The notes under the pieces: generated by a model
What the model saw: the letters and a program-made list of their open reading frames with translations, nothing else
Databases searched by the model: none
Told to the model about the DNA's origin: nothing
Program-made: the position numbers and the translations under genes
From: Xanthomonas campestris pv. campestris str. ATCC 33913
GTDB lineage: Bacteria > Pseudomonadota > Gammaproteobacteria > Xanthomonadales > Xanthomonadaceae
Length of the DNA stretch: 32,000 bases
Direction of reading: 5' to 3'
Assembly: GCF_000007145.1 (NCBI RefSeq)
Contig: NC_003902.1
Coordinates: 1,657,436-1,689,435, forward strand
Shown here: positions 1-32,000 of the stretch, piece after piece
Numbering within the stretch: the stretch's first letter is position 1
Layout of the letters: the number at the start of each line of letters is the position of its first letter

Positions 1-325
1 TCGCAGCACGCAGTGCCTGCGCGTGTTCGCCAAAGCGCCGGTCTTCGCCCAGGTCGCCGAACACCGGCTCCAGGTCAGTGGCCAGCAGCTGCAGTGTCTG
101 TAGCCGCGCGCGTTGTCTGGCTGGTTCACAGCTGCTGCGGTATGGGCCGGGCAGGGCGCGCAGTTGATGGTCCATGACCTGCATCAGGCTGTCCGGCACC
201 GGGTCGCGCCGTGCCTGCAGCGTGCGCGCCACCATCACCGTGCAGACCAGGCCGAGCAGCACGCCCAGCACGAGAACGAACCCATAGCGTGCCGCATGGG
301 ATTGCGCAGGAGGCGGTGCGGACAT
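1..325 (-). CDS. hypothetical membrane protein, 5' part only (gene runs off the left edge)
   Basis: Minus-strand ATG at 325, open to position 1 (108 codons, no stop). It is not in the ORF track because it is open-ended. Hand translation MSAPPPAQSHAARYGFVLVLGVLLGLVCTVMVARTLQARRDPVPD... has one hydrophobic helix. Third codon positions are strongly G/C, as in neighbouring genes. It is divergent from the next gene, 47 nt away. Confidence 0.5.
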   Translation of the reverse strand, partial: MSAPPPAQSHAARYGFVLVLGVLLGLVCTVMVARTLQARRDPVPDSLMQVMDHQLRALPGPYRSSCEPARQRARLQTLQLLATDLEPVFGDLGEDRRFGEHAQALRAA

Positions 326-372
326 GGCTGCTCCGGTGAGCGCGCCGTGGATGGGGCGCGTAAAATAGGCCG

Positions 373-1203
373 ATGAAAGCACAATGGCGTGAACGCTTTG
401 CCGGTATCGACCGGCTGTACGGAGTTGGCACGGTGGAGCGGCTGGCCGAGTGCCGGGTCGCGGTAGTGGGCATGGGCGGGGTGGGCTCGTGGGTGGTGGA
501 GGCGCTGGCCCGCACCGGCGTGGGCCATCTGCGGCTGATCGATGCCGACGATCTATGCGTGTCCAACACCAATCGGCAGCTGCCGGCGCTGGCCGGCCAG
601 TACGGGCGCAACAAGGCGCGCGCAATGGCCGAGCGCTGCGTGGCAATCAATCCGGAGATCGAGGCCGATGCGGTGGAGTCATTTCTCACCGCCGGCAATA
701 TCGAGAGCCTGCTGGGCGAGGGCTTCGATCTGGTGATCGATGCCTGCGACAGTTTTCGCGTGAAAGTCGAAACCATCGCCTGGTGCCGGCGTCGCAAGCT
801 GCCGCTGCTGACGGTGGGTGCTGCAGGCGGGCGCACCGACCCGACCCTGGTGCGTGTACGCGATGTCTCGCGCACCGAGCACGACGCGATGCTGGCACTG
901 ATCCGCAAGAAGTTGCGCAGCGACTTCAACTTTCCGAAAAGCGCCAAGCGCTACTTCGGCGTGCCGGCGGTGTATTCGCTGGAGAACGTGAAGTACCCGC
1001 AAGCCGATGGCAGCGTTTGCGGCATTCGTCCGCAACTGGGCGCCGATGCCGCGCTCAAGCTGGACTGTGGTGCCGGGCTGGGCGCGGCCACCCACATCAC
1101 CGGCACGTTCGCCTTCGTCGCGGTCGGCAAGGCGCTGGAGATGTTGCTCAAGCCCAAGAGCGCGGCAGCGTTACCTGCCGCAGCGGATGCGGCGGCGGCG
1201 TAG
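373..1203 (+). CDS. tcdA: tRNA threonylcarbamoyladenosine dehydratase (TcdA/CsdL; ThiF/MoeB/HesA E1-like family)
   Basis: 276-aa ORF. The N-terminus WRERFAGIDRLYG..., the Rossmann motif VAVVGMGGVGSWVVEALARTGVGHLRLIDADDLCVSNTNRQ and IDACD match the TcdA/YgdL subfamily as I recall it. Confidence 0.85.
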   Translation: MKAQWRERFAGIDRLYGVGTVERLAECRVAVVGMGGVGSWVVEALARTGVGHLRLIDADDLCVSNTNRQLPALAGQYGRNKARAMAERCVAINPEIEADAVESFLTAGNIESLLGEGFDLVIDACDSFRVKVETIAWCRRRKLPLLTVGAAGGRTDPTLVRVRDVSRTEHDAMLALIRKKLRSDFNFPKSAKRYFGVPAVYSLENVKYPQADGSVCGIRPQLGADAALKLDCGAGLGAATHITGTFAFVAVGKALEMLLKPKSAAALPAAADAAAA

Positions 1204-1248
1204 CGTTTGGCCGCTGGTCTGCCAGTGATGGCGTGCTACTGCGCGTCG

Positions 1249-2016
1249 TCAAGCGGGCAAGCCAAACAGCCGCCGCGCATTGGCGCTGGTCTGCGCCGCG
1301 ATCGCTTCGGCCGGCTCGCCGCGCAGCTGCGCAATGCAGTCCAGCACGGTGCGCAGGCGCGCCGGTTCGTTGCGTTGCCCGCGAATCTCCGCGTCCGGCT
1401 GATCGGGCGCATCGGTTTCCAGCAGCAGATGCTCTAGCGGCATCTGCGCGGCCAAGCCGCGCAGGCGATTGGCGCGCGGATAGGTGACTGGCCCGCCAAG
1501 GCCGATCATGAAATCCAGCTTCCACAATTGCTGTGCCTGTTCCGGGCTGCCGGCAAAGCTGTGCACCACGCCGCGGATGCCGCCTACCGCCTTGATGCGC
1601 GCAATGACCTCCTCGACGGCGCGGCGCGCATGCACGATCAGCGGCAGATCGAAGCGCTTGGCGAGCTGTAGCTGGCCATCGAAGTAGTGCCGCTGGGTCT
1701 GCGCATCCAGGCCGTCGAGAAAGAAATCCAGGCCGCATTCGCCGATGGCGCACGGGCGCTCGCGCGCAATCCACTCGGCCAGCAATTCCAGATGTTCAGG
1801 ACGATGCAGGTCCAGAAAGATCGGGTGCAGCCCGTACGCGGGGTGCAGGCCCGGTGCCAGCGCGCAGGCTTCACGCAGGCCTGGCCAGCTGGCGGCGGTG
1901 ATCGCCGGCACCACCTGCTGCATGACGCCGGCGGCCTTTGCCCGCGCAATCACCGCGGCGCGGTCGGCGTCGAACTCGCTTGCGTCCAGATGGCAGTGGC
2001 TGTCGATCAACCGCAT
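1249..2016 (-). CDS. TatD family metal-dependent hydrolase/DNase
   Basis: 255-aa ORF beginning MRLIDSHCHLD (HxH metal motif), with ...ECGLDF..., VHSF and ETDAP motifs typical of the TatD/YjjV family. Confidence 0.9.
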   Translation of the reverse strand: MRLIDSHCHLDASEFDADRAAVIARAKAAGVMQQVVPAITAASWPGLREACALAPGLHPAYGLHPIFLDLHRPEHLELLAEWIARERPCAIGECGLDFFLDGLDAQTQRHYFDGQLQLAKRFDLPLIVHARRAVEEVIARIKAVGGIRGVVHSFAGSPEQAQQLWKLDFMIGLGGPVTYPRANRLRGLAAQMPLEHLLLETDAPDQPDAEIRGQRNEPARLRTVLDCIAQLRGEPAEAIAAQTSANARRLFGLPA

Positions 2017-2231
2017 CAGTCGCGCCGCACCGGTGCAGGCAGTGGCACCTTGCGCGTCTTCCAGTTGGCCAGCAGCAAGGTGCTCAGGCCGAACAGCAGT
2101 TCGTCCAGGAACGGAATGGGATCAGGCACCACCATGTCGACCAGGAACAGGGCGGCCGCCAGCTTGAACAAGGTGGGATATCGCAGCTTGCTGGCCCAGT
2201 CCAGGGCGCGTGAAGTCAGTGGATTACGCAT
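2016..2231 (-). CDS. small hypothetical membrane protein, translationally coupled to the TatD gene
   Basis: 71-aa ORF. GGAG lies 7 nt upstream of the ATG at 2231. Its TGA stop overlaps the TatD ATG (ATGA at 2014-2018, minus strand). There are two hydrophobic stretches. No family was recognised. Confidence 0.55.
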   Translation of the reverse strand: MRNPLTSRALDWASKLRYPTLFKLAAALFLVDMVVPDPIPFLDELLFGLSTLLLANWKTRKVPLPAPVRRD

Positions 2232-2375
2232 GCGCAGGCTCCTGCTGTTAGCGATGCATGAAGTAACCGCTAGCTGAACTTAACTGCGGCATTCATGAGC
2301 GAGGGCGTTTTTGTTCAGGGTTCCCGTGCTGGAATCACGCCGTCAACAACGCGGCGTGTCCGCACGGAGCTGGTC

Positions 2376-3152
2376 ATGAAGAGCAATACGACAACTATAC
2401 TGGTCGCTGCTGGAGCGTTGCTGGTCGGAGGCGTGGCCACGGCTGCCTTCATGAATAACCGCCCGTCCTCGGGTGATTTCGTCGCCAACGGCGAGCCCGC
2501 ACCGCGCGGCCTGGAATATGCCGATGTGGTGAAGGTTGCACCAATCACCGAGCGCGAGCCGCAGTACGCGCAGGTCATCAACAGCAACGCCATTCGCGAA
2601 ACCACCACCAGCTCCTCGCCGCGCGAAGTCTGCCGCGACGTGGTGGTGCAGGAGCGCCTGCCCGAGCGCGACGGCAACGTCGGCGGCACGGTGGCCGGTG
2701 CCGTGATCGGCGGTCTGCTGGGTAACCAGGTGGGCGGCGGCAACGGCCGCAAGCTCGCCACCGTGGCCGGTGCAGTGGGCGGCGGCATGGTCGGCAACCG
2801 CGTCGATCGCAATCACGTGGGTGGCCGCGTGGTCGACCGCACCGAGCGTCAGTGCCATACCGAAAATGCCAACTCGCAGTCCTCGCGCGTGGTCGGCTAT
2901 GACGTGACCTACCGCAATCAGGATGGCACCACCGCCACCATGCGCATGGACAGCAAGCCGGGCGAGCGCATTTCGCTGGGCGATGCCGACAACGTGGTGG
3001 GCTACGACGTGACCTACCGCTATGACGGTTTCGAGAAGACCGTGCGCATGAACGACAAGCCGGCCAGCGAGCGCCTGCCGGTGGTGGATGGTCAGCTGGT
3101 GACGCAGACCGCGTCGGCCGTGGACCGCCCGAGCAGCAGCACCCGTCAGTAA
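2376..3152 (+). CDS. glycine-zipper (Rick_17kDa/YMGG-like) membrane-anchored protein with a duplicated C-terminal module
   Basis: The track ORF starts at 2295, but the ATG at 2376 follows GGAG (2365-2368) and gives MKSNTTTILVAAGALLVGGVATAAF, a signal/anchor sequence. Gly-zipper GGTVAGAVIGGLLGNQVGGGNGRKLATVAGAVGGGMVGN. There are two 35-aa tandem modules beginning VVGYDVTYR. Confidence 0.8.
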   Translation: MKSNTTTILVAAGALLVGGVATAAFMNNRPSSGDFVANGEPAPRGLEYADVVKVAPITEREPQYAQVINSNAIRETTTSSSPREVCRDVVVQERLPERDGNVGGTVAGAVIGGLLGNQVGGGNGRKLATVAGAVGGGMVGNRVDRNHVGGRVVDRTERQCHTENANSQSSRVVGYDVTYRNQDGTTATMRMDSKPGERISLGDADNVVGYDVTYRYDGFEKTVRMNDKPASERLPVVDGQLVTQTASAVDRPSSSTRQ

Positions 3153-3188
3153 GCGTCAACGCGCACCAGCAGTTGGGTGCGCAGTAGA

Positions 3189-3222
3189 GAGAAGAGCCGG
3201 CATTGCCGGCTCTTCTCGTTTA
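3189..3222 (+). terminator. Rho-independent terminator after the Gly-zipper gene
   Basis: Perfect 13-bp stem GAGAAGAGCCGGC / GCCGGCTCTTCTC (3189-3201 / 3205-3217), a 3-nt loop, then GTTTAT. Confidence 0.65.
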
Positions 3223-3328
3223 TGGGGACGCCGCGGCGCTGCCCGCGCGCAGAGCGCTCGCCTGTGGATGGCCGCCTGTGGACGGCGCAACTGGCAGATA
3301 ATCGCCGCATCCCACCTGGAGGCGCGCA

Positions 3329-4492
3329 ATGCCGGTACGGCCTGATGACTTGTTCGACGTGCGTGCGCAGCTCAGCGATGACGAACGCGCGGTGCAGGAT
3401 GCGGTGGCACGTTTCACCGATACGCGGGTGCTGCCCGGCATCGGCGAGGCCTTCGATGCCGCGCGCTTCCCGCGTGAGCTGGTGCCCGAGCTGGCGTCGC
3501 TGGGCTTGCTGGGTGCCAGCCTGCCGGTGAGCGAGGGCGGCGCCGGCCTGGGCGCGGTGGCGTACGGGCTGATCTGCCAGGAGCTGGAGCGCGGCGATAG
3601 CGGCTTGCGCAGCTTTGTCAGCGTGCAATCGTCGCTGTGCATGTATCCCATCCATGCCTATGGCAGCGACGCACAACGGCGCCAGTGGCTGCCGGAGATG
3701 GCCGCCGGCCGGGTGATCGGCTGTTTCGGCTTGAGCGAGGCGCAGGGCGGCTCGGACCCGGCGGCGATGACCACGCGCGCGGTGCGCGACGGTGACGGTT
3801 GGCGGCTGCGTGGCGCCAAGATGTGGATCACCAACGGCAGCATCGCGGACCTGGCAATCATCTGGGCACATACCGATGACGGCGTGCGTGGCTTTCTGGT
3901 GGACACGCGCAGCGAGGGCTTCCGTGCGCAGGACATCGGCCACAAGATGAGCCTGCGCGCCTCGGTCACCTCGGCGGTGTTCCTGGACGATGTCTTCGTG
4001 CCCGAGCAGCAACGCTTGCCGGATGCACTGGGATTGAAGGCGCCGCTGGGCTGCCTGAGCCAGGCGCGCTTCGGCATCGCCTGGGGCGCCATCGGGGCGG
4101 CGGTCGCCTGCCTGCGCGAGGCGCTGGCTTACAGCGGCGAACGCATTCTGTTCGGGCGGCCCCTGGCGGCCACGCAAAGCGCGCAGATCAAGCTGGCCGA
4201 CATGGCGCGCCGGATCGCCACCGCGCAGCTGCTGGCGCTGCAACTAGGGCGGCTGAAGGAGGCCGGCACGCTGCGCCCGGAACAGATCTCGCTGGCGAAG
4301 TGGAATAATTGCCGCATGGCACTGGATGTGGCGCGCGAGTGCCGCGACCTGCTTGGGGCGGCGGGGATCACCACCGAGCACGTGGCGATCCGGCATGCGC
4401 TGAATCTGGAATCGGTGATTACCTACGAGGGCACCGAAACCGTGCATCAACTGGTGGTAGGACGGGCCCTGACCGGGCTCAATGCGTTCTGA
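3329..4492 (+). CDS. gcdH: glutaryl-CoA dehydrogenase (acyl-CoA dehydrogenase family)
   Basis: 387-aa ORF with GGAGG 8 nt upstream. Long stretches match GcdH as recalled: DSG.RS..SVQSSL, IGCFGL.E...GSDP, KMWITN, LRAS, FGRPLAA.Q..Q.KLADM, YEGT..VH.L..GR..TG..AF. Confidence 0.85.
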   Translation: MPVRPDDLFDVRAQLSDDERAVQDAVARFTDTRVLPGIGEAFDAARFPRELVPELASLGLLGASLPVSEGGAGLGAVAYGLICQELERGDSGLRSFVSVQSSLCMYPIHAYGSDAQRRQWLPEMAAGRVIGCFGLSEAQGGSDPAAMTTRAVRDGDGWRLRGAKMWITNGSIADLAIIWAHTDDGVRGFLVDTRSEGFRAQDIGHKMSLRASVTSAVFLDDVFVPEQQRLPDALGLKAPLGCLSQARFGIAWGAIGAAVACLREALAYSGERILFGRPLAATQSAQIKLADMARRIATAQLLALQLGRLKEAGTLRPEQISLAKWNNCRMALDVARECRDLLGAAGITTEHVAIRHALNLESVITYEGTETVHQLVVGRALTGLNAF

Positions 4493-4524
4493 CGAGGAGT
4501 GGGTGCTTGATCGGCAAGGATGTG

Positions 4525-7131
4525 ATGCAGCGCCTGCGTGGCGTGTGGTGGGGAGTGTGGGTAAGCCTGGCCGTCGTTGCGGTGCTGGCGGTGCCGGCCG
4601 CGCAGGCCAGTGATGCGCCGCGTATGGCGCCCGCGCCGGCGTGGGTGGTGGCCGACGCCGTGCCGGACAAGGTGGCCGGCACCAGCGGCTTGCGCTATGA
4701 ACTGGTGTCCGACCAGATCGATCTGACCGGCCGCGCGCCGCAGGCGTACCGGCGGCTGAGCTACAGCGTGCGGCGCGAAAAAGACCTGGAGGAGGCCGGG
4801 CAGATATCCATCGACTACCAGCCGCAGTACCAGCAACTGGTGCTCAACAGCCTGGAGGTCTGGCGCGACGGTCGCCGGATCGACATGCGCACGCAGGCGC
4901 ATTACGCGCGGCTGCGCCGCGAGAGCGGCTTGGAGGAAGGGCTGATCGATGGCGCAGTGACGCTGTCGATCACCGTGCCGGACCTGCGCGTGGGTGACCG
5001 TGTCGACTACGGCGTGACCCTCACCGGCAGTAACCCGGTGTTTGGCCAGGGCTATTACGACGTCTTCGATGCGCGCTACGGCGTGCCCTTGGGCGAGCGC
5101 CGGGTGCGGGTGCGCTATCCCTCCACGTTGTCGTTGCAATGGAAGATCGCCGCGCCGGGCTTTAGCCGGCATGTCAGCAGTGCCGACGGGGTGACCACGC
5201 TGGAGATCGCCGCGAGCAACATTGCCGCGGTGCAGCCGGAGAAAGATGCCCCCGACGATGTCGACCCCTATGGCGTGATCGAAGTGTCGACCGCCGGCAG
5301 CTGGGGCGCGGTGGCAGCATGGGCGCTGCAGCTGTACCCGCACGCGTTCAAGGATGCGCAGGTGGCCGCCGGCATGGTGCAGAGCCTGCAGCTGCGCAAC
5401 ACCGATCCTCAGGGCGCGCTGCTGCGCGCAGTGGCCTTCGTGCAGGGCGAGGTCCGCTATGTGGGCCTGGACATGGGCGAGAACTCGCACGCCCCGCATG
5501 CGCCGGAGGTGACGCTGCGTAACCGCTACGGCGACTGCAAGGACAAGGCCACGCTGCTGATCGCGCTGCTGCAGCTGGCCGGCATCCGCGCCGAGCCGGT
5601 GCTGGTGCACAGCGAGCGCGGCCATGGTCTGGCAAACCGCCTGCCAAGCCCGTATGCCTTCGATCATGTGGTGGTGCGCGCGCATCTGCCGCAGGGCGAG
5701 GTGTGGGTGGATGCCACCCGCGATCGCGAGCAAGGGCCACTGGCGCAGCGCCGCCCACTGCCGTTCGTGCGCGGCTTGCCGGTGCTTGCCGGGCAGACCG
5801 AGCTCGTGGCGGTGCCCGCGCCGCGGCCGACGGTGCCGCAGGTCGAGGTGGAAGAGGACATCCATATCGCTATGGAGGATTCGCCGCGCGTGGCGACCTT
5901 CAGCGTGGCCACGGTGTATCGCCAGGGCTACGGCGATCCGGTCGCGGCGCGGTTCGACGCCGACGGTGCCGAGGCGGTGGGCGAACGCTATCTGGAGTAC
6001 ATGCAGCAGTACTACACCGCACTGACCCAGCAGGAAGAGCCCACGCTCACCCAGCCGGACGATCGCTCGCAGGCGCGCACCCACGAGTCCTACCGGCTTG
6101 AATGGGCCAAGGACGAAGGCGACGAGGTCGGCTTCCCGCTGTTCCAGCTCAGCGACTGGATGGACACGCTGCCAAGCGCCGCGCGAAAAAGCCCGCTGGC
6201 CCTGGAAGGCCCGCGGCTGGCGCGCCAGACCGTGCGCGTGCACGTGACGCCTGCAATCTCGGTAAAGGCGCAGCGCGACGAGGTGGCCAACCCGTGGTTC
6301 CGCTTCTCGCGCACCGTGGCCATGCGCGATGGCACCTTGGAGATCGTCGGCGAGTGGCAGCGGTTGTCCGACCGCATTCCGCCGAACGGCATCAAGCGTG
6401 CGGCGGCCGACATGGAGCGTGCGCGCGACCTGCTGTATTTCAACCACGATCTGGCAATGCCGGCGCCGCGCGCGCCGACCAACTGGCGCGCACTGCTGCA
6501 GCCGATGGCAGCGCTGGGGGCGTTGATCGTGCTGCTGTTGGGGTGCGTGGTGTGGTGGCGCCTCGGTGGACTGGGCGGAATGCTGTTCGACCCGTATGCC
6601 GTTGCGCAACGCATGCCGCAGCAGCCAGGCCTGCGCTGGAGCGCGTGGATCACCGCAGCGGTCTCTGCGGCATTGATGGCCTGGATGCTGTTGCAGAGCT
6701 GGCCACTGTGGGCGCGGCTGGCAGGCGGCGTCGGCGTCTATGCGCTGGCCGTGCTCGGCGGCGTGTTGCTGAAGCCGGTGTTGCGCTGGATGGGCAGCAC
6801 CGCTTCGCTGGGCCGCGTGCTGCCTGCCGCCTTGGGCAGCGCCTTGCCGTGGCTGGTGTGCCTGCTGGCCGGGCTGGTGGCGCTCGCTGGCGATGTCACG
6901 TTGCTGCGGACCGGCGCGCGCAACGGGGCGGAACTGGCGCAACTGGCGATGTACGTGTTCGTGCTGCTGCTGGGTGCGCTGTGGTGGGCGATTGCCGCGC
7001 TGCAGGCCGTGGCCGGCGCGGCGCAGTGCGGGCGCGCCCGTGCGTTCGGGGCGCTGGCGTTGACCGCGTCGCTGCTGGGCATGCTGATCGCGGTGATCGG
7101 TGTGCCGCTCGCGTTATGGGTGATGCGCTGA
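4525..7131 (+). CDS. DUF3857 + transglutaminase-like cysteine peptidase domain protein with a C-terminal polytopic membrane region
   Basis: The track ORF begins at 4309 inside gcdH. The ATG at 4525 follows AAGGA and gives the signal peptide MQRLRGVWWGVWVSLAVVAVLAVPAAQA. Transglutaminase-core triad: YGDCKDKATLL (Cys codon 5535-5537), FDHVVV, VWVDAT. About six hydrophobic helices are encoded after ~6490. Confidence 0.85.
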   Translation: MQRLRGVWWGVWVSLAVVAVLAVPAAQASDAPRMAPAPAWVVADAVPDKVAGTSGLRYELVSDQIDLTGRAPQAYRRLSYSVRREKDLEEAGQISIDYQPQYQQLVLNSLEVWRDGRRIDMRTQAHYARLRRESGLEEGLIDGAVTLSITVPDLRVGDRVDYGVTLTGSNPVFGQGYYDVFDARYGVPLGERRVRVRYPSTLSLQWKIAAPGFSRHVSSADGVTTLEIAASNIAAVQPEKDAPDDVDPYGVIEVSTAGSWGAVAAWALQLYPHAFKDAQVAAGMVQSLQLRNTDPQGALLRAVAFVQGEVRYVGLDMGENSHAPHAPEVTLRNRYGDCKDKATLLIALLQLAGIRAEPVLVHSERGHGLANRLPSPYAFDHVVVRAHLPQGEVWVDATRDREQGPLAQRRPLPFVRGLPVLAGQTELVAVPAPRPTVPQVEVEEDIHIAMEDSPRVATFSVATVYRQGYGDPVAARFDADGAEAVGERYLEYMQQYYTALTQQEEPTLTQPDDRSQARTHESYRLEWAKDEGDEVGFPLFQLSDWMDTLPSAARKSPLALEGPRLARQTVRVHVTPAISVKAQRDEVANPWFRFSRTVAMRDGTLEIVGEWQRLSDRIPPNGIKRAAADMERARDLLYFNHDLAMPAPRAPTNWRALLQPMAALGALIVLLLGCVVWWRLGGLGGMLFDPYAVAQRMPQQPGLRWSAWITAAVSAALMAWMLLQSWPLWARLAGGVGVYALAVLGGVLLKPVLRWMGSTASLGRVLPAALGSALPWLVCLLAGLVALAGDVTLLRTGARNGAELAQLAMYVFVLLLGALWWAIAALQAVAGAAQCGRARAFGALALTASLLGMLIAVIGVPLALWVMR

Positions 7132-7258
7132 TCGGCGTGCGGTTCGCAAGGCGTTGATGGATCCAGCTAATTCAGCGCCGCAATGACGGCAGGGCGGCGG
7201 CTGCAGGCCATCTACTTCGCTGCGGGCGGCAGTAGGCAGGTGGATGACCGGCAGATGT

Positions 7259-7293
7259 GCCCTGCCGCGTGCACGCCTGCGGCAGGGCTTTGC
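7259..7293 (+). terminator. hairpin / probable terminator downstream of the transglutaminase gene
   Basis: Perfect 10-bp stem GCCCTGCCGC / GCGGCAGGGC (7259-7268 / 7279-7288) and a 10-nt loop, followed by TTTGCAAAG (short T-run only). Confidence 0.45.
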
Positions 7294-7348
7294 AAAGCCG
7301 CGAAGGGCTGTGACACTGCCAGCCCCTCGTTGCTGCCGCGGAGTCAGC

Positions 7349-7984
7349 GTGACCTCGACCGTGCGTCCCCCCCTGACCGTGCATGGCATGTCCAGCTCGG
7401 GCAACTGCTACAAGGTGCGTCTGCTGCTGGAGCAGCTCGGCAGCCGCTACCACTGGGTCGAGGTCGATAGCGTTTCCGGCGAGACCCGCACGCCCGAGTA
7501 CCTGGCCAAGAATCCCAACGGCAAGGTGCCGATGGTGGAACGCGACGACGGCCGCGTGCTGACCGAATCCAACGCCATCCTGTTCTGGCTGGCCGAAGGC
7601 ACGCCGTATCTGCCCACCGACACCTGGCAACGCGCGCAGGCGCTGAGCTGGATGTTCTTCGAGCAGTACAGCCACGAGCCCTACGTGGCTGTAGCGCGCT
7701 TCATCAGCCTGTGGACGCCGCGCGATGCCGCACGCCGAGCCGAGCTGCCGCAGCTGCGCGCGCGTGGCGAGCAGGCGCTGGGGGTGATGGAACAGCACCT
7801 GCGCCAGCATGCCTGGTTCACCGGCGCCGACTACGGCATCGCCGACATCGCGTTGTTCGCCTATACCCATTGCGCCGAAGACGGCGGCTTCGATCTGGAG
7901 CGTTGGTCGGCGATTGACGGCTGGTTGCAGCGGGTGCGGGCGCTGCCGGGCTTCGTGGCGATGCCTGCGCCGGTGAGCGCATGA
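7349..7984 (+). CDS. glutathione S-transferase family protein
   Basis: GST N-terminal thioredoxin-like motifs (LTVHGMSSSGNCYKVRLLLEQLG, KNPNGKVPMVE, ESNAILFWLA) and a C-terminal helical domain. The start is uncertain: GTG at 7349 follows GGAG (7339-7342), the first in-frame ATG is at 7388, and the track start at 7244 looks too long. Confidence 0.8.
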   Translation: MTSTVRPPLTVHGMSSSGNCYKVRLLLEQLGSRYHWVEVDSVSGETRTPEYLAKNPNGKVPMVERDDGRVLTESNAILFWLAEGTPYLPTDTWQRAQALSWMFFEQYSHEPYVAVARFISLWTPRDAARRAELPQLRARGEQALGVMEQHLRQHAWFTGADYGIADIALFAYTHCAEDGGFDLERWSAIDGWLQRVRALPGFVAMPAPVSA

Positions 7985-8006
7985 GCGGCCGGCAGGAGCA
8001 CTGACG

Positions 8007-9950
8007 ATGTGTGGATTGGCAGGACTGTTGCTGGCAACACCGCGCATGCACGGCGAGCAGCTGGAGGCATTGGTGCGGCCGATGGGCGGCGCCTTGCGCC
8101 ACCGTGGCCCAGACGATGCCGGTACCTGGTGCGATGCGCAGGCCGGCGTTGCGCTGGCCCACCAGCGCCTGAGCATCCTGGATCTCTCTCCGCTCGGCCA
8201 TCAGCCGATGCGCTCGGCCGACAGCCGCTACGTGCTGGCCTACAACGGCGAGATCTACAACTTCGCGCAGTTGCGCGCGGCGCTGGCGGCGCTCGGGCAC
8301 CGCTTCCGCGGGCATTCGGATACCGAAGTGCTGCTGGCCGCAGTGGTGGAGTGGGGCCTGGACGACACCCTGGCGCGCTGCAACGGCATGTTCGCGCTGG
8401 CGCTGTGGGACGAACGCGACCATTGCCTGTCGTTGGCCCGTGACCGCGTGGGCAAGAAGCCGCTGTACTACGGCTGGGCCGGTGACACGCTGGTGTTCGG
8501 CTCCGAGCTCAAGGCGCTGTGGCAGCACCCGGATTTCGACAACGGCGTGGACCGCGATGCGCTCACCCTGCTGTTGCGGCTGGGCTATATCCCGGCGCCG
8601 GCCTGCATCCACGAGCGTACCTTCAAGCTGATGCCCGGGCGGGTGCTGCGGCTGGACGCCCAAGCGGTGGCCGCCGGCGCCGCCGCACACCGGCCCGACC
8701 AGGCCCAGCAACCGTTCTGGAATGCCCGCGAGGCCATGCAGCGTGCGCTGGCCGCGCCATTCACCGGCACCGATGCCCAGGCCGAAGAGCAGCTGGATAG
8801 TCTGCTGCGCGATGCAGTGGCGTTGCGCATGGTGGCCGACGTGCCGGTGGGCGTGTTCCTGTCTGGCGGCACCGATTCGTCGATCGTCACCGCGATGATG
8901 CAGGCGCAGAGCGACCAGCCGGTGCACACCTTCAGCATCGGCTTTGAGGGCTCGCACCACGACGAAGCGCCGCTGGCGCGCGAAGTGGCCACGCACCTGC
9001 ACACCGATCACACCGAGCTGTATGTCAGCGGCGCCGATGCGCTGGCGGTGGTGCCGACCTTGCCGGACATGTTCGACGAACCGTTCGCCGACGCCTCGCA
9101 GGTGCCCACCGCGCTGGTGGCGCGGCTGGCGCGCGGTGGCGTCACCGTGGCGCTATCCGGCGATGGCGGCGACGAGCTGTTCTTCGGGTATGGGCGCTAC
9201 CAGCGCGCGCTGCGTAACTGGCGCATGCACGGGCTGGTGCCGGCGCCGCTGCGGCGCCTGATGGCGGTGGCAGCGCGCAAGAGCGGCGAAGCCTCGCGCA
9301 CCGGCGGGCTGGCGGCACTGGTGGCCGAGGCGGGCGCACGCGGCATCGGCGACATCTACCGCAACCGCATCTCACGCTGGCGCGACCCGGCCGCGGTGGT
9401 GCTGGGCGCGACCGAGCCAGACAGTTTTTACAGCCTGGCCGATCCGCTGCATGGCTCGGGCACGCCGGCCGACGCGATGATGCTGGCCGACTTCGCTGCG
9501 TATCTGCCGGACGATCTGCTGTGCAAGGTCGACCGCACCACCATGGCGGTGGGGCTGGAGGCGCGCGCGCCGCTGCTGGATTGGCGCGTGGCCGAGTTCG
9601 CCTGGTCGTTGCCGCTCTCACTCAAGTACCGCGATGGGGTCAGCAAGTACCTGCTCAAGCGCGTGCTGTGCCGCTATCTGCCCGAGCCGATGGTCTACCG
9701 CGGCAAGCGTGGCTTCGGTGCGCCGGTGAGTGCGTGGCTGCGCGGCGACCTGCATGGCTGGGCCGACGATCTGCTGGCACACGGCACGCTGCAGCGCGAA
9801 GGCGTGTTCGCCGCCGATACCGTGGCCGGGCTGTGGCGCGACTTCAATGGCGGCGAGCGCAAGTGGCACACCCACCTGTGGACGGTGCTGATGTTCCAGG
9901 CCTGGCAGGACCACTGGCGCGCGCAGCGGGCTGCCATCGTCCGGTCGTAG
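8007..9950 (+). CDS. asnB: asparagine synthase (glutamine-hydrolysing), AsnB family amidotransferase
   Basis: 647-aa ORF with AGGAG upstream. The N-terminal MCGLAG carries the Ntn Cys2 nucleophile, followed by HRGPDD and YNGEIYNF. The PP-loop SGGTDSS is in the synthetase domain. Confidence 0.9.
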   Translation: MCGLAGLLLATPRMHGEQLEALVRPMGGALRHRGPDDAGTWCDAQAGVALAHQRLSILDLSPLGHQPMRSADSRYVLAYNGEIYNFAQLRAALAALGHRFRGHSDTEVLLAAVVEWGLDDTLARCNGMFALALWDERDHCLSLARDRVGKKPLYYGWAGDTLVFGSELKALWQHPDFDNGVDRDALTLLLRLGYIPAPACIHERTFKLMPGRVLRLDAQAVAAGAAAHRPDQAQQPFWNAREAMQRALAAPFTGTDAQAEEQLDSLLRDAVALRMVADVPVGVFLSGGTDSSIVTAMMQAQSDQPVHTFSIGFEGSHHDEAPLAREVATHLHTDHTELYVSGADALAVVPTLPDMFDEPFADASQVPTALVARLARGGVTVALSGDGGDELFFGYGRYQRALRNWRMHGLVPAPLRRLMAVAARKSGEASRTGGLAALVAEAGARGIGDIYRNRISRWRDPAAVVLGATEPDSFYSLADPLHGSGTPADAMMLADFAAYLPDDLLCKVDRTTMAVGLEARAPLLDWRVAEFAWSLPLSLKYRDGVSKYLLKRVLCRYLPEPMVYRGKRGFGAPVSAWLRGDLHGWADDLLAHGTLQREGVFAADTVAGLWRDFNGGERKWHTHLWTVLMFQAWQDHWRAQRAAIVRS

Positions 9951-10024
9951 CGCGGGCGGCGCTTCACCGGGTGTGCGCGCCACGCTGCCTACAGTGGGGC
10001 GCTGGTTCCCACGGAGCGTTCCCC

Positions 10025-10579
10025 ATGAGCAAGTACACCATTGCGGTATTGGTCGGCAGCCTGCGCGCGCAGTCCTACAACCGCCAGCTGGCCCAGGCGC
10101 TGGCGCAGCTGGCCGGCGACAAGGCCACGTTCGAGTTCCTGGAGATCGGCGACCTGCCGCTGTACAACCAGGACCGCGACAGCGATTACCCGGCCGAAGG
10201 CACCCGCCTCAAGCAGCAATTACGCGCGGCCGATGCGGTGCTGTTCGTGACCCCGGAATACAACCGCTCGATCCCCGGCGTGCTCAAGAACGCCATCGAC
10301 ACCGCCTCGCGGCCATATGGCGACAGCGCCTTCGCCGGCAAGCCGGCCGCCATCGCGGGGATCTCGGTCGGCGCGATCGGCACCGCGCTGGCGCAGCAGC
10401 ATCTACGTGGCGTGCTGGCCTACCTGGACATGCACGTGCTCGGCCAGCCGGAGATCTATCTGCAATACAAGGATGGCTTGTTCGGCGCCGACGGCCAGAT
10501 TGCCGATGCCGACAGCCGCAAGTTCCTGCAGGGATTTGTCGACAGCTTCCTGGCCTGGATCGCACACCACACACGCTGA
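10025..10579 (+). CDS. NADPH-dependent FMN reductase (ChrR/YieF-like flavodoxin-fold oxidoreductase)
   Basis: ATG at 10025 preceded by ACGGAG. MSKYTIAVLVGSLRAQSYNRQLA... and LFVTPEYNRSIPGVLKNAID are typical FMN_red family motifs. The track ORF from 9521 is an upstream over-extension into asnB. Confidence 0.85.
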   Translation: MSKYTIAVLVGSLRAQSYNRQLAQALAQLAGDKATFEFLEIGDLPLYNQDRDSDYPAEGTRLKQQLRAADAVLFVTPEYNRSIPGVLKNAIDTASRPYGDSAFAGKPAAIAGISVGAIGTALAQQHLRGVLAYLDMHVLGQPEIYLQYKDGLFGADGQIADADSRKFLQGFVDSFLAWIAHHTR

Positions 10580-10682
10580 GCGCGCGGGCCGGGCCGGCAT
10601 GCCCGCAGGCTAGACGGGGGCAGGGCATCGCGGGCAGTGAGACCGCACCGGCGTAGGCTGTGGTGCACTGGCTATGCACCAG

Positions 10683-10691
10683 TTATCCACA
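10683..10691 (+). promoter_or_regulatory. consensus DnaA box (TTATCCACA) upstream of dnaB
   Basis: Exact 9/9 match to TTATCCACA, 77 nt upstream of the preferred dnaB start, embedded in short inverted repeats (GGTGCA...TGCACC; CTGTGG...CCACAG). A single box only. Confidence 0.35.
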
Positions 10692-10767
10692 GAGTTGTGC
10701 ATGGTCCTCGCCGCCGGTGATGACTATGCTTCCTGCCCCCGTCTCCCTCGCGTCAGGCTGTCCGTCC

Positions 10768-12198
10768 ATGTCCGCTCGTCCCGGCTTCCGTTCCAACCGC
10801 AATCGCGACCGCGATCGTGATGACTACGATCGTCCCGAGCCGCGTCTGGACCAGCTGCGGGTTCCACCCCATTCGGTGGAAGCCGAGCAGGCGGTGCTGG
10901 GCGGCCTGATGCTGGCGCCGGATGCGTTCGACAAGGTCAACGATCAGCTCACCGAGAACGACTTCTACCGGCGCGACCATCGTCTGATCTACCGCGCCAT
11001 CCGCGAGCTCTCCGAGAAGGATCGCCCGTTCGATGCGGTCACGCTGGGCGAGTGGTTCGAGTCGCAGGGCAAGCTGGAGCAGGTGGGCGATGGCGCCTAT
11101 CTGATCGAGCTGGCGAGCACCACGCCGTCGGCGGCCAACATCGCCGCCTACGCGGAAATCGTGCGCGACAAGGCGGTGTTGCGGCAGCTGATCGAAGTGG
11201 GCACCAACATCGTCAACGATGGCTTCCAGCCAGAAGGCCGCGAGAGCGTCGAGCTGCTGGCATCGGCGGAAAAAGCGGTGTTTAAGATCGCCGAAGCAGG
11301 CGCGCGTGGGCGGACCGACTTCGTGGCGATGCCGGGCGCCTTGAAGGACGCGTTCGAAGAGCTGCGCAACCGCTTCGAAAACGGCGGCAACATCACTGGC
11401 CTGCCGACCGGGTACACCGATTTCGATGCGATGACCGCCGGCCTGCAGCCGACCGATCTGATCATCCTGGCCGCACGTCCGGCGATGGGCAAGACCACGC
11501 TGGCGTTGAACATTGCCGAATACGCCGCGATCAAGTCCAAGAAAGGCGTGGCGGTGTTTTCGATGGAAATGTCGGCGTCGCAGCTGGCGATGCGCCTGAT
11601 TTCTTCCAACGGCCGCATCAATGCGCAACGCCTGCGCACCGGTGCGCTGGAAGACGAGGATTGGGCGCGCGTCACCGGCGCGATCAAGATGTTGAAGGAA
11701 ACCAAGATCTTCATCGACGACACGCCCGGCGTGTCGCCGGAAGTGCTGCGTTCCAAGTGCCGCCGGCTCAAGCGCGAACACGACCTGGGCCTGATCGTCA
11801 TCGACTACCTGCAGCTGATGTCGGTGCCGGGCAACAGCGAAAACCGCGCGACCGAAATTTCGGAAATTTCGCGTGGGCTCAAGGGCCTGGCCAAGGAACT
11901 CAACGTGCCGGTGATTGCGTTGTCGCAGCTCAATCGCTCGCTGGAAACGCGGACCGACAAGCGCCCGGTAATGGCCGATTTGCGCGAATCCGGCGCAATC
12001 GAGCAGGACGCGGACATGATTGTGTTCATCTACCGCGACGACTACTACAACAAGGAAAACTCGCCCGACAAGGGCCTGGCCGAGATCATCATCGGCAAGC
12101 ACCGTGGCGGCCCGACCGGCTCGTGCAAACTCAAGTTCTTCGGCGAATACACGCGCTTTGACAATCTGGCGCACGACTCGGTGGGTAGCTTCGAGTAA
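10768..12198 (+). CDS. dnaB: replicative DNA helicase DnaB
   Basis: PPHSVEAEQAVLGG N-terminal motif, Walker A ARPAMGKTT, the SMEMS motif, Walker B IVIDYLQLM, SQLNR and ADLRESGAIEQDAD. Preferred start is the ATG at 10768 (MSARPGFRSNRNRDRDRDD...); the track start at 10660 is probably too long. Confidence 0.95.
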   Translation: MSARPGFRSNRNRDRDRDDYDRPEPRLDQLRVPPHSVEAEQAVLGGLMLAPDAFDKVNDQLTENDFYRRDHRLIYRAIRELSEKDRPFDAVTLGEWFESQGKLEQVGDGAYLIELASTTPSAANIAAYAEIVRDKAVLRQLIEVGTNIVNDGFQPEGRESVELLASAEKAVFKIAEAGARGRTDFVAMPGALKDAFEELRNRFENGGNITGLPTGYTDFDAMTAGLQPTDLIILAARPAMGKTTLALNIAEYAAIKSKKGVAVFSMEMSASQLAMRLISSNGRINAQRLRTGALEDEDWARVTGAIKMLKETKIFIDDTPGVSPEVLRSKCRRLKREHDLGLIVIDYLQLMSVPGNSENRATEISEISRGLKGLAKELNVPVIALSQLNRSLETRTDKRPVMADLRESGAIEQDADMIVFIYRDDYYNKENSPDKGLAEIIIGKHRGGPTGSCKLKFFGEYTRFDNLAHDSVGSFE

Positions 12199-12488
12199 GC
12201 CGCTGGCAACGTGTGGCATCTTGACCTCAGGGATGACGGTCGACGAGGAATGCGGGCGCAGGTGCCCGGCACTGCATGTGTCAGCAGCGATGCCTGGGCG
12301 CCATGCGCGCGGAGCTGCACCAGCGCGCGTAAGGCGGGTAGGACGTGACGCGTAGCGATTGCTGCCGCACATCGCGGCACCGACGGTGCGCCAGCGAACG
12401 CTTCGCACAGACTCCGCGGCTGGCATCGCGCCATCGTTGCGGCCGCTGGCTTATGCTGCGCGGCCTCACCTGCCGCTGCCGAGTCTGC

Positions 12489-13907
12489 ATGTCTTACGCC
12501 ATCGTCTGGTTCCGTCGCGATCTGCGTCTGGAGGACAACCCCGCCTTGCGCGCCGCGCTCGATGCCGGGCACGACCCGATTCCGCTTTACATCGATGCAC
12601 CGCACGAAGAAGGCCAATGGGCGCCGGGCGCGGCATCGCGTGCGTGGCGGCATCGCAGTCTCGCCGCACTGGATGCCTCCTTGCGCGCGCGCGGCAGCGC
12701 GTTGCTGATTCGTCAGGGCGACAGCGCGCAGGTGCTGGACGCGGTGATCGCGCAGACCGAAGCGGTGGCGGTGTACTGGAACCGCAAATACGAGCCGGCC
12801 ACCCAGCCACGCGATGCGCAGATCAAGCGCAGCCTGCGTGAGCGTGGGCTGGAGGTGCAAAGCTGCAACGCCGCGCTGTTATTCGAACCGTGGACCCTGG
12901 CCACCCAGCAGGGCAGGCCGTACAAGGTGTTTACGCCGTTCTGGCGAAATGCACTCACTCAGCTGCGCTTGCCCGATGCCATGCCCGCGCCGCGCAGCCT
13001 GCCGCCGTTGCCCGCGTCGCTGGACGGTGTGCACGTCGATGCGCTGAACCTGCTGCCCACGCCGGCATGGGATCAGGGCTTCTGGGAACACTGGCAGCCG
13101 GGCGAAGCCGGTGCGCACGAGATGCTGGAGATCTTTGTCGACGGCGCGCTGTCGGGTTACCGCGAAAACCGCGACCGTCCCGACCGCGTTGGCACCTCGC
13201 AGTTGTCGCCGCATCTGCATTTTGGCGAGATCGCGCCCTGGCGCATTGCCAGCACCTTGGAGGCGCAGCGCAGCGCGCGCAATGGCGCGGACATCGACGG
13301 CTATATTCGCCAGTTGGGATGGCGCGATTTTGCGTACCACCTGCTGCATCACTTCCCGGACACCACCACGCAAAACCTCAACCCGCGCTTTGCCGGCTTC
13401 GACTGGGCCACGGTGGATCCGGTCACGCTGGACGCATGGCAGCGCGGGCGCACCGGCATCCCGATCGTCGATGCGGGGCTGCGGCAGCTGTGGCATACCG
13501 GCTGGATGCACAACCGCGTGCGCATGATCGTGGCGAGCCTGTTGTGCAAGCATCTGCGCGTGCATTGGCTGGAGGGCGCGCGCTGGTTCTGGGACACCTT
13601 GGTGGATGCGGACCTGGCCAACAACACGATGGGCTGGCAGTGGGTGGCCGGCACTGGCGCCGATGCGGCGCCGTATTTCCGCGTGTTCAATCCGGTGACG
13701 CAGGCCGAGAAATTCGACCCGCAAGCCACCTACATCACGCGCTGGATTCCCGAGCTGGCGGCATTGCCGGTGAAAGAGCGCTTTGCACCGTGGCTGCATC
13801 CGTTATCGCTGGCGCGGCTGGCACCGACCTATCCGCGCGCGCCGATCATCGGCCTGGCCGAAGGGCGCGATGCCGCGTTGGCGGCCTACGCAGGCACGCG
13901 CGGCTAA
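12489..13907 (+). CDS. phrB: deoxyribodipyrimidine photolyase (class I CPD photolyase/cryptochrome family)
   Basis: MSYAIVWFRRDLRLEDNPAL N-terminus. FAD-binding region TSQLSPHLHFGEI, GWRDF, TG.P.VDA..RQL...GWMHNR.RM..AS and D.DLA.N..GWQW..G.G.DA.PYFR.FNP. Start is the ATG at 12489; the track start at 12345 is over-extended. Confidence 0.9.
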   Translation: MSYAIVWFRRDLRLEDNPALRAALDAGHDPIPLYIDAPHEEGQWAPGAASRAWRHRSLAALDASLRARGSALLIRQGDSAQVLDAVIAQTEAVAVYWNRKYEPATQPRDAQIKRSLRERGLEVQSCNAALLFEPWTLATQQGRPYKVFTPFWRNALTQLRLPDAMPAPRSLPPLPASLDGVHVDALNLLPTPAWDQGFWEHWQPGEAGAHEMLEIFVDGALSGYRENRDRPDRVGTSQLSPHLHFGEIAPWRIASTLEAQRSARNGADIDGYIRQLGWRDFAYHLLHHFPDTTTQNLNPRFAGFDWATVDPVTLDAWQRGRTGIPIVDAGLRQLWHTGWMHNRVRMIVASLLCKHLRVHWLEGARWFWDTLVDADLANNTMGWQWVAGTGADAAPYFRVFNPVTQAEKFDPQATYITRWIPELAALPVKERFAPWLHPLSLARLAPTYPRAPIIGLAEGRDAALAAYAGTRG

Positions 13908-14040
13908 GCGAAAACGTTTTCCTGAATGAACCGCTAGCCGAACGCTGGCGGCGGGCGATTTCATCATGTGCCAGTCGCGTTGCGCTGTTTATCCTCGCGG
14001 CACGATTCAGCGCCGGATGGTCCGGCCAAAGGAGAACACC

Positions 14041-14766
14041 ATGTCCCCAGCAGCCAGCAAGAGCCTTGCCGTGGCCTTGGCCAGCGCCATCGCGCTGTCC
14101 GCCTGCGCCACCGGCGGCTCGTACGTGCAGCGCGACCAGTACGGCGACCAGACCCAACAACAGAACCGCACCGGCCGCAATGCGCTGATCGGTACCGCGA
14201 TCGGTGTGGCCGCCGGCCTGCTCACCGGCGACAGCGCCACCGAACGCCGTCAGCACGCGATGATCGGTGCCGGTATCGGCGCATTGAGTGGTGCGGCCGT
14301 GGGCCAGTACCAGGATCGTCAGGAACGCGCGTTGCGCGAGCGCACCGCCAACACCGGCATCGACGTGCAGCGCCAGGGCGACAACATCACCTTGAACCTG
14401 CCCGACGGCATCACCTTCGACTTCGGCAAGTCTGCGTTGAAGCCGCAGTTCTACACCGCGCTCAACGGCGTGGCCTCGACACTGCGTGAGTACAACCAGA
14501 CCATGGTGGAAGTGGTGGGGCATACCGATAGCGTCGGTAGCGATGCGGTGAACCAGCGCCTGTCCGAAGAGCGTGCCAACGCGGTGGCCCAGTACCTGAC
14601 CGCACAGGGCGTGCAGCGCGAACGCATGGAAACCATGGGCGCCGGCAAGCGCTACCCGATCGCCGACAACAGCACCGACGCCGGCCGTGCACAGAACCGC
14701 CGCGTCGAAATCCGCCTGATTCCGCTACGCCAGGAAGGCGCCGCCAGCACTACCGGCATGCGCTGA
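14041..14766 (+). CDS. OmpA-family peptidoglycan-binding lipoprotein
   Basis: AAGGAG 6 nt upstream of the ATG at 14041. Lipobox ...AIALSAC. A Gly-zipper segment is followed by the OmpA C-like domain (F.FGKSALKP, VVGHTDSVGS...N..LSE.RA.AV..YL...G, NRRVEI). Confidence 0.85.
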   Translation: MSPAASKSLAVALASAIALSACATGGSYVQRDQYGDQTQQQNRTGRNALIGTAIGVAAGLLTGDSATERRQHAMIGAGIGALSGAAVGQYQDRQERALRERTANTGIDVQRQGDNITLNLPDGITFDFGKSALKPQFYTALNGVASTLREYNQTMVEVVGHTDSVGSDAVNQRLSEERANAVAQYLTAQGVQRERMETMGAGKRYPIADNSTDAGRAQNRRVEIRLIPLRQEGAASTTGMR

Positions 14767-14812
14767 GTTTGATGGCGTCATGTGACGTGTAACTGGCGTC
14801 ACCGGATGCATG

Positions 14813-14841
14813 AAAAAGGCCGCGAAAGCGGCCTTTTTTTT
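14813..14841 (+). terminator. Rho-independent terminator (bidirectional shape)
   Basis: AAAAAGGCCGC GAAA GCGGCCTTTTTTTT: 6-bp GC stem extended by A/T pairs, a GAAA tetraloop and an 8-T run. Confidence 0.85.
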
Positions 14842-14964
14842 GAGTTACAGACGGCCTGAAGTAAGAGCAAGGTCCAGATCACTGGTTACGCAAAACGCCA
14901 ACACAAACAAAAAACAAGAGCAAAAAAACGTCCAACAAAACGTCTGCATTCCTCATCATTGAAC

Positions 14965-15012
<48 letters not shown>

Positions 15013-15519
15013 TATTGCTCTGTTTGCGATCAACACAGCGATCCGTCGCCTGCCAAGCCTGAAACTTTGCTTCGGCACCGCTGTTCCGCTTTTGCTCCTG
15101 CTTCACCCAGTCGCCTTAAAGCAAGCCGAGCACCGCAGCTGCGCGTGGCCGAAGAGGCGCCCTTGTCTGAGCGCAGCGAGTTTGGGCGCCGTGCCAGGCG
15201 TGGCGAGGAGCGCAGGGCACCGGTGCGGCTTCACCGCACCGGATTGCGTCGGCGACAGCGGTTTTGGTTCCTTTTGCCAAGACAAAAGGAACTCGCGCCG
15301 CAGGCGCGAAAGCTCTGCGTTGAAGCCGGGATTGGAGCGTCGGGATTAGGGATTCGCTTAAAGCGTCGCATCAACTTTCTTGCGCGAGCTAGACGCAAAT
15401 CCGATTACGAATATCAGAACAACGAACCCACCTCACCCCCAACAGTCCCGCAGGCACCTTCCCCCAATGGGAGAAGGAGAACCCGCCGCGCTACGCGTCG
15501 AGACCGCACAAAACGCCCG

Positions 15520-16554
15520 TCACGCCGTAGCTTTTTCCAAAATGCGCTTACCCTCGGCGCGCAACTCGGCCTCCACTTCAACCTCCACCTCCGCATCCCC
15601 ATTGGCGCGCTGTGCGGCCAGCCGTGCAGGGCACTGCGCCATCATGTAATCGGCGTCGAAGTTCAGGCGTGTCACCAGGAAATCCACGAACGCCCGCACC
15701 TTCGGCGACACCAACCGGCCACCGGCGAAGACCGCGTTGAAGTCCACTTCCGGCCCGGTCCAACCTGCCAGTACACGCCGCACCATGCCCGATTGCACGA
15801 ACGGCTTGGCCATCACATCGCCGGTCAGCAACAAGCCTTCGCCGCACAGCACCGCACCATTGAGCGCGGCCGGGTCGTTGGCCACCATCAACGGATTGAC
15901 CGGGAATTCGCGCACATCGCTGCCGTCGCTGAGCGACCAGAAGAAGCGGTTGTTGTGCACATTGCGGTTCTTGCGCAGGGCGAGCGTGCGATGGAACTGC
16001 AACTCGTCCGGATGCAGCGGTTCGCCATAGCGTTCGATGTAAGACGGGCTGGCAAACACCTGCGTGCGCAGGCTGCCCAGCTTGCGCGCAACCAGGTTGG
16101 AATCGGGCAGGGCACCCACGCGCAGGGCCAGATCGGCTTCGCCGCCGATCAAGTCCAGCTTCTCGTTGCCCAGGTGCATGTCCAGCTGGATTTCCGGGTA
16201 TTGCGCGTGGAATTCGCCCAGCAACGGCGCGATCCAGGTGATGCCCAGCGAGTACGGCACGGTGAAGCGCAACCAGCCGCGCGGGCCCGACTGCAATTGG
16301 CCGACGGCGCTTTCGGCTTCTTCCAGTTCACGGGCAATGCGCTGGCAGTGTTCGTGATAGACCGCGCCGGCTTCGGTCAGGCCGATGCGACGCGTGGTCC
16401 GGTGCAGCAGGCGGGCACCCAGCCGGGTTTCCAGTTCCTGCACCTTGCGGCTGACCGTGGTCTTGGGCAGGCCGAGCGAGTTGGCGGCAGCGATGAAACT
16501 GCCTTGTTCGACCACCTTGACGAAGATCAGGGTGTCGTTGAGATCGTGGGTCAT
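15520..16554 (-). CDS. LysR-family transcriptional regulator (MexT/SmeRv-like position, divergent from the efflux operon)
   Basis: N-terminal wHTH LNDTLIFVKVVEQGSFIAAANSLGLPKTTVSRKVQELETRLGARLLHRTTR, followed by a LysR substrate-binding domain. At 344 aa it has a ~40-aa C-terminal extension ending ...GDAEVEVEVEAELRAEGKRILEKATA. Confidence 0.9.
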   Translation of the reverse strand: MTHDLNDTLIFVKVVEQGSFIAAANSLGLPKTTVSRKVQELETRLGARLLHRTTRRIGLTEAGAVYHEHCQRIARELEEAESAVGQLQSGPRGWLRFTVPYSLGITWIAPLLGEFHAQYPEIQLDMHLGNEKLDLIGGEADLALRVGALPDSNLVARKLGSLRTQVFASPSYIERYGEPLHPDELQFHRTLALRKNRNVHNNRFFWSLSDGSDVREFPVNPLMVANDPAALNGAVLCGEGLLLTGDVMAKPFVQSGMVRRVLAGWTGPEVDFNAVFAGGRLVSPKVRAFVDFLVTRLNFDADYMMAQCPARLAAQRANGDAEVEVEVEAELRAEGKRILEKATA

Positions 16555-16916
16555 GAGGGGTGCCTTCCGGAGTCTGGAGGGATTGGACCGCTTGCGGGAC
16601 GATTATTCCCCTAAATCCGGACTAATCAAGTGCTGCTTTGAGGCCTAGCTTATGCGGCATCCCCTCCACGCAGGAGCGCCGCCATGTGGTTGCGCCAACT
16701 TCTCGGCTTGTGCCCCAGTCCCCGCGGCGCCCTTGAGAGCGCGTTCGATCCGGTGCAGATGCCGGTAAAACGCCCGCATTCCAGCGTTTCGCGCGCCTTT
16801 GCTGCCTCGCCCAAGCGGCAGGCCGGCGGTGCGCCGGTGCGCCGCAGCGGGCTATCTGCACGTTGGGCCATGTGTGGGATTGTCCCGATTTCGGGAGTGA
16901 AAGTCCCGTGACTGGG
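16555..16916. promoter_or_regulatory. divergent LysR / efflux-operon control region
   Basis: 362-bp gap between divergent genes, the classical LTTR arrangement. It contains a GATTA-N17-TAATC dyad at ~16602-16628. No box could be assigned with confidence. Confidence 0.4.
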
Positions 16917-17681
16917 ATGGTCCAATCCGAGACGGTCGTCCTGGGTGGCGCGGGCAACGTCGGTGCCGGCATCGTCGCCGCGCTGCTCGAGGCGCAGCTG
17001 CCGGTGCTGGTGGTCGGCCGCGATGCTGCCAAGCTGGCCGCGTTGCGCGCCCGCCATGGCGACAGCCCCTTGCTGGAGACGGTGCAGGGCTCGGTGGCCG
17101 ATGACGCCGCCGCGCAGGCACTGGCTGCCGAGCTGGCGCAACGTCCACGCCCGCTGGCGGCGGTGGTTGCGAGCCTGGGCAGCCCGCTCAAGGCCGGCCG
17201 CCTGCTGGACCGCCCGGTCAGCGCCTTGCGCCGCCGGCTGGACCGCGACCTGCTTCCGCACCTGGCGGCCGCCCGGCATCTGATGCCGCTACTGGCCGAG
17301 GCCGATGGCGGCGGCCGTTACCTGTTGCTCGGCAGCCCGTGTGCACTGCGTGCGTGGTCGGCGCACGGCGATATCTCCATCGCCGCGGCGGCCACCCGCA
17401 TGCTGGCGCAGGTGCTGCACGAAGAAGCCAAGCCGTTGGGCGTGCGCGTGCACCTGCTGTCGGTTGAGCAGCCGGTGTGCACGCCCAGCCGTGCCAAGGA
17501 GGCCTGCCCGGAATGGATCCGGGCCGTGGACGTCGGCCGCGCCGCCGTCTCGTTGATCGCCGGGCCTGGCCAGCCCGGACACGCCATCGTGACCGTCAGC
17601 CGTCGCCCGCAGACCGCACCGTCGGCTGGCCGCCTGGCCGGTCTGCAGTTTCCCCTTCCCGCCCGAGAGATTTCCCCATGA
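16917..17681 (+). CDS. atypical SDR-like (Rossmann-fold) protein, first gene of the efflux operon (SmeU1-like position)
   Basis: First in-frame ATG at 16917 gives MVQSETVVLGGAGNVGAGIVAALL (a Gly-rich dinucleotide loop next to the N-terminus). The stop TGA (17679-17681) overlaps the ATG of the next gene (ATGA). No YxxxK was found by eye. Confidence 0.7.
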   Translation: MVQSETVVLGGAGNVGAGIVAALLEAQLPVLVVGRDAAKLAALRARHGDSPLLETVQGSVADDAAAQALAAELAQRPRPLAAVVASLGSPLKAGRLLDRPVSALRRRLDRDLLPHLAAARHLMPLLAEADGGGRYLLLGSPCALRAWSAHGDISIAAAATRMLAQVLHEEAKPLGVRVHLLSVEQPVCTPSRAKEACPEWIRAVDVGRAAVSLIAGPGQPGHAIVTVSRRPQTAPSAGRLAGLQFPLPAREISP

Positions 17682-18868
17682 CCCCGAACGCCACCCCGTT
17701 CCGTTTTCCCTTGCGTACTGTATTGACGGGCGCTGTCCTCGCGGTCGTTTTGGCCGGTTGCGGCAGCAAGGCCGCCGAGACCGGCGCGCCGCCACCGCCC
17801 AGCGTCAGTGTCGCCCCGGTGCTGCTGAAAGAGATCAGCCAGTGGGATGAATTCAGCGGCCGCATCGAGCCGGTGGAAAGCGTGGAACTACGCCCGCGCG
17901 TGTCCGGCTATATCGACAAGGTCAATTACGCCGAAGGCACCGAAGTGAAGAAGGGCGATGTGCTCTTCAGCATCGACGACCGCAGCTACCGCGCCGAGTT
18001 TGCCCGCGCCAATGCCGCGCTGGTGCGTGCCCGCACCCAGGCCAGCCTGGCCCGCAGCGAAGCGACGCGTGCGCGCAAGCTGTCCGAGCAGCAGGCCATC
18101 TCCACCGAAACCTGGGAACAACGCCGCGCCGCGGCCGACCAGGCCGATGCCGAAGTGCTGGCCGCACAGGCCGCCGTGGACACCGCCAAGCTCAACATGG
18201 ACTGGACACGCGTGCGTGCCCCGATCGACGGCCGCGCCGGGCGCGCGATGGTTACCGCCGGCAACCTGGTCACCGCCGGCGACAGCGCCAGCGTGCTGAC
18301 CACGCTGGTGTCGCTGGACAAGGTGTTCGTGTACTTCGATGCCGATGAAGGCACCTTCCTGCGCTACTCGCAGATGAGCCGCAACGGCGAGCGTCCGGAC
18401 GAACGTGGCGGCGAGTTGCCGGTGCGCATCGGCCTGGTCGGCGAGCAGGGCTTCCCGCACAGCGGGCGCGTGGATTTCCTCGACAACCAGGTCACCCGCA
18501 GCACCGGCACCATCCGCGTGCGTGCCGTGCTCGACAACGCCGATCGGCAGTTCACGCCCGGCCTGTATGCGCATGTGCAGTTGCTCGGCAGCGGCCAGTT
18601 CAAGGCCATGCTGGTCGATGAAAAGGCCGTGCTGACCGACCAGGACCGCAAGTACGTGTACGTGGTCGACAAGGATGGCAAGGCGCAGCGACGCGATGTG
18701 GAGCTTGGCCGCACTGCCGATGGTCTGCGCATCGTGCGCAAGGGGTTGGCGGCCGGCGACCGCGTGGTGGTCGATGGTGTGCAGAAGATTTTCATGCCCG
18801 GCATGCCGGTCGATGCCAAGGCCGTGGCGATGGTGCCCACCTCGGACAAGCGCACCGCATCCAAATAA
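17678..18868 (+). CDS. RND efflux periplasmic adaptor (membrane fusion protein), MexE/SmeV-like lipoprotein
   Basis: ATG at 17678. Lipobox VLAGC. Biotinyl-lipoyl/hairpin motifs RPRVSGYI..V.Y.EG..VKKGDVLF.ID.R.Y and T.VRAPIDGR.G. Confidence 0.9.
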   Translation: MTPNATPFRFPLRTVLTGAVLAVVLAGCGSKAAETGAPPPPSVSVAPVLLKEISQWDEFSGRIEPVESVELRPRVSGYIDKVNYAEGTEVKKGDVLFSIDDRSYRAEFARANAALVRARTQASLARSEATRARKLSEQQAISTETWEQRRAAADQADAEVLAAQAAVDTAKLNMDWTRVRAPIDGRAGRAMVTAGNLVTAGDSASVLTTLVSLDKVFVYFDADEGTFLRYSQMSRNGERPDERGGELPVRIGLVGEQGFPHSGRVDFLDNQVTRSTGTIRVRAVLDNADRQFTPGLYAHVQLLGSGQFKAMLVDEKAVLTDQDRKYVYVVDKDGKAQRRDVELGRTADGLRIVRKGLAAGDRVVVDGVQKIFMPGMPVDAKAVAMVPTSDKRTASK

Positions 18869-19049
18869 GCCTCGTCGATCACACCTGGCAAGCAGTCGCG
18901 CCTGCCCGGCGGCTGCGCAGCCGGTTCGACCGCTGCACTGATTCATCGCTGCATCGCCCGCCCGTGACTACCGGCCTTTTCATCAGGCCGGTTCAGGGCG
19001 GGGCGTGTTGCGCCGCCACCCGGCGGCAACCTCTTTCAGGACCACCCCA

Positions 19050-22000
19050 ATGGACTTTTCCCGTTTTTTCATCGACCGACCGATCTTCGCGGCGGTGCTG
19101 TCGATCATCATCTTCGCGGCTGGCCTGATCGCCATGCCGCTGCTGCCCATCAGCGAATACCCCGAAGTGGTGCCGCCGAGCGTGCAGGTGCGTGCGGTGT
19201 ATCCGGGCGCCAATCCCAAGGTCATCGCCGAGACCGTCGCCACGCCGCTTGAGGAAGCCATCAACGGCGTGGAAAACATGATGTACATGAAGTCGGTCGC
19301 CGGCTCCGATGGCGTGCTGGTGGTCACCGTGACCTTCAAGCCGGGCACCGATCCGGACCAGGCGCAGGTGCAGGTGCAGAACCGCGTCAGTCAGGCGCAG
19401 GCGCGTCTGCCCGAGGACGTGCGGCGCCAGGGTGTGACCACGCAGAAGCAGTCGCCGACGCTGACCATGGTCGTGCATCTGACCTCCCCCAAGGGCAAGT
19501 ACGACTCGCTGTACCTGAGCAACTACGCCACCTTGAAGGTCAAGGACGAGCTGTCGCGCCTGCCGGGCGTGGGCCAGATCCAGATCTTCGGTGCCGGCGA
19601 TTACGCCATGCGGATCTGGCTGGATCCGGACAAGGTCGCCGCGCGCGGGCTCACCGCCAGCGATGTAGTGGCCGCCATCCGCGAGCAGAACGTGCAGGTG
19701 TCCGCCGGCCAGCTCGGCGCCGAGCCGATGCCGAACAAGAGCGAGTTCCTGCTGTCGATCAATGCACAGGGCCGCCTGACCACCGAAGAAGAATTCGGCA
19801 ACATCGTGATCCGCAGCGGTACCAGCGGCGAGATCGTGCGCCTGTCGGATGTGGCGCGGCTGGAACTGGGTGCCGGCAAGTACACGCTGCGCTCGCAACT
19901 GGACAGCAAGAGCGCGGTGGGCATGGGTGTCTTCCAGTCCCCGGGCGCCAATGCGATCGAGTTGTCCGATGCGGTGCGCGCCAAGATGGCGGAGCTGGAA
20001 AAACAGTTCCCGCAGGACATGGCCTGGTCGGCGGCCTACGACCCCACCATCTTCGTGCGCGATTCCATCAAGGCGGTGGTGAGCACCTTGCTGGAGGCGG
20101 TGCTGCTGGTGGTGCTGGTGGTGATCCTGTTCCTGCAGACCTGGCGTGCGTCGATCATTCCGTTGCTGGCGGTGCCGGTGTCGGTGGTGGGCACCTTCGC
20201 AGCGCTGTATGTGCTTGGCTTTTCGATCAATACGCTGACCCTGTTCGGCCTGGTGCTGGCGATCGGCATCGTGGTCGACGATGCGATCGTGGTGGTGGAA
20301 AACGTCGAGCGCAACATCGAAGAAGGTTTGAGCCCGCTGGCTGCTGCGCATCAGGCGATGCGCGAAGTGTCCGGGCCCATCATCGCCATCGCGCTGGTGT
20401 TGTGCGCGGTGTTCGTGCCGATGGCGTTCCTGTCGGGCGTGACCGGCCAGTTCTACAAGCAGTTCGCGGTGACCATCGCCATCTCCACGGTGATCTCGGC
20501 GATCAACTCGCTGACCCTGTCGCCTGCACTGGCAGCCATGCTGCTCAAGGCCCATGACGCCCCGAAGGATGGTCCGACGCGGTTGATCGACCGGTTGTTC
20601 GGCTGGATTTTTCGTCCGTTCAACCGCTTCTTCAACACCAGCTCGCACAAGTATCAGGGTGCGGTTTCGCGCGCGCTGGGCAAGCGCGGTATGGTCTTCA
20701 TGGTGTATCTGTTGCTGTTGGTCGGCACCGGGGTGATGTTCAAACTGGTGCCGGGCGGCTTCATTCCGACCCAGGACAAGTTGTACCTGATCGCCGGTGC
20801 CAAGCTGCCCGAAGGCGCATCGCTGGAGCGCACCAGCGAGGTGATCAGCCAGATCAGCGATATTGCGCTGCAGACCGAGGGCGTTGCGCACGCGGTGGCG
20901 TTTCCTGGCCTCAATCCACTGCAGTTCACCAATACGCCCAACACCGGCACCCTGTTCCTGACCCTCAAGCCCTTCAGCGAACGCAGCCGGACCGCAGCGC
21001 AGATCAATGCCGAGATCAACGCGCGCATCAGCCAGATCGAGAAGGGCTTCGCCTTCGCCTTCATGCCGCCGCCGATTCTTGGCTTGGGTCAAGGCTCCGG
21101 CTATTCGCTGTACATCCAGGATCGTGCCGGGCTCGGTTACGGGCAGTTGCAGACTGCGGTAACGGCGATGTCCGGTGCGATCTCGCAGACGCCGGGCATG
21201 CAGTTCCCGATCGGCACCTATCAGGCCAACGTGCCGCAGCTCGATGCAAAGGTCGATCGCGACAAGGCCAAGGCGCAGGGTGTGCCGCTGACCAATGTGT
21301 TCGACACGCTGCAGACCTATCTGGGGTCTGCGTACATCAACGACTTCAATCGCTTCGGTCGTACCTATCAGGTGATCGCCCAGGCCGATGGACAGTTCCG
21401 CGACAGCGTCGAAGACATCGCCAACCTGCGCACCCGCAACGATCGCGGGCAGATGGTGCCGATCGGCAGCATGGTCACGCTGGGCCAGACCTACGGCCCG
21501 GATCCGGTGATCCGCTACAACGGCTACCCGGCCGCCGATCTGATCGGTGAAGCGGACACGCGCGTGCTGTCGTCCGCCCAGGCGATGCAGACGCTGGCCG
21601 GCATGGCGCCGAAGGTGTTGCCCAACGGCATGAACATCGAGTGGACCGATCTGAGTTATCAGCAATCCATCCAGGGCAATTCGGCGTTGATCGTGTTCCC
21701 GATGGCGGTGTTGCTGGCGTTCCTGGTGCTGGCCGCGTTGTACGAAAGCTGGACCTTGCCGCTGGCGGTGATCCTGATCGTGCCGATGACCTTGCTGTCT
21801 GCCTTGTTCGGCGTATGGCTCACCGGTGGCGACAACAACGTGTTCGTGCAGGTGGGACTGGTGGTGTTGATGGGCCTGGCGTGCAAGAACGCGATCCTGA
21901 TCGTGGAGTTTGCCCGCGAACTGGAGATGCACGGCAAGGGCATCGTCGAAGCCGCGCTGGAAGCCTGCCGCCTGCGTCTGCGCCCGATCGTGATGACCTC

Positions 22001-22220
22001 CATCGCCTTCATCGCCGGCACCGTGCCGCTGGTGTTCGGCCATGGCGCTGGCGCAGAAGTGCGCTCGGTCACCGGCATCACCGTGTTCGCCGGCATGTTG
22101 GGCGTGACCCTGTTCGGCCTGTTCCTGACGCCGGTGTTCTACGTGGCCCTGCGCAAGTGGGTGACCCGTGGCGAACCCGCCGCACCGGCCGCCGTGGCAC
22201 ATGATCCGGTCAAGGCCTGA
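19050..22220 (+). CDS. RND multidrug efflux permease (HAE1 family), MexF/SmeW-like
   Basis: MDFSRFFIDRPIFAAVLSIIIF...PISEYPEVVPPSVQVRAVYPGANPKVIAETVATPLEEAINGVENMMYM is near-colinear with MexF as recalled. 1056 aa with 12-TM topology. The track start at 19005 is a short over-extension. Confidence 0.95.
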   Translation: MDFSRFFIDRPIFAAVLSIIIFAAGLIAMPLLPISEYPEVVPPSVQVRAVYPGANPKVIAETVATPLEEAINGVENMMYMKSVAGSDGVLVVTVTFKPGTDPDQAQVQVQNRVSQAQARLPEDVRRQGVTTQKQSPTLTMVVHLTSPKGKYDSLYLSNYATLKVKDELSRLPGVGQIQIFGAGDYAMRIWLDPDKVAARGLTASDVVAAIREQNVQVSAGQLGAEPMPNKSEFLLSINAQGRLTTEEEFGNIVIRSGTSGEIVRLSDVARLELGAGKYTLRSQLDSKSAVGMGVFQSPGANAIELSDAVRAKMAELEKQFPQDMAWSAAYDPTIFVRDSIKAVVSTLLEAVLLVVLVVILFLQTWRASIIPLLAVPVSVVGTFAALYVLGFSINTLTLFGLVLAIGIVVDDAIVVVENVERNIEEGLSPLAAAHQAMREVSGPIIAIALVLCAVFVPMAFLSGVTGQFYKQFAVTIAISTVISAINSLTLSPALAAMLLKAHDAPKDGPTRLIDRLFGWIFRPFNRFFNTSSHKYQGAVSRALGKRGMVFMVYLLLLVGTGVMFKLVPGGFIPTQDKLYLIAGAKLPEGASLERTSEVISQISDIALQTEGVAHAVAFPGLNPLQFTNTPNTGTLFLTLKPFSERSRTAAQINAEINARISQIEKGFAFAFMPPPILGLGQGSGYSLYIQDRAGLGYGQLQTAVTAMSGAISQTPGMQFPIGTYQANVPQLDAKVDRDKAKAQGVPLTNVFDTLQTYLGSAYINDFNRFGRTYQVIAQADGQFRDSVEDIANLRTRNDRGQMVPIGSMVTLGQTYGPDPVIRYNGYPAADLIGEADTRVLSSAQAMQTLAGMAPKVLPNGMNIEWTDLSYQQSIQGNSALIVFPMAVLLAFLVLAALYESWTLPLAVILIVPMTLLSALFGVWLTGGDNNVFVQVGLVVLMGLACKNAILIVEFARELEMHGKGIVEAALEACRLRLRPIVMTSIAFIAGTVPLVFGHGAGAEVRSVTGITVFAGMLGVTLFGLFLTPVFYVALRKWVTRGEPAAPAAVAHDPVKA

Positions 22221-22253
22221 TTCCTCTTCCCCCATCTTTGAAGGACATTGCAC

Positions 22254-22985
22254 ATGAGCACCAACAAGATCGCACTGGTCACCGGCGGTACCCGCGGCAT
22301 CGGCCTGGAGACCGTCCGTCAACTGGCCCAGGCCGGCGTGCACACGCTGCTGGCTGGCCGCAAGCGCGATGACGCCGTCGCCGCTGCACTCAAGCTGCAG
22401 GCCGAAGGCCTGCCGGTGGAAGCCATCCAGCTGGACGTCAACGACGACATCAGCATCGCCGCGGCCGTTGGCACGGTGGAGCAGCGTCACGGCCATCTGG
22501 ACATCCTGATCAACAACGCCGGCATCATGATCGAGGACATGCAGCGCAAGCCGTCCGAGCAGAGCCTGGACACCTGGAAGCGCACCTTCGACACCAACCT
22601 GTTTGCGGTGGTCGGCGTGACCAAGGCGTTCCTGCCGCTGCTGCGTCGTTCGCTGGCCGGGCGCATCGTCAACGTCTCCAGCATCCTCGGCTCGTTGACC
22701 CTGCACACACAGCAGGGCTCGCCGATCTATGACTTCAAGATACCTGCCTACGACGCCTCCAAGAGCGCACTCAACAGCTGGACCGTGCACCTGGCCCATG
22801 AGCTGCGCGAGAGCGCGATCAAGGTCAACATGGTGCATCCGGGCTATGTCAAAACCGACATGAACGGTGGCGTCGGCGAGATCGACGTGGAGCAGGGCGC
22901 ACACAGCAGCGTGCAGATGGCGTTGATCGATGCGCACGGCCCCAATGGCAGCTTCACCTACCTGGGCGAGGTGCTGCCATGGTGA
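22254..22985 (+). CDS. classical short-chain dehydrogenase/reductase (carbonyl-reductase-like), SmeU2-like position
   Basis: AAGGA 8 nt upstream of the ATG at 22254. Motifs TGGTRGIG, NNAG, the Ser of NVSS, and YDASK (YxxxK). Confidence 0.9.
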   Translation: MSTNKIALVTGGTRGIGLETVRQLAQAGVHTLLAGRKRDDAVAAALKLQAEGLPVEAIQLDVNDDISIAAAVGTVEQRHGHLDILINNAGIMIEDMQRKPSEQSLDTWKRTFDTNLFAVVGVTKAFLPLLRRSLAGRIVNVSSILGSLTLHTQQGSPIYDFKIPAYDASKSALNSWTVHLAHELRESAIKVNMVHPGYVKTDMNGGVGEIDVEQGAHSSVQMALIDAHGPNGSFTYLGEVLPW

Positions 22986-24403
22986 GGACCTTGCTGGGCG
23001 CCGCGCTTGCCGCGGCGATCCTGAGTGGTTGCGCGGTCGGGCCGGATTACCGCCCCGAACCGCCGGCCGCGGTGACGCTGCAAGGCGCGCAGGATGCGGC
23101 CTATAGCGCCGAGTCGCCGGTGGGCAACTGGTGGTCGCAGTTCGATGACCCGGTGCTGGAACAACTGGTGCGCGATGCGTTGTTCGCCAACCACGATCTG
23201 CGCATTGCCGTCTCGCGCGTCAAGCAGGCGCGTGCGGTGTTCGTCGAACGCCGGTTGGACCAGGCGCCGCACATCACCGCACAAGGCAGCTTTGATCGCC
23301 GCGAACAACAGCAGGTGATCGCCGGCAATCAGCGTTTCCTCACCGAGCAGACCACGCTGGGTCTGGATGCGGCGTGGGAACTGGATCTGTTCGGCCGCCA
23401 GCGGCGTGCGTCGGAGGCGGCGCGTGCCGACCTGGAAGCCGAGCAGGCCGGCCTGCAGGACGTGCAGGTCACGGTGGCCGCGGAGGTGGCGCGCAACTAT
23501 TTCGAATTGCGCGGCACGCAAAAGCAGCTGGACGTCTCCAAGCGCACCCTGACCAACCTGCGCGACACCCAGAAGCTGACGCAGACGCGTTGGGACCTGG
23601 GCGCCGGCAGCGAGCTGGATGTGCAGAGCAGCCTGGCACGCTTGAAGGCCATCGAAGCCGACATTCCGTTGCTGGAAACTGCCGAAGCGCAGTACCGCCA
23701 TCGGATCGCCGTGTTGCTCGGTCAACAGCCGAATGCGCTGGATGCCACCCTGGTGGCGCGCACCGCACCGCCGTTCGCCCGCGCCTTGCCGCTCGGCGAT
23801 ACCGCCAGCTTGCTGCGGCAACGCCCGGACGTGCGCACCGCCGAACGGCGTCTGGCTGCGGCCACCGCACAGGTGGGCGTGGCCACGGCCGATCTGTTCC
23901 CGCGCATCAGCGTGAGCGGCTTTGTCGGCTTTCTGTCTGGCGATGCGGCCAGGTTGACCCAGGGCAACGCAAAGGCCTGGTCGATCACGCCGTCGATCAG
24001 CTGGGCCGCGTTCGACTTCGGCACCGTACGTGCACGCCTGCGTGCCAGCAAGGCGCAGGCCGAAGGCGCGTTGGCGCAGTACCAGCAGACCGTGCTGCTG
24101 GCACTGGAAGATACCGAAAATGCCTTGACCGGCTACGGGCGTCAGCAGGCGCGCCTGGCGATCGTGGTGGACCAGGCCAATGCGGCGCGGCGTGCCGAGC
24201 AGCTGGCGCAGATCCGCTACCGCGAGGGTTCGGAAGACTTCCTGACCCTACTGGATGCACAGCGCACCCAACTGGCAGCCGACGATGCATTGGCGCAGGC
24301 CGAAGCAGCGGTCAATGTCGGCGTGGTCGGCGTCTACAAGGCGCTGGGTGGCTGGAAGCAAGGTGAGGCACCGGCCGCGCCGGTGGCAGTGGCCGAGCGC
24401 TGA
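22979..24403 (+). CDS. RND efflux outer-membrane factor lipoprotein (NodT family), OprN/SmeX-like
   Basis: The ATG at 22979 overlaps the SDR stop by 7 nt (ATGGTGA). Lipobox ILSGC followed by AVGPDY. Two TolC-like repeats, with YKALGGGW-like C-terminus (YKALGGWKQG). Confidence 0.9.
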   Translation: MVRTLLGAALAAAILSGCAVGPDYRPEPPAAVTLQGAQDAAYSAESPVGNWWSQFDDPVLEQLVRDALFANHDLRIAVSRVKQARAVFVERRLDQAPHITAQGSFDRREQQQVIAGNQRFLTEQTTLGLDAAWELDLFGRQRRASEAARADLEAEQAGLQDVQVTVAAEVARNYFELRGTQKQLDVSKRTLTNLRDTQKLTQTRWDLGAGSELDVQSSLARLKAIEADIPLLETAEAQYRHRIAVLLGQQPNALDATLVARTAPPFARALPLGDTASLLRQRPDVRTAERRLAAATAQVGVATADLFPRISVSGFVGFLSGDAARLTQGNAKAWSITPSISWAAFDFGTVRARLRASKAQAEGALAQYQQTVLLALEDTENALTGYGRQQARLAIVVDQANAARRAEQLAQIRYREGSEDFLTLLDAQRTQLAADDALAQAEAAVNVGVVGVYKALGGWKQGEAPAAPVAVAER

Positions 24404-24410
24404 GATGGCA

Positions 24411-24488
24411 GGGCGGGGCGGCCGCGCGGCCGTCCCGCCCATGCATGCACGACGGTATCAATCGCTGATCGGCAATTGCCGATCAGCG
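24411..24488. terminator. two hairpins between convergent genes (probable bidirectional termination region)
   Basis: Hairpin 1: GGGCGGGGCGGCC / GGCCGTCCCGCCC (24411-24440, one mismatch). Hairpin 2: a perfect 26-nt palindrome CGCTGATCGGCAATTGCCGATCAGCG (24463-24488). No strong T-runs. Confidence 0.5.
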
Positions 24489-24497
24489 CTGGATGAC

Positions 24498-25568
24498 TCA
24501 GTCGGCGATGCGCACGCTGTCGCGGCCGCCGTTCTTGGCCAGATACAGCGCCGCATCCGCACGCGAAAACCAGTCTTGCCAGTGCGTTTCGCCATCGTGG
24601 CGGGCCGCGCCCAGCGACACGGTGATGCGTCCGCCCGGCCCACGTAATCCGTTGCGGATCACCTTGCGCAAGCGCTCGGTGGCCGCTTCCAGTTCCGCCA
24701 GCGAGCCGGCGCGCAGCAGCACTACGAATTCTTCGCCGCCGAAGCGGAACACCTGATAGGGCTCACGCACCTCGAACCGCAGGATCGTGGCCAGGTCAGC
24801 CAATGCCGCATCGCCGGCGGCATGCCCGTACAGATCGTTGACGTCCTTGAAGTGGTCCAGGTCCAGGATGATCAGGCTGTTGAGCCGATCCTGCGGCTGA
24901 CGTTGATCGATCTGATGGGTGAGCGCGCGCTCGAGCATGCGCCGGTTGGGCAGGCCGGTCAGCGCATCCAGCGAGGCCAGTTCTTCCAGATGCACGCGGT
25001 CGTCCTGCATGCGCACCGAGAACGCGTAGCCCACCGCCAGCGTCACCAAGGTGACCATCACGGTGGAGATGCCCTGGCCAGGGCTGACGATCAAGCCGGG
25101 CAGCAACAGCAAGGCCGCCAGCAACGGCAGGCTCAGCAACACCGCGCGCTGCGGGCCGCAGAGAAAATAATTGGTGGCCAGCACCGGGAACAACCAGGGC
25201 AGGGCGCCGTCGCCGCCGCTCCAGCAGCCGATCAGGCAGCCAGCGACATTGATGGAGGCCAGCCACACCCCGCCGCGTCCAGTGCGCTCGGCACTGCGCA
25301 TGCGCCAGCCACGCCACACCGCGACCAGGCCGAGTGCGGCAGTCAACGCACATGCCACCCCTTGGCCATGCATGGCCAGGTACACCGCGTACAGGCAGAG
25401 CAACAGCGCGGTGATCGGCCCGAGCATCTTGACGATGCCGAGGCGGAAATCCCGCCGCAAATGGAGGATCACGGGCGAAGTTCTGGAGGAGTCGGCATCA
25501 GTATCGGCCGACGCGTGCGAAAGTTGAGGGAAGGTGGCGCGCGCCGGCAGCGCATCGTGCGTGCGCAA
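24498..25568 (-). CDS. membrane-anchored GGDEF-domain diguanylate cyclase
   Basis: Several N-terminal TM helices, then LDALTGLPNRR, DLDHFKDVND.YGH..GD and the GGEEF motif (FRFGGEEFVVLL). The start is uncertain: TTG at 25568 is the longest, and the first ATG at 25427 is the alternative. Confidence 0.85.
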   Translation of the reverse strand: MRTHDALPARATFPQLSHASADTDADSSRTSPVILHLRRDFRLGIVKMLGPITALLLCLYAVYLAMHGQGVACALTAALGLVAVWRGWRMRSAERTGRGGVWLASINVAGCLIGCWSGGDGALPWLFPVLATNYFLCGPQRAVLLSLPLLAALLLLPGLIVSPGQGISTVMVTLVTLAVGYAFSVRMQDDRVHLEELASLDALTGLPNRRMLERALTHQIDQRQPQDRLNSLIILDLDHFKDVNDLYGHAAGDAALADLATILRFEVREPYQVFRFGGEEFVVLLRAGSLAELEAATERLRKVIRNGLRGPGGRITVSLGAARHDGETHWQDWFSRADAALYLAKNGGRDSVRIAD

Positions 25569-25721
25569 CGTTGGTCAGATGCCGCTACGGCGCACAACGC
25601 TGATCAGCACGTACCTCGGCGCGCCGCAGCCGATCAGATGCCGCATCCCACACGCGCTGTACGGTTTCGCAGATCCTTGACGGCATAGCCGCAACCTTGG
25701 GGCTTTGCCGTGGAGTCACCG

Positions 25722-25955
25722 ATGCCTAATCGCTCAGAGTTGGATGCGCACCTGGATGCGCTGCAGGACGCACTGCCGAACGTGGCGTCCGATGAAGACG
25801 CCGACTTCGATTATCTGGATTTCCAGGCCCGCGCCGAGGCCGTCCTGCACAGCGCCGCACCCGAAGACGCCGCGCATGTGCGTGGCCGCATCGACGACAT
25901 GCTGGCCAGCGCCGGGCTGATCCCGACCGACGACAACGGGCAGGCCTGTCGCTGA
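25722..25955 (+). CDS. small acidic hypothetical protein
   Basis: 77 aa from the ATG at 25722 (the track uses GTG at 25710). Third codon positions are G/C-rich throughout, and the protein is rich in Asp and Glu. No family was recognised. Confidence 0.45.
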   Translation: MPNRSELDAHLDALQDALPNVASDEDADFDYLDFQARAEAVLHSAAPEDAAHVRGRIDDMLASAGLIPTDDNGQACR

Positions 25956-25971
25956 CAGCACGGGCCTGGCG

Positions 25972-27669
25972 TCACACGCTGCCCGGCGTCACCGCGCTGA
26001 CCACCTGATTGCGCCCGGCCTGCTTGGCCCGATACAGCGCCTCGTCGGCCTTGCGCAGCAACTGCGCGGCGTTGCCTGCATGCCCGGGAAAGGTCGCGAC
26101 GCCGAACGAGGCGGTGATCTTGGGCAGTGACACGCCATCGGCCATTACCTGCAGGCCATCGATGCCGGCGCGTAATTTCTCCGCCATCGCGCTGGCGGTG
26201 GCCAGGTCGACCTCGGGCAGGATGATGGTCAGTTCCTCGCCGCCGTAGCGGCAGCAGATGTCTTCGCCGCGGGTCTGCGCCAGCAGCAGTTCGCCGATCG
26301 CAGCAAGCACGCGGTCGCCGCCACTGTGGCCATGCAGGTCGTTGAATTGCTTGAAATGGTCCACGTCCAGCATCAGCACCGACAGTGGCTGCACGCGTCG
26401 GGTGCAGCGCGACAGCTCGTGGTTGAGCGCTTCTTCCAGATAGCGGCGGTTGAACAGGCCGGTCAGCGGGTCACGGATGGATTGCTGGCGCAGCGTCTCG
26501 CGCAGGCGCAGGTTGTGCAGCGCCAACGACAATTGTTCGGCGGCCGCCTCGGCCACGGTCAGCGAGGCCAGTTCCTGCGCGTTGTCGCCGCGCAGCGCGA
26601 GCATGCCCAGCTGGGTGCCCTGTGCCGACAATGGAATGCAGACCGTGCTCGCATGCGGCGGAAGATTGACGCCGGCATGCTGGCAGACCATGCCTACGCT
26701 GGCGTCCTCCACCAGGTGAGTGCGGTCGCGTCGCAGTGCCCAGCACTCTTCGGGCGCGATGCTCCCGCGTTCGCCATCGGCCAGCGTTCCCCACGCCGCC
26801 ACCTGCTCGGCGCGATCGCGCGAGGCGCGCAGCAGATACACCGCGCCCGACACACCGGGCACCAGCGGGGCGATCGTGCGCGCCGTGATTTCCAGGGCTT
26901 CTTCCGCGTTGCGGCAGTTCTGCAGCAGGCCCGAATAGCGCGCCAGCGCTTCCAATCCTGCCGAGGTGCGTTCCAACGTGCTGAACGATTCGGCCAGCCG
27001 CGTGCTGCTCGTGCTGGCTTCTTCCTCGGCACGCACACGGCGGGCCAATTCGCGCGACAACAGCCGGTAGGCCAGCACCATGACCAATAGCCCGGACAAA
27101 ATGCCGATCGCCGTCATCCACAGCACCCAGCGCGCGCTGTCGTGGTTGGCCTGGGTGCGCGACACCAGCTGCCGGCGCTCCAGTTCGCCCATCAGTTGCA
27201 CCTGCCGGCGCAGCGCCGAAGAGGTCTGGAACACGCCCTTGGCGATGGAGGCGCGCGCGCCATCCAGCCCGGTGGCGCGATAGCTGTGCAATAGGTCGTT
27301 GATCTGCACCAGGCGCATGTCCACCAGCTTGTCCAGCGCGGCCACGTTGCGCAGTTGCAGGGGGTTGTCCTGCACCAACACCTCAAGCCGTGCAATGCGC
27401 CCGGGCAGGCGCCCGATGGCGTCGGCATGCACGCCCAGAAAGGCCTCGTTGTCGGTCAGCACGAAGCCACGCGCCGACGACTCCGCCGACAGCAGCCCGG
27501 CCTGGATCTCGTCGATGCTGGCAATGACTTCCTGCGTATGCGAGACCCACGCGGCCGCCGTCAGCGACTGCCGCGAGGTGATGTAGCCACCGACGCCGAT
27601 CAACACAAAGATCAGCCCGCCGAGCATCAAGGCCCCGGCGGCGTGGCGTTTTGCTTTTCTGGTCAACAC
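25972..27669 (-). CDS. CHASE3 - TM - GAF - GGDEF sensor diguanylate cyclase
   Basis: A periplasmic CHASE3-like region (WVSHTQEVIASIDEIQAGLLSAESSARGFVLT...) lies between two TM helices, followed by a GAF-like region and then DPLTGLFNRR, DVDHFKQFND.HGH..GD and RYGGEEL. The start is ambiguous: GTG at 27669 after GGGGA is preferred, TTG at 27711 is the longest, and there is also an ATG at 27627. Confidence 0.85.
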   Translation of the reverse strand: MLTRKAKRHAAGALMLGGLIFVLIGVGGYITSRQSLTAAAWVSHTQEVIASIDEIQAGLLSAESSARGFVLTDNEAFLGVHADAIGRLPGRIARLEVLVQDNPLQLRNVAALDKLVDMRLVQINDLLHSYRATGLDGARASIAKGVFQTSSALRRQVQLMGELERRQLVSRTQANHDSARWVLWMTAIGILSGLLVMVLAYRLLSRELARRVRAEEEASTSSTRLAESFSTLERTSAGLEALARYSGLLQNCRNAEEALEITARTIAPLVPGVSGAVYLLRASRDRAEQVAAWGTLADGERGSIAPEECWALRRDRTHLVEDASVGMVCQHAGVNLPPHASTVCIPLSAQGTQLGMLALRGDNAQELASLTVAEAAAEQLSLALHNLRLRETLRQQSIRDPLTGLFNRRYLEEALNHELSRCTRRVQPLSVLMLDVDHFKQFNDLHGHSGGDRVLAAIGELLLAQTRGEDICCRYGGEELTIILPEVDLATASAMAEKLRAGIDGLQVMADGVSLPKITASFGVATFPGHAGNAAQLLRKADEALYRAKQAGRNQVVSAVTPGSV

Positions 27670-27814
27670 CGTGTTCCCCAAACAACGATCGTCTGGTCGA
27701 GTCCGATGCAAGCGCCGTGCCTATGCTTCACTTCGCTTGCCCGGTGGCGGCACGGGGTCGCCTGCGCGCGGAGGCGGCGGTATCCTTGTGGCGAGTCATT
27801 GAGCCGAGCACGCG

Positions 27815-28057
27815 TTGGTCATTTTTCTTGGGCGTTACCAGTTGTCGTGCAATGCGCTGCCGCACCCTGCCCAAGGGTGGCGCGCGGACTGGCGCATCCA
27901 GCAGGTGGGTGCATCCAAGGCCGGCGATCTGGCTCGCGGCGAGCTCTCGCCCCTGTTTACCGACCACCGCAGCGCCATGTCCGCCGCCCGTGCCGCCGGC
28001 ATGGTGATCCTGGAAGCCATGCACGCCGACGCCCAGCGGCAGCTCGAATACGCCTGA
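27815..28057 (+). CDS. hypothetical protein or gene remnant
   Basis: The last ~66 codons have about 85% G/C at third positions by hand count, which is coding-like. The first ~14 codons do not. There is no in-frame ATG in the first ~50 codons (TTG or GTG candidates only) and no recognisable family. Confidence 0.3.
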   Translation: MVIFLGRYQLSCNALPHPAQGWRADWRIQQVGASKAGDLARGELSPLFTDHRSAMSAARAAGMVILEAMHADAQRQLEYA

Positions 28058-28358
28058 GCACTGGCATCGCTTCTCGCCCACGCCGCCTGAATTCCAAGGC
28101 CTTCGGCGTTCGATCTCGGGCCGACGCGATTAAAGGCCGGCTGGCGAGGCCGGGCTTGGGAGGTCATGTCGCCCGCCTTGACGGTGTCGGCGCACGGGCC
28201 AAACTGGCGGTGAAGATTCCCTTTTTGACTTGCTCTAGCAAGCTGCCTGCCGAGCGCATATTGCCTGCCGGCAGGCATGCGTGTTCTGCGAACACACTGG
28301 CACGCCACTTGCTGCTGTCTCTCTACGAGCGCTGGGGAGCGCGCCAAAGAGAGCAGGA

Positions 28359-28529
28359 ATGGAAGAGCACACCAAACAGGCCTTCGTCATGCTGCGACAG
28401 GAAGCCACCGAATTGCTGGCCCTGTTCGACCGCCTATGCTGCGATACCGCGCCAGCGACCCCGATGCAGGGCAATGAGGTCGAGCCGGTCCGCGCGCATC
28501 CGCCACAGACCGGTGACGTCACTCTCTGA
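28359..28529 (+). CDS. small hypothetical protein (56 aa)
   Basis: ATG at 28359 preceded by GAGCAGGA. MEEHTKQAFVMLRQEATELLALFDRL... Codon bias is moderately G/C3-rich. No family was recognised, and it may be non-coding. Confidence 0.3.
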   Translation: MEEHTKQAFVMLRQEATELLALFDRLCCDTAPATPMQGNEVEPVRAHPPQTGDVTL

Positions 28530-28595
28530 CGCGCTGCGTCCACTGTCGGGCTGGGCGAGACGCATCACGGTCATGTTGTGGTGATCTGCTGTGCC

Positions 28596-28622
28596 GCCAC
28601 TGCCACTGCCACTGCCACTGCC
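28596..28622. repeat. hexanucleotide microsatellite (GCCACT)x4 plus a partial copy
   Basis: Four perfect copies plus GCC, counted by hand. They generate the artefactual QWQWQWQW ORF on the minus strand. Confidence 0.9.
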
Positions 28623-28785
28623 CGTGCCGGCGCCGGCGCTTCGCGCTACCGCCCGCTAACGAGGCGGCACTGTAAACACTCGTGAGCAAGCAGGGCGGCG
28701 CTGCACAAAGCCCAGGTACCGGGACCTTCTTGCTGACCGGCGTGACCTGCACGGCAGCACTCTCCAAACGCCCAACACCGCACAT

Positions 28786-28824
28786 GAAAAAGGCCAGTCG
28801 TCTCTCTCGAGAACGCCTGGCCTT
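28786..28824 (-). terminator. Rho-independent terminator on the minus strand (orphan terminator of the displaced RNA-gene 3' end)
   Basis: The minus strand reads AAGGCCAGGCGTTCTCGAGAGAGACGACTGGCCTTTTTCA. The outer stem AAGGCCAG/CTGGCCTT has additional inner pairing and is followed by a T-run. It lies 25 nt downstream (minus sense) of the ...CCACCTCCACCA fragment. Confidence 0.6.
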
Positions 28825-28849
28825 AGTCGGTCGTCTTAGGACCGTTGTT

Positions 28850-28866
28850 TGGTGGAGGTGGGGTCT
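28850..28866 (-). other. 3'-terminal fragment of a tmRNA (ssrA) or tRNA-Ala-type gene: probable island att repeat
   Basis: The minus strand reads AGACCCCACCTCCACCA: acceptor strand CACCTCC, discriminator A, then CCA. This pairs with 5'-GGGGGTG including a G3:U70 pair, the alanine identity element used by tmRNA. No T-loop or remaining gene body lies upstream, so it is a fragment only. Confidence 0.55.
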
Positions 28867-29301
28867 ACCAAAAAATAACGATAAAATACTGATATTAAAG
28901 ATAATTTAATTTTCTTCTGTAGGAATGCCCCCAAATATGCCCCTGGAAAAATATAACGATGAATCGACATTTGGCTGGCTCACGCTGGTCTAAACGCTCT
29001 GAGTTGCGCAATTGGCGCCTCGCAATCCTGATCTCGCTTCCATCCAGGATGTCCGAGCGCACGACACAGGAGGATGGGAGGTTCAGGAGTCTAGCCATCT
29101 AGCCTTGTGGTCAGACATACTTCCCCAACGCTTGGGGAAGCTGCGGGATTGATCGTAGCTGGGCGTTGATAAGGGCCTAAAAGTGAAAGGACTCGTCATT
29201 GACGAACCGTGGATCTCATTGATCCTGAGTGGCCAGAAGACCTGGGAGATGCGCTCCCGCGCAACGTCCATTCGTGGTCGCATCGCGTTAATCAAAAAGG
29301 G

Positions 29302-29310
29302 ATCCGGAAC
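29302..29310. repeat. target-site duplication, left copy (ATCCGGAAC)
   Basis: Identical 9-mer directly abutting both IS ends (29302-29310 and 30661-30669). Confidence 0.85.
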
Positions 29311-30660
29311 CTGAGGTTTCCCCACATTTCCTCCTGGCAAATCAATCACTTGCGACGTAATTGCCTGGAAGAAAGTGCGCGCATGGCGCAATCTTCAAGG
29401 TGACTAAGCCAGAGAAGGTTGACGACCATGCGCGCCAGCGAAGTATTGCAGAAGTGCCTGCCCAACTCACTGTCCGGGATGCATGCGTTGCGCGAACGCG
29501 CGTTGCTGCATGCGGTCGAGGCGTTGTTGCACGGACGCAGGCTGACACTGATGGACATCGCACGTTCGTGGCCGAGCGCACTGCGGGTGCGCGCGCCGCT
29601 CAAGGCAGTTGATCGCCTGTTGAGTAATCGCAATTTGCAGGTCGAGCGATCAGTGATCGACCACGAGATGGCGCACTGGCTGCTGCGCGGCGCGCAGCCG
29701 GTAATCGTCATCGACTGGAGCGATCTGAAGCCAGACAAATCGTGGTGTCTGCTGCGCGCAGCGGTGCCGGTGGGCGGCCGCACGCTTACCTTGCTGGACA
29801 TGGTAGTGCCAGGAAAGCAGCAGGGATCGCCTGGTGCAGAAAGACGCTTCTTGCAACAACTGAGGGCACTGGTTCCGGACGATGTTCGCCCGATCCTGGT
29901 CACTGACGCCGGCTTCCGGACACCGTGGTTCCGCGCTGTATCGGCCATGGGCTGGTGTTGGGTTGGGCGACTGCGCGGGCGCACGCAAGTCAAGCCGCAG
30001 GACGTGCGGGATGAAGCAGATCAGTGGATCGACAGCCGGAAACTGCATGTGTTGGCGTCCAATCGTGCATGCGAGTTACCGCCGATGCAGGCCAATCGCA
30101 GCGATCCACTCGATTGCAGGTTGGTGATTTACGCCAAGGCACGGCAAGGGCGCAAACAGTGCAATCGCCGCTCACCCGCCAAAGTCTCGCGTGCGTCATC
30201 GAGTCTGAAGGCCGCAGCGCGCGAGCGCGAGCCTTGGCTCATCGTTGCATCCCCGCAGCTGCAGGCGCCCAGCGCAAAGCAGTTGGTCAATGTGTACGCA
30301 CGACGGATGCAGATCGAGCTTGCATTTCGCGATCTGAAATCACATCGCTACGGCCAGGCGCTGGAAGACAGTTTGACCCGACGCGGCGAGCGACTGCAGA
30401 TCCTGCTGCTGATCAATACGTTGGCTGCATTCGCCAGCTGGTTGGCGGGGCTGGGATGCGAAGCGACCGGTATCGCCCAGTGGCTGTCTCCTCGCAACAG
30501 CACACGCAAGCTTTACTCCACGCTACGCATCGGCCGAGAAGCGCTGGTCAGGCAGTGGCCGATGGAACCCGTCTCACGGTGGATAGGGCGCTTGCGCGCA
30601 CTGCCTGCGGCAGTGCGCGAGCAGATGACGCTTACGGTGTAAAACGTGGGGATACCTTAG
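29311..30660 (+). mobile_element. IS4-family, IS10-like insertion sequence (1350 bp), apparently intact
   Basis: Terminal inverted repeats CTGAGGTTTCCCCACATTT (left) and CTAAGGTATCCCCACGTTT (right, reverse complement) match at 16 of 19 positions and resemble the IS10 ends (CTGAGAGATCCCC...). A single 404-aa transposase ORF fills the element, which is flanked by a 9-bp TSD as for IS10. Confidence 0.9.
29428..30642 (+). CDS. IS4-family (IS10-like) DDE transposase
   Basis: ATG at 29428 after GAGAAGG. Colinear with the IS10 transposase as recalled: LTL..I.R..P......LK..DRLL.N..L..ER, VIVIDWSDL, VTDAGFRTPWF, GW.W.GR.RG and QLVN.Y..RMQIE..FRDLKS..YG (YREK region). Confidence 0.9.
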   Translation: MRASEVLQKCLPNSLSGMHALRERALLHAVEALLHGRRLTLMDIARSWPSALRVRAPLKAVDRLLSNRNLQVERSVIDHEMAHWLLRGAQPVIVIDWSDLKPDKSWCLLRAAVPVGGRTLTLLDMVVPGKQQGSPGAERRFLQQLRALVPDDVRPILVTDAGFRTPWFRAVSAMGWCWVGRLRGRTQVKPQDVRDEADQWIDSRKLHVLASNRACELPPMQANRSDPLDCRLVIYAKARQGRKQCNRRSPAKVSRASSSLKAAAREREPWLIVASPQLQAPSAKQLVNVYARRMQIELAFRDLKSHRYGQALEDSLTRRGERLQILLLINTLAAFASWLAGLGCEATGIAQWLSPRNSTRKLYSTLRIGREALVRQWPMEPVSRWIGRLRALPAAVREQMTLTV

Positions 30661-30669
30661 ATCCGGAAC
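30661..30669. repeat. target-site duplication, right copy (ATCCGGAAC)
   Basis: See the left copy. The sequences are identical. Confidence 0.85.
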
Positions 30670-31277
30670 CATCGTCGGCGTTGCTGATTTGGTTGACTGC
30701 ATCGGCCCCTTCGACGCCACTGCCTGGCGCGCACACGCCGACAAACACTGTATTCCCATAGAGCGCGAAGAGCTGGCCATGCGCTGGAACGTCGCTTGGG
30801 CGCTTAGTAGGGCGACTCCACTGGCGCGATCGGTCAGCTACGACCATCCTTCCGGTGCTGTTACGTGGGTCAATCTCGACGATGAGGTTGTGGCCCAACT
30901 CCAGCTTGGTGCCAGCCATCTCAAGATTCCTCAGAAGCTGCCGTTAACCCTAGGAACGAACCTCCAGCCTAAGAATCTGCCGGAGCAGCGATTCACACTT
31001 GAAGATGCGGGCGCGGTGCCTATTGGCGTATTGATACCGGTCGCCAGTGATGGCACGTGGTTCTCGCCCGATTTGAAGAGAGGGCGCGGGTACACCATCT
31101 GCGCCAAGGGTGAGGAGATTGTGGTGGAGAGCTATCTAGAAGCTCTCTCGCAACTTCGCCTGATTCCTAAGCCGCGCTGGCGGAGACCAAATGCCGGTGG
31201 CAACTGGGGAATCATGACTGGGGTGAAGTGGGAAGACGCCAGTAAGTTGACAAGCTAATACAGGGGATTTAGAAGAA

Positions 31278-32000
31278 ATGAACGTGCTTTGGATCGCGGC
31301 GACTGGCGATTGGCTACATGCTCTGATTGCGTCGATCATCGCAGTCCTTTTTCTCTGTTTTCTCTTCTTTGTCTTGTTCCGGGCGAGCGCGCTTCTGGTG
31401 TCATTGAAGCGACTCGGTAATGCTGTTCGGCTGCTGACAGGGAAATCGCCCCCCCTCGTCAAGCGGGAACTCAGCAAGCTCTTTGCCAACAGTCGCCTCC
31501 AGCCGAACTGGGCCGAGTACGAGGACACGTTGCATGAGCAGACCGCCAATCAAGGTATTGATCGAGAAATCGTAGCCGTTCGTGCAACCGTCCCCGCAGA
31601 ATCGTTCTTCAATGCGGAGCTGGTGGTTGATAGCACGCTGCACACAGAGTTCTTCAAGCATCTTCCTGGGATTTTTACCGGGCTCGGAATCATCGCGACC
31701 TTCAGTGGGCTCATTGCAGGCTTACAAAGCTTCGACGTCAAGGCGGTAGAGCCGGACGCGCTGAAAGCAAGTCTCGGCGGTCTTTTCGGCCACGTTGGCA
31801 GTGCGTTTCTTCTTTCTGCGGTTGCTATTGGTCTCGCGATGATCTGCACGATCGTCGAAAAAATCCTCTATGCAGCAAACGTGCATGCGATCACGTCGAT
31901 CGCGCTGGCGCTGGATGGTCTTTTCAAGTCTGGTGTCGGCGAGGAATACCTTTCCAAATTGGTGAGGTCTTCTGAAGATGGTGCTGTACAGACAAAGCAG
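31278..32000 (+). CDS. MotA/TolQ/ExbB-type proton-channel protein, ZorA-like; 5' part only (runs off the right edge)
   Basis: ATG at 31278, 241 codons with no stop to the window end (hand-translated, absent from the track). TM1 is LHALIASIIAVLFLCFLFFVLF, followed by a ~90-aa soluble insert. Then FFKHLPGIFTGLGIIATFSGLIAGL and GGLFGHVGSAFLLSAVAIGLAMICTIVEKIL (MotA/ExbB channel signature), then LFKSGVGEEYLSKLVRSSEDG and onward. Confidence 0.7.
   Translation, partial: MNVLWIAATGDWLHALIASIIAVLFLCFLFFVLFRASALLVSLKRLGNAVRLLTGKSPPLVKRELSKLFANSRLQPNWAEYEDTLHEQTANQGIDREIVAVRATVPAESFFNAELVVDSTLHTEFFKHLPGIFTGLGIIATFSGLIAGLQSFDVKAVEPDALKASLGGLFGHVGSAFLLSAVAIGLAMICTIVEKILYAANVHAITSIALALDGLFKSGVGEEYLSKLVRSSEDGAVQTKQ

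What the first reader, a model, noticed from the sequence alone, without database searches (positions are those of the whole stretch)
28786..29182. Genomic-island boundary: orphan tmRNA/tRNA-Ala 3' end plus its terminator, then an abrupt GC collapse
**Seen in the sequence**
- The minus strand at 28850-28866 reads ..CCCCACCTCCACCA, a complete acceptor 3' strand plus discriminator A plus CCA of an alanine-type stem (it pairs with GGGGGTG and has a G3:U70 pair).
- The bases that should hold the T-loop are instead AAAAAATAACGATAAAATACTG.
- A hairpin plus T-run terminator lies 25 nt further along the minus strand (28786-28824), as expected downstream of the original RNA gene.
- G+C in 28861-28920 is 14 of 60 by hand count, against about 45 of 60 in a core line (8041-8100).
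- Everything to the right stays AT-richer and holds an IS and defence-like genes.

**Established knowledge**
- ssrA and tRNA 3' ends are classical integrase attachment sites. Integration duplicates the 3' segment, leaving a fragment at the island's far end.

**Inference**
- The island extends rightwards from ~28867.
- The intact RNA gene and an integrase should lie at its other end, outside the window.
Basis: partly seen in the sequence, partly recalled or inferred. Interest (0 to 1): 0.65.

Follow-up and report, generated by a model that had tools for sequence, protein, structure and literature searches.

The report
Displaced tmRNA-gene end marking island boundary
The short tRNA-like sequence is the original last 13 bases of the tmRNA gene (ssrA) of Xanthomonas campestris, pushed 24.6 kb from the rest of the gene by two mobile islands that inserted one after the other; this is a textbook genomic-island boundary in a variable region that is already catalogued.

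Summary
The window is Xanthomonas campestris CP155931.1.

- **The fragment.** The minus-strand CCCACCTCCACCA at 28850-28862 is the displaced native 3' end of ssrA. It is 13 nt, not 14-17, and it comes from the tmRNA gene, not tRNA-Ala.
- **Its flank.** It is still followed by the native 25-nt flank and the ssrA terminator (28785-28824).
- **Empty-site alleles.** At least 13 conspecific contigs, and Xanthomonas sp. Leaf131, have an intact tmRNA gene abutting exactly this flank. Homology to them stops at window 28862.
- **The intact gene.** I extended the window's own genome. The intact 397-nt tmRNA gene lies on the same strand at window-equivalent 53460-53856.
- **Two tandem islands lie between.**
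  - Island B (28863-44257, GC 56%) holds an ASCH gene split by an IS4 element, a type I Zorya system (zorABCD), IS5, IS3, DUF6216, and a 203-codon remnant of a 510-aa integrase.
  - A 33-nt ssrA copy follows at 44258-44290.
  - Island A (44291-53459) holds an intact 382-aa tyrosine integrase, an excisionase and a CyRepA1 replication protein.
- **Prior knowledge.** The region matches XVR20 of strain 8004 (He et al. 2007). The tDNA-plus-fragment signature is the Islander principle.

Verdict: ordinary and already known. Low interest.

The parts
28785..28824 (-). Native rho-independent terminator of ssrA. The stem is AAGGCCAG...CTGGCCTT at 28790-28824, followed by a T-run. It is now separated from the gene.
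   Evidence: Read directly. The fold gives -32.4 kcal/mol, z = -3.8. A hairpin and T-run at the same position follow the intact tmRNA gene in the empty-site alleles L015 and L102. The stem and T-run are conserved; the interior differs in L015.
28825..28849 (-). Native 25-nt 3' flank of ssrA (AACAACGGTCCTAAGACGACCGACT).
   Evidence: It is identical to the sequence directly after CCA of the intact tmRNA gene in L015, L105, L107 and L109. L102 and L103 differ by one base.
28850..28862 (-). Displaced original 3' end of the tmRNA gene (ssrA''), 13 nt, CCCACCTCCACCA. It consists of the last 2 nt of the T-stem, the 7-nt acceptor 3' strand, discriminator A and CCA. It is the attR core of the oldest integration.
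   Evidence: The common suffix with the genome's intact ssrA is 13 nt. blastn homology to empty-site X. campestris alleles ends at 28862. ARAGORN and Rfam find no gene here.
28863..28935 (.). Island-side arm of the junction. GC is 25-33% in 60-nt windows here. It replaces the ssrA T-arm and is probably the former attP arm of the island.
   Evidence: Composition. It has no homology to empty-site alleles. It is identical in all seven fetched X. campestris loci that carry this junction (L001-L006, L111) and in L120 and L128. The attP-arm role is inferred.
28863..32000 (.). Left 3.1 kb of island B. The island runs to window-equivalent 44257, is 15,395 bp long and has GC 56.2%.
   Evidence: Assembly of the window with L128 and L134, all from CP155931.1 with identical overlaps.
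29183..29311 (+). 5' part of a 238-aa ASCH-domain gene, interrupted by the IS.
   Evidence: Pfam ASCH, E = 1.4e-5. The uninterrupted 238-aa gene is present in L121, L123, L124 and L126.
29312..30659 (+). IS4-family insertion sequence, 1,348 bp, with a transposase of 404-407 aa. The 11-bp target duplication GATCCGGAACC lies at 29301-29311 and 30660-30670.
   Evidence: NCBIfam transpos_IS4_2, 358 bits. Boundaries and target duplication come from alignment to the IS-free allele L121.
30660..31258 (+). 3' part of the ASCH-domain gene.
   Evidence: It is 100% identical to the IS-free allele and in the same frame.
31279..32000 (+). 5' part of zorA, the first gene of a type I Zorya anti-phage system. 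zorB, zorC and zorD continue beyond the window.
   Evidence: PADLOC scores on the full proteins from the same genome (L003): ZorA1 1099.7 bits, ZorB1 305.6, ZorC1 592.8, ZorD1 1243.1.

Best explanation
The feature is the far junction (attR) of site-specific integration into the 3' end of the tmRNA gene ssrA in Xanthomonas campestris.

**First integration.** A mobile island with a tyrosine integrase recombined with ssrA at the junction between T-stem and acceptor stem. Its attP carried a copy of the last 13 nt or more of the gene, so ssrA was regenerated. The original 13 nt, with their native flank and terminator, were displaced to the far side of the island at 28850-28862.

**Second integration.** A second element carrying integrase, excisionase and a CyRepA1 replication protein later integrated into the regenerated ssrA, at the T-loop site. 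This displaced a 33-nt copy together with the first island. The new element supplies a new terminator for ssrA.

**Resulting order on the minus strand:**
1. ssrA (window-equivalent 53856-53460)
2. island A (9.2 kb)
3. ssrA' (33 nt)
4. island B (15.4 kb, carrying Zorya)
5. ssrA'' (13 nt)
6. native terminator
7. the CHASE3-GAF-GGDEF gene

**Decay of island B.** Island B has since decayed. Its integrase is cut at codon 203. An IS4 element splits the ASCH gene, and IS5 and IS3 copies are present. It is therefore probably fixed in place.

**Shown and inferred.** Shown: the anatomy, the empty-site alleles, the repeats, the integrases and the composition. Inferred: the order of events, the crossover positions, and the loss of mobility.
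For: - **Source.** Window 25504-32000 is byte-identical to CP155931.1 (L128). Window 20779-32000 is 100% identical to L003, from the same record.
- **Intact gene in the same genome.**
  - ARAGORN finds a tmRNA gene at L134 9471-9867 on the minus strand, with tag ANDDNYGSDFAIAA.
  - Rfam RF00023 scores 195 bits.
  - This places the gene at window-equivalent 53460-53856.
- **Direct repeats, same orientation.** There are 13 nt at 28850 and 33 nt at 44258.
- **Empty sites.**
  - In X. campestris L102 (plus 9 similar places), L103, L105 (plus 1 similar place), L107 and L109, and in Xanthomonas sp. Leaf131 (L015), the intact tmRNA gene directly abuts the same flank and terminator.
  - The same neighbouring genes follow.
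  - Window 19346-28862 aligns to L102 1-9483 at 98.0%, and the alignment stops 13 nt inside ssrA.
- **Integrases.**
  - The 382-aa Phage_integrase gene lies at window-equivalent 44435-45583, next to an excisionase and CyRepA1.
  - Codons 1-203 of the 510-aa integrase, at 95% identity, lie 108 bp after ssrA'.
  - The intact 510-aa gene occupies that position in strain B100 (L117) and in L113.
  - It lies directly after the intact ssrA in L100, and a shorter gene call of it (415 aa) does so in L101.
- **Composition.** Core 66.5% and 65.7%, island B 56.2%, island A 61.6%.
- **Hotspot.** X. campestris and its relatives show at least four different island arms after ssrA.
- **Principle.** An island's attP restores the tDNA, and the displaced fragment marks the island's end. 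tmRNA is the most enriched target, and tandem arrays are recognised (PMC4383910).
Against: - The identity block is short (13 nt) and would be unconvincing on its own. The case rests on synteny and on the empty-site alleles.
- The island-side arm next to the 13-nt copy (...GGTAGACC) differs from the arm seen in islands that still carry the intact 510-aa integrase (...GTTTACAGGCTCCGC, 17-nt identity).
- The element that made this junction may therefore not be the one whose integrase remnant survives.
- No excision product or circular form was observed.
- No attP of a free element was recovered.
Confidence: 0.95

Rival explanations
1. Island B is not one element. It is a fusion of two older tandem islands: a Zorya/ASCH island that created the 13-nt junction, and a separate island of the 510-aa-integrase type. 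The ssrA copy between them, and the first island's integrase, would have been lost in the deletion that also truncated the 510-aa integrase. This refines the main explanation rather than contradicting it.
For: - The attR arm in the window (...TTTTTTGGTAGACC) differs completely from the conserved attR arm of islands that carry the intact 510-aa integrase, namely L101, L094 and X. euvesicatoria L013.
- The window's arm shares GGTAGA with the orphan junctions in X. arboricola L007 and X. hortorum L008, whose cargo is unrelated.
- The integrase is cut at codon 203, exactly where the DUF6216 segment begins.
Against: - No third ssrA copy exists inside island B.
- GGTAGA is only 6 nt and could be chance.
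- The outer arms of attP can diverge between elements that share an integrase.
Confidence: 0.4
2. The fragment derives from a tRNA-Ala gene rather than from tmRNA.
Against: - In empty-site alleles the gene that abuts this exact flank is a 397-nt tmRNA gene with a tag reading frame (ARAGORN; Rfam RF00023).
- No tRNA gene lies in the window or in the loci that were scanned.
Confidence: 0.01
3. The match is a chance tRNA-like 13/14-mer next to an unrelated terminator and an AT-rich intergenic stretch. There was no integration event.
For: Thirteen nucleotides is short. ARAGORN and Rfam report nothing here.
Against: - Expected chance occurrences of the 14-mer in the window are 0.00.
- The 25-nt flank is identical to what follows the intact ssrA in conspecific strains, and the terminator stem and T-run are conserved there.
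- Orientation and order relative to the intact gene are as integration requires.
Confidence: 0.01
4. The fragment is what remains after ssrA was deleted or rearranged by IS activity, and not a duplication made by site-specific integration.
For: The region is rich in IS elements: IS4, IS5 and IS3. IS-mediated deletions are visible in sister strains (L001, L132).
Against: - The genome keeps one intact ssrA.
- The 13 nt and the 33 nt are extra, directly repeated copies of its 3' end.
- Each copy sits exactly at a boundary between blocks of different composition, and one is beside an integrase gene.
- No IS end lies at 28863. The nearest IS starts at 29312.
Confidence: 0.03

Closest known systems
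tDNA-integrated genomic islands as defined by Islander (Williams 2002; Hudson, Lau and Williams 2015, PMC4383910), including tandem arrays at ssrA ('Traffic at the tmRNA gene', Williams 2003; listed in PMC4383910's reference list, not readable here)
   Same: - An intact tmRNA gene is followed by directly repeated 3' fragments downstream.
- Tyrosine integrases lie inside the interval.
- The newer island lies next to the intact gene.
- The two fragment lengths fit two of the three described crossover sublocations: 13 nt for the T-stem/acceptor junction and 33 nt for the T-loop.
   Different: - The oldest island has lost its integrase's catalytic half.
- Its 13-nt fragment is at the short end of what such searches detect.
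- The intact 382-aa integrase sits beside the displaced fragment rather than beside the intact gene.
XVR20, a variable genomic region of X. campestris pv. campestris 8004 (He et al. 2007, Genome Biol 8:R218, PMC2246292)
   Same: - It is the same locus and gene set.
- XVR20 spans 3332308-3356903, is 24,596 bp and has GC 58.5%. [quoted passage not shown]
- It lies wholly between the 8004 tmRNA gene and the 13-nt copy. The gene is at L110 17108-17504, which I convert to about 3330960-3331356. The copy is at 3357469-3357480.
- The paper reports it present in 8004 and ATCC 33913 and absent or highly divergent in all Chinese strains tested.
   Different: - In the passages I read, the paper does not link XVR20 to the tmRNA gene.
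- It does not resolve the region into two tandem islands.
- It does not identify the helicase cluster as Zorya, which was named in 2018.
CP4-57 and other P4-type islands at ssrA of Escherichia coli (from my own knowledge, not tested here)
   Same: The target gene is the same. The 3' end is duplicated and a tyrosine integrase is present.
   Different: The host and integrase families differ. In CP4-57 the integrase lies directly downstream of the intact ssrA, as the 510-aa integrase does here in strains L100 and L101. Island A has the opposite layout.
Type I Zorya anti-phage system (Doron et al. 2018; PADLOC models)
   Same: All four proteins, ZorA, ZorB, ZorC and ZorD, match type I models over full length and in the canonical order.
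   Different: Nothing unusual was seen. An ASCH-domain gene lies 20 bp upstream of zorA and is IS-disrupted in this strain.

Membership tests
tDNA/tmRNA-integrated genomic island (Islander signature) | An intact tRNA or tmRNA gene in the same replicon. | tested here: met
   The tmRNA gene lies at window-equivalent 53460-53856 on the minus strand in CP155931.1 (ARAGORN; Rfam 195 bits).
tDNA/tmRNA-integrated genomic island (Islander signature) | A terminal 3' fragment of that gene, in the same orientation, downstream of it. | tested here: met
   There are 13 nt at 28850-28862 and 33 nt at 44258-44290. Both are on the minus strand and both are exact suffixes of the gene.
tDNA/tmRNA-integrated genomic island (Islander signature) | A tyrosine integrase gene within the interval. 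| tested here: met
   Island A has an intact 382-aa Phage_integrase. Island B has only a 203-codon N-terminal remnant of a 510-aa integrase.
tDNA/tmRNA-integrated genomic island (Islander signature) | An empty-site allele (attB) in related genomes, with the gene abutting the same flank. | tested here: met
   L102 (plus 9 similar places), L103, L105, L107, L109 and L015.
tDNA/tmRNA-integrated genomic island (Islander signature) | Composition that differs from the core genome. | tested here: met
   GC is 56.2% and 61.6% in the islands, against 66.5% and 65.7% in the core.
tDNA/tmRNA-integrated genomic island (Islander signature) | Ability to excise and integrate (an active element). | not testable with these tools
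   This needs a PCR or read-level search for attP and attB junctions. Island B's truncated integrase argues against autonomous mobility.
Tandem island array | [quoted passage not shown] | tested here: met
   Island A has the 33-nt copy and the 382-aa integrase. Island B has the 13-nt copy and an integrase remnant. Island B meets the integrase criterion only as a pseudogene.
Type I Zorya (island cargo) | ZorA, ZorB, ZorC and ZorD are all present and adjacent. | tested here: met
   All four have PADLOC type I hits, each the top hit for its protein and spanning nearly the whole model. Only the first 240 codons of zorA lie inside the window.
tRNA-Ala gene fragment | The source gene is a tRNA-Ala gene. 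| tested here: not met
   The gene abutting this flank in empty-site alleles is tmRNA.

The most novel reading that the evidence does not exclude
The ssrA locus of Xanthomonas may be a genus-wide hotspot where anti-phage defence cargo is exchanged. The cargo seen here includes Zorya, methyltransferases, DUF3800/DUF6119/DUF7380 gene sets and a CyRepA1 satellite-like element. At least three integrase lineages appear to use different sublocations of the same 33 nt. One of them would work with an identity segment of only 13-17 nt at the extreme 3' end. Older islands would be trapped and eroded as newer ones insert. None of this is new in kind, but a systematic description for Xanthomonas may not exist.
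Probability: 0.3. Interest if true: 0.3.

Novelty: already known. Interest (0 to 1): 0.15.

Why it matters
It gives base-precise limits (28863 to window-equivalent 53459) for a 24.6-kb accessory region of a crop pathogen. It shows that the Zorya defence system of reference X. campestris pv. campestris strains arrived on an island integrated at ssrA. It also shows that part of the region, island A, still has what it needs to move, while island B does not. This is useful for annotation and for strain typing. It does not change what is understood about how islands integrate.

Tried and rejected
- **ARAGORN and Rfam on the window** found no tRNA or tmRNA, not even at E up to 10 in 27500-32000. A 13-nt piece is below detection, so these tools could not decide the question.
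- **First exact-protein look-up.** The 189-aa ORF with a TTG start gave nothing, and a mis-framed range gave an error. The ATG-start version worked.
- **The single genome-contig scan** did not return the X. campestris representative, only other species. Those still supplied the first empty site.
- **The homolog search with the 382-aa integrase** did not return its own cluster; the best hit was 82% identical. Its 90% cluster is headed by an RfbA sequence. That search was wasted for walking along the genome.
Going through the listing of cluster members ids worked.
- **Several S8-peptidase variants** (P0011, P0121, P0128, P0123, P0133) led to other strains before P0330 reached the window's genome. 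They were useful as a survey of the locus.
- **Williams 2003** could not be read, and one phrase search was malformed.
- **Rejected readings:** a tRNA-Ala origin, a chance match, and an IS-made deletion remnant (see the rival explanations).

Full report
**1. What is in the sequence**

The plus strand at 28850-28863 is TGGTGGAGGTGGGG, so the minus strand reads CCCCACCTCCACCA. The 14-mer occurs once in the window, with 0.00 expected in 100 shuffles.

On the minus strand it is followed by 25 nt (AACAACGGTCCTAAGACGACCGACT). A hairpin then follows, AAGGCCAG...CTGGCCTT at 28824-28790, with a T-run. The 91-nt stretch folds at -32.4 kcal/mol, z = -3.8.

Upstream on the minus strand, where a T-arm should be, the sequence is TTATTTTTTGGTAGAC. 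GC is 0.25 in 28860-28919. In 500-nt windows from 28501 to 32000, GC is 0.54-0.64, against about 0.66-0.70 for most of the core. ARAGORN and Rfam report no RNA gene here.

**2. Where the window comes from**

An exact-protein look-up placed the window in Xanthomonas campestris. Window 20779-32000 is 100% identical to CP155931.1 (L003). Window 25504-32000 is byte-identical to a second piece of the same record (L128).

**3. The empty site**

The neighbouring CHASE3-GAF-GGDEF gene (25972-27627, minus strand) served as an anchor in other species.

- **Other species.**
  - In Xanthomonas sp. Leaf131 an intact 397-nt tmRNA gene lies about 630 bp from the start of the ORF holding that gene's orthologue.
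  - It is followed by exactly the same 31 nt, then a hairpin and T-run terminator with the same stem ends.
- **Within X. campestris.**
  - The same empty arrangement occurs in L102 (plus 9 similar places), L103, L105 (plus 1 similar place), L107 and L109.
  - That is at least 13 contigs (L102 plus 9 similar places, L103, and L105 plus 1 similar place), besides two loci too short to show the neighbouring genes (L107, L109).
- **Where homology stops.**
  - Window 19346-28862 aligns to L102 1-9483 at 98.0%.
  - The alignment stops 13 nt inside the tmRNA gene.
  - So the true fragment is CCCACCTCCACCA at 28850-28862, and base 28863 is island DNA.

The source gene is tmRNA, not tRNA-Ala.

**4. The other end, in the window's own genome**

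I walked along the genome with exact-protein look-ups. This gave L128 (CP155931.1 1680943-1704140) and L134 (1699429-1721888). Their overlaps with the window and with each other are identical.

In window-equivalent coordinates the locus reads:

| Feature | Coordinates | Notes |
|---|---|---|
| ssrA'' | 28850-28862 | 13-nt copy |
| island B | 28863-44257 | 15,395 bp, GC 56.2% |
| ssrA' | 44258-44290 | 33-nt copy, CGGACGGCGGTTCGATTCCGCCCACCTCCACCA |
| island A | 44291-53459 | 9,169 bp, GC 61.6% |
| intact tmRNA gene | 53460-53856 | minus strand; ARAGORN, Rfam RF00023 195 bits |

The core on either side has GC 66.5% and 65.7%.

**5. Contents of the islands**

Island B holds, in order:
- a 238-aa ASCH-domain gene, split by a 1,348-bp IS4-family element with an 11-bp target duplication;
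- zorA, zorB, zorC and zorD of a type I Zorya system, with top PADLOC hits of 1100, 306, 593 and 1243 bits;
- IS5-like and IS3 elements, a 237-aa ORF and a DUF6216 gene;
- codons 1-203 of a 510-aa tyrosine integrase, 108 bp after ssrA', at 95% identity to the intact gene of strain B100.

That integrase is intact and in the same position in B100 (L117) and in L113. It lies directly after the intact ssrA in L100, and a shorter gene call of it (415 aa) does so in L101.

Island A holds a 382-aa tyrosine integrase beside ssrA', an excisionase-family HTH protein, a 1,187-aa CyRepA1-family replication protein and small ORFs. Directly after the CCA of the intact gene, island A supplies a new hairpin and T-run (AAACCCCTGATTTATCAGGGGTTTTTTT).

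**6. Mechanism**

This is the standard signature of integration into a tDNA. The island's attP carries a copy of the gene's 3' part, so the gene is restored and the original 3' part is displaced to the island's far end. tmRNA is the most enriched target, and tandem arrays are recognised (PMC4383910).

In a tandem array the newest element lies next to the intact gene. Island B therefore came first and island A second; this order is inferred.

The 13-nt and 33-nt copies fit two of the described crossover sublocations: the T-stem/acceptor junction and the T-loop. The assignment is inferred from the lengths of identity only.

Island B has probably lost autonomous mobility, because its integrase lacks the catalytic half. 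Island A looks complete.

**7. An open detail**

The island arm beside the 13-nt copy (...GGTAGACC) is unlike the arm of islands that keep the 510-aa integrase (...GTTTACAGGCTCCGC, 17-nt identity; L101, L094, L013). It shares GGTAGA with the orphan junctions in X. arboricola and X. hortorum, whose cargo is unrelated.

Island B may therefore be two older islands fused by a deletion. I put this at about 0.4.

**8. The locus is a hotspot**

Across X. campestris strains and related species, ssrA is followed either by the native flank or by at least four other arms. The cargos differ: DUF7380/DUF3800/DUF6119 sets, conjugation or mobilisation genes, and methyltransferases. Secondary IS-mediated deletions are also visible.

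**9. Comparison with what is known**

The same genes are present in strains ATCC 33913, 8004 and B100 (accessions; loci).

[quoted passage not shown] The paper reports it absent or highly divergent in all Chinese strains tested (PMC2246292).

The 13-nt copy lies at 3357469-3357480 in strain 8004. The tmRNA gene is at L110 17108-17504, which I convert to about 3330960-3331356. In the passages I read, the paper does not tie XVR20 to the tmRNA gene or split it into two islands.

**10. Verdict**

The refinements are:
- the source is tmRNA;
- the fragment is 13 nt;
- there are two tandem islands;
- the integrase of the older island is truncated.

The feature is a well-understood kind of boundary in an already catalogued variable region. 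Interest is low.

Noticed in passing
window 29183-31258: A 238-aa ASCH-domain gene ends 20 bp upstream of zorA, on the same strand. It is split here by an IS4 element (29312-30659, 11-bp target duplication) but is intact in other strains (L121, L123, L124, L126). It has no PADLOC hit. Whether it is an accessory to Zorya is unknown.
   Followed up: partly
window 28863-28869, compared with L007 8900-8913, L008 668-681, L101 about 3206-3225 (minus strand) and L013 6514-6533: The island arm beside the 13-nt ssrA copy (GGTAGAC) differs from the arm of islands that carry the intact 510-aa integrase. It resembles orphan junctions in X. arboricola and X. hortorum. Island B may be a fusion of two older islands.
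   Followed up: partly
window about 28594-28620: A short hexamer tandem repeat, GCCACT x4 (gccactgccactgccactgccact), lies in the intergenic DNA between the GGDEF gene and the ssrA terminator. It could be a variable-number repeat.
   Followed up: no
L134 9440-9470 (window-equivalent about 53430-53459): Island A supplies its own hairpin and T-run directly after the CCA of the regenerated tmRNA gene. ssrA is therefore now terminated by island DNA, while the native terminator sits unused 24.6 kb away.
   Followed up: partly
L001 10500-12200; L006 10500-12700; L132 5780-6800: Sister strains show further erosion. One has an IS3 copy inside zorA (L006). One has a deletion from zorA to DUF6216 (L001). 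One has a deletion that joins the ASCH gene to the right part of island A (L132).
   Followed up: partly
protein cluster of L001 13175-14323: In the 90% identity protein clustering, the 382-aa integrase shares a cluster with glucose-1-phosphate thymidylyltransferase RfbA sequences, and the representative is an RfbA. This looks like a database artefact. It explains why the homolog search did not return the integrase's own cluster.
   Followed up: no
L001 9713-9814 (equivalent to window 29381-30592): In HG752432.1 the IS4 element is represented only by about 68 bp from each end plus about 100 bp between them. This is either a miniature derivative of the IS or an assembly collapse.
   Followed up: no
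L007 3825-8143: In X. arboricola pv. populi the island next to the orphan ssrA fragment carries a C-5 cytosine methylase and an N6/N4 methylase. This is different defence-like cargo at the same site.
   Followed up: partly
L100 2523-4284 (CP155988.1): In one X. campestris strain a further 444-aa integrase and an H-NS-like gene, flanked by inverted IS5 copies, lie inside the ssrA-linked island. This suggests a nested insertion.
   Followed up: no

What the first reader, a model, noticed from the sequence alone, without database searches (positions are those of the whole stretch)
29183..31258. ASCH-domain gene with an unassigned C-terminal module, operonic with the ZorA-like gene and knocked out by an IS
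**Seen in the sequence**
- Joining 29183-29310 to 30670-31258 (removing the IS and one copy of the 9-bp duplication) restores a single uninterrupted 238-codon frame.
- Residues 1 to ~115 show the ASCH pattern: EPWISLILSGQKTWEMRS..RGRIALIKKGSGTIVGVADL...HCIP....AWAL.....L..P.SY.HPSGAVTWVNL.
- Residues ~120-238 (..FTLEDAGAVPIGVLIPVASDGTWFSPDLKRGRGYTICAKGEEIVVESYLEALSQLRLIPKPRWRRPNAGGNWGIMTGVKWED..) match nothing I recognise.
- Its stop is only 19 nt from the ZorA-like start, so the two genes were probably co-transcribed.

**Established knowledge**
- ASCH is a PUA-like fold, related to EVE/SRA-type readers, implicated in binding RNA or modified nucleic acids.

**Inference**
- I am not aware of an ASCH-plus-unknown-domain protein leading a MotA-type stator gene being a described Zorya component, so it may be a novel sensor or accessory subunit.
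- In this strain the IS truncates it to 43 aa (TGA at 29312-29314) and may be polar on the downstream module.
Basis: partly seen in the sequence, partly recalled or inferred. Interest (0 to 1): 0.7.

Follow-up and report, generated by a model that had tools for sequence, protein, structure and literature searches.

The report
IS-split ASCH gene beside Zorya
An insertion sequence has split a two-domain gene (an ASCH nucleic-acid reader plus a small uncharacterised domain) that sits intact in front of a type I Zorya anti-phage operon in other Xanthomonas strains and travels with one branch of Zorya systems, a link I found in no paper.

Summary
Removing a 1350-bp ISXac1-like IS4 element and one copy of its 9-bp target duplication restores a 238-codon gene. 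That sequence matches, with 0 mismatches over 1342 nt, the empty site in three other X. campestris pv. campestris genomes, where the 238-aa protein is annotated only as "ASCH domain-containing protein". Its stop codon lies 19 nt before zorA of a complete zorABCD operon.

- **Domains:** Residues 1-125 are a true ASCH domain. Residues 126-162 are a disordered linker. Residues 163-238 form a confidently modelled basic domain (WRRPNxxGNWG motif) with no match in Pfam, NCBIfam, PADLOC, PHROGs, PDB or BFVD.
- **Linkage to Zorya:** The gene flanks type I Zorya in 13 of 20 species-level genomes. It lies directly upstream of zorA in 9 of the 13 closest metagenomic ZorA relatives, but in only 1 of 54 more distant ones.
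- **Other contexts:** In Marinobacter it follows Druantia III druE or type I R-M genes. It has been inactivated at least three times while zorABCD stayed intact.
- **The C-terminal domain elsewhere:** It stands alone after GmrSD-like genes, or is fused to UDG-like or exonuclease domains.

My verdict is a clade-specific defence companion gene. It is probably a nucleic-acid or modified-base sensing layer, not an obligatory Zorya subunit. Its function is untested.

The parts
28700..29182 (+). Low-GC leader of the acquired island. It is the probable native promoter region of the ASCH-C/zorABCD unit (inferred).
   Evidence: GC falls from 66.5% in the core (1-28600) to 51.8% here. The region is identical in strains with the intact gene. 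The sigma-70 consensus scan found no site, so the promoter is not located.
29183..29310 (+). 5' piece of the ASCH-C gene (GTG start, codons 1-42 plus 2 nt). In this strain it reads into the IS and stops at TGA 29312-29314, giving 43 aa.
   Evidence: The NCBI annotation of the intact allele (P0262) uses the same start, because the exact-sequence look-up matched. It carries the ASCH signature G17-x-K19-x-x-E22-x-R24; K19, E22 and R24 are invariant and G17 is at least 90% conserved in 48 homologues.
29302..29310 (.). Left copy of the 9-bp target-site duplication ATCCGGAAC.
   Evidence: The sequence is present once in the gene at the empty site of L170-L172.
29311..30660 (+). ISXac1-like IS4-family insertion sequence, 1350 bp. 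Terminal inverted repeats lie at 29311-29329 and 30642-30660. The transposase ORF is 29419-30642, in the same orientation as the split gene.
   Evidence: Pfam DDE_Tnp_1 E 1.4e-21. NCBIfam IS4 NF033591 E 4.8e-107. 81.8% nt identity to ISXac1 over its full length. It is the only copy in the window and is absent from the same site in L170-L172.
30661..30669 (.). Right copy of the 9-bp target-site duplication ATCCGGAAC.
30670..30916 (+). Remainder of the ASCH domain (protein residues about 43-125).
   Evidence: AF2 model pLDDT 85-98 over residues 1-125. Foldseek against PDB: TTHA0113 2dp9 E 1.4e-9, TRIP4 ASCH-dsDNA 8yfj E 1.1e-6, ZmASCH 5gus E about 1e-5. phmmer against 1wk2/2dp9 E 2.4e-13.
30917..31027 (+). 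Variable, low-complexity, disordered linker (residues about 126-162).
   Evidence: pLDDT below 50 for residues 131-155. This is the gap-rich, unconserved block of alignment A1.
31028..31258 (+). C-terminal domain ('C-dom', residues 163-238) plus the TAA stop. It is a basic beta-beta-beta-alpha-beta-beta module with the invariant motifs DG..F, KGxE and WRRPNxxGNWG.
   Evidence: AF2 on the isolated domain: pLDDT 92.6, pTM 0.79. No PDB match (best E 0.41) and no BFVD match (best E 0.34). No Pfam hit even at E up to 10. 582 clusters at E<=1e-3 in 1.84 billion representatives. Median pI 9.5.
31259..31277 (+). 19-nt intergenic spacer with a Shine-Dalgarno-like AGGGGA (31262-31267). No terminator is predicted.
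   Evidence: No + strand terminator-like site lies between the IS and zorA.
31278..32000 (+). 5' 241 codons of zorA (type I Zorya), running off the window. In the genome it continues as zorA(629)-zorB(238)-zorC(539)-zorD(1065).
   Evidence: PADLOC ZorA1 PDLC00599 E 4.7e-138; the full-length protein gives E 0. NCBIfam type I ZorA1 E 1.5e-57. Genome context comes from CP000050.1.

Best explanation
**What is shown.** In Xcc 8004 an ISXac1-like element inserted into codon 43 of a 238-codon gene. In other Xcc strains that gene is intact and lies 19 nt upstream of zorABCD. It shares the operon's low GC content, so it arrived with the Zorya island.

The protein has three parts:
- an ASCH (PUA-like) domain with an intact GxKxxExR signature;
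- a flexible linker;
- a small basic domain rich in tryptophan and arginine, unknown to the domain and structure libraries searched.

**What I infer.** It is a defence-island companion module, not a core Zorya subunit.
- The ASCH pocket reads, and may process, a base in invading nucleic acid. Modified phage DNA is the most likely target.
- The C-dom is a portable tether or ligand-binding module. The same module serves GmrSD-like (HEC-05), UDG-like and GIY-YIG/DEDDh-exonuclease defence proteins.
- Co-transcribed with zorABCD, or with Druantia III or type I R-M in Marinobacter, it adds a nucleic-acid or modification-sensing layer to DNA-degrading systems. Phages could otherwise escape those systems by hypermodifying their DNA.
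- In strain 8004 this layer is lost. zorABCD remains intact, but it is now separated from its native upstream region by 1.36 kb of IS.
For: **Identity and insertion**
-.

**Arrival with the island**
- GC is 57.5% for the gene, 53-56% for zorABCD and 66.5% for the core genome. GC3 is 0.65, 0.60-0.63 and 0.84 respectively.

**ASCH domain**
-. K19, E22 and R24 of the signature are invariant across 48 homologues.

**Linkage to Zorya I**
- 13 of 20 species-representative genomes have the gene adjacent to Zorya I: 12 directly upstream of zorA (gaps of -1 to 141 nt) and 1 directly after zorD.
- Further cases are L086, L087/88 and L089.
- Among metagenomic ZorA relatives, 9 of the 13 closest informative loci carry it within 70 nt upstream.
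- The linkage holds where ZorA is only 24-27% identical. Pairwise identity of ASCH-C tracks that of ZorA (r 0.89) and ZorD (r 0.90).

**Promiscuity towards other DNA-targeting systems**
- The gene lies directly after DruE3 (PADLOC E 0) in L015, L017 and L084, and after hsdS in L013.

**C-dom partners are all enzymes or readers that act on DNA**
- GmrSD/HEC-05, E 1.3e-189.
- DEDDh exonuclease.
- UDG.
- ASCH.

**Background from the literature**
- PUA-superfamily domains, including ASCH, are described as modification sensors of type IV restriction enzymes (PMC12191111, introduction).
Against: - No experiment bears on function.
- The ASCH ligand is unknown. The closest structures are an uncharacterised T. 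thermophilus protein and TRIP4, which binds unmodified dsDNA. Other ASCH proteins act on RNA or on N4-acylcytosines (my own knowledge).
- The C-dom is also fused to an RHH-like DNA-binding tail (P0198, P0232, L020). That argues it is more than a simple DNA tether.
- Correlated divergence can arise from shared host phylogeny and co-transfer alone.
- Three independent inactivations with zorABCD intact show Zorya does not depend on the gene. They could equally mean the two are functionally unrelated.
- No physical interaction with Zor proteins could be modelled.
Confidence: 0.45

Rival explanations
1. Autonomous single-gene defence (or other island cargo) that merely hitch-hikes beside Zorya, Druantia and R-M operons and has no functional coupling to them.
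For: It is found next to at least three unrelated systems, at either end of Zorya. It is absent from most type I Zorya loci. It has been lost repeatedly while zorABCD persists. The other C-dom fusions, UDG-like and exonuclease, look like self-contained enzymes.
Against: It has no recognisable effector or nuclease domain of its own. Same-strand spacing is very tight (-4 to about 55 nt in most loci). Linkage to Zorya I persists across ZorA lineages only 24-27% identical. This is more than loose island co-residence usually gives.
Confidence: 0.25
2. One reading: a dedicated fifth subunit or sensor of a subtype of type I Zorya that physically docks on ZorAB or ZorCD.
For: It is adjacent to Zorya I in 13 of 20 species genomes, directly upstream of zorA in 12 of them, and directly upstream of zorA in 9 of the 13 closest ZorA relatives. 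The 19-nt spacing has no predicted terminator. Divergence is correlated with ZorA and ZorD.
Against: It also occurs with Druantia III or type I R-M without Zorya. Its position relative to the operon varies (L014, L089). It is inactivated in Xcc 8004, Nitrincola and Pseudoxanthomonas with intact zorABCD. Published type I systems are described as ZorABCD only (PMC11946911, PMC11890865). The C-dom is shared with non-Zorya proteins.
Confidence: 0.12
3. Regulator of the neighbouring defence operon, transcriptional or post-transcriptional, by analogy with BrxR/CapW-type regulators that sit beside many different systems.
For: It is promiscuous across systems and usually occupies the first-gene position. 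Some C-dom proteins carry an RHH-like DNA-binding tail. Published WYL-domain regulators show the same 'many systems' pattern (PMC9122601, title and abstract).
Against: ASCH-C has no HTH, WYL or RHH domain. In several loci it is the last gene of the upstream operon rather than a divergent or leading regulator (L013, L014, L015, L089).
Confidence: 0.08
4. A housekeeping RNA-metabolism ASCH protein whose position next to Zorya is incidental.
For: ASCH was first proposed as an RNA-binding fold, and some members are ribonucleases or acylcytidine amidohydrolases (my own knowledge). ZmASCH is among the fold matches.
Against: The gene has island-type GC. It is patchy among strains and species, its neighbours are defence genes in nearly every locus examined, and it sits on a conjugative plasmid in M. 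nauticus.
Confidence: 0.05

Closest known systems
TTHA0113 (PDB 1wk2 / 2dp9), stand-alone ASCH protein of Thermus thermophilus
   Same: Clear homologue of residues 3-113 (phmmer E 2.4e-13; Foldseek E 1.4e-9, 33% identity). It has the same GxKxxExR signature region.
   Different: It is a single-domain protein of about 120 aa with no known function. It has no linker or C-dom, and no defence context is known for it.
TRIP4/ASC-1 ASCH domain (PDB 8yfj, 9kyl) and Zymomonas ZmASCH (5guq, 5gus)
   Same: Same PUA-like ASCH fold (Foldseek E 1e-6 to 1e-5). TRIP4 ASCH was crystallised bound to dsDNA, which shows the fold can read duplex DNA.
   Different: Only 15-18% identity. One is a eukaryotic transcription and ribosome-quality-control factor and the other a stand-alone bacterial protein. 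Neither has a C-dom.
PUA-superfamily (EVE/SRA/YTH/ASCH) sensor domains of type IV, modification-dependent restriction enzymes
   Same: A PUA-like reader encoded in defence islands. C-dom relatives sit next to GmrSD-family type IV enzymes. The concept is stated in the introduction of PMC12191111.
   Different: Here the fusion partner is a 75-residue domain with no nuclease signature or fold match.
Canonical type I Zorya (ZorABCD)
   Same: The downstream operon is a standard ZorA-ZorB-ZorC(EH_Signature)-ZorD(SNF2) unit.
   Different: Published systems and the PADLOC and NCBIfam models define four genes (PMC11946911, PMC11890865). The ASCH-C gene is an extra found only in some clades.
BREX plus BrxU (GmrSD) complementary pairing on pEFER
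   Same: A conceptual analogue: a modification-dependent element placed beside a system that modified phages can escape. I know this from the title of Picton et al. 2021, cited in PMC11890865.
   Different: BrxU is a full nuclease with demonstrated activity. ASCH-C has no demonstrated activity and no nuclease domain.

Membership tests
ASCH domain (Pfam PF04266, PUA-like fold) | Profile match above the curated gathering score | tested here: met
   34.6 bits against a cut-off of 21.2, E 3.3e-8, residues 6-67.
ASCH domain (Pfam PF04266, PUA-like fold) | PUA-like beta-barrel fold superposable on solved ASCH structures | tested here: met
   AF2 pLDDT above 85 over residues 1-125. The top 17 Foldseek PDB hits are all ASCH-fold proteins, E 1.4e-9 to 2e-5.
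ASCH domain (Pfam PF04266, PUA-like fold) | GxKxxExR signature motif (from my own knowledge of the family description) | tested here: met
   G17-Q-K19-T-W-E22-M-R24. K19, E22 and R24 are invariant and G17 is at least 90% conserved in 48 homologues.
Type I Zorya system (component status of the ASCH-C gene) | The locus contains zorA, zorB, zorC (EH signature) and zorD (SNF2 helicase) | tested here: met
Type I Zorya system (component status of the ASCH-C gene) | The gene is recognised by models of known Zorya components | tested here: not met
   No PADLOC family at E<=1 and no NCBIfam family.
Type I Zorya system (component status of the ASCH-C gene) | Consistent co-occurrence with zorABCD in both directions | tested here: not met
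   Forward: 13 of 20 ASCH-C loci are next to Zorya I. Reverse: only 10 of 67 informative ZorA loci have it upstream, 9 of them among the 13 closest ZorA relatives. It also occurs with Druantia III or R-M and no Zorya.
Type I Zorya system (component status of the ASCH-C gene) | Required for, or modulating, Zorya defence; physical interaction with Zor proteins | not testable with these tools
   This needs phage assays or pull-downs. No multimer prediction was available.
Type IV modification-dependent restriction enzyme | Modification-sensor domain of the PUA superfamily | tested here: met
   An ASCH domain is present. Its ligand was not determined.
Type IV modification-dependent restriction enzyme | Covalently linked nuclease effector (HNH, PD-(D/E)xK, GIY-YIG, PLD) | tested here: not met
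   The C-dom has no Pfam or PADLOC hit and no nuclease fold match in PDB. It has no invariant His, and the GIY/YIG-like positions hold Phe or are variable.
IS4-family insertion sequence | DDE transposase of the IS4 type, terminal inverted repeats, and a short target duplication with a demonstrable empty site | tested here: met
BrxR/CapW-type defence regulators | wHTH plus WYL domains | tested here: not met
   No such Pfam hits. The fold is ASCH plus the C-dom.

The most novel reading that the evidence does not exclude
A clade of type I Zorya systems (Xanthomonadales/Rhodanobacteraceae and a marine gammaproteobacterial branch) is really a five-gene system. Its first gene, ASCH-C, supplies recognition of modified or foreign nucleic acid. 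Its 75-residue C-terminal domain is a previously undescribed, portable defence adaptor that binds one common ligand. The same adaptor has been recruited by GmrSD-like, UDG-like and exonuclease defence proteins and by Druantia III loci.
Probability: 0.3. Interest if true: 0.75.

Novelty: new variant of a known kind. Interest (0 to 1): 0.6.

Why it matters
How Zorya tells phage DNA from host DNA is thought to depend mainly on where the ZorAB motor is triggered. A conserved nucleic-acid reader gene attached to one branch of Zorya I would point to an added layer of discrimination based on the DNA or RNA itself. Its appearance beside Druantia III and type I R-M would extend that idea to other systems.

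Natural Xcc alleles make this directly testable. Some strains carry the intact gene (for example CP156004.1), strain 8004 carries the IS-disrupted gene, and CP066945.1 carries IS-disrupted zorC and zorD.

The C-terminal domain also matters on its own. It is modelled with high confidence and belongs to a small family (582 clusters at 50% identity). It has no entry in the domain or structure libraries searched. It links ASCH, GmrSD/HEC-05, UDG-like and DEDDh-exonuclease proteins into one candidate functional network.

For this particular strain the practical point is modest: the gene is dead, and zorABCD may be mis-expressed.

Tried and rejected
1. A word-index search with the 82-aa C-dom alone found nothing. 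This was a sensitivity limit of that tool, because the exhaustive HMM search later found 582 clusters.
2. The PDB sequence-profile hits to designed alphaRep proteins (E 1e-5) are repeat artefacts made of many sub-threshold stretches, so I rejected them.
3. I considered reading the C-dom as a degenerate GIY-YIG, HNH (beta-beta-alpha-Me) or PD-(D/E)xK mini-nuclease. I rejected this for four reasons. There is no invariant His. The GIY-like position is an invariant Phe and the YIG-like Tyr is variable. The strand order differs. Foldseek returned no nuclease.
4. The 66-67-aa ORFs overlapping the start of ASCH-C in L086 and L087 are not conserved beyond close relatives and are probably not genes.
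5. A nine-sequence ZorA alignment was too divergent to seed a collection scan. A five-sequence Xanthomonadales-type alignment worked, but it only sampled ZorA relatives that carry those two motifs.
6. The sigma-70 consensus scan found no promoter upstream of the gene or at the IS end, so nothing can be said about transcription.
7. UDG-like and 329-aa-family N-terminal domains gave no PDB sequence hits. The only support for the UDG assignment is one Pfam hit.
8. Unknown small ORFs upstream of zorA in other Zorya I loci had no Pfam match, so a general 'variable slot' idea is unproven.
Full report
**1. The observation**

The window is from Xanthomonas campestris pv. campestris 8004 (CP000050.1). 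At 29183 a GTG-initiated frame runs for 42 codons and is then interrupted.

The interrupting element has these features:
- It is 1350 bp long (29311-30660), with imperfect terminal inverted repeats and a 9-bp direct duplication, ATCCGGAAC, on each side.
- It encodes a 407-aa IS4-family DDE transposase.
- It is 82% identical in DNA to ISXac1 of X. citri plasmids.

Deleting the element and one duplication copy gives a clean 238-codon ORF ending in TAA at 31256-31258, 19 nt before an ATG at 31278. In strain 8004 the 5' piece terminates after 43 aa.

The reconstruction is not hypothetical. The exact 238-aa sequence is in the public protein collection as P0262, [quoted passage not shown], on at least 54 contigs. 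In three complete Xcc genomes the same chromosomal site is uninterrupted. It is identical to the window minus the IS across all 1342 nt compared.

**2. What the protein is**

- **Residues 1-125 are an ASCH domain.**
  - Pfam scores above its gathering threshold.
  - phmmer gives E 2.4e-13 to T. thermophilus TTHA0113.
  - An AlphaFold2 model (mean pLDDT 87.9) matches TTHA0113, TRIP4 ASCH-dsDNA complexes and ZmASCH in PDB.
  - The family signature GxKxxExR is present. Its K, E and R are invariant and its G is at least 90% conserved in 48 full-length homologues. Several further aromatic and histidine residues are also invariant.
- **Residues 126-162 are a variable, disordered linker**.
- **Residues 163-238 form a compact beta-beta-beta-alpha-beta-beta domain**, here called the C-dom.
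  - Modelled alone it reaches pLDDT 92.6 and pTM 0.79.
  - It is basic, with a median pI of 9.5.
  - Its invariant motifs are DG..F, KGxE and WRRPNxxGNWG.
  - It has no match in Pfam even at permissive thresholds, nor in NCBIfam, PADLOC, PHROGs, PDB sequences, PDB folds or BFVD folds.
  - An exhaustive HMM search of 1.84 billion cluster representatives finds only 582 clusters, so it is a real but small family.

**3. Surroundings in the genome**

- The ORF from 31278 is a type I ZorA (PADLOC E 4.7e-138 for the 241 codons in the window, E 0 for the full protein).
- In the 8004 genome it continues as intact zorA-zorB-zorC-zorD, followed by two transposase genes.
- GC content falls from 66.5% in the flanking core genes to 57.5% in the ASCH gene and 53-56% in zorABCD. 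GC3 values match the same pattern. The gene and the Zorya operon therefore belong to one acquired island whose left edge is near 28.7 kb.
- No terminator-like site lies between the gene and zorA.

**4. Is the linkage to Zorya general?**

- **From the gene's side.**
  - A scan of one genome per species returned 20 loci with the two-domain gene.
  - In 12 it lies directly upstream of zorA, with gaps of -1 to 141 nt. In one it lies directly after zorD.
  - A further locus (L023) keeps only a decayed C-dom remnant upstream of zorA.
  - Extra look-ups added Microbulbifer agarilyticus, a metagenomic lineage and Thalassotalea. In Thalassotalea the gene starts at the base after the zorD stop codon.
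  - The linkage spans Zorya lineages whose ZorA is only 24-27% identical to the Xcc protein.
  - Pairwise identity of the ASCH protein correlates with that of ZorA (r 0.89) and ZorD (r 0.90) in 13 loci. Those pairs are not phylogenetically independent, so this shows co-inheritance, not function.
- **From the Zorya side.**
  - Among 67 metagenomic ZorA loci with at least 800 nt of upstream sequence, 10 carry the gene within about 70 nt of zorA.
  - Nine of these are among the 13 closest relatives of the Xcc ZorA. Only one is among the 54 more distant loci.
  - Copies located after zorD would have been missed with 4-kb flanks.
  - The experimentally studied E. coli, P. aeruginosa and Shewanella type I systems are described as ZorABCD only (PMC11946911, PMC11890865).

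**5. Other contexts**

- In three Marinobacter loci, including conjugative plasmid pMAQU02, the gene follows druE of Druantia type III (PADLOC DruE3 E 0). The gap is 15 nt in two of them, and an IS3 lies between the two genes in the third.
- In M. denitrificans it follows hsdR-hsdM-hsdS.

The gene therefore lives in defence islands with a strong but not exclusive preference for Zorya I.

It has also been inactivated at least three times while zorABCD stayed intact:
- by the IS in Xcc 8004;
- by an in-frame stop in Nitrincola tapanii;
- by decay to a remnant in Pseudoxanthomonas spadix.

**6. The C-dom network**

Among the 141 best new cluster representatives from the 150 listed hits, the architectures are as follows:

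| Architecture | Count |
|---|---|
| Stand-alone C-dom | about 41 |
| About 215-300 residues before the C-dom (the size of the 329-aa family, N-terminal region uncharacterised) | about 41 |
| ASCH-sized N-terminal region | about 31 (25 carry the GxKxxExR signature) |
| Pfam UDG hit | 1 |
| GIY-YIG-like plus DEDDh exonuclease fusion | 1 |
| C-dom at the N terminus (partners include RHH-like tails and proteins of 589 and 1249 aa) | 5 |

- Stand-alone C-dom genes lie immediately after GmrSD-family genes in all five loci I examined. One of these upstream proteins was scanned against PADLOC and matches HEC-05 with E 1.3e-189.
- The Rhodobacterales 329-aa proteins overlap by 4 nt a 538-aa DEDDh exonuclease gene.
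- No C-dom was found in 50,697 phage records. The ASCH half alone occurs at 51-54% identity in 21 Vibrio phages. It also occurs on plasmids next to DNA methyltransferases.

**7. Interpretation**

*Shown:*
- the gene's structure and the IS knockout;
- the existence of the intact allele;
- co-residence and co-inheritance with one branch of Zorya I;
- the novelty of the C-dom with respect to the libraries searched.

*Inferred:*
- The protein reads nucleic acid through its ASCH pocket. PUA-superfamily domains, ASCH included, are regarded as modification sensors of type IV restriction enzymes (PMC12191111, introduction).
- The C-dom is a portable ligand-binding or tethering module. Every identifiable partner acts on DNA bases or DNA ends.
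- The gene provides a complementary sensing layer to DNA-degrading systems.

I give this 0.45. The rivals are:
- pure hitch-hiking as an autonomous gene, 0.25;
- a dedicated Zorya subunit, 0.12;
- a regulator, 0.08;
- a non-defence role, 0.05.

The mixed acidic, basic, aromatic and Asn character of the invariant C-dom residues looks more like a small-ligand or modified-base pocket than a plain DNA-backbone binder. The fusion of the C-dom to an RHH-like DNA-binding tail points the same way. This is speculation.

**8. Known or new?**

Full-text searches found no paper connecting ASCH or PUA domains with Zorya, and none describing Zorya in X. campestris. Databases name the protein only "ASCH domain-containing protein".

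The elements themselves are known kinds: an ASCH reader, an IS4 insertion and type I Zorya. What appears to be new:
- the two-domain architecture;
- its clade-specific attachment to Zorya I;
- the C-dom family and its GmrSD, UDG and exonuclease associations.

I rate it a new variant of a known kind, with interest 0.6. It would be surprising and testable for people who work on phage defence. It is tempered by the lack of any functional data and by evidence that the gene is dispensable for keeping Zorya.

Noticed in passing
L172 (Xcc CP066945.1), locus coordinates 12347-18717: In this strain the ASCH-C gene is intact, but zorC and zorD are each split by other insertion sequences (a DDE_Tnp_1 gene at 13420-14400 and an rve-type gene at 17311-18455). 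The island seems to be a recurrent IS target in Xcc, with different genes hit in different strains.
   Followed up: partly
L089 3881-4531; L019 594-1238; L012 18012-18599; L078 17852-18499: A 216-aa HEPN (RiboL-PSP-like, Pfam E 3.9e-6, just below the gathering score) gene recurs beside the ASCH-C/Zorya I unit, at varying positions (44-48% identity between loci). It may be another companion gene of these islands.
   Followed up: partly
Phage records H39-H53 (for example Vibrio phage K459 5013-5339); L085 5974-6333 (V. cholerae plasmid pSA7G1): Stand-alone ASCH proteins covering residues 2-112 occur in 21 Vibrio phages at 51-54% identity. On the V. cholerae plasmid the homologue (45.6% identity) lies between a Dam methyltransferase and a second methyltransferase plus a restriction endonuclease. 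The C-dom is absent from all 50,697 phage records.
   Followed up: partly
L020 (Gallionella MAG) 4496-5549; proteins P0198, P0232: In L020 the ASCH part and the C-dom are separate adjacent ORFs, and the C-dom ORF carries an RHH-like (ribbon-helix-helix) tail. The same C-dom-plus-RHH architecture occurs in P0198 and P0232. The RHH call rests on sequence inspection only.
   Followed up: no
L016 (Nitrincola tapanii) 9971-10690; L023 (Pseudoxanthomonas spadix) about 9990-10180: These are independent inactivations of the gene upstream of intact zorABCD. L016 has a single in-frame stop at the position of the invariant W86. L023 retains only a C-dom remnant with an internal stop.
   Followed up: yes
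L050 9305-11907 and similar Rhodobacterales loci (L025, L044, L046, L048, L068, L070): A conserved gene pair. A 315-345-aa protein (uncharacterised N-terminal region plus the C-dom) overlaps by 4 nt a 538-547-aa protein with a DEDDh exonuclease domain (PADLOC DEDDh E 4e-20, PDC-S48 E 7.5e-18). In L062, L065 and L075 the exonuclease and the C-dom are fused in one protein. This looks like an uncharacterised candidate defence pair.
   Followed up: partly
L043 8037-10234; L049 8016-10273; L071 8187-10237; L031 and L026 8103-10249: 76-90-aa stand-alone C-dom genes lie immediately downstream of GmrSD-family genes. The one upstream protein scanned against PADLOC (L043) matches HEC-05 with E 1.3e-189. 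HEC-05 may therefore have an unrecognised small partner gene.
   Followed up: partly
window 28600-29200: There is a sharp compositional boundary, with GC falling from about 66% to about 50%. It marks the left edge of the Zorya island. No tRNA gene lies in the window, and the right edge in the genome is flanked by IS5-like and IS3 transposase genes (L083 18469-20681).
   Followed up: partly
L114 3423-3920; L129 3329-3943; L168 3609-3962: Other type I Zorya loci that lack ASCH-C have small same-strand ORFs (95-165 aa) with no Pfam match, abutting or overlapping the zorA start. Whether they are genes or alternative accessory modules is unknown.
   Followed up: no

What the first reader, a model, noticed from the sequence alone, without database searches (positions are those of the whole stretch)
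31278..32000. Edge-truncated MotA/ExbB-type gene with ZorA-like features: probable entry point of a Zorya-like or novel ion-driven defence module
**Seen in the sequence**
- There is an open frame of 241 codons that is still open at the window end.
- It encodes one N-terminal TM helix and then a ~90-residue soluble segment (..NWAEYEDTLHEQ..VRATVPAESFFNAELVVDSTLHTEFFKHLPGIFTGLGIIATFSGLIAGL).
- A second hydrophobic hairpin helix follows, then ..LFKSGVGEEYLSKLV.. with no stop.
- The gene sits in low-GC DNA (43-52% G+C in the two 60-nt lines I counted), inside an island, next to an IS, and 19 nt after an ASCH-domain gene.

**Established knowledge**
- P-G-x-x-T-G-x-G-(I/L)-x-x-T-F-x-G-L is the plug/channel signature of MotA/TolQ/ExbB stators.
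- ZorA of Zorya systems is such a protein, with a long C-terminal tail.

**Inference**
- From memory, the motif strings and the continuation past TM3 resemble ZorA more than housekeeping ExbB/TolQ.
- The partner (ZorB-like) and effector genes that would define the system type lie beyond 32000, so the system could be a known Zorya type or an undescribed variant coupled to the ASCH gene.
Basis: partly seen in the sequence, partly recalled or inferred. Interest (0 to 1): 0.85.

Follow-up and report, generated by a model that had tools for sequence, protein, structure and literature searches.

The report
Start of an ordinary Zorya gene
The open frame at the window's edge is the first 241 codons of zorA, the membrane-motor gene of a standard type I Zorya anti-phage system (zorABCD) in Xanthomonas campestris, so it is ordinary; the broken small gene just upstream belongs to a family that sits beside Zorya systems remarkably often and is worth a follow-up.

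Summary
Window 31278-32000 (+) holds 241 open codons. They match a PADLOC ZorA1 model end to end (E 4.7e-138) and the solved E. coli ZorA (E 5e-48), and all mutationally defined motor residues are conserved.

The window is 99.96% identical to Xanthomonas campestris pv. campestris 8004. In that genome the same gene runs to 629 codons and is followed by zorB, zorC and zorD. This is a canonical four-gene type I Zorya, not ExbB/TolQ/MotA and not a new ion-driven module. Novelty of the finding itself is nil.

- The ASCH gene upstream is split by a 1348-bp IS4-family element with an 11-bp target duplication, so it is a pseudogene here.
- G+C of the frame is 54%, against 66.5% for the backbone.

One lead came out of the work. 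The ~240-aa family of that gene (ASCH domain plus a C-terminal domain with no Pfam or PDB match) lies co-directional and adjacent to type I Zorya in:
- 17 of 20 informative metagenome loci;
- 4 of 4 sampled homologues;
- 3 related genomes.

It co-diverges with ZorB. No paper in the searchable library mentions this link.

The parts
31278..32000 (+). zorA, codons 1-241 of 629. It covers TM1, the membrane-proximal cytoplasmic domain, TM2, TM3 and the first ~20 residues of the tail, and is cut by the window edge.
   Evidence: PADLOC ZorA1 PDLC00599 E 4.7e-138 over model positions 1-241 of 631. E. coli ZorA 8QYD E 4.8e-48. Identical to the first 241 aa of the 629-aa ZorA of Xcc 8004, L016 7701-9590.
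31314..31379 (+). ZorA TM1, about residues 13-34.
   Evidence: Kyte-Doolittle hydropathy. Aligns with the N-terminal TM region of EcZorA.
31659..31727 (+). ZorA TM2, about residues 128-150. Contains P130, I138 and T141, equivalent to EcZorA P136, I144 and T147.
   Evidence: Alignment to 8QYD/8QYY. The roles of these residues are described in PMC11946911.
31785..31865 (+). ZorA TM3, about residues 170-196. Contains S180, equivalent to EcZorA S184 of the ion-selectivity filter.
30660..31258 (+). 3' part of the interrupted ASCH-family gene: the rest of the ASCH domain, a linker, and the C-terminal 'WRRPNxxGNWG' domain. The stop codon ends at 31258, 19 nt before zorA.
   Evidence: tblastn with intact orthologues from L003 and L004: residues 41-241 map to 30662-31249 at 53% identity, E 7e-63.
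29183..29311 (+). 5' part of the interrupted ASCH-family gene: GTG start and 43 codons, including the ASCH motif G-x-K-x-x-E-x-R.
   Evidence: tblastn: residues 1-43 map to 29183-29311 at 81% identity. The motif columns are invariant in the family alignment.
29312..30659 (+). IS4-family insertion sequence, 1348 bp. Transposase ORF at 29419-30642. Imperfect terminal inverted repeats TGAGGTTTCCCCAC... and TAAGGTATCCCCAC....
   Evidence: NCBIfam transpos_IS4_2 at 358 bits (cut-off 152) and Pfam DDE_Tnp_1. Boundaries and inverted repeats. The same insertion is present in Xcc 8004.
29301..29311 (.). Left copy of the 11-bp target-site duplication GATCCGGAACC.
30660..30670 (.). Right copy of the 11-bp target-site duplication GATCCGGAACC.
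28600..32000 (.). Left end of a lower-G+C island (about 54-61% against 66.5% for the backbone) that carries the ASCH gene and zorABCD. The left limit is approximate.
   Evidence: Composition profile and segment G+C values. zorA to zorD in L016 is 55.2% G+C.

Best explanation
The frame is the 5' 38% of zorA, the first gene of a canonical type I Zorya anti-phage operon (zorA-zorB-zorC-zorD). The operon sits on a lower-G+C island of Xanthomonas campestris pv. campestris.

By homology with the solved E. coli system, the mechanism is as follows. These steps are inferred, not shown for this organism.
- Five ZorA subunits surround two ZorB subunits in the inner membrane.
- ZorB anchors the complex to peptidoglycan.
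- Proton flow through ZorB Asp26 and the ZorA Thr/Ser filter drives rotation of ZorA around ZorB.
- On phage attack, the signal passes down the long coiled-coil ZorA tail. The tail recruits and activates ZorC (a DNA-binding EH-signature protein) and ZorD (an SNF2 helicase-nuclease), which degrade the invading DNA.

The window holds only the motor half of ZorA. The tail and zorBCD lie beyond base 32000.

The gene immediately upstream belongs to an ASCH-domain family that usually accompanies such operons. Here it is inactivated by an IS4-family insertion.
For: Shown for the window fragment:
- PADLOC ZorA1 E 4.7e-138 across model positions 1-241 of 631. All 18 hits are ZorA models.
- All six NCBIfam hits are ZorA families.
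- phmmer to EcZorA 8QYD gives E 4.8e-48.
- Conserved residues, window = E. coli: P130 = P136, I138 = I144, T141 = T147, S180 = S184, E80 = E86, D83 = E89, D213 = D217, P159 = P163, D160 = E164. Their roles are described in PMC11946911.

Shown for the continuation:
- Xcc 8004 (L016) is 99.96% identical to window 23578-32000, and its ZorA N-terminus equals the window's 241 aa.
- Its genes are ZorA 629 aa, ZorB 238 aa (MotB_plug, OmpA), ZorC 539 aa (EH_Signature) and ZorD 1065 aa (SNF2-rel_dom, ResIII, Helicase_C).
- Its ZorB matches EcZorB at E 1e-67 and keeps D26, Y151, N152, L155 and R159.
- In Pseudoxanthomonas spadix (L002) the full-length ZorA is 583/629 (93%) identical to the Xcc 8004 one (95% over the first 241 aa), and all four proteins match PADLOC type I models end to end: ZorA1 1041 bits, ZorB1 303, ZorC1 549, ZorD1 1224.
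- A second near-identical contig (L001) shows the same gene order.

The mechanism is taken from Hu et al. 2025, PMC11946911.
Against: - Nothing beyond codon 241 is in the window itself. The continuation is read from a near-identical genome, not from this assembly.
- Most NCBIfam equivalog cut-offs, which are tuned to the E. coli-type system, are not reached by the L002 orthologues: ZorA1 297 against 750, ZorB1 288 against 400, ZorC 203 against 490, ZorD 909 against 1500. Only the subfamily model antiphage_ZorA_3 passes, 280 against 250. This is a diverged type I subfamily.
- Pfam gives no hit for the fragment.
- Expression and anti-phage activity in Xanthomonas are untested. The IS insertion 0.6 kb upstream could affect transcription of the operon.
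Confidence: 0.95

Rival explanations
1. This is a type I Zorya variant in which the upstream ASCH-family protein is a functional fifth component. The protein would bind nucleic acid, sense modified bases or remove DNA modifications, and would widen or direct ZorC/ZorD action. The first reader called this an 'undescribed variant coupled to the ASCH gene'.
For: Adjacency:
- Family members lie co-directional and adjacent to type I Zorya in 4 of 4 sampled homologues: Rhodanobacter, Xanthomonas, Marinobacter and a metagenome.
- The same holds in 17 of 20 informative metagenome loci and in L002-L004.
- The gene is found either just before zorA or just after zorD.

Co-divergence:
- ASCH and ZorB pairwise identities correlate, Spearman 0.70 over 105 pairs, down to 23% ZorB identity.

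Related architectures:
- A second ASCH subfamily follows zorD in a different Zorya I subfamily (L065, L090) and sits inside Hma systems.
- The N-domain is a confident ASCH/PUA-like fold: TTHA0113 at E 1e-22, and the TRIP4 ASCH-dsDNA complexes.
- The C-domain is also found fused to UDG-superfamily and RNase_T domains.
- PUA-like domains are the usual modification sensors of type IV restriction (PMC12191111).
- An ASCH-like hydrolase, BapA, widens a glycosylase defence (bioRxiv 10.64898/2026.02.25.707755).
Against: - In this window, and in Xcc 8004, the gene is split by an IS. In P. spadix it is truncated by another IS. It is therefore dispensable for keeping the operon.
- The E. coli system studied by Hu et al. 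is described as working with four components.
- 9 of 12 ZorA loci from genomes lack the gene.
- The same family also sits next to type I R-M (L028, L030), Druantia III (L031) and a helicase cluster on plasmid pMAQU02. It may be an autonomous defence-island gene.
- Adjacency and co-divergence show linkage, not function.
Confidence: 0.35
2. The operon is present but silenced or decaying in this strain. The IS4-family insertion in the first gene of the transcription unit would cut zorABCD off from its promoter.
For: - The IS lies 0.6 kb upstream of zorA, inside the co-directional, tightly spaced upstream gene (19-nt gap), which suggests one transcription unit.
- No sigma-70-like promoter was found between 28700 and 31400.
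Against: - All four zor ORFs are intact in Xcc 8004.
- The IS transposase is co-directional with zorA, so read-through or an outward promoter is possible.
- The consensus promoter scan is weak evidence for a high-G+C organism.
Confidence: 0.15
3. The gene is a housekeeping MotA/ExbB/TolQ-type stator gene for TonB, Tol-Pal or flagellar function.
For: It shares the general fold class and the P-G-x-x-T-G-x-G motif of TM2.
Against: - No Pfam MotA_ExbB hit even at E <= 1.
- All profile hits are ZorA models.
- The protein has a ~400-residue tail and is followed by ZorB, ZorC and ZorD, not ExbD/TonB or TolR/TolA.
Confidence: 0.01

Closest known systems
E. coli type I Zorya (EcZorI; ZorA5B2 structure 8QYD; Hu et al. 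2025, PMC11946911)
   Same: - Same four-gene order.
- ZorA motor region aligns over residues 20-240 (E 4.8e-48), with P136, I144, T147, S184, E86 and D217 equivalents identical and E89 and E164 replaced by Asp.
- ZorB aligns over 220 residues (E 1e-67), with D26 and the peptidoglycan-binding residues identical.
- ZorC carries the EH signature and ZorD the SNF2 helicase domains.
   Different: - ZorA is 629 aa, not 729, so the tail is about 100 residues shorter.
- Scores fall below NCBIfam's E. coli-tuned equivalog cut-offs.
- The host is a high-G+C plant pathogen.
- A (broken) ASCH-family gene precedes zorA.
PADLOC type I Zorya subfamily models: ZorA1 PDLC00599, ZorB1 PDLC00611, ZorC1 PDLC00616, ZorD1 PDLC00632
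   Same: End-to-end matches for the orthologues. ZorA 1-628 matches model positions 1-630 of 631 at 1041 bits. The window fragment matches model positions 1-241 at 460 bits.
   Different: Nothing of note. This is the subfamily to which the gene belongs.
Shewanella sp. ANA-3 ZorAB (8VVN; Mariano et al. 2025, PMC11890865)
   Same: Same family. The window fragment hits chain 8vvn_C (MotA/TolQ/ExbB domain protein, 696 aa) at E 1.2e-11.
   Different: A much more distant subfamily. That paper reports type III, not type I, as the Zorya type more frequent in Xanthomonas.
TTHA0113 of Thermus thermophilus (1WK2/2DP9) and other ASCH/PUA-like proteins (TRIP4 ASCH-dsDNA, ZmASCH). This comparison is for the upstream gene.
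   Same: - The N-terminal ~115 residues match TTHA0113 at E 1.4e-22 by profile and at Foldseek E 1.6e-7.
- The GxKxxExR motif is conserved.
   Different: - The Zorya-linked family carries an extra C-terminal ~75-residue domain with no Pfam hit and no PDB fold match (best E 0.5).
- It is absent from PADLOC-DB 2.0.

Membership tests
Type I Zorya (ZorABCD) | ZorA: a MotA/ExbB-like subunit with three TM helices and a membrane-proximal cytoplasmic domain that matches ZorA profiles. | tested here: met
   PADLOC ZorA1 E 4.7e-138. NCBIfam ZorA families only. EcZorA 8QYD E 4.8e-48. Three hydrophobic segments.
Type I Zorya (ZorABCD) | ZorA ion-pathway and motor residues: the Thr147/Ser184 filter, Pro136, Ile144 and the Ca2+-site acidic residues. 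| tested here: met
   T141, S180, P130, I138, E80, D83 and D213 align with them. Their roles are described in PMC11946911.
Type I Zorya (ZorABCD) | A long C-terminal helical tail on ZorA. | tested here: met
   The tail is not in the window. The identical gene in Xcc 8004 is 629 aa. The 93%-identical L002 protein matches the 631-position ZorA1 model over its whole length.
Type I Zorya (ZorABCD) | ZorB partner with the essential TM aspartate and an OmpA-like peptidoglycan-binding domain. | tested here: met
   L016 9595-10311 matches EcZorB at E 1e-67, with D26, Y151, N152, L155 and R159 conserved. PADLOC ZorB1 for L001 and L002. This lies outside the window.
Type I Zorya (ZorABCD) | ZorC (EH signature) and ZorD (SNF2 helicase with nuclease) as the type-I-specific effectors. 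| tested here: met
   PADLOC ZorC1 at 549-593 bits and ZorD1 at 1224 bits. Pfam EH_Signature and SNF2-rel_dom/Helicase_C in L016. This lies outside the window.
Type I Zorya (ZorABCD) | NCBIfam equivalog cut-offs for ZorA1, ZorB1, ZorC and ZorD. | tested here: not met
   For L002: 297 against 750, 288 against 400, 203 against 490, and 909 against 1500. Only the subfamily model antiphage_ZorA_3 passes, 280 against 250. This shows divergence from the E. coli-type subfamily, not absence of the family.
Type I Zorya (ZorABCD) | Protection against phage that depends on proton-motive force. | not testable with these tools
   Needs phage challenge of Xcc or of a heterologous host.
Zorya types II and III | ZorE (type II) or ZorF/ZorG (type III) following ZorAB, with best hits to ZorA2 or ZorA3 models. 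| tested here: not met
   The best ZorA2 hit has E 6e-10, against 4.7e-138 for ZorA1. The downstream genes are ZorC and ZorD.
Housekeeping ExbB/TolQ/MotA stators | A Pfam MotA_ExbB match, a protein of ~230-300 aa, and an ExbD/TolR/MotB partner with TonB/TolA or flagellar genes nearby. | tested here: not met
   No Pfam hit at E <= 1. The protein is 629 aa. The neighbours are ZorB, ZorC and ZorD.
ASCH domain proteins (PF04266), for the upstream gene | ASCH beta-barrel fold with the GxKxxExR motif. | tested here: met
   Intact orthologues pass Pfam's gathering score, 26.2 and 24.2 against 21.2. Profile hit to TTHA0113 at E 1.4e-22. Foldseek hits to ASCH structures. The motif is invariant.
ASCH domain proteins (PF04266), for the upstream gene | An intact coding sequence in this window. 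| tested here: not met
   The gene is split at codon 43 by the 1348-bp IS, with an 11-bp target duplication. The 189-aa remnant gives no ASCH hit.

The most novel reading that the evidence does not exclude
The ~240-aa protein with an ASCH domain and a 'WRRPNxxGNWG' domain, encoded next to zorA (and broken by an IS in this window), is an undescribed accessory component of many type I Zorya systems and occasionally of other helicase-nuclease defences. It would bind nucleic acid, or read or remove base modifications on it, and so help ZorC/ZorD deal with modified phage genomes. Its C-terminal domain would be a new fold that tethers DNA-processing enzymes (ASCH, UDG-superfamily, exonuclease).
Probability: 0.35. 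Interest if true: 0.6.

Novelty: already known. Interest (0 to 1): 0.25.

Why it matters
The ORF itself adds nothing new. It is one more copy of a defence system that standard tools (PADLOC, NCBIfam) recognise, in a genome published in 2005. Its value is as an annotation: X. campestris pv. campestris 8004 carries a complete type I Zorya on a low-G+C island. That is relevant to anyone using phages against this crop pathogen.

The comparative by-product could matter more. How Zorya picks out phage DNA is still open, and a gene with a PUA-like (ASCH) nucleic-acid-binding domain is linked to type I Zorya across deep divergence. If it is a working partner, it gives a handle on target recognition and defines a fifth Zorya gene. 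If not, it is probably a small stand-alone defence-island gene of unknown function with a new C-terminal fold.

Tried and rejected
- Pfam on the 241-aa fragment gave no hit, not even MotA_ExbB. Pfam's newer ZorA-like_t1 family (PF28082) appears only in precomputed tables.
- The search for homologous proteins with the fragment returned only proteins of 414 aa or less, at 58% identity or less. The one exception was an internal-start fragment, P0095. The search missed the full-length orthologues, which search for related loci then found.
- L001, a Logan contig, shows zorA broken into several ORFs. All its differences from Xcc 8004 are 1-2-nt deletions in homopolymer runs plus one substitution. 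I treat these as assembly errors, not as a pseudogene.
- tRNA scan of the window found none, so no tRNA marks the island's left end.
- The promoter scan of 28700-31400 found nothing. The terminator-like hits lie inside coding sequence and were ignored.
- The repeat search alone did not reveal the IS ends. They came from comparison with intact orthologues.
- Fold search of the C-terminal domain model (pLDDT 92) against the PDB gave no match better than E 0.5. Pfam found nothing.
- A profile of the ~325-aa proteins that share this domain found no PDB sequence relative.
- PADLOC, NCBIfam and Pfam (beyond ASCH) do not know the ASCH-family protein.
- Literature searches for Zorya with ASCH, Zorya with Xanthomonas, and ASCH domain with phage defense found no paper linking the two.
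- I considered and rejected type II or III Zorya and ExbB/TolQ/MotA (see the membership table).
Full report
**1. The observation**

Window 31278-32000 (+) starts with ATG and stays open for 241 codons to the last base.

Hydropathy gives three hydrophobic stretches, at about residues 13-34, 128-150 and 170-196. That is one N-terminal helix, a ~90-residue soluble segment, and a pair of helices.

The upstream gene's stop codon ends at 31258, 19 nt before the ATG.

G+C is 54.1% for the frame, and 47-62% in single 60-nt lines. Bases 1-28000 are 66.5%. The gene therefore lies in relatively low-G+C DNA, which begins near 28600.

**2. What the frame encodes**

- Against PADLOC-DB the fragment hits only ZorA models. 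The best is ZorA1 PDLC00599, E 4.7e-138, covering model positions 1-241 of 631.
- NCBIfam gives only ZorA families.
- Pfam gives nothing, not even MotA_ExbB.
- Against PDB sequences the fragment matches E. coli ZorA (8QYD and truncations) at E about 5e-48 over residues 20-240.

Hu et al. (PMC11946911) describe the functional residues. The alignment places them as follows.

| Window ZorA | E. coli ZorA | Role |
|---|---|---|
| P130 | P136 | Kink in MPCD helix H3; P136A raised defence against some phages |
| I138 | I144 | Near ZorB Asp26; a bulkier side chain abolishes defence |
| T141, S180 | T147, S184 | Ion-selectivity filter |
| E80, D83, D213 | E86, E89, D217 | Ca2+ site |
| P159, D160 | P163, E164 | Periplasmic interface |

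**3. What lies beyond the edge**

- A protein-based scan of species-representative genomes found Pseudoxanthomonas spadix (L002, 95% identity over the fragment), a Stenotrophomonas MAG (L003, 74%) and Coralloluteibacterium stylophorae (L004, 61%).
- In L002 the gene is 629 codons and is followed by ORFs of 249, 543 and 1065 codons. These match PADLOC ZorB1, ZorC1 and ZorD1 end to end. The ZorA matches its model over 1-628 at 1041 bits.
- A look-up of a homologue of the upstream gene returned Xanthomonas campestris pv. campestris 8004 (CP000050.1, L016). L016 is 99.96% identical to window 23578-32000, and its ZorA begins with exactly the window's 241 residues.
- In L016 the genes are zorA 629 aa, zorB 238 aa (MotB_plug, OmpA), zorC 539 aa (EH_Signature) and zorD 1065 aa (SNF2-rel_dom, ResIII, Helicase_C).
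- Its ZorB matches E. coli ZorB at E 1e-67 and keeps Asp26 and the peptidoglycan-binding Tyr151, Asn152, Leu155 and Arg159.
- A Logan contig (L001) with the same sequence shows the same order. Its apparent zorA frameshifts are homopolymer deletions.

The window therefore comes from X. campestris pv. campestris or a near-identical strain. The frame is the start of a complete, canonical type I Zorya operon.

**4. How it most likely works**

By homology with the E. coli system (PMC11946911):
- The complex is a ZorA5B2 proton-driven rotary motor anchored to peptidoglycan.
- It is activated on phage invasion.
- It signals through the coiled-coil ZorA tail to recruit ZorC (DNA binding) and ZorD (nuclease/helicase), which degrade phage DNA.

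What is shown here is conservation of the gene set and of the mutationally defined residues. Activity in Xanthomonas is inferred.

The tail is about 100 residues shorter than in E. coli (629 aa against 729). Most scores fall below NCBIfam's equivalog cut-offs. This is a diverged subfamily of type I, the one modelled by PADLOC PDLC00599, 00611, 00616 and 00632.

**5. The upstream gene and the IS**

Intact orthologues in L003 (249 aa) and L004 (238 aa) pass Pfam's ASCH threshold.

In the window the gene is in two pieces:
- Codons 1-43 lie at 29183-29311. They include the ASCH motif GxKxxExR.
- The rest lies at 30660-31258.

Between the pieces is a 1348-bp element (29312-30659). It has an IS4-family transposase, imperfect terminal inverted repeats and an 11-bp target duplication, GATCCGGAACC.

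The same insertion is in Xcc 8004. The two sequences differ by 1-nt indels exactly at the two junctions.

In P. spadix the gene is truncated by a different IS. The 'ASCH gene 19 nt upstream' is real but is a pseudogene here.

**6. Is the ASCH gene coupled to Zorya?**

*Size and shape of the family.* The family has 833 relatives at E <= 1e-5 in the clustered protein database. It has two conserved domains joined by a variable linker.

*Gene contexts.* Four homologues at 44-55% identity were chosen across the list.
- Rhodanobacter fulvus, Xcc and a metagenome have the order ASCH-zorABCD.
- Marinobacter segnicrescens has zorABCD-ASCH.

*Metagenome scan.* The scan returned 24 loci with the two-domain protein.
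- 17 carry Zorya genes on the same strand, next to it: 14 have the ASCH gene directly upstream of zorA and 3 have it directly downstream of zorD.
- 2 lie after a type I restriction-modification system, and 1 lies after Druantia III.
- 4 are too short to tell.

*Other contexts.* On Marinobacter plasmid pMAQU02 the gene follows a helicase cluster.

*Co-divergence.* Across 15 loci, ASCH and ZorB pairwise identities correlate (Spearman 0.70, 105 non-independent pairs), with ZorB identity down to 23%.

*Reverse test.* Only the three closest of 12 ZorA loci from genomes carry the gene.

*A second subfamily.* A second ASCH subfamily, with a different C-terminal domain, follows zorD in another Zorya I subfamily (L065, L090). 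It also sits between HmaA and HmaB of Hma systems.

*Databases and literature.* PADLOC-DB 2.0 has no model for these proteins. No paper in the searchable library links ASCH with Zorya.

**7. What the ASCH-family protein might do**

- The N-domain matches T. thermophilus TTHA0113 (E 1.4e-22).
- By fold, it matches the ASCH domains of TRIP4 (solved with dsDNA) and of Zymomonas (model pLDDT 87).
- The C-domain folds confidently (pLDDT 92) but has no PDB fold match and no Pfam family.
- The C-domain occurs in 589 clusters at 50% identity, almost always at the C-terminus.
- Its partners are ASCH, an unassigned ~240-residue N-region (36 clusters), and singly a UDG-superfamily domain and an RNase_T exonuclease.
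- PUA-like domains are the usual modification readers of type IV restriction (PMC12191111).
- An ASCH-like hydrolase, BapA, strips glucose from phage DNA to widen a glycosylase defence (bioRxiv 10.64898/2026.02.25.707755).

One reasonable guess is a nucleic-acid or modified-base binding or processing accessory to helicase-nuclease defences. The alternative is an autonomous small defence-island gene that simply travels with Zorya. The data show linkage, not function, and the gene is dispensable enough to be IS-broken in two of the four Lysobacterales (Xanthomonadales) genomes seen.

**8. Verdict**

The system is a known type, type I.
- The finding is already known in kind and is recognisable by standard tools. 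Its interest is low.
- The ASCH-Zorya linkage is the one thing worth taking further. I give it about one chance in three of reflecting a real functional partnership.

Noticed in passing
window 29183-29311 and 30660-31258; also L003 3302-4051, L004 9269-9985, L014 7001-7732, L018 7001-7738, L019 7001-7750, and L021-L044: A ~240-aa family (ASCH domain plus a C-terminal 'WRRPNxxGNWG' domain) lies co-directional and adjacent to type I Zorya in most loci examined. It sits before zorA or after zorD, and it co-diverges with ZorB. It is not in PADLOC-DB 2.0 and does not appear with Zorya in any paper of the searchable library.
   Followed up: yes
L065 9953-10768, L090 9980-10777, L084 9953-10936, L067 9968-10933, L080 10001-10564: A second ASCH subfamily with a different C-terminal domain (...GNIxxxHIYLRxFFDRFPxDxVGGSN...TDLDGSKKFFRxRGWIGxFF...) sits directly after zorD of a different Zorya I subfamily. 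It also sits between the HmaA helicase and the HmaB methylase of Hma systems.
   Followed up: partly
proteins P0304, P0275, P0231 and alignment A4: The 'WRRPNxxGNWG' C-terminal domain has no Pfam or PDB match, although the model is confident (pLDDT 92). It is also fused to a UDG-superfamily domain (P0304), to a protein with an RNase_T exonuclease (Pfam) and a GIY-YIG-like N-terminal motif (by eye only) (P0275), and to an unassigned ~240-residue N-region in 36 clusters. It looks like a module attached to DNA-processing enzymes.
   Followed up: partly
L028 and L030 (ASCH at 10001-10729 and 10001-10693), L031 (9322-9975), L101 (8941-9681): The two-domain ASCH gene is not exclusive to Zorya. It follows a type I R-M operon (hsdR-M-S) in L028 (PADLOC; L030 has the same ORF layout but was not scanned), Druantia III DruH plus a 2088-aa ORF taken to be DruE (not scanned) in L031, and an IS-disrupted helicase cluster on Marinobacter nauticus plasmid pMAQU02.
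   Followed up: partly
window 29310 and 30660 against L016 5733 and 7082: The window and X. campestris 8004 differ over 8.4 kb by one substitution (28307) and by single-base indels exactly at the two IS junctions. In 8004 the right-hand indel puts an IS-internal start in frame with the ASCH 3' part (annotated as a 226-aa protein). In the window it does not.
   Followed up: partly
proteins P0050 (Limnobacter, 341 aa), P0061 (Sphingobium, 319 aa) and about 20 others of 330-341 aa: Many relatives of the ZorA motor region are only about 320-340 aa, and some sit on megabase contigs. They may be naturally short-tailed ZorA-like proteins rather than fragments. Tail truncation abolishes defence in E. 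coli, so these may do something else.
   Followed up: no
window 19005-27711: The backbone upstream of the island holds an RND efflux pump (19005-22220), a short-chain dehydrogenase (22248-22985), an OprN-type outer-membrane factor (22979-24403) and two GGDEF proteins on the minus strand (24498-25568; 25972-27711, with CHASE3 and GAF). The order is the same as in Xcc 8004.
   Followed up: no
window 28596-28622 and 28860-28960: A short GCCACT tandem and a ~100-nt A+T-rich stretch lie just where G+C drops. They may mark the left border of the island. No tRNA gene is present in the window.
   Followed up: no
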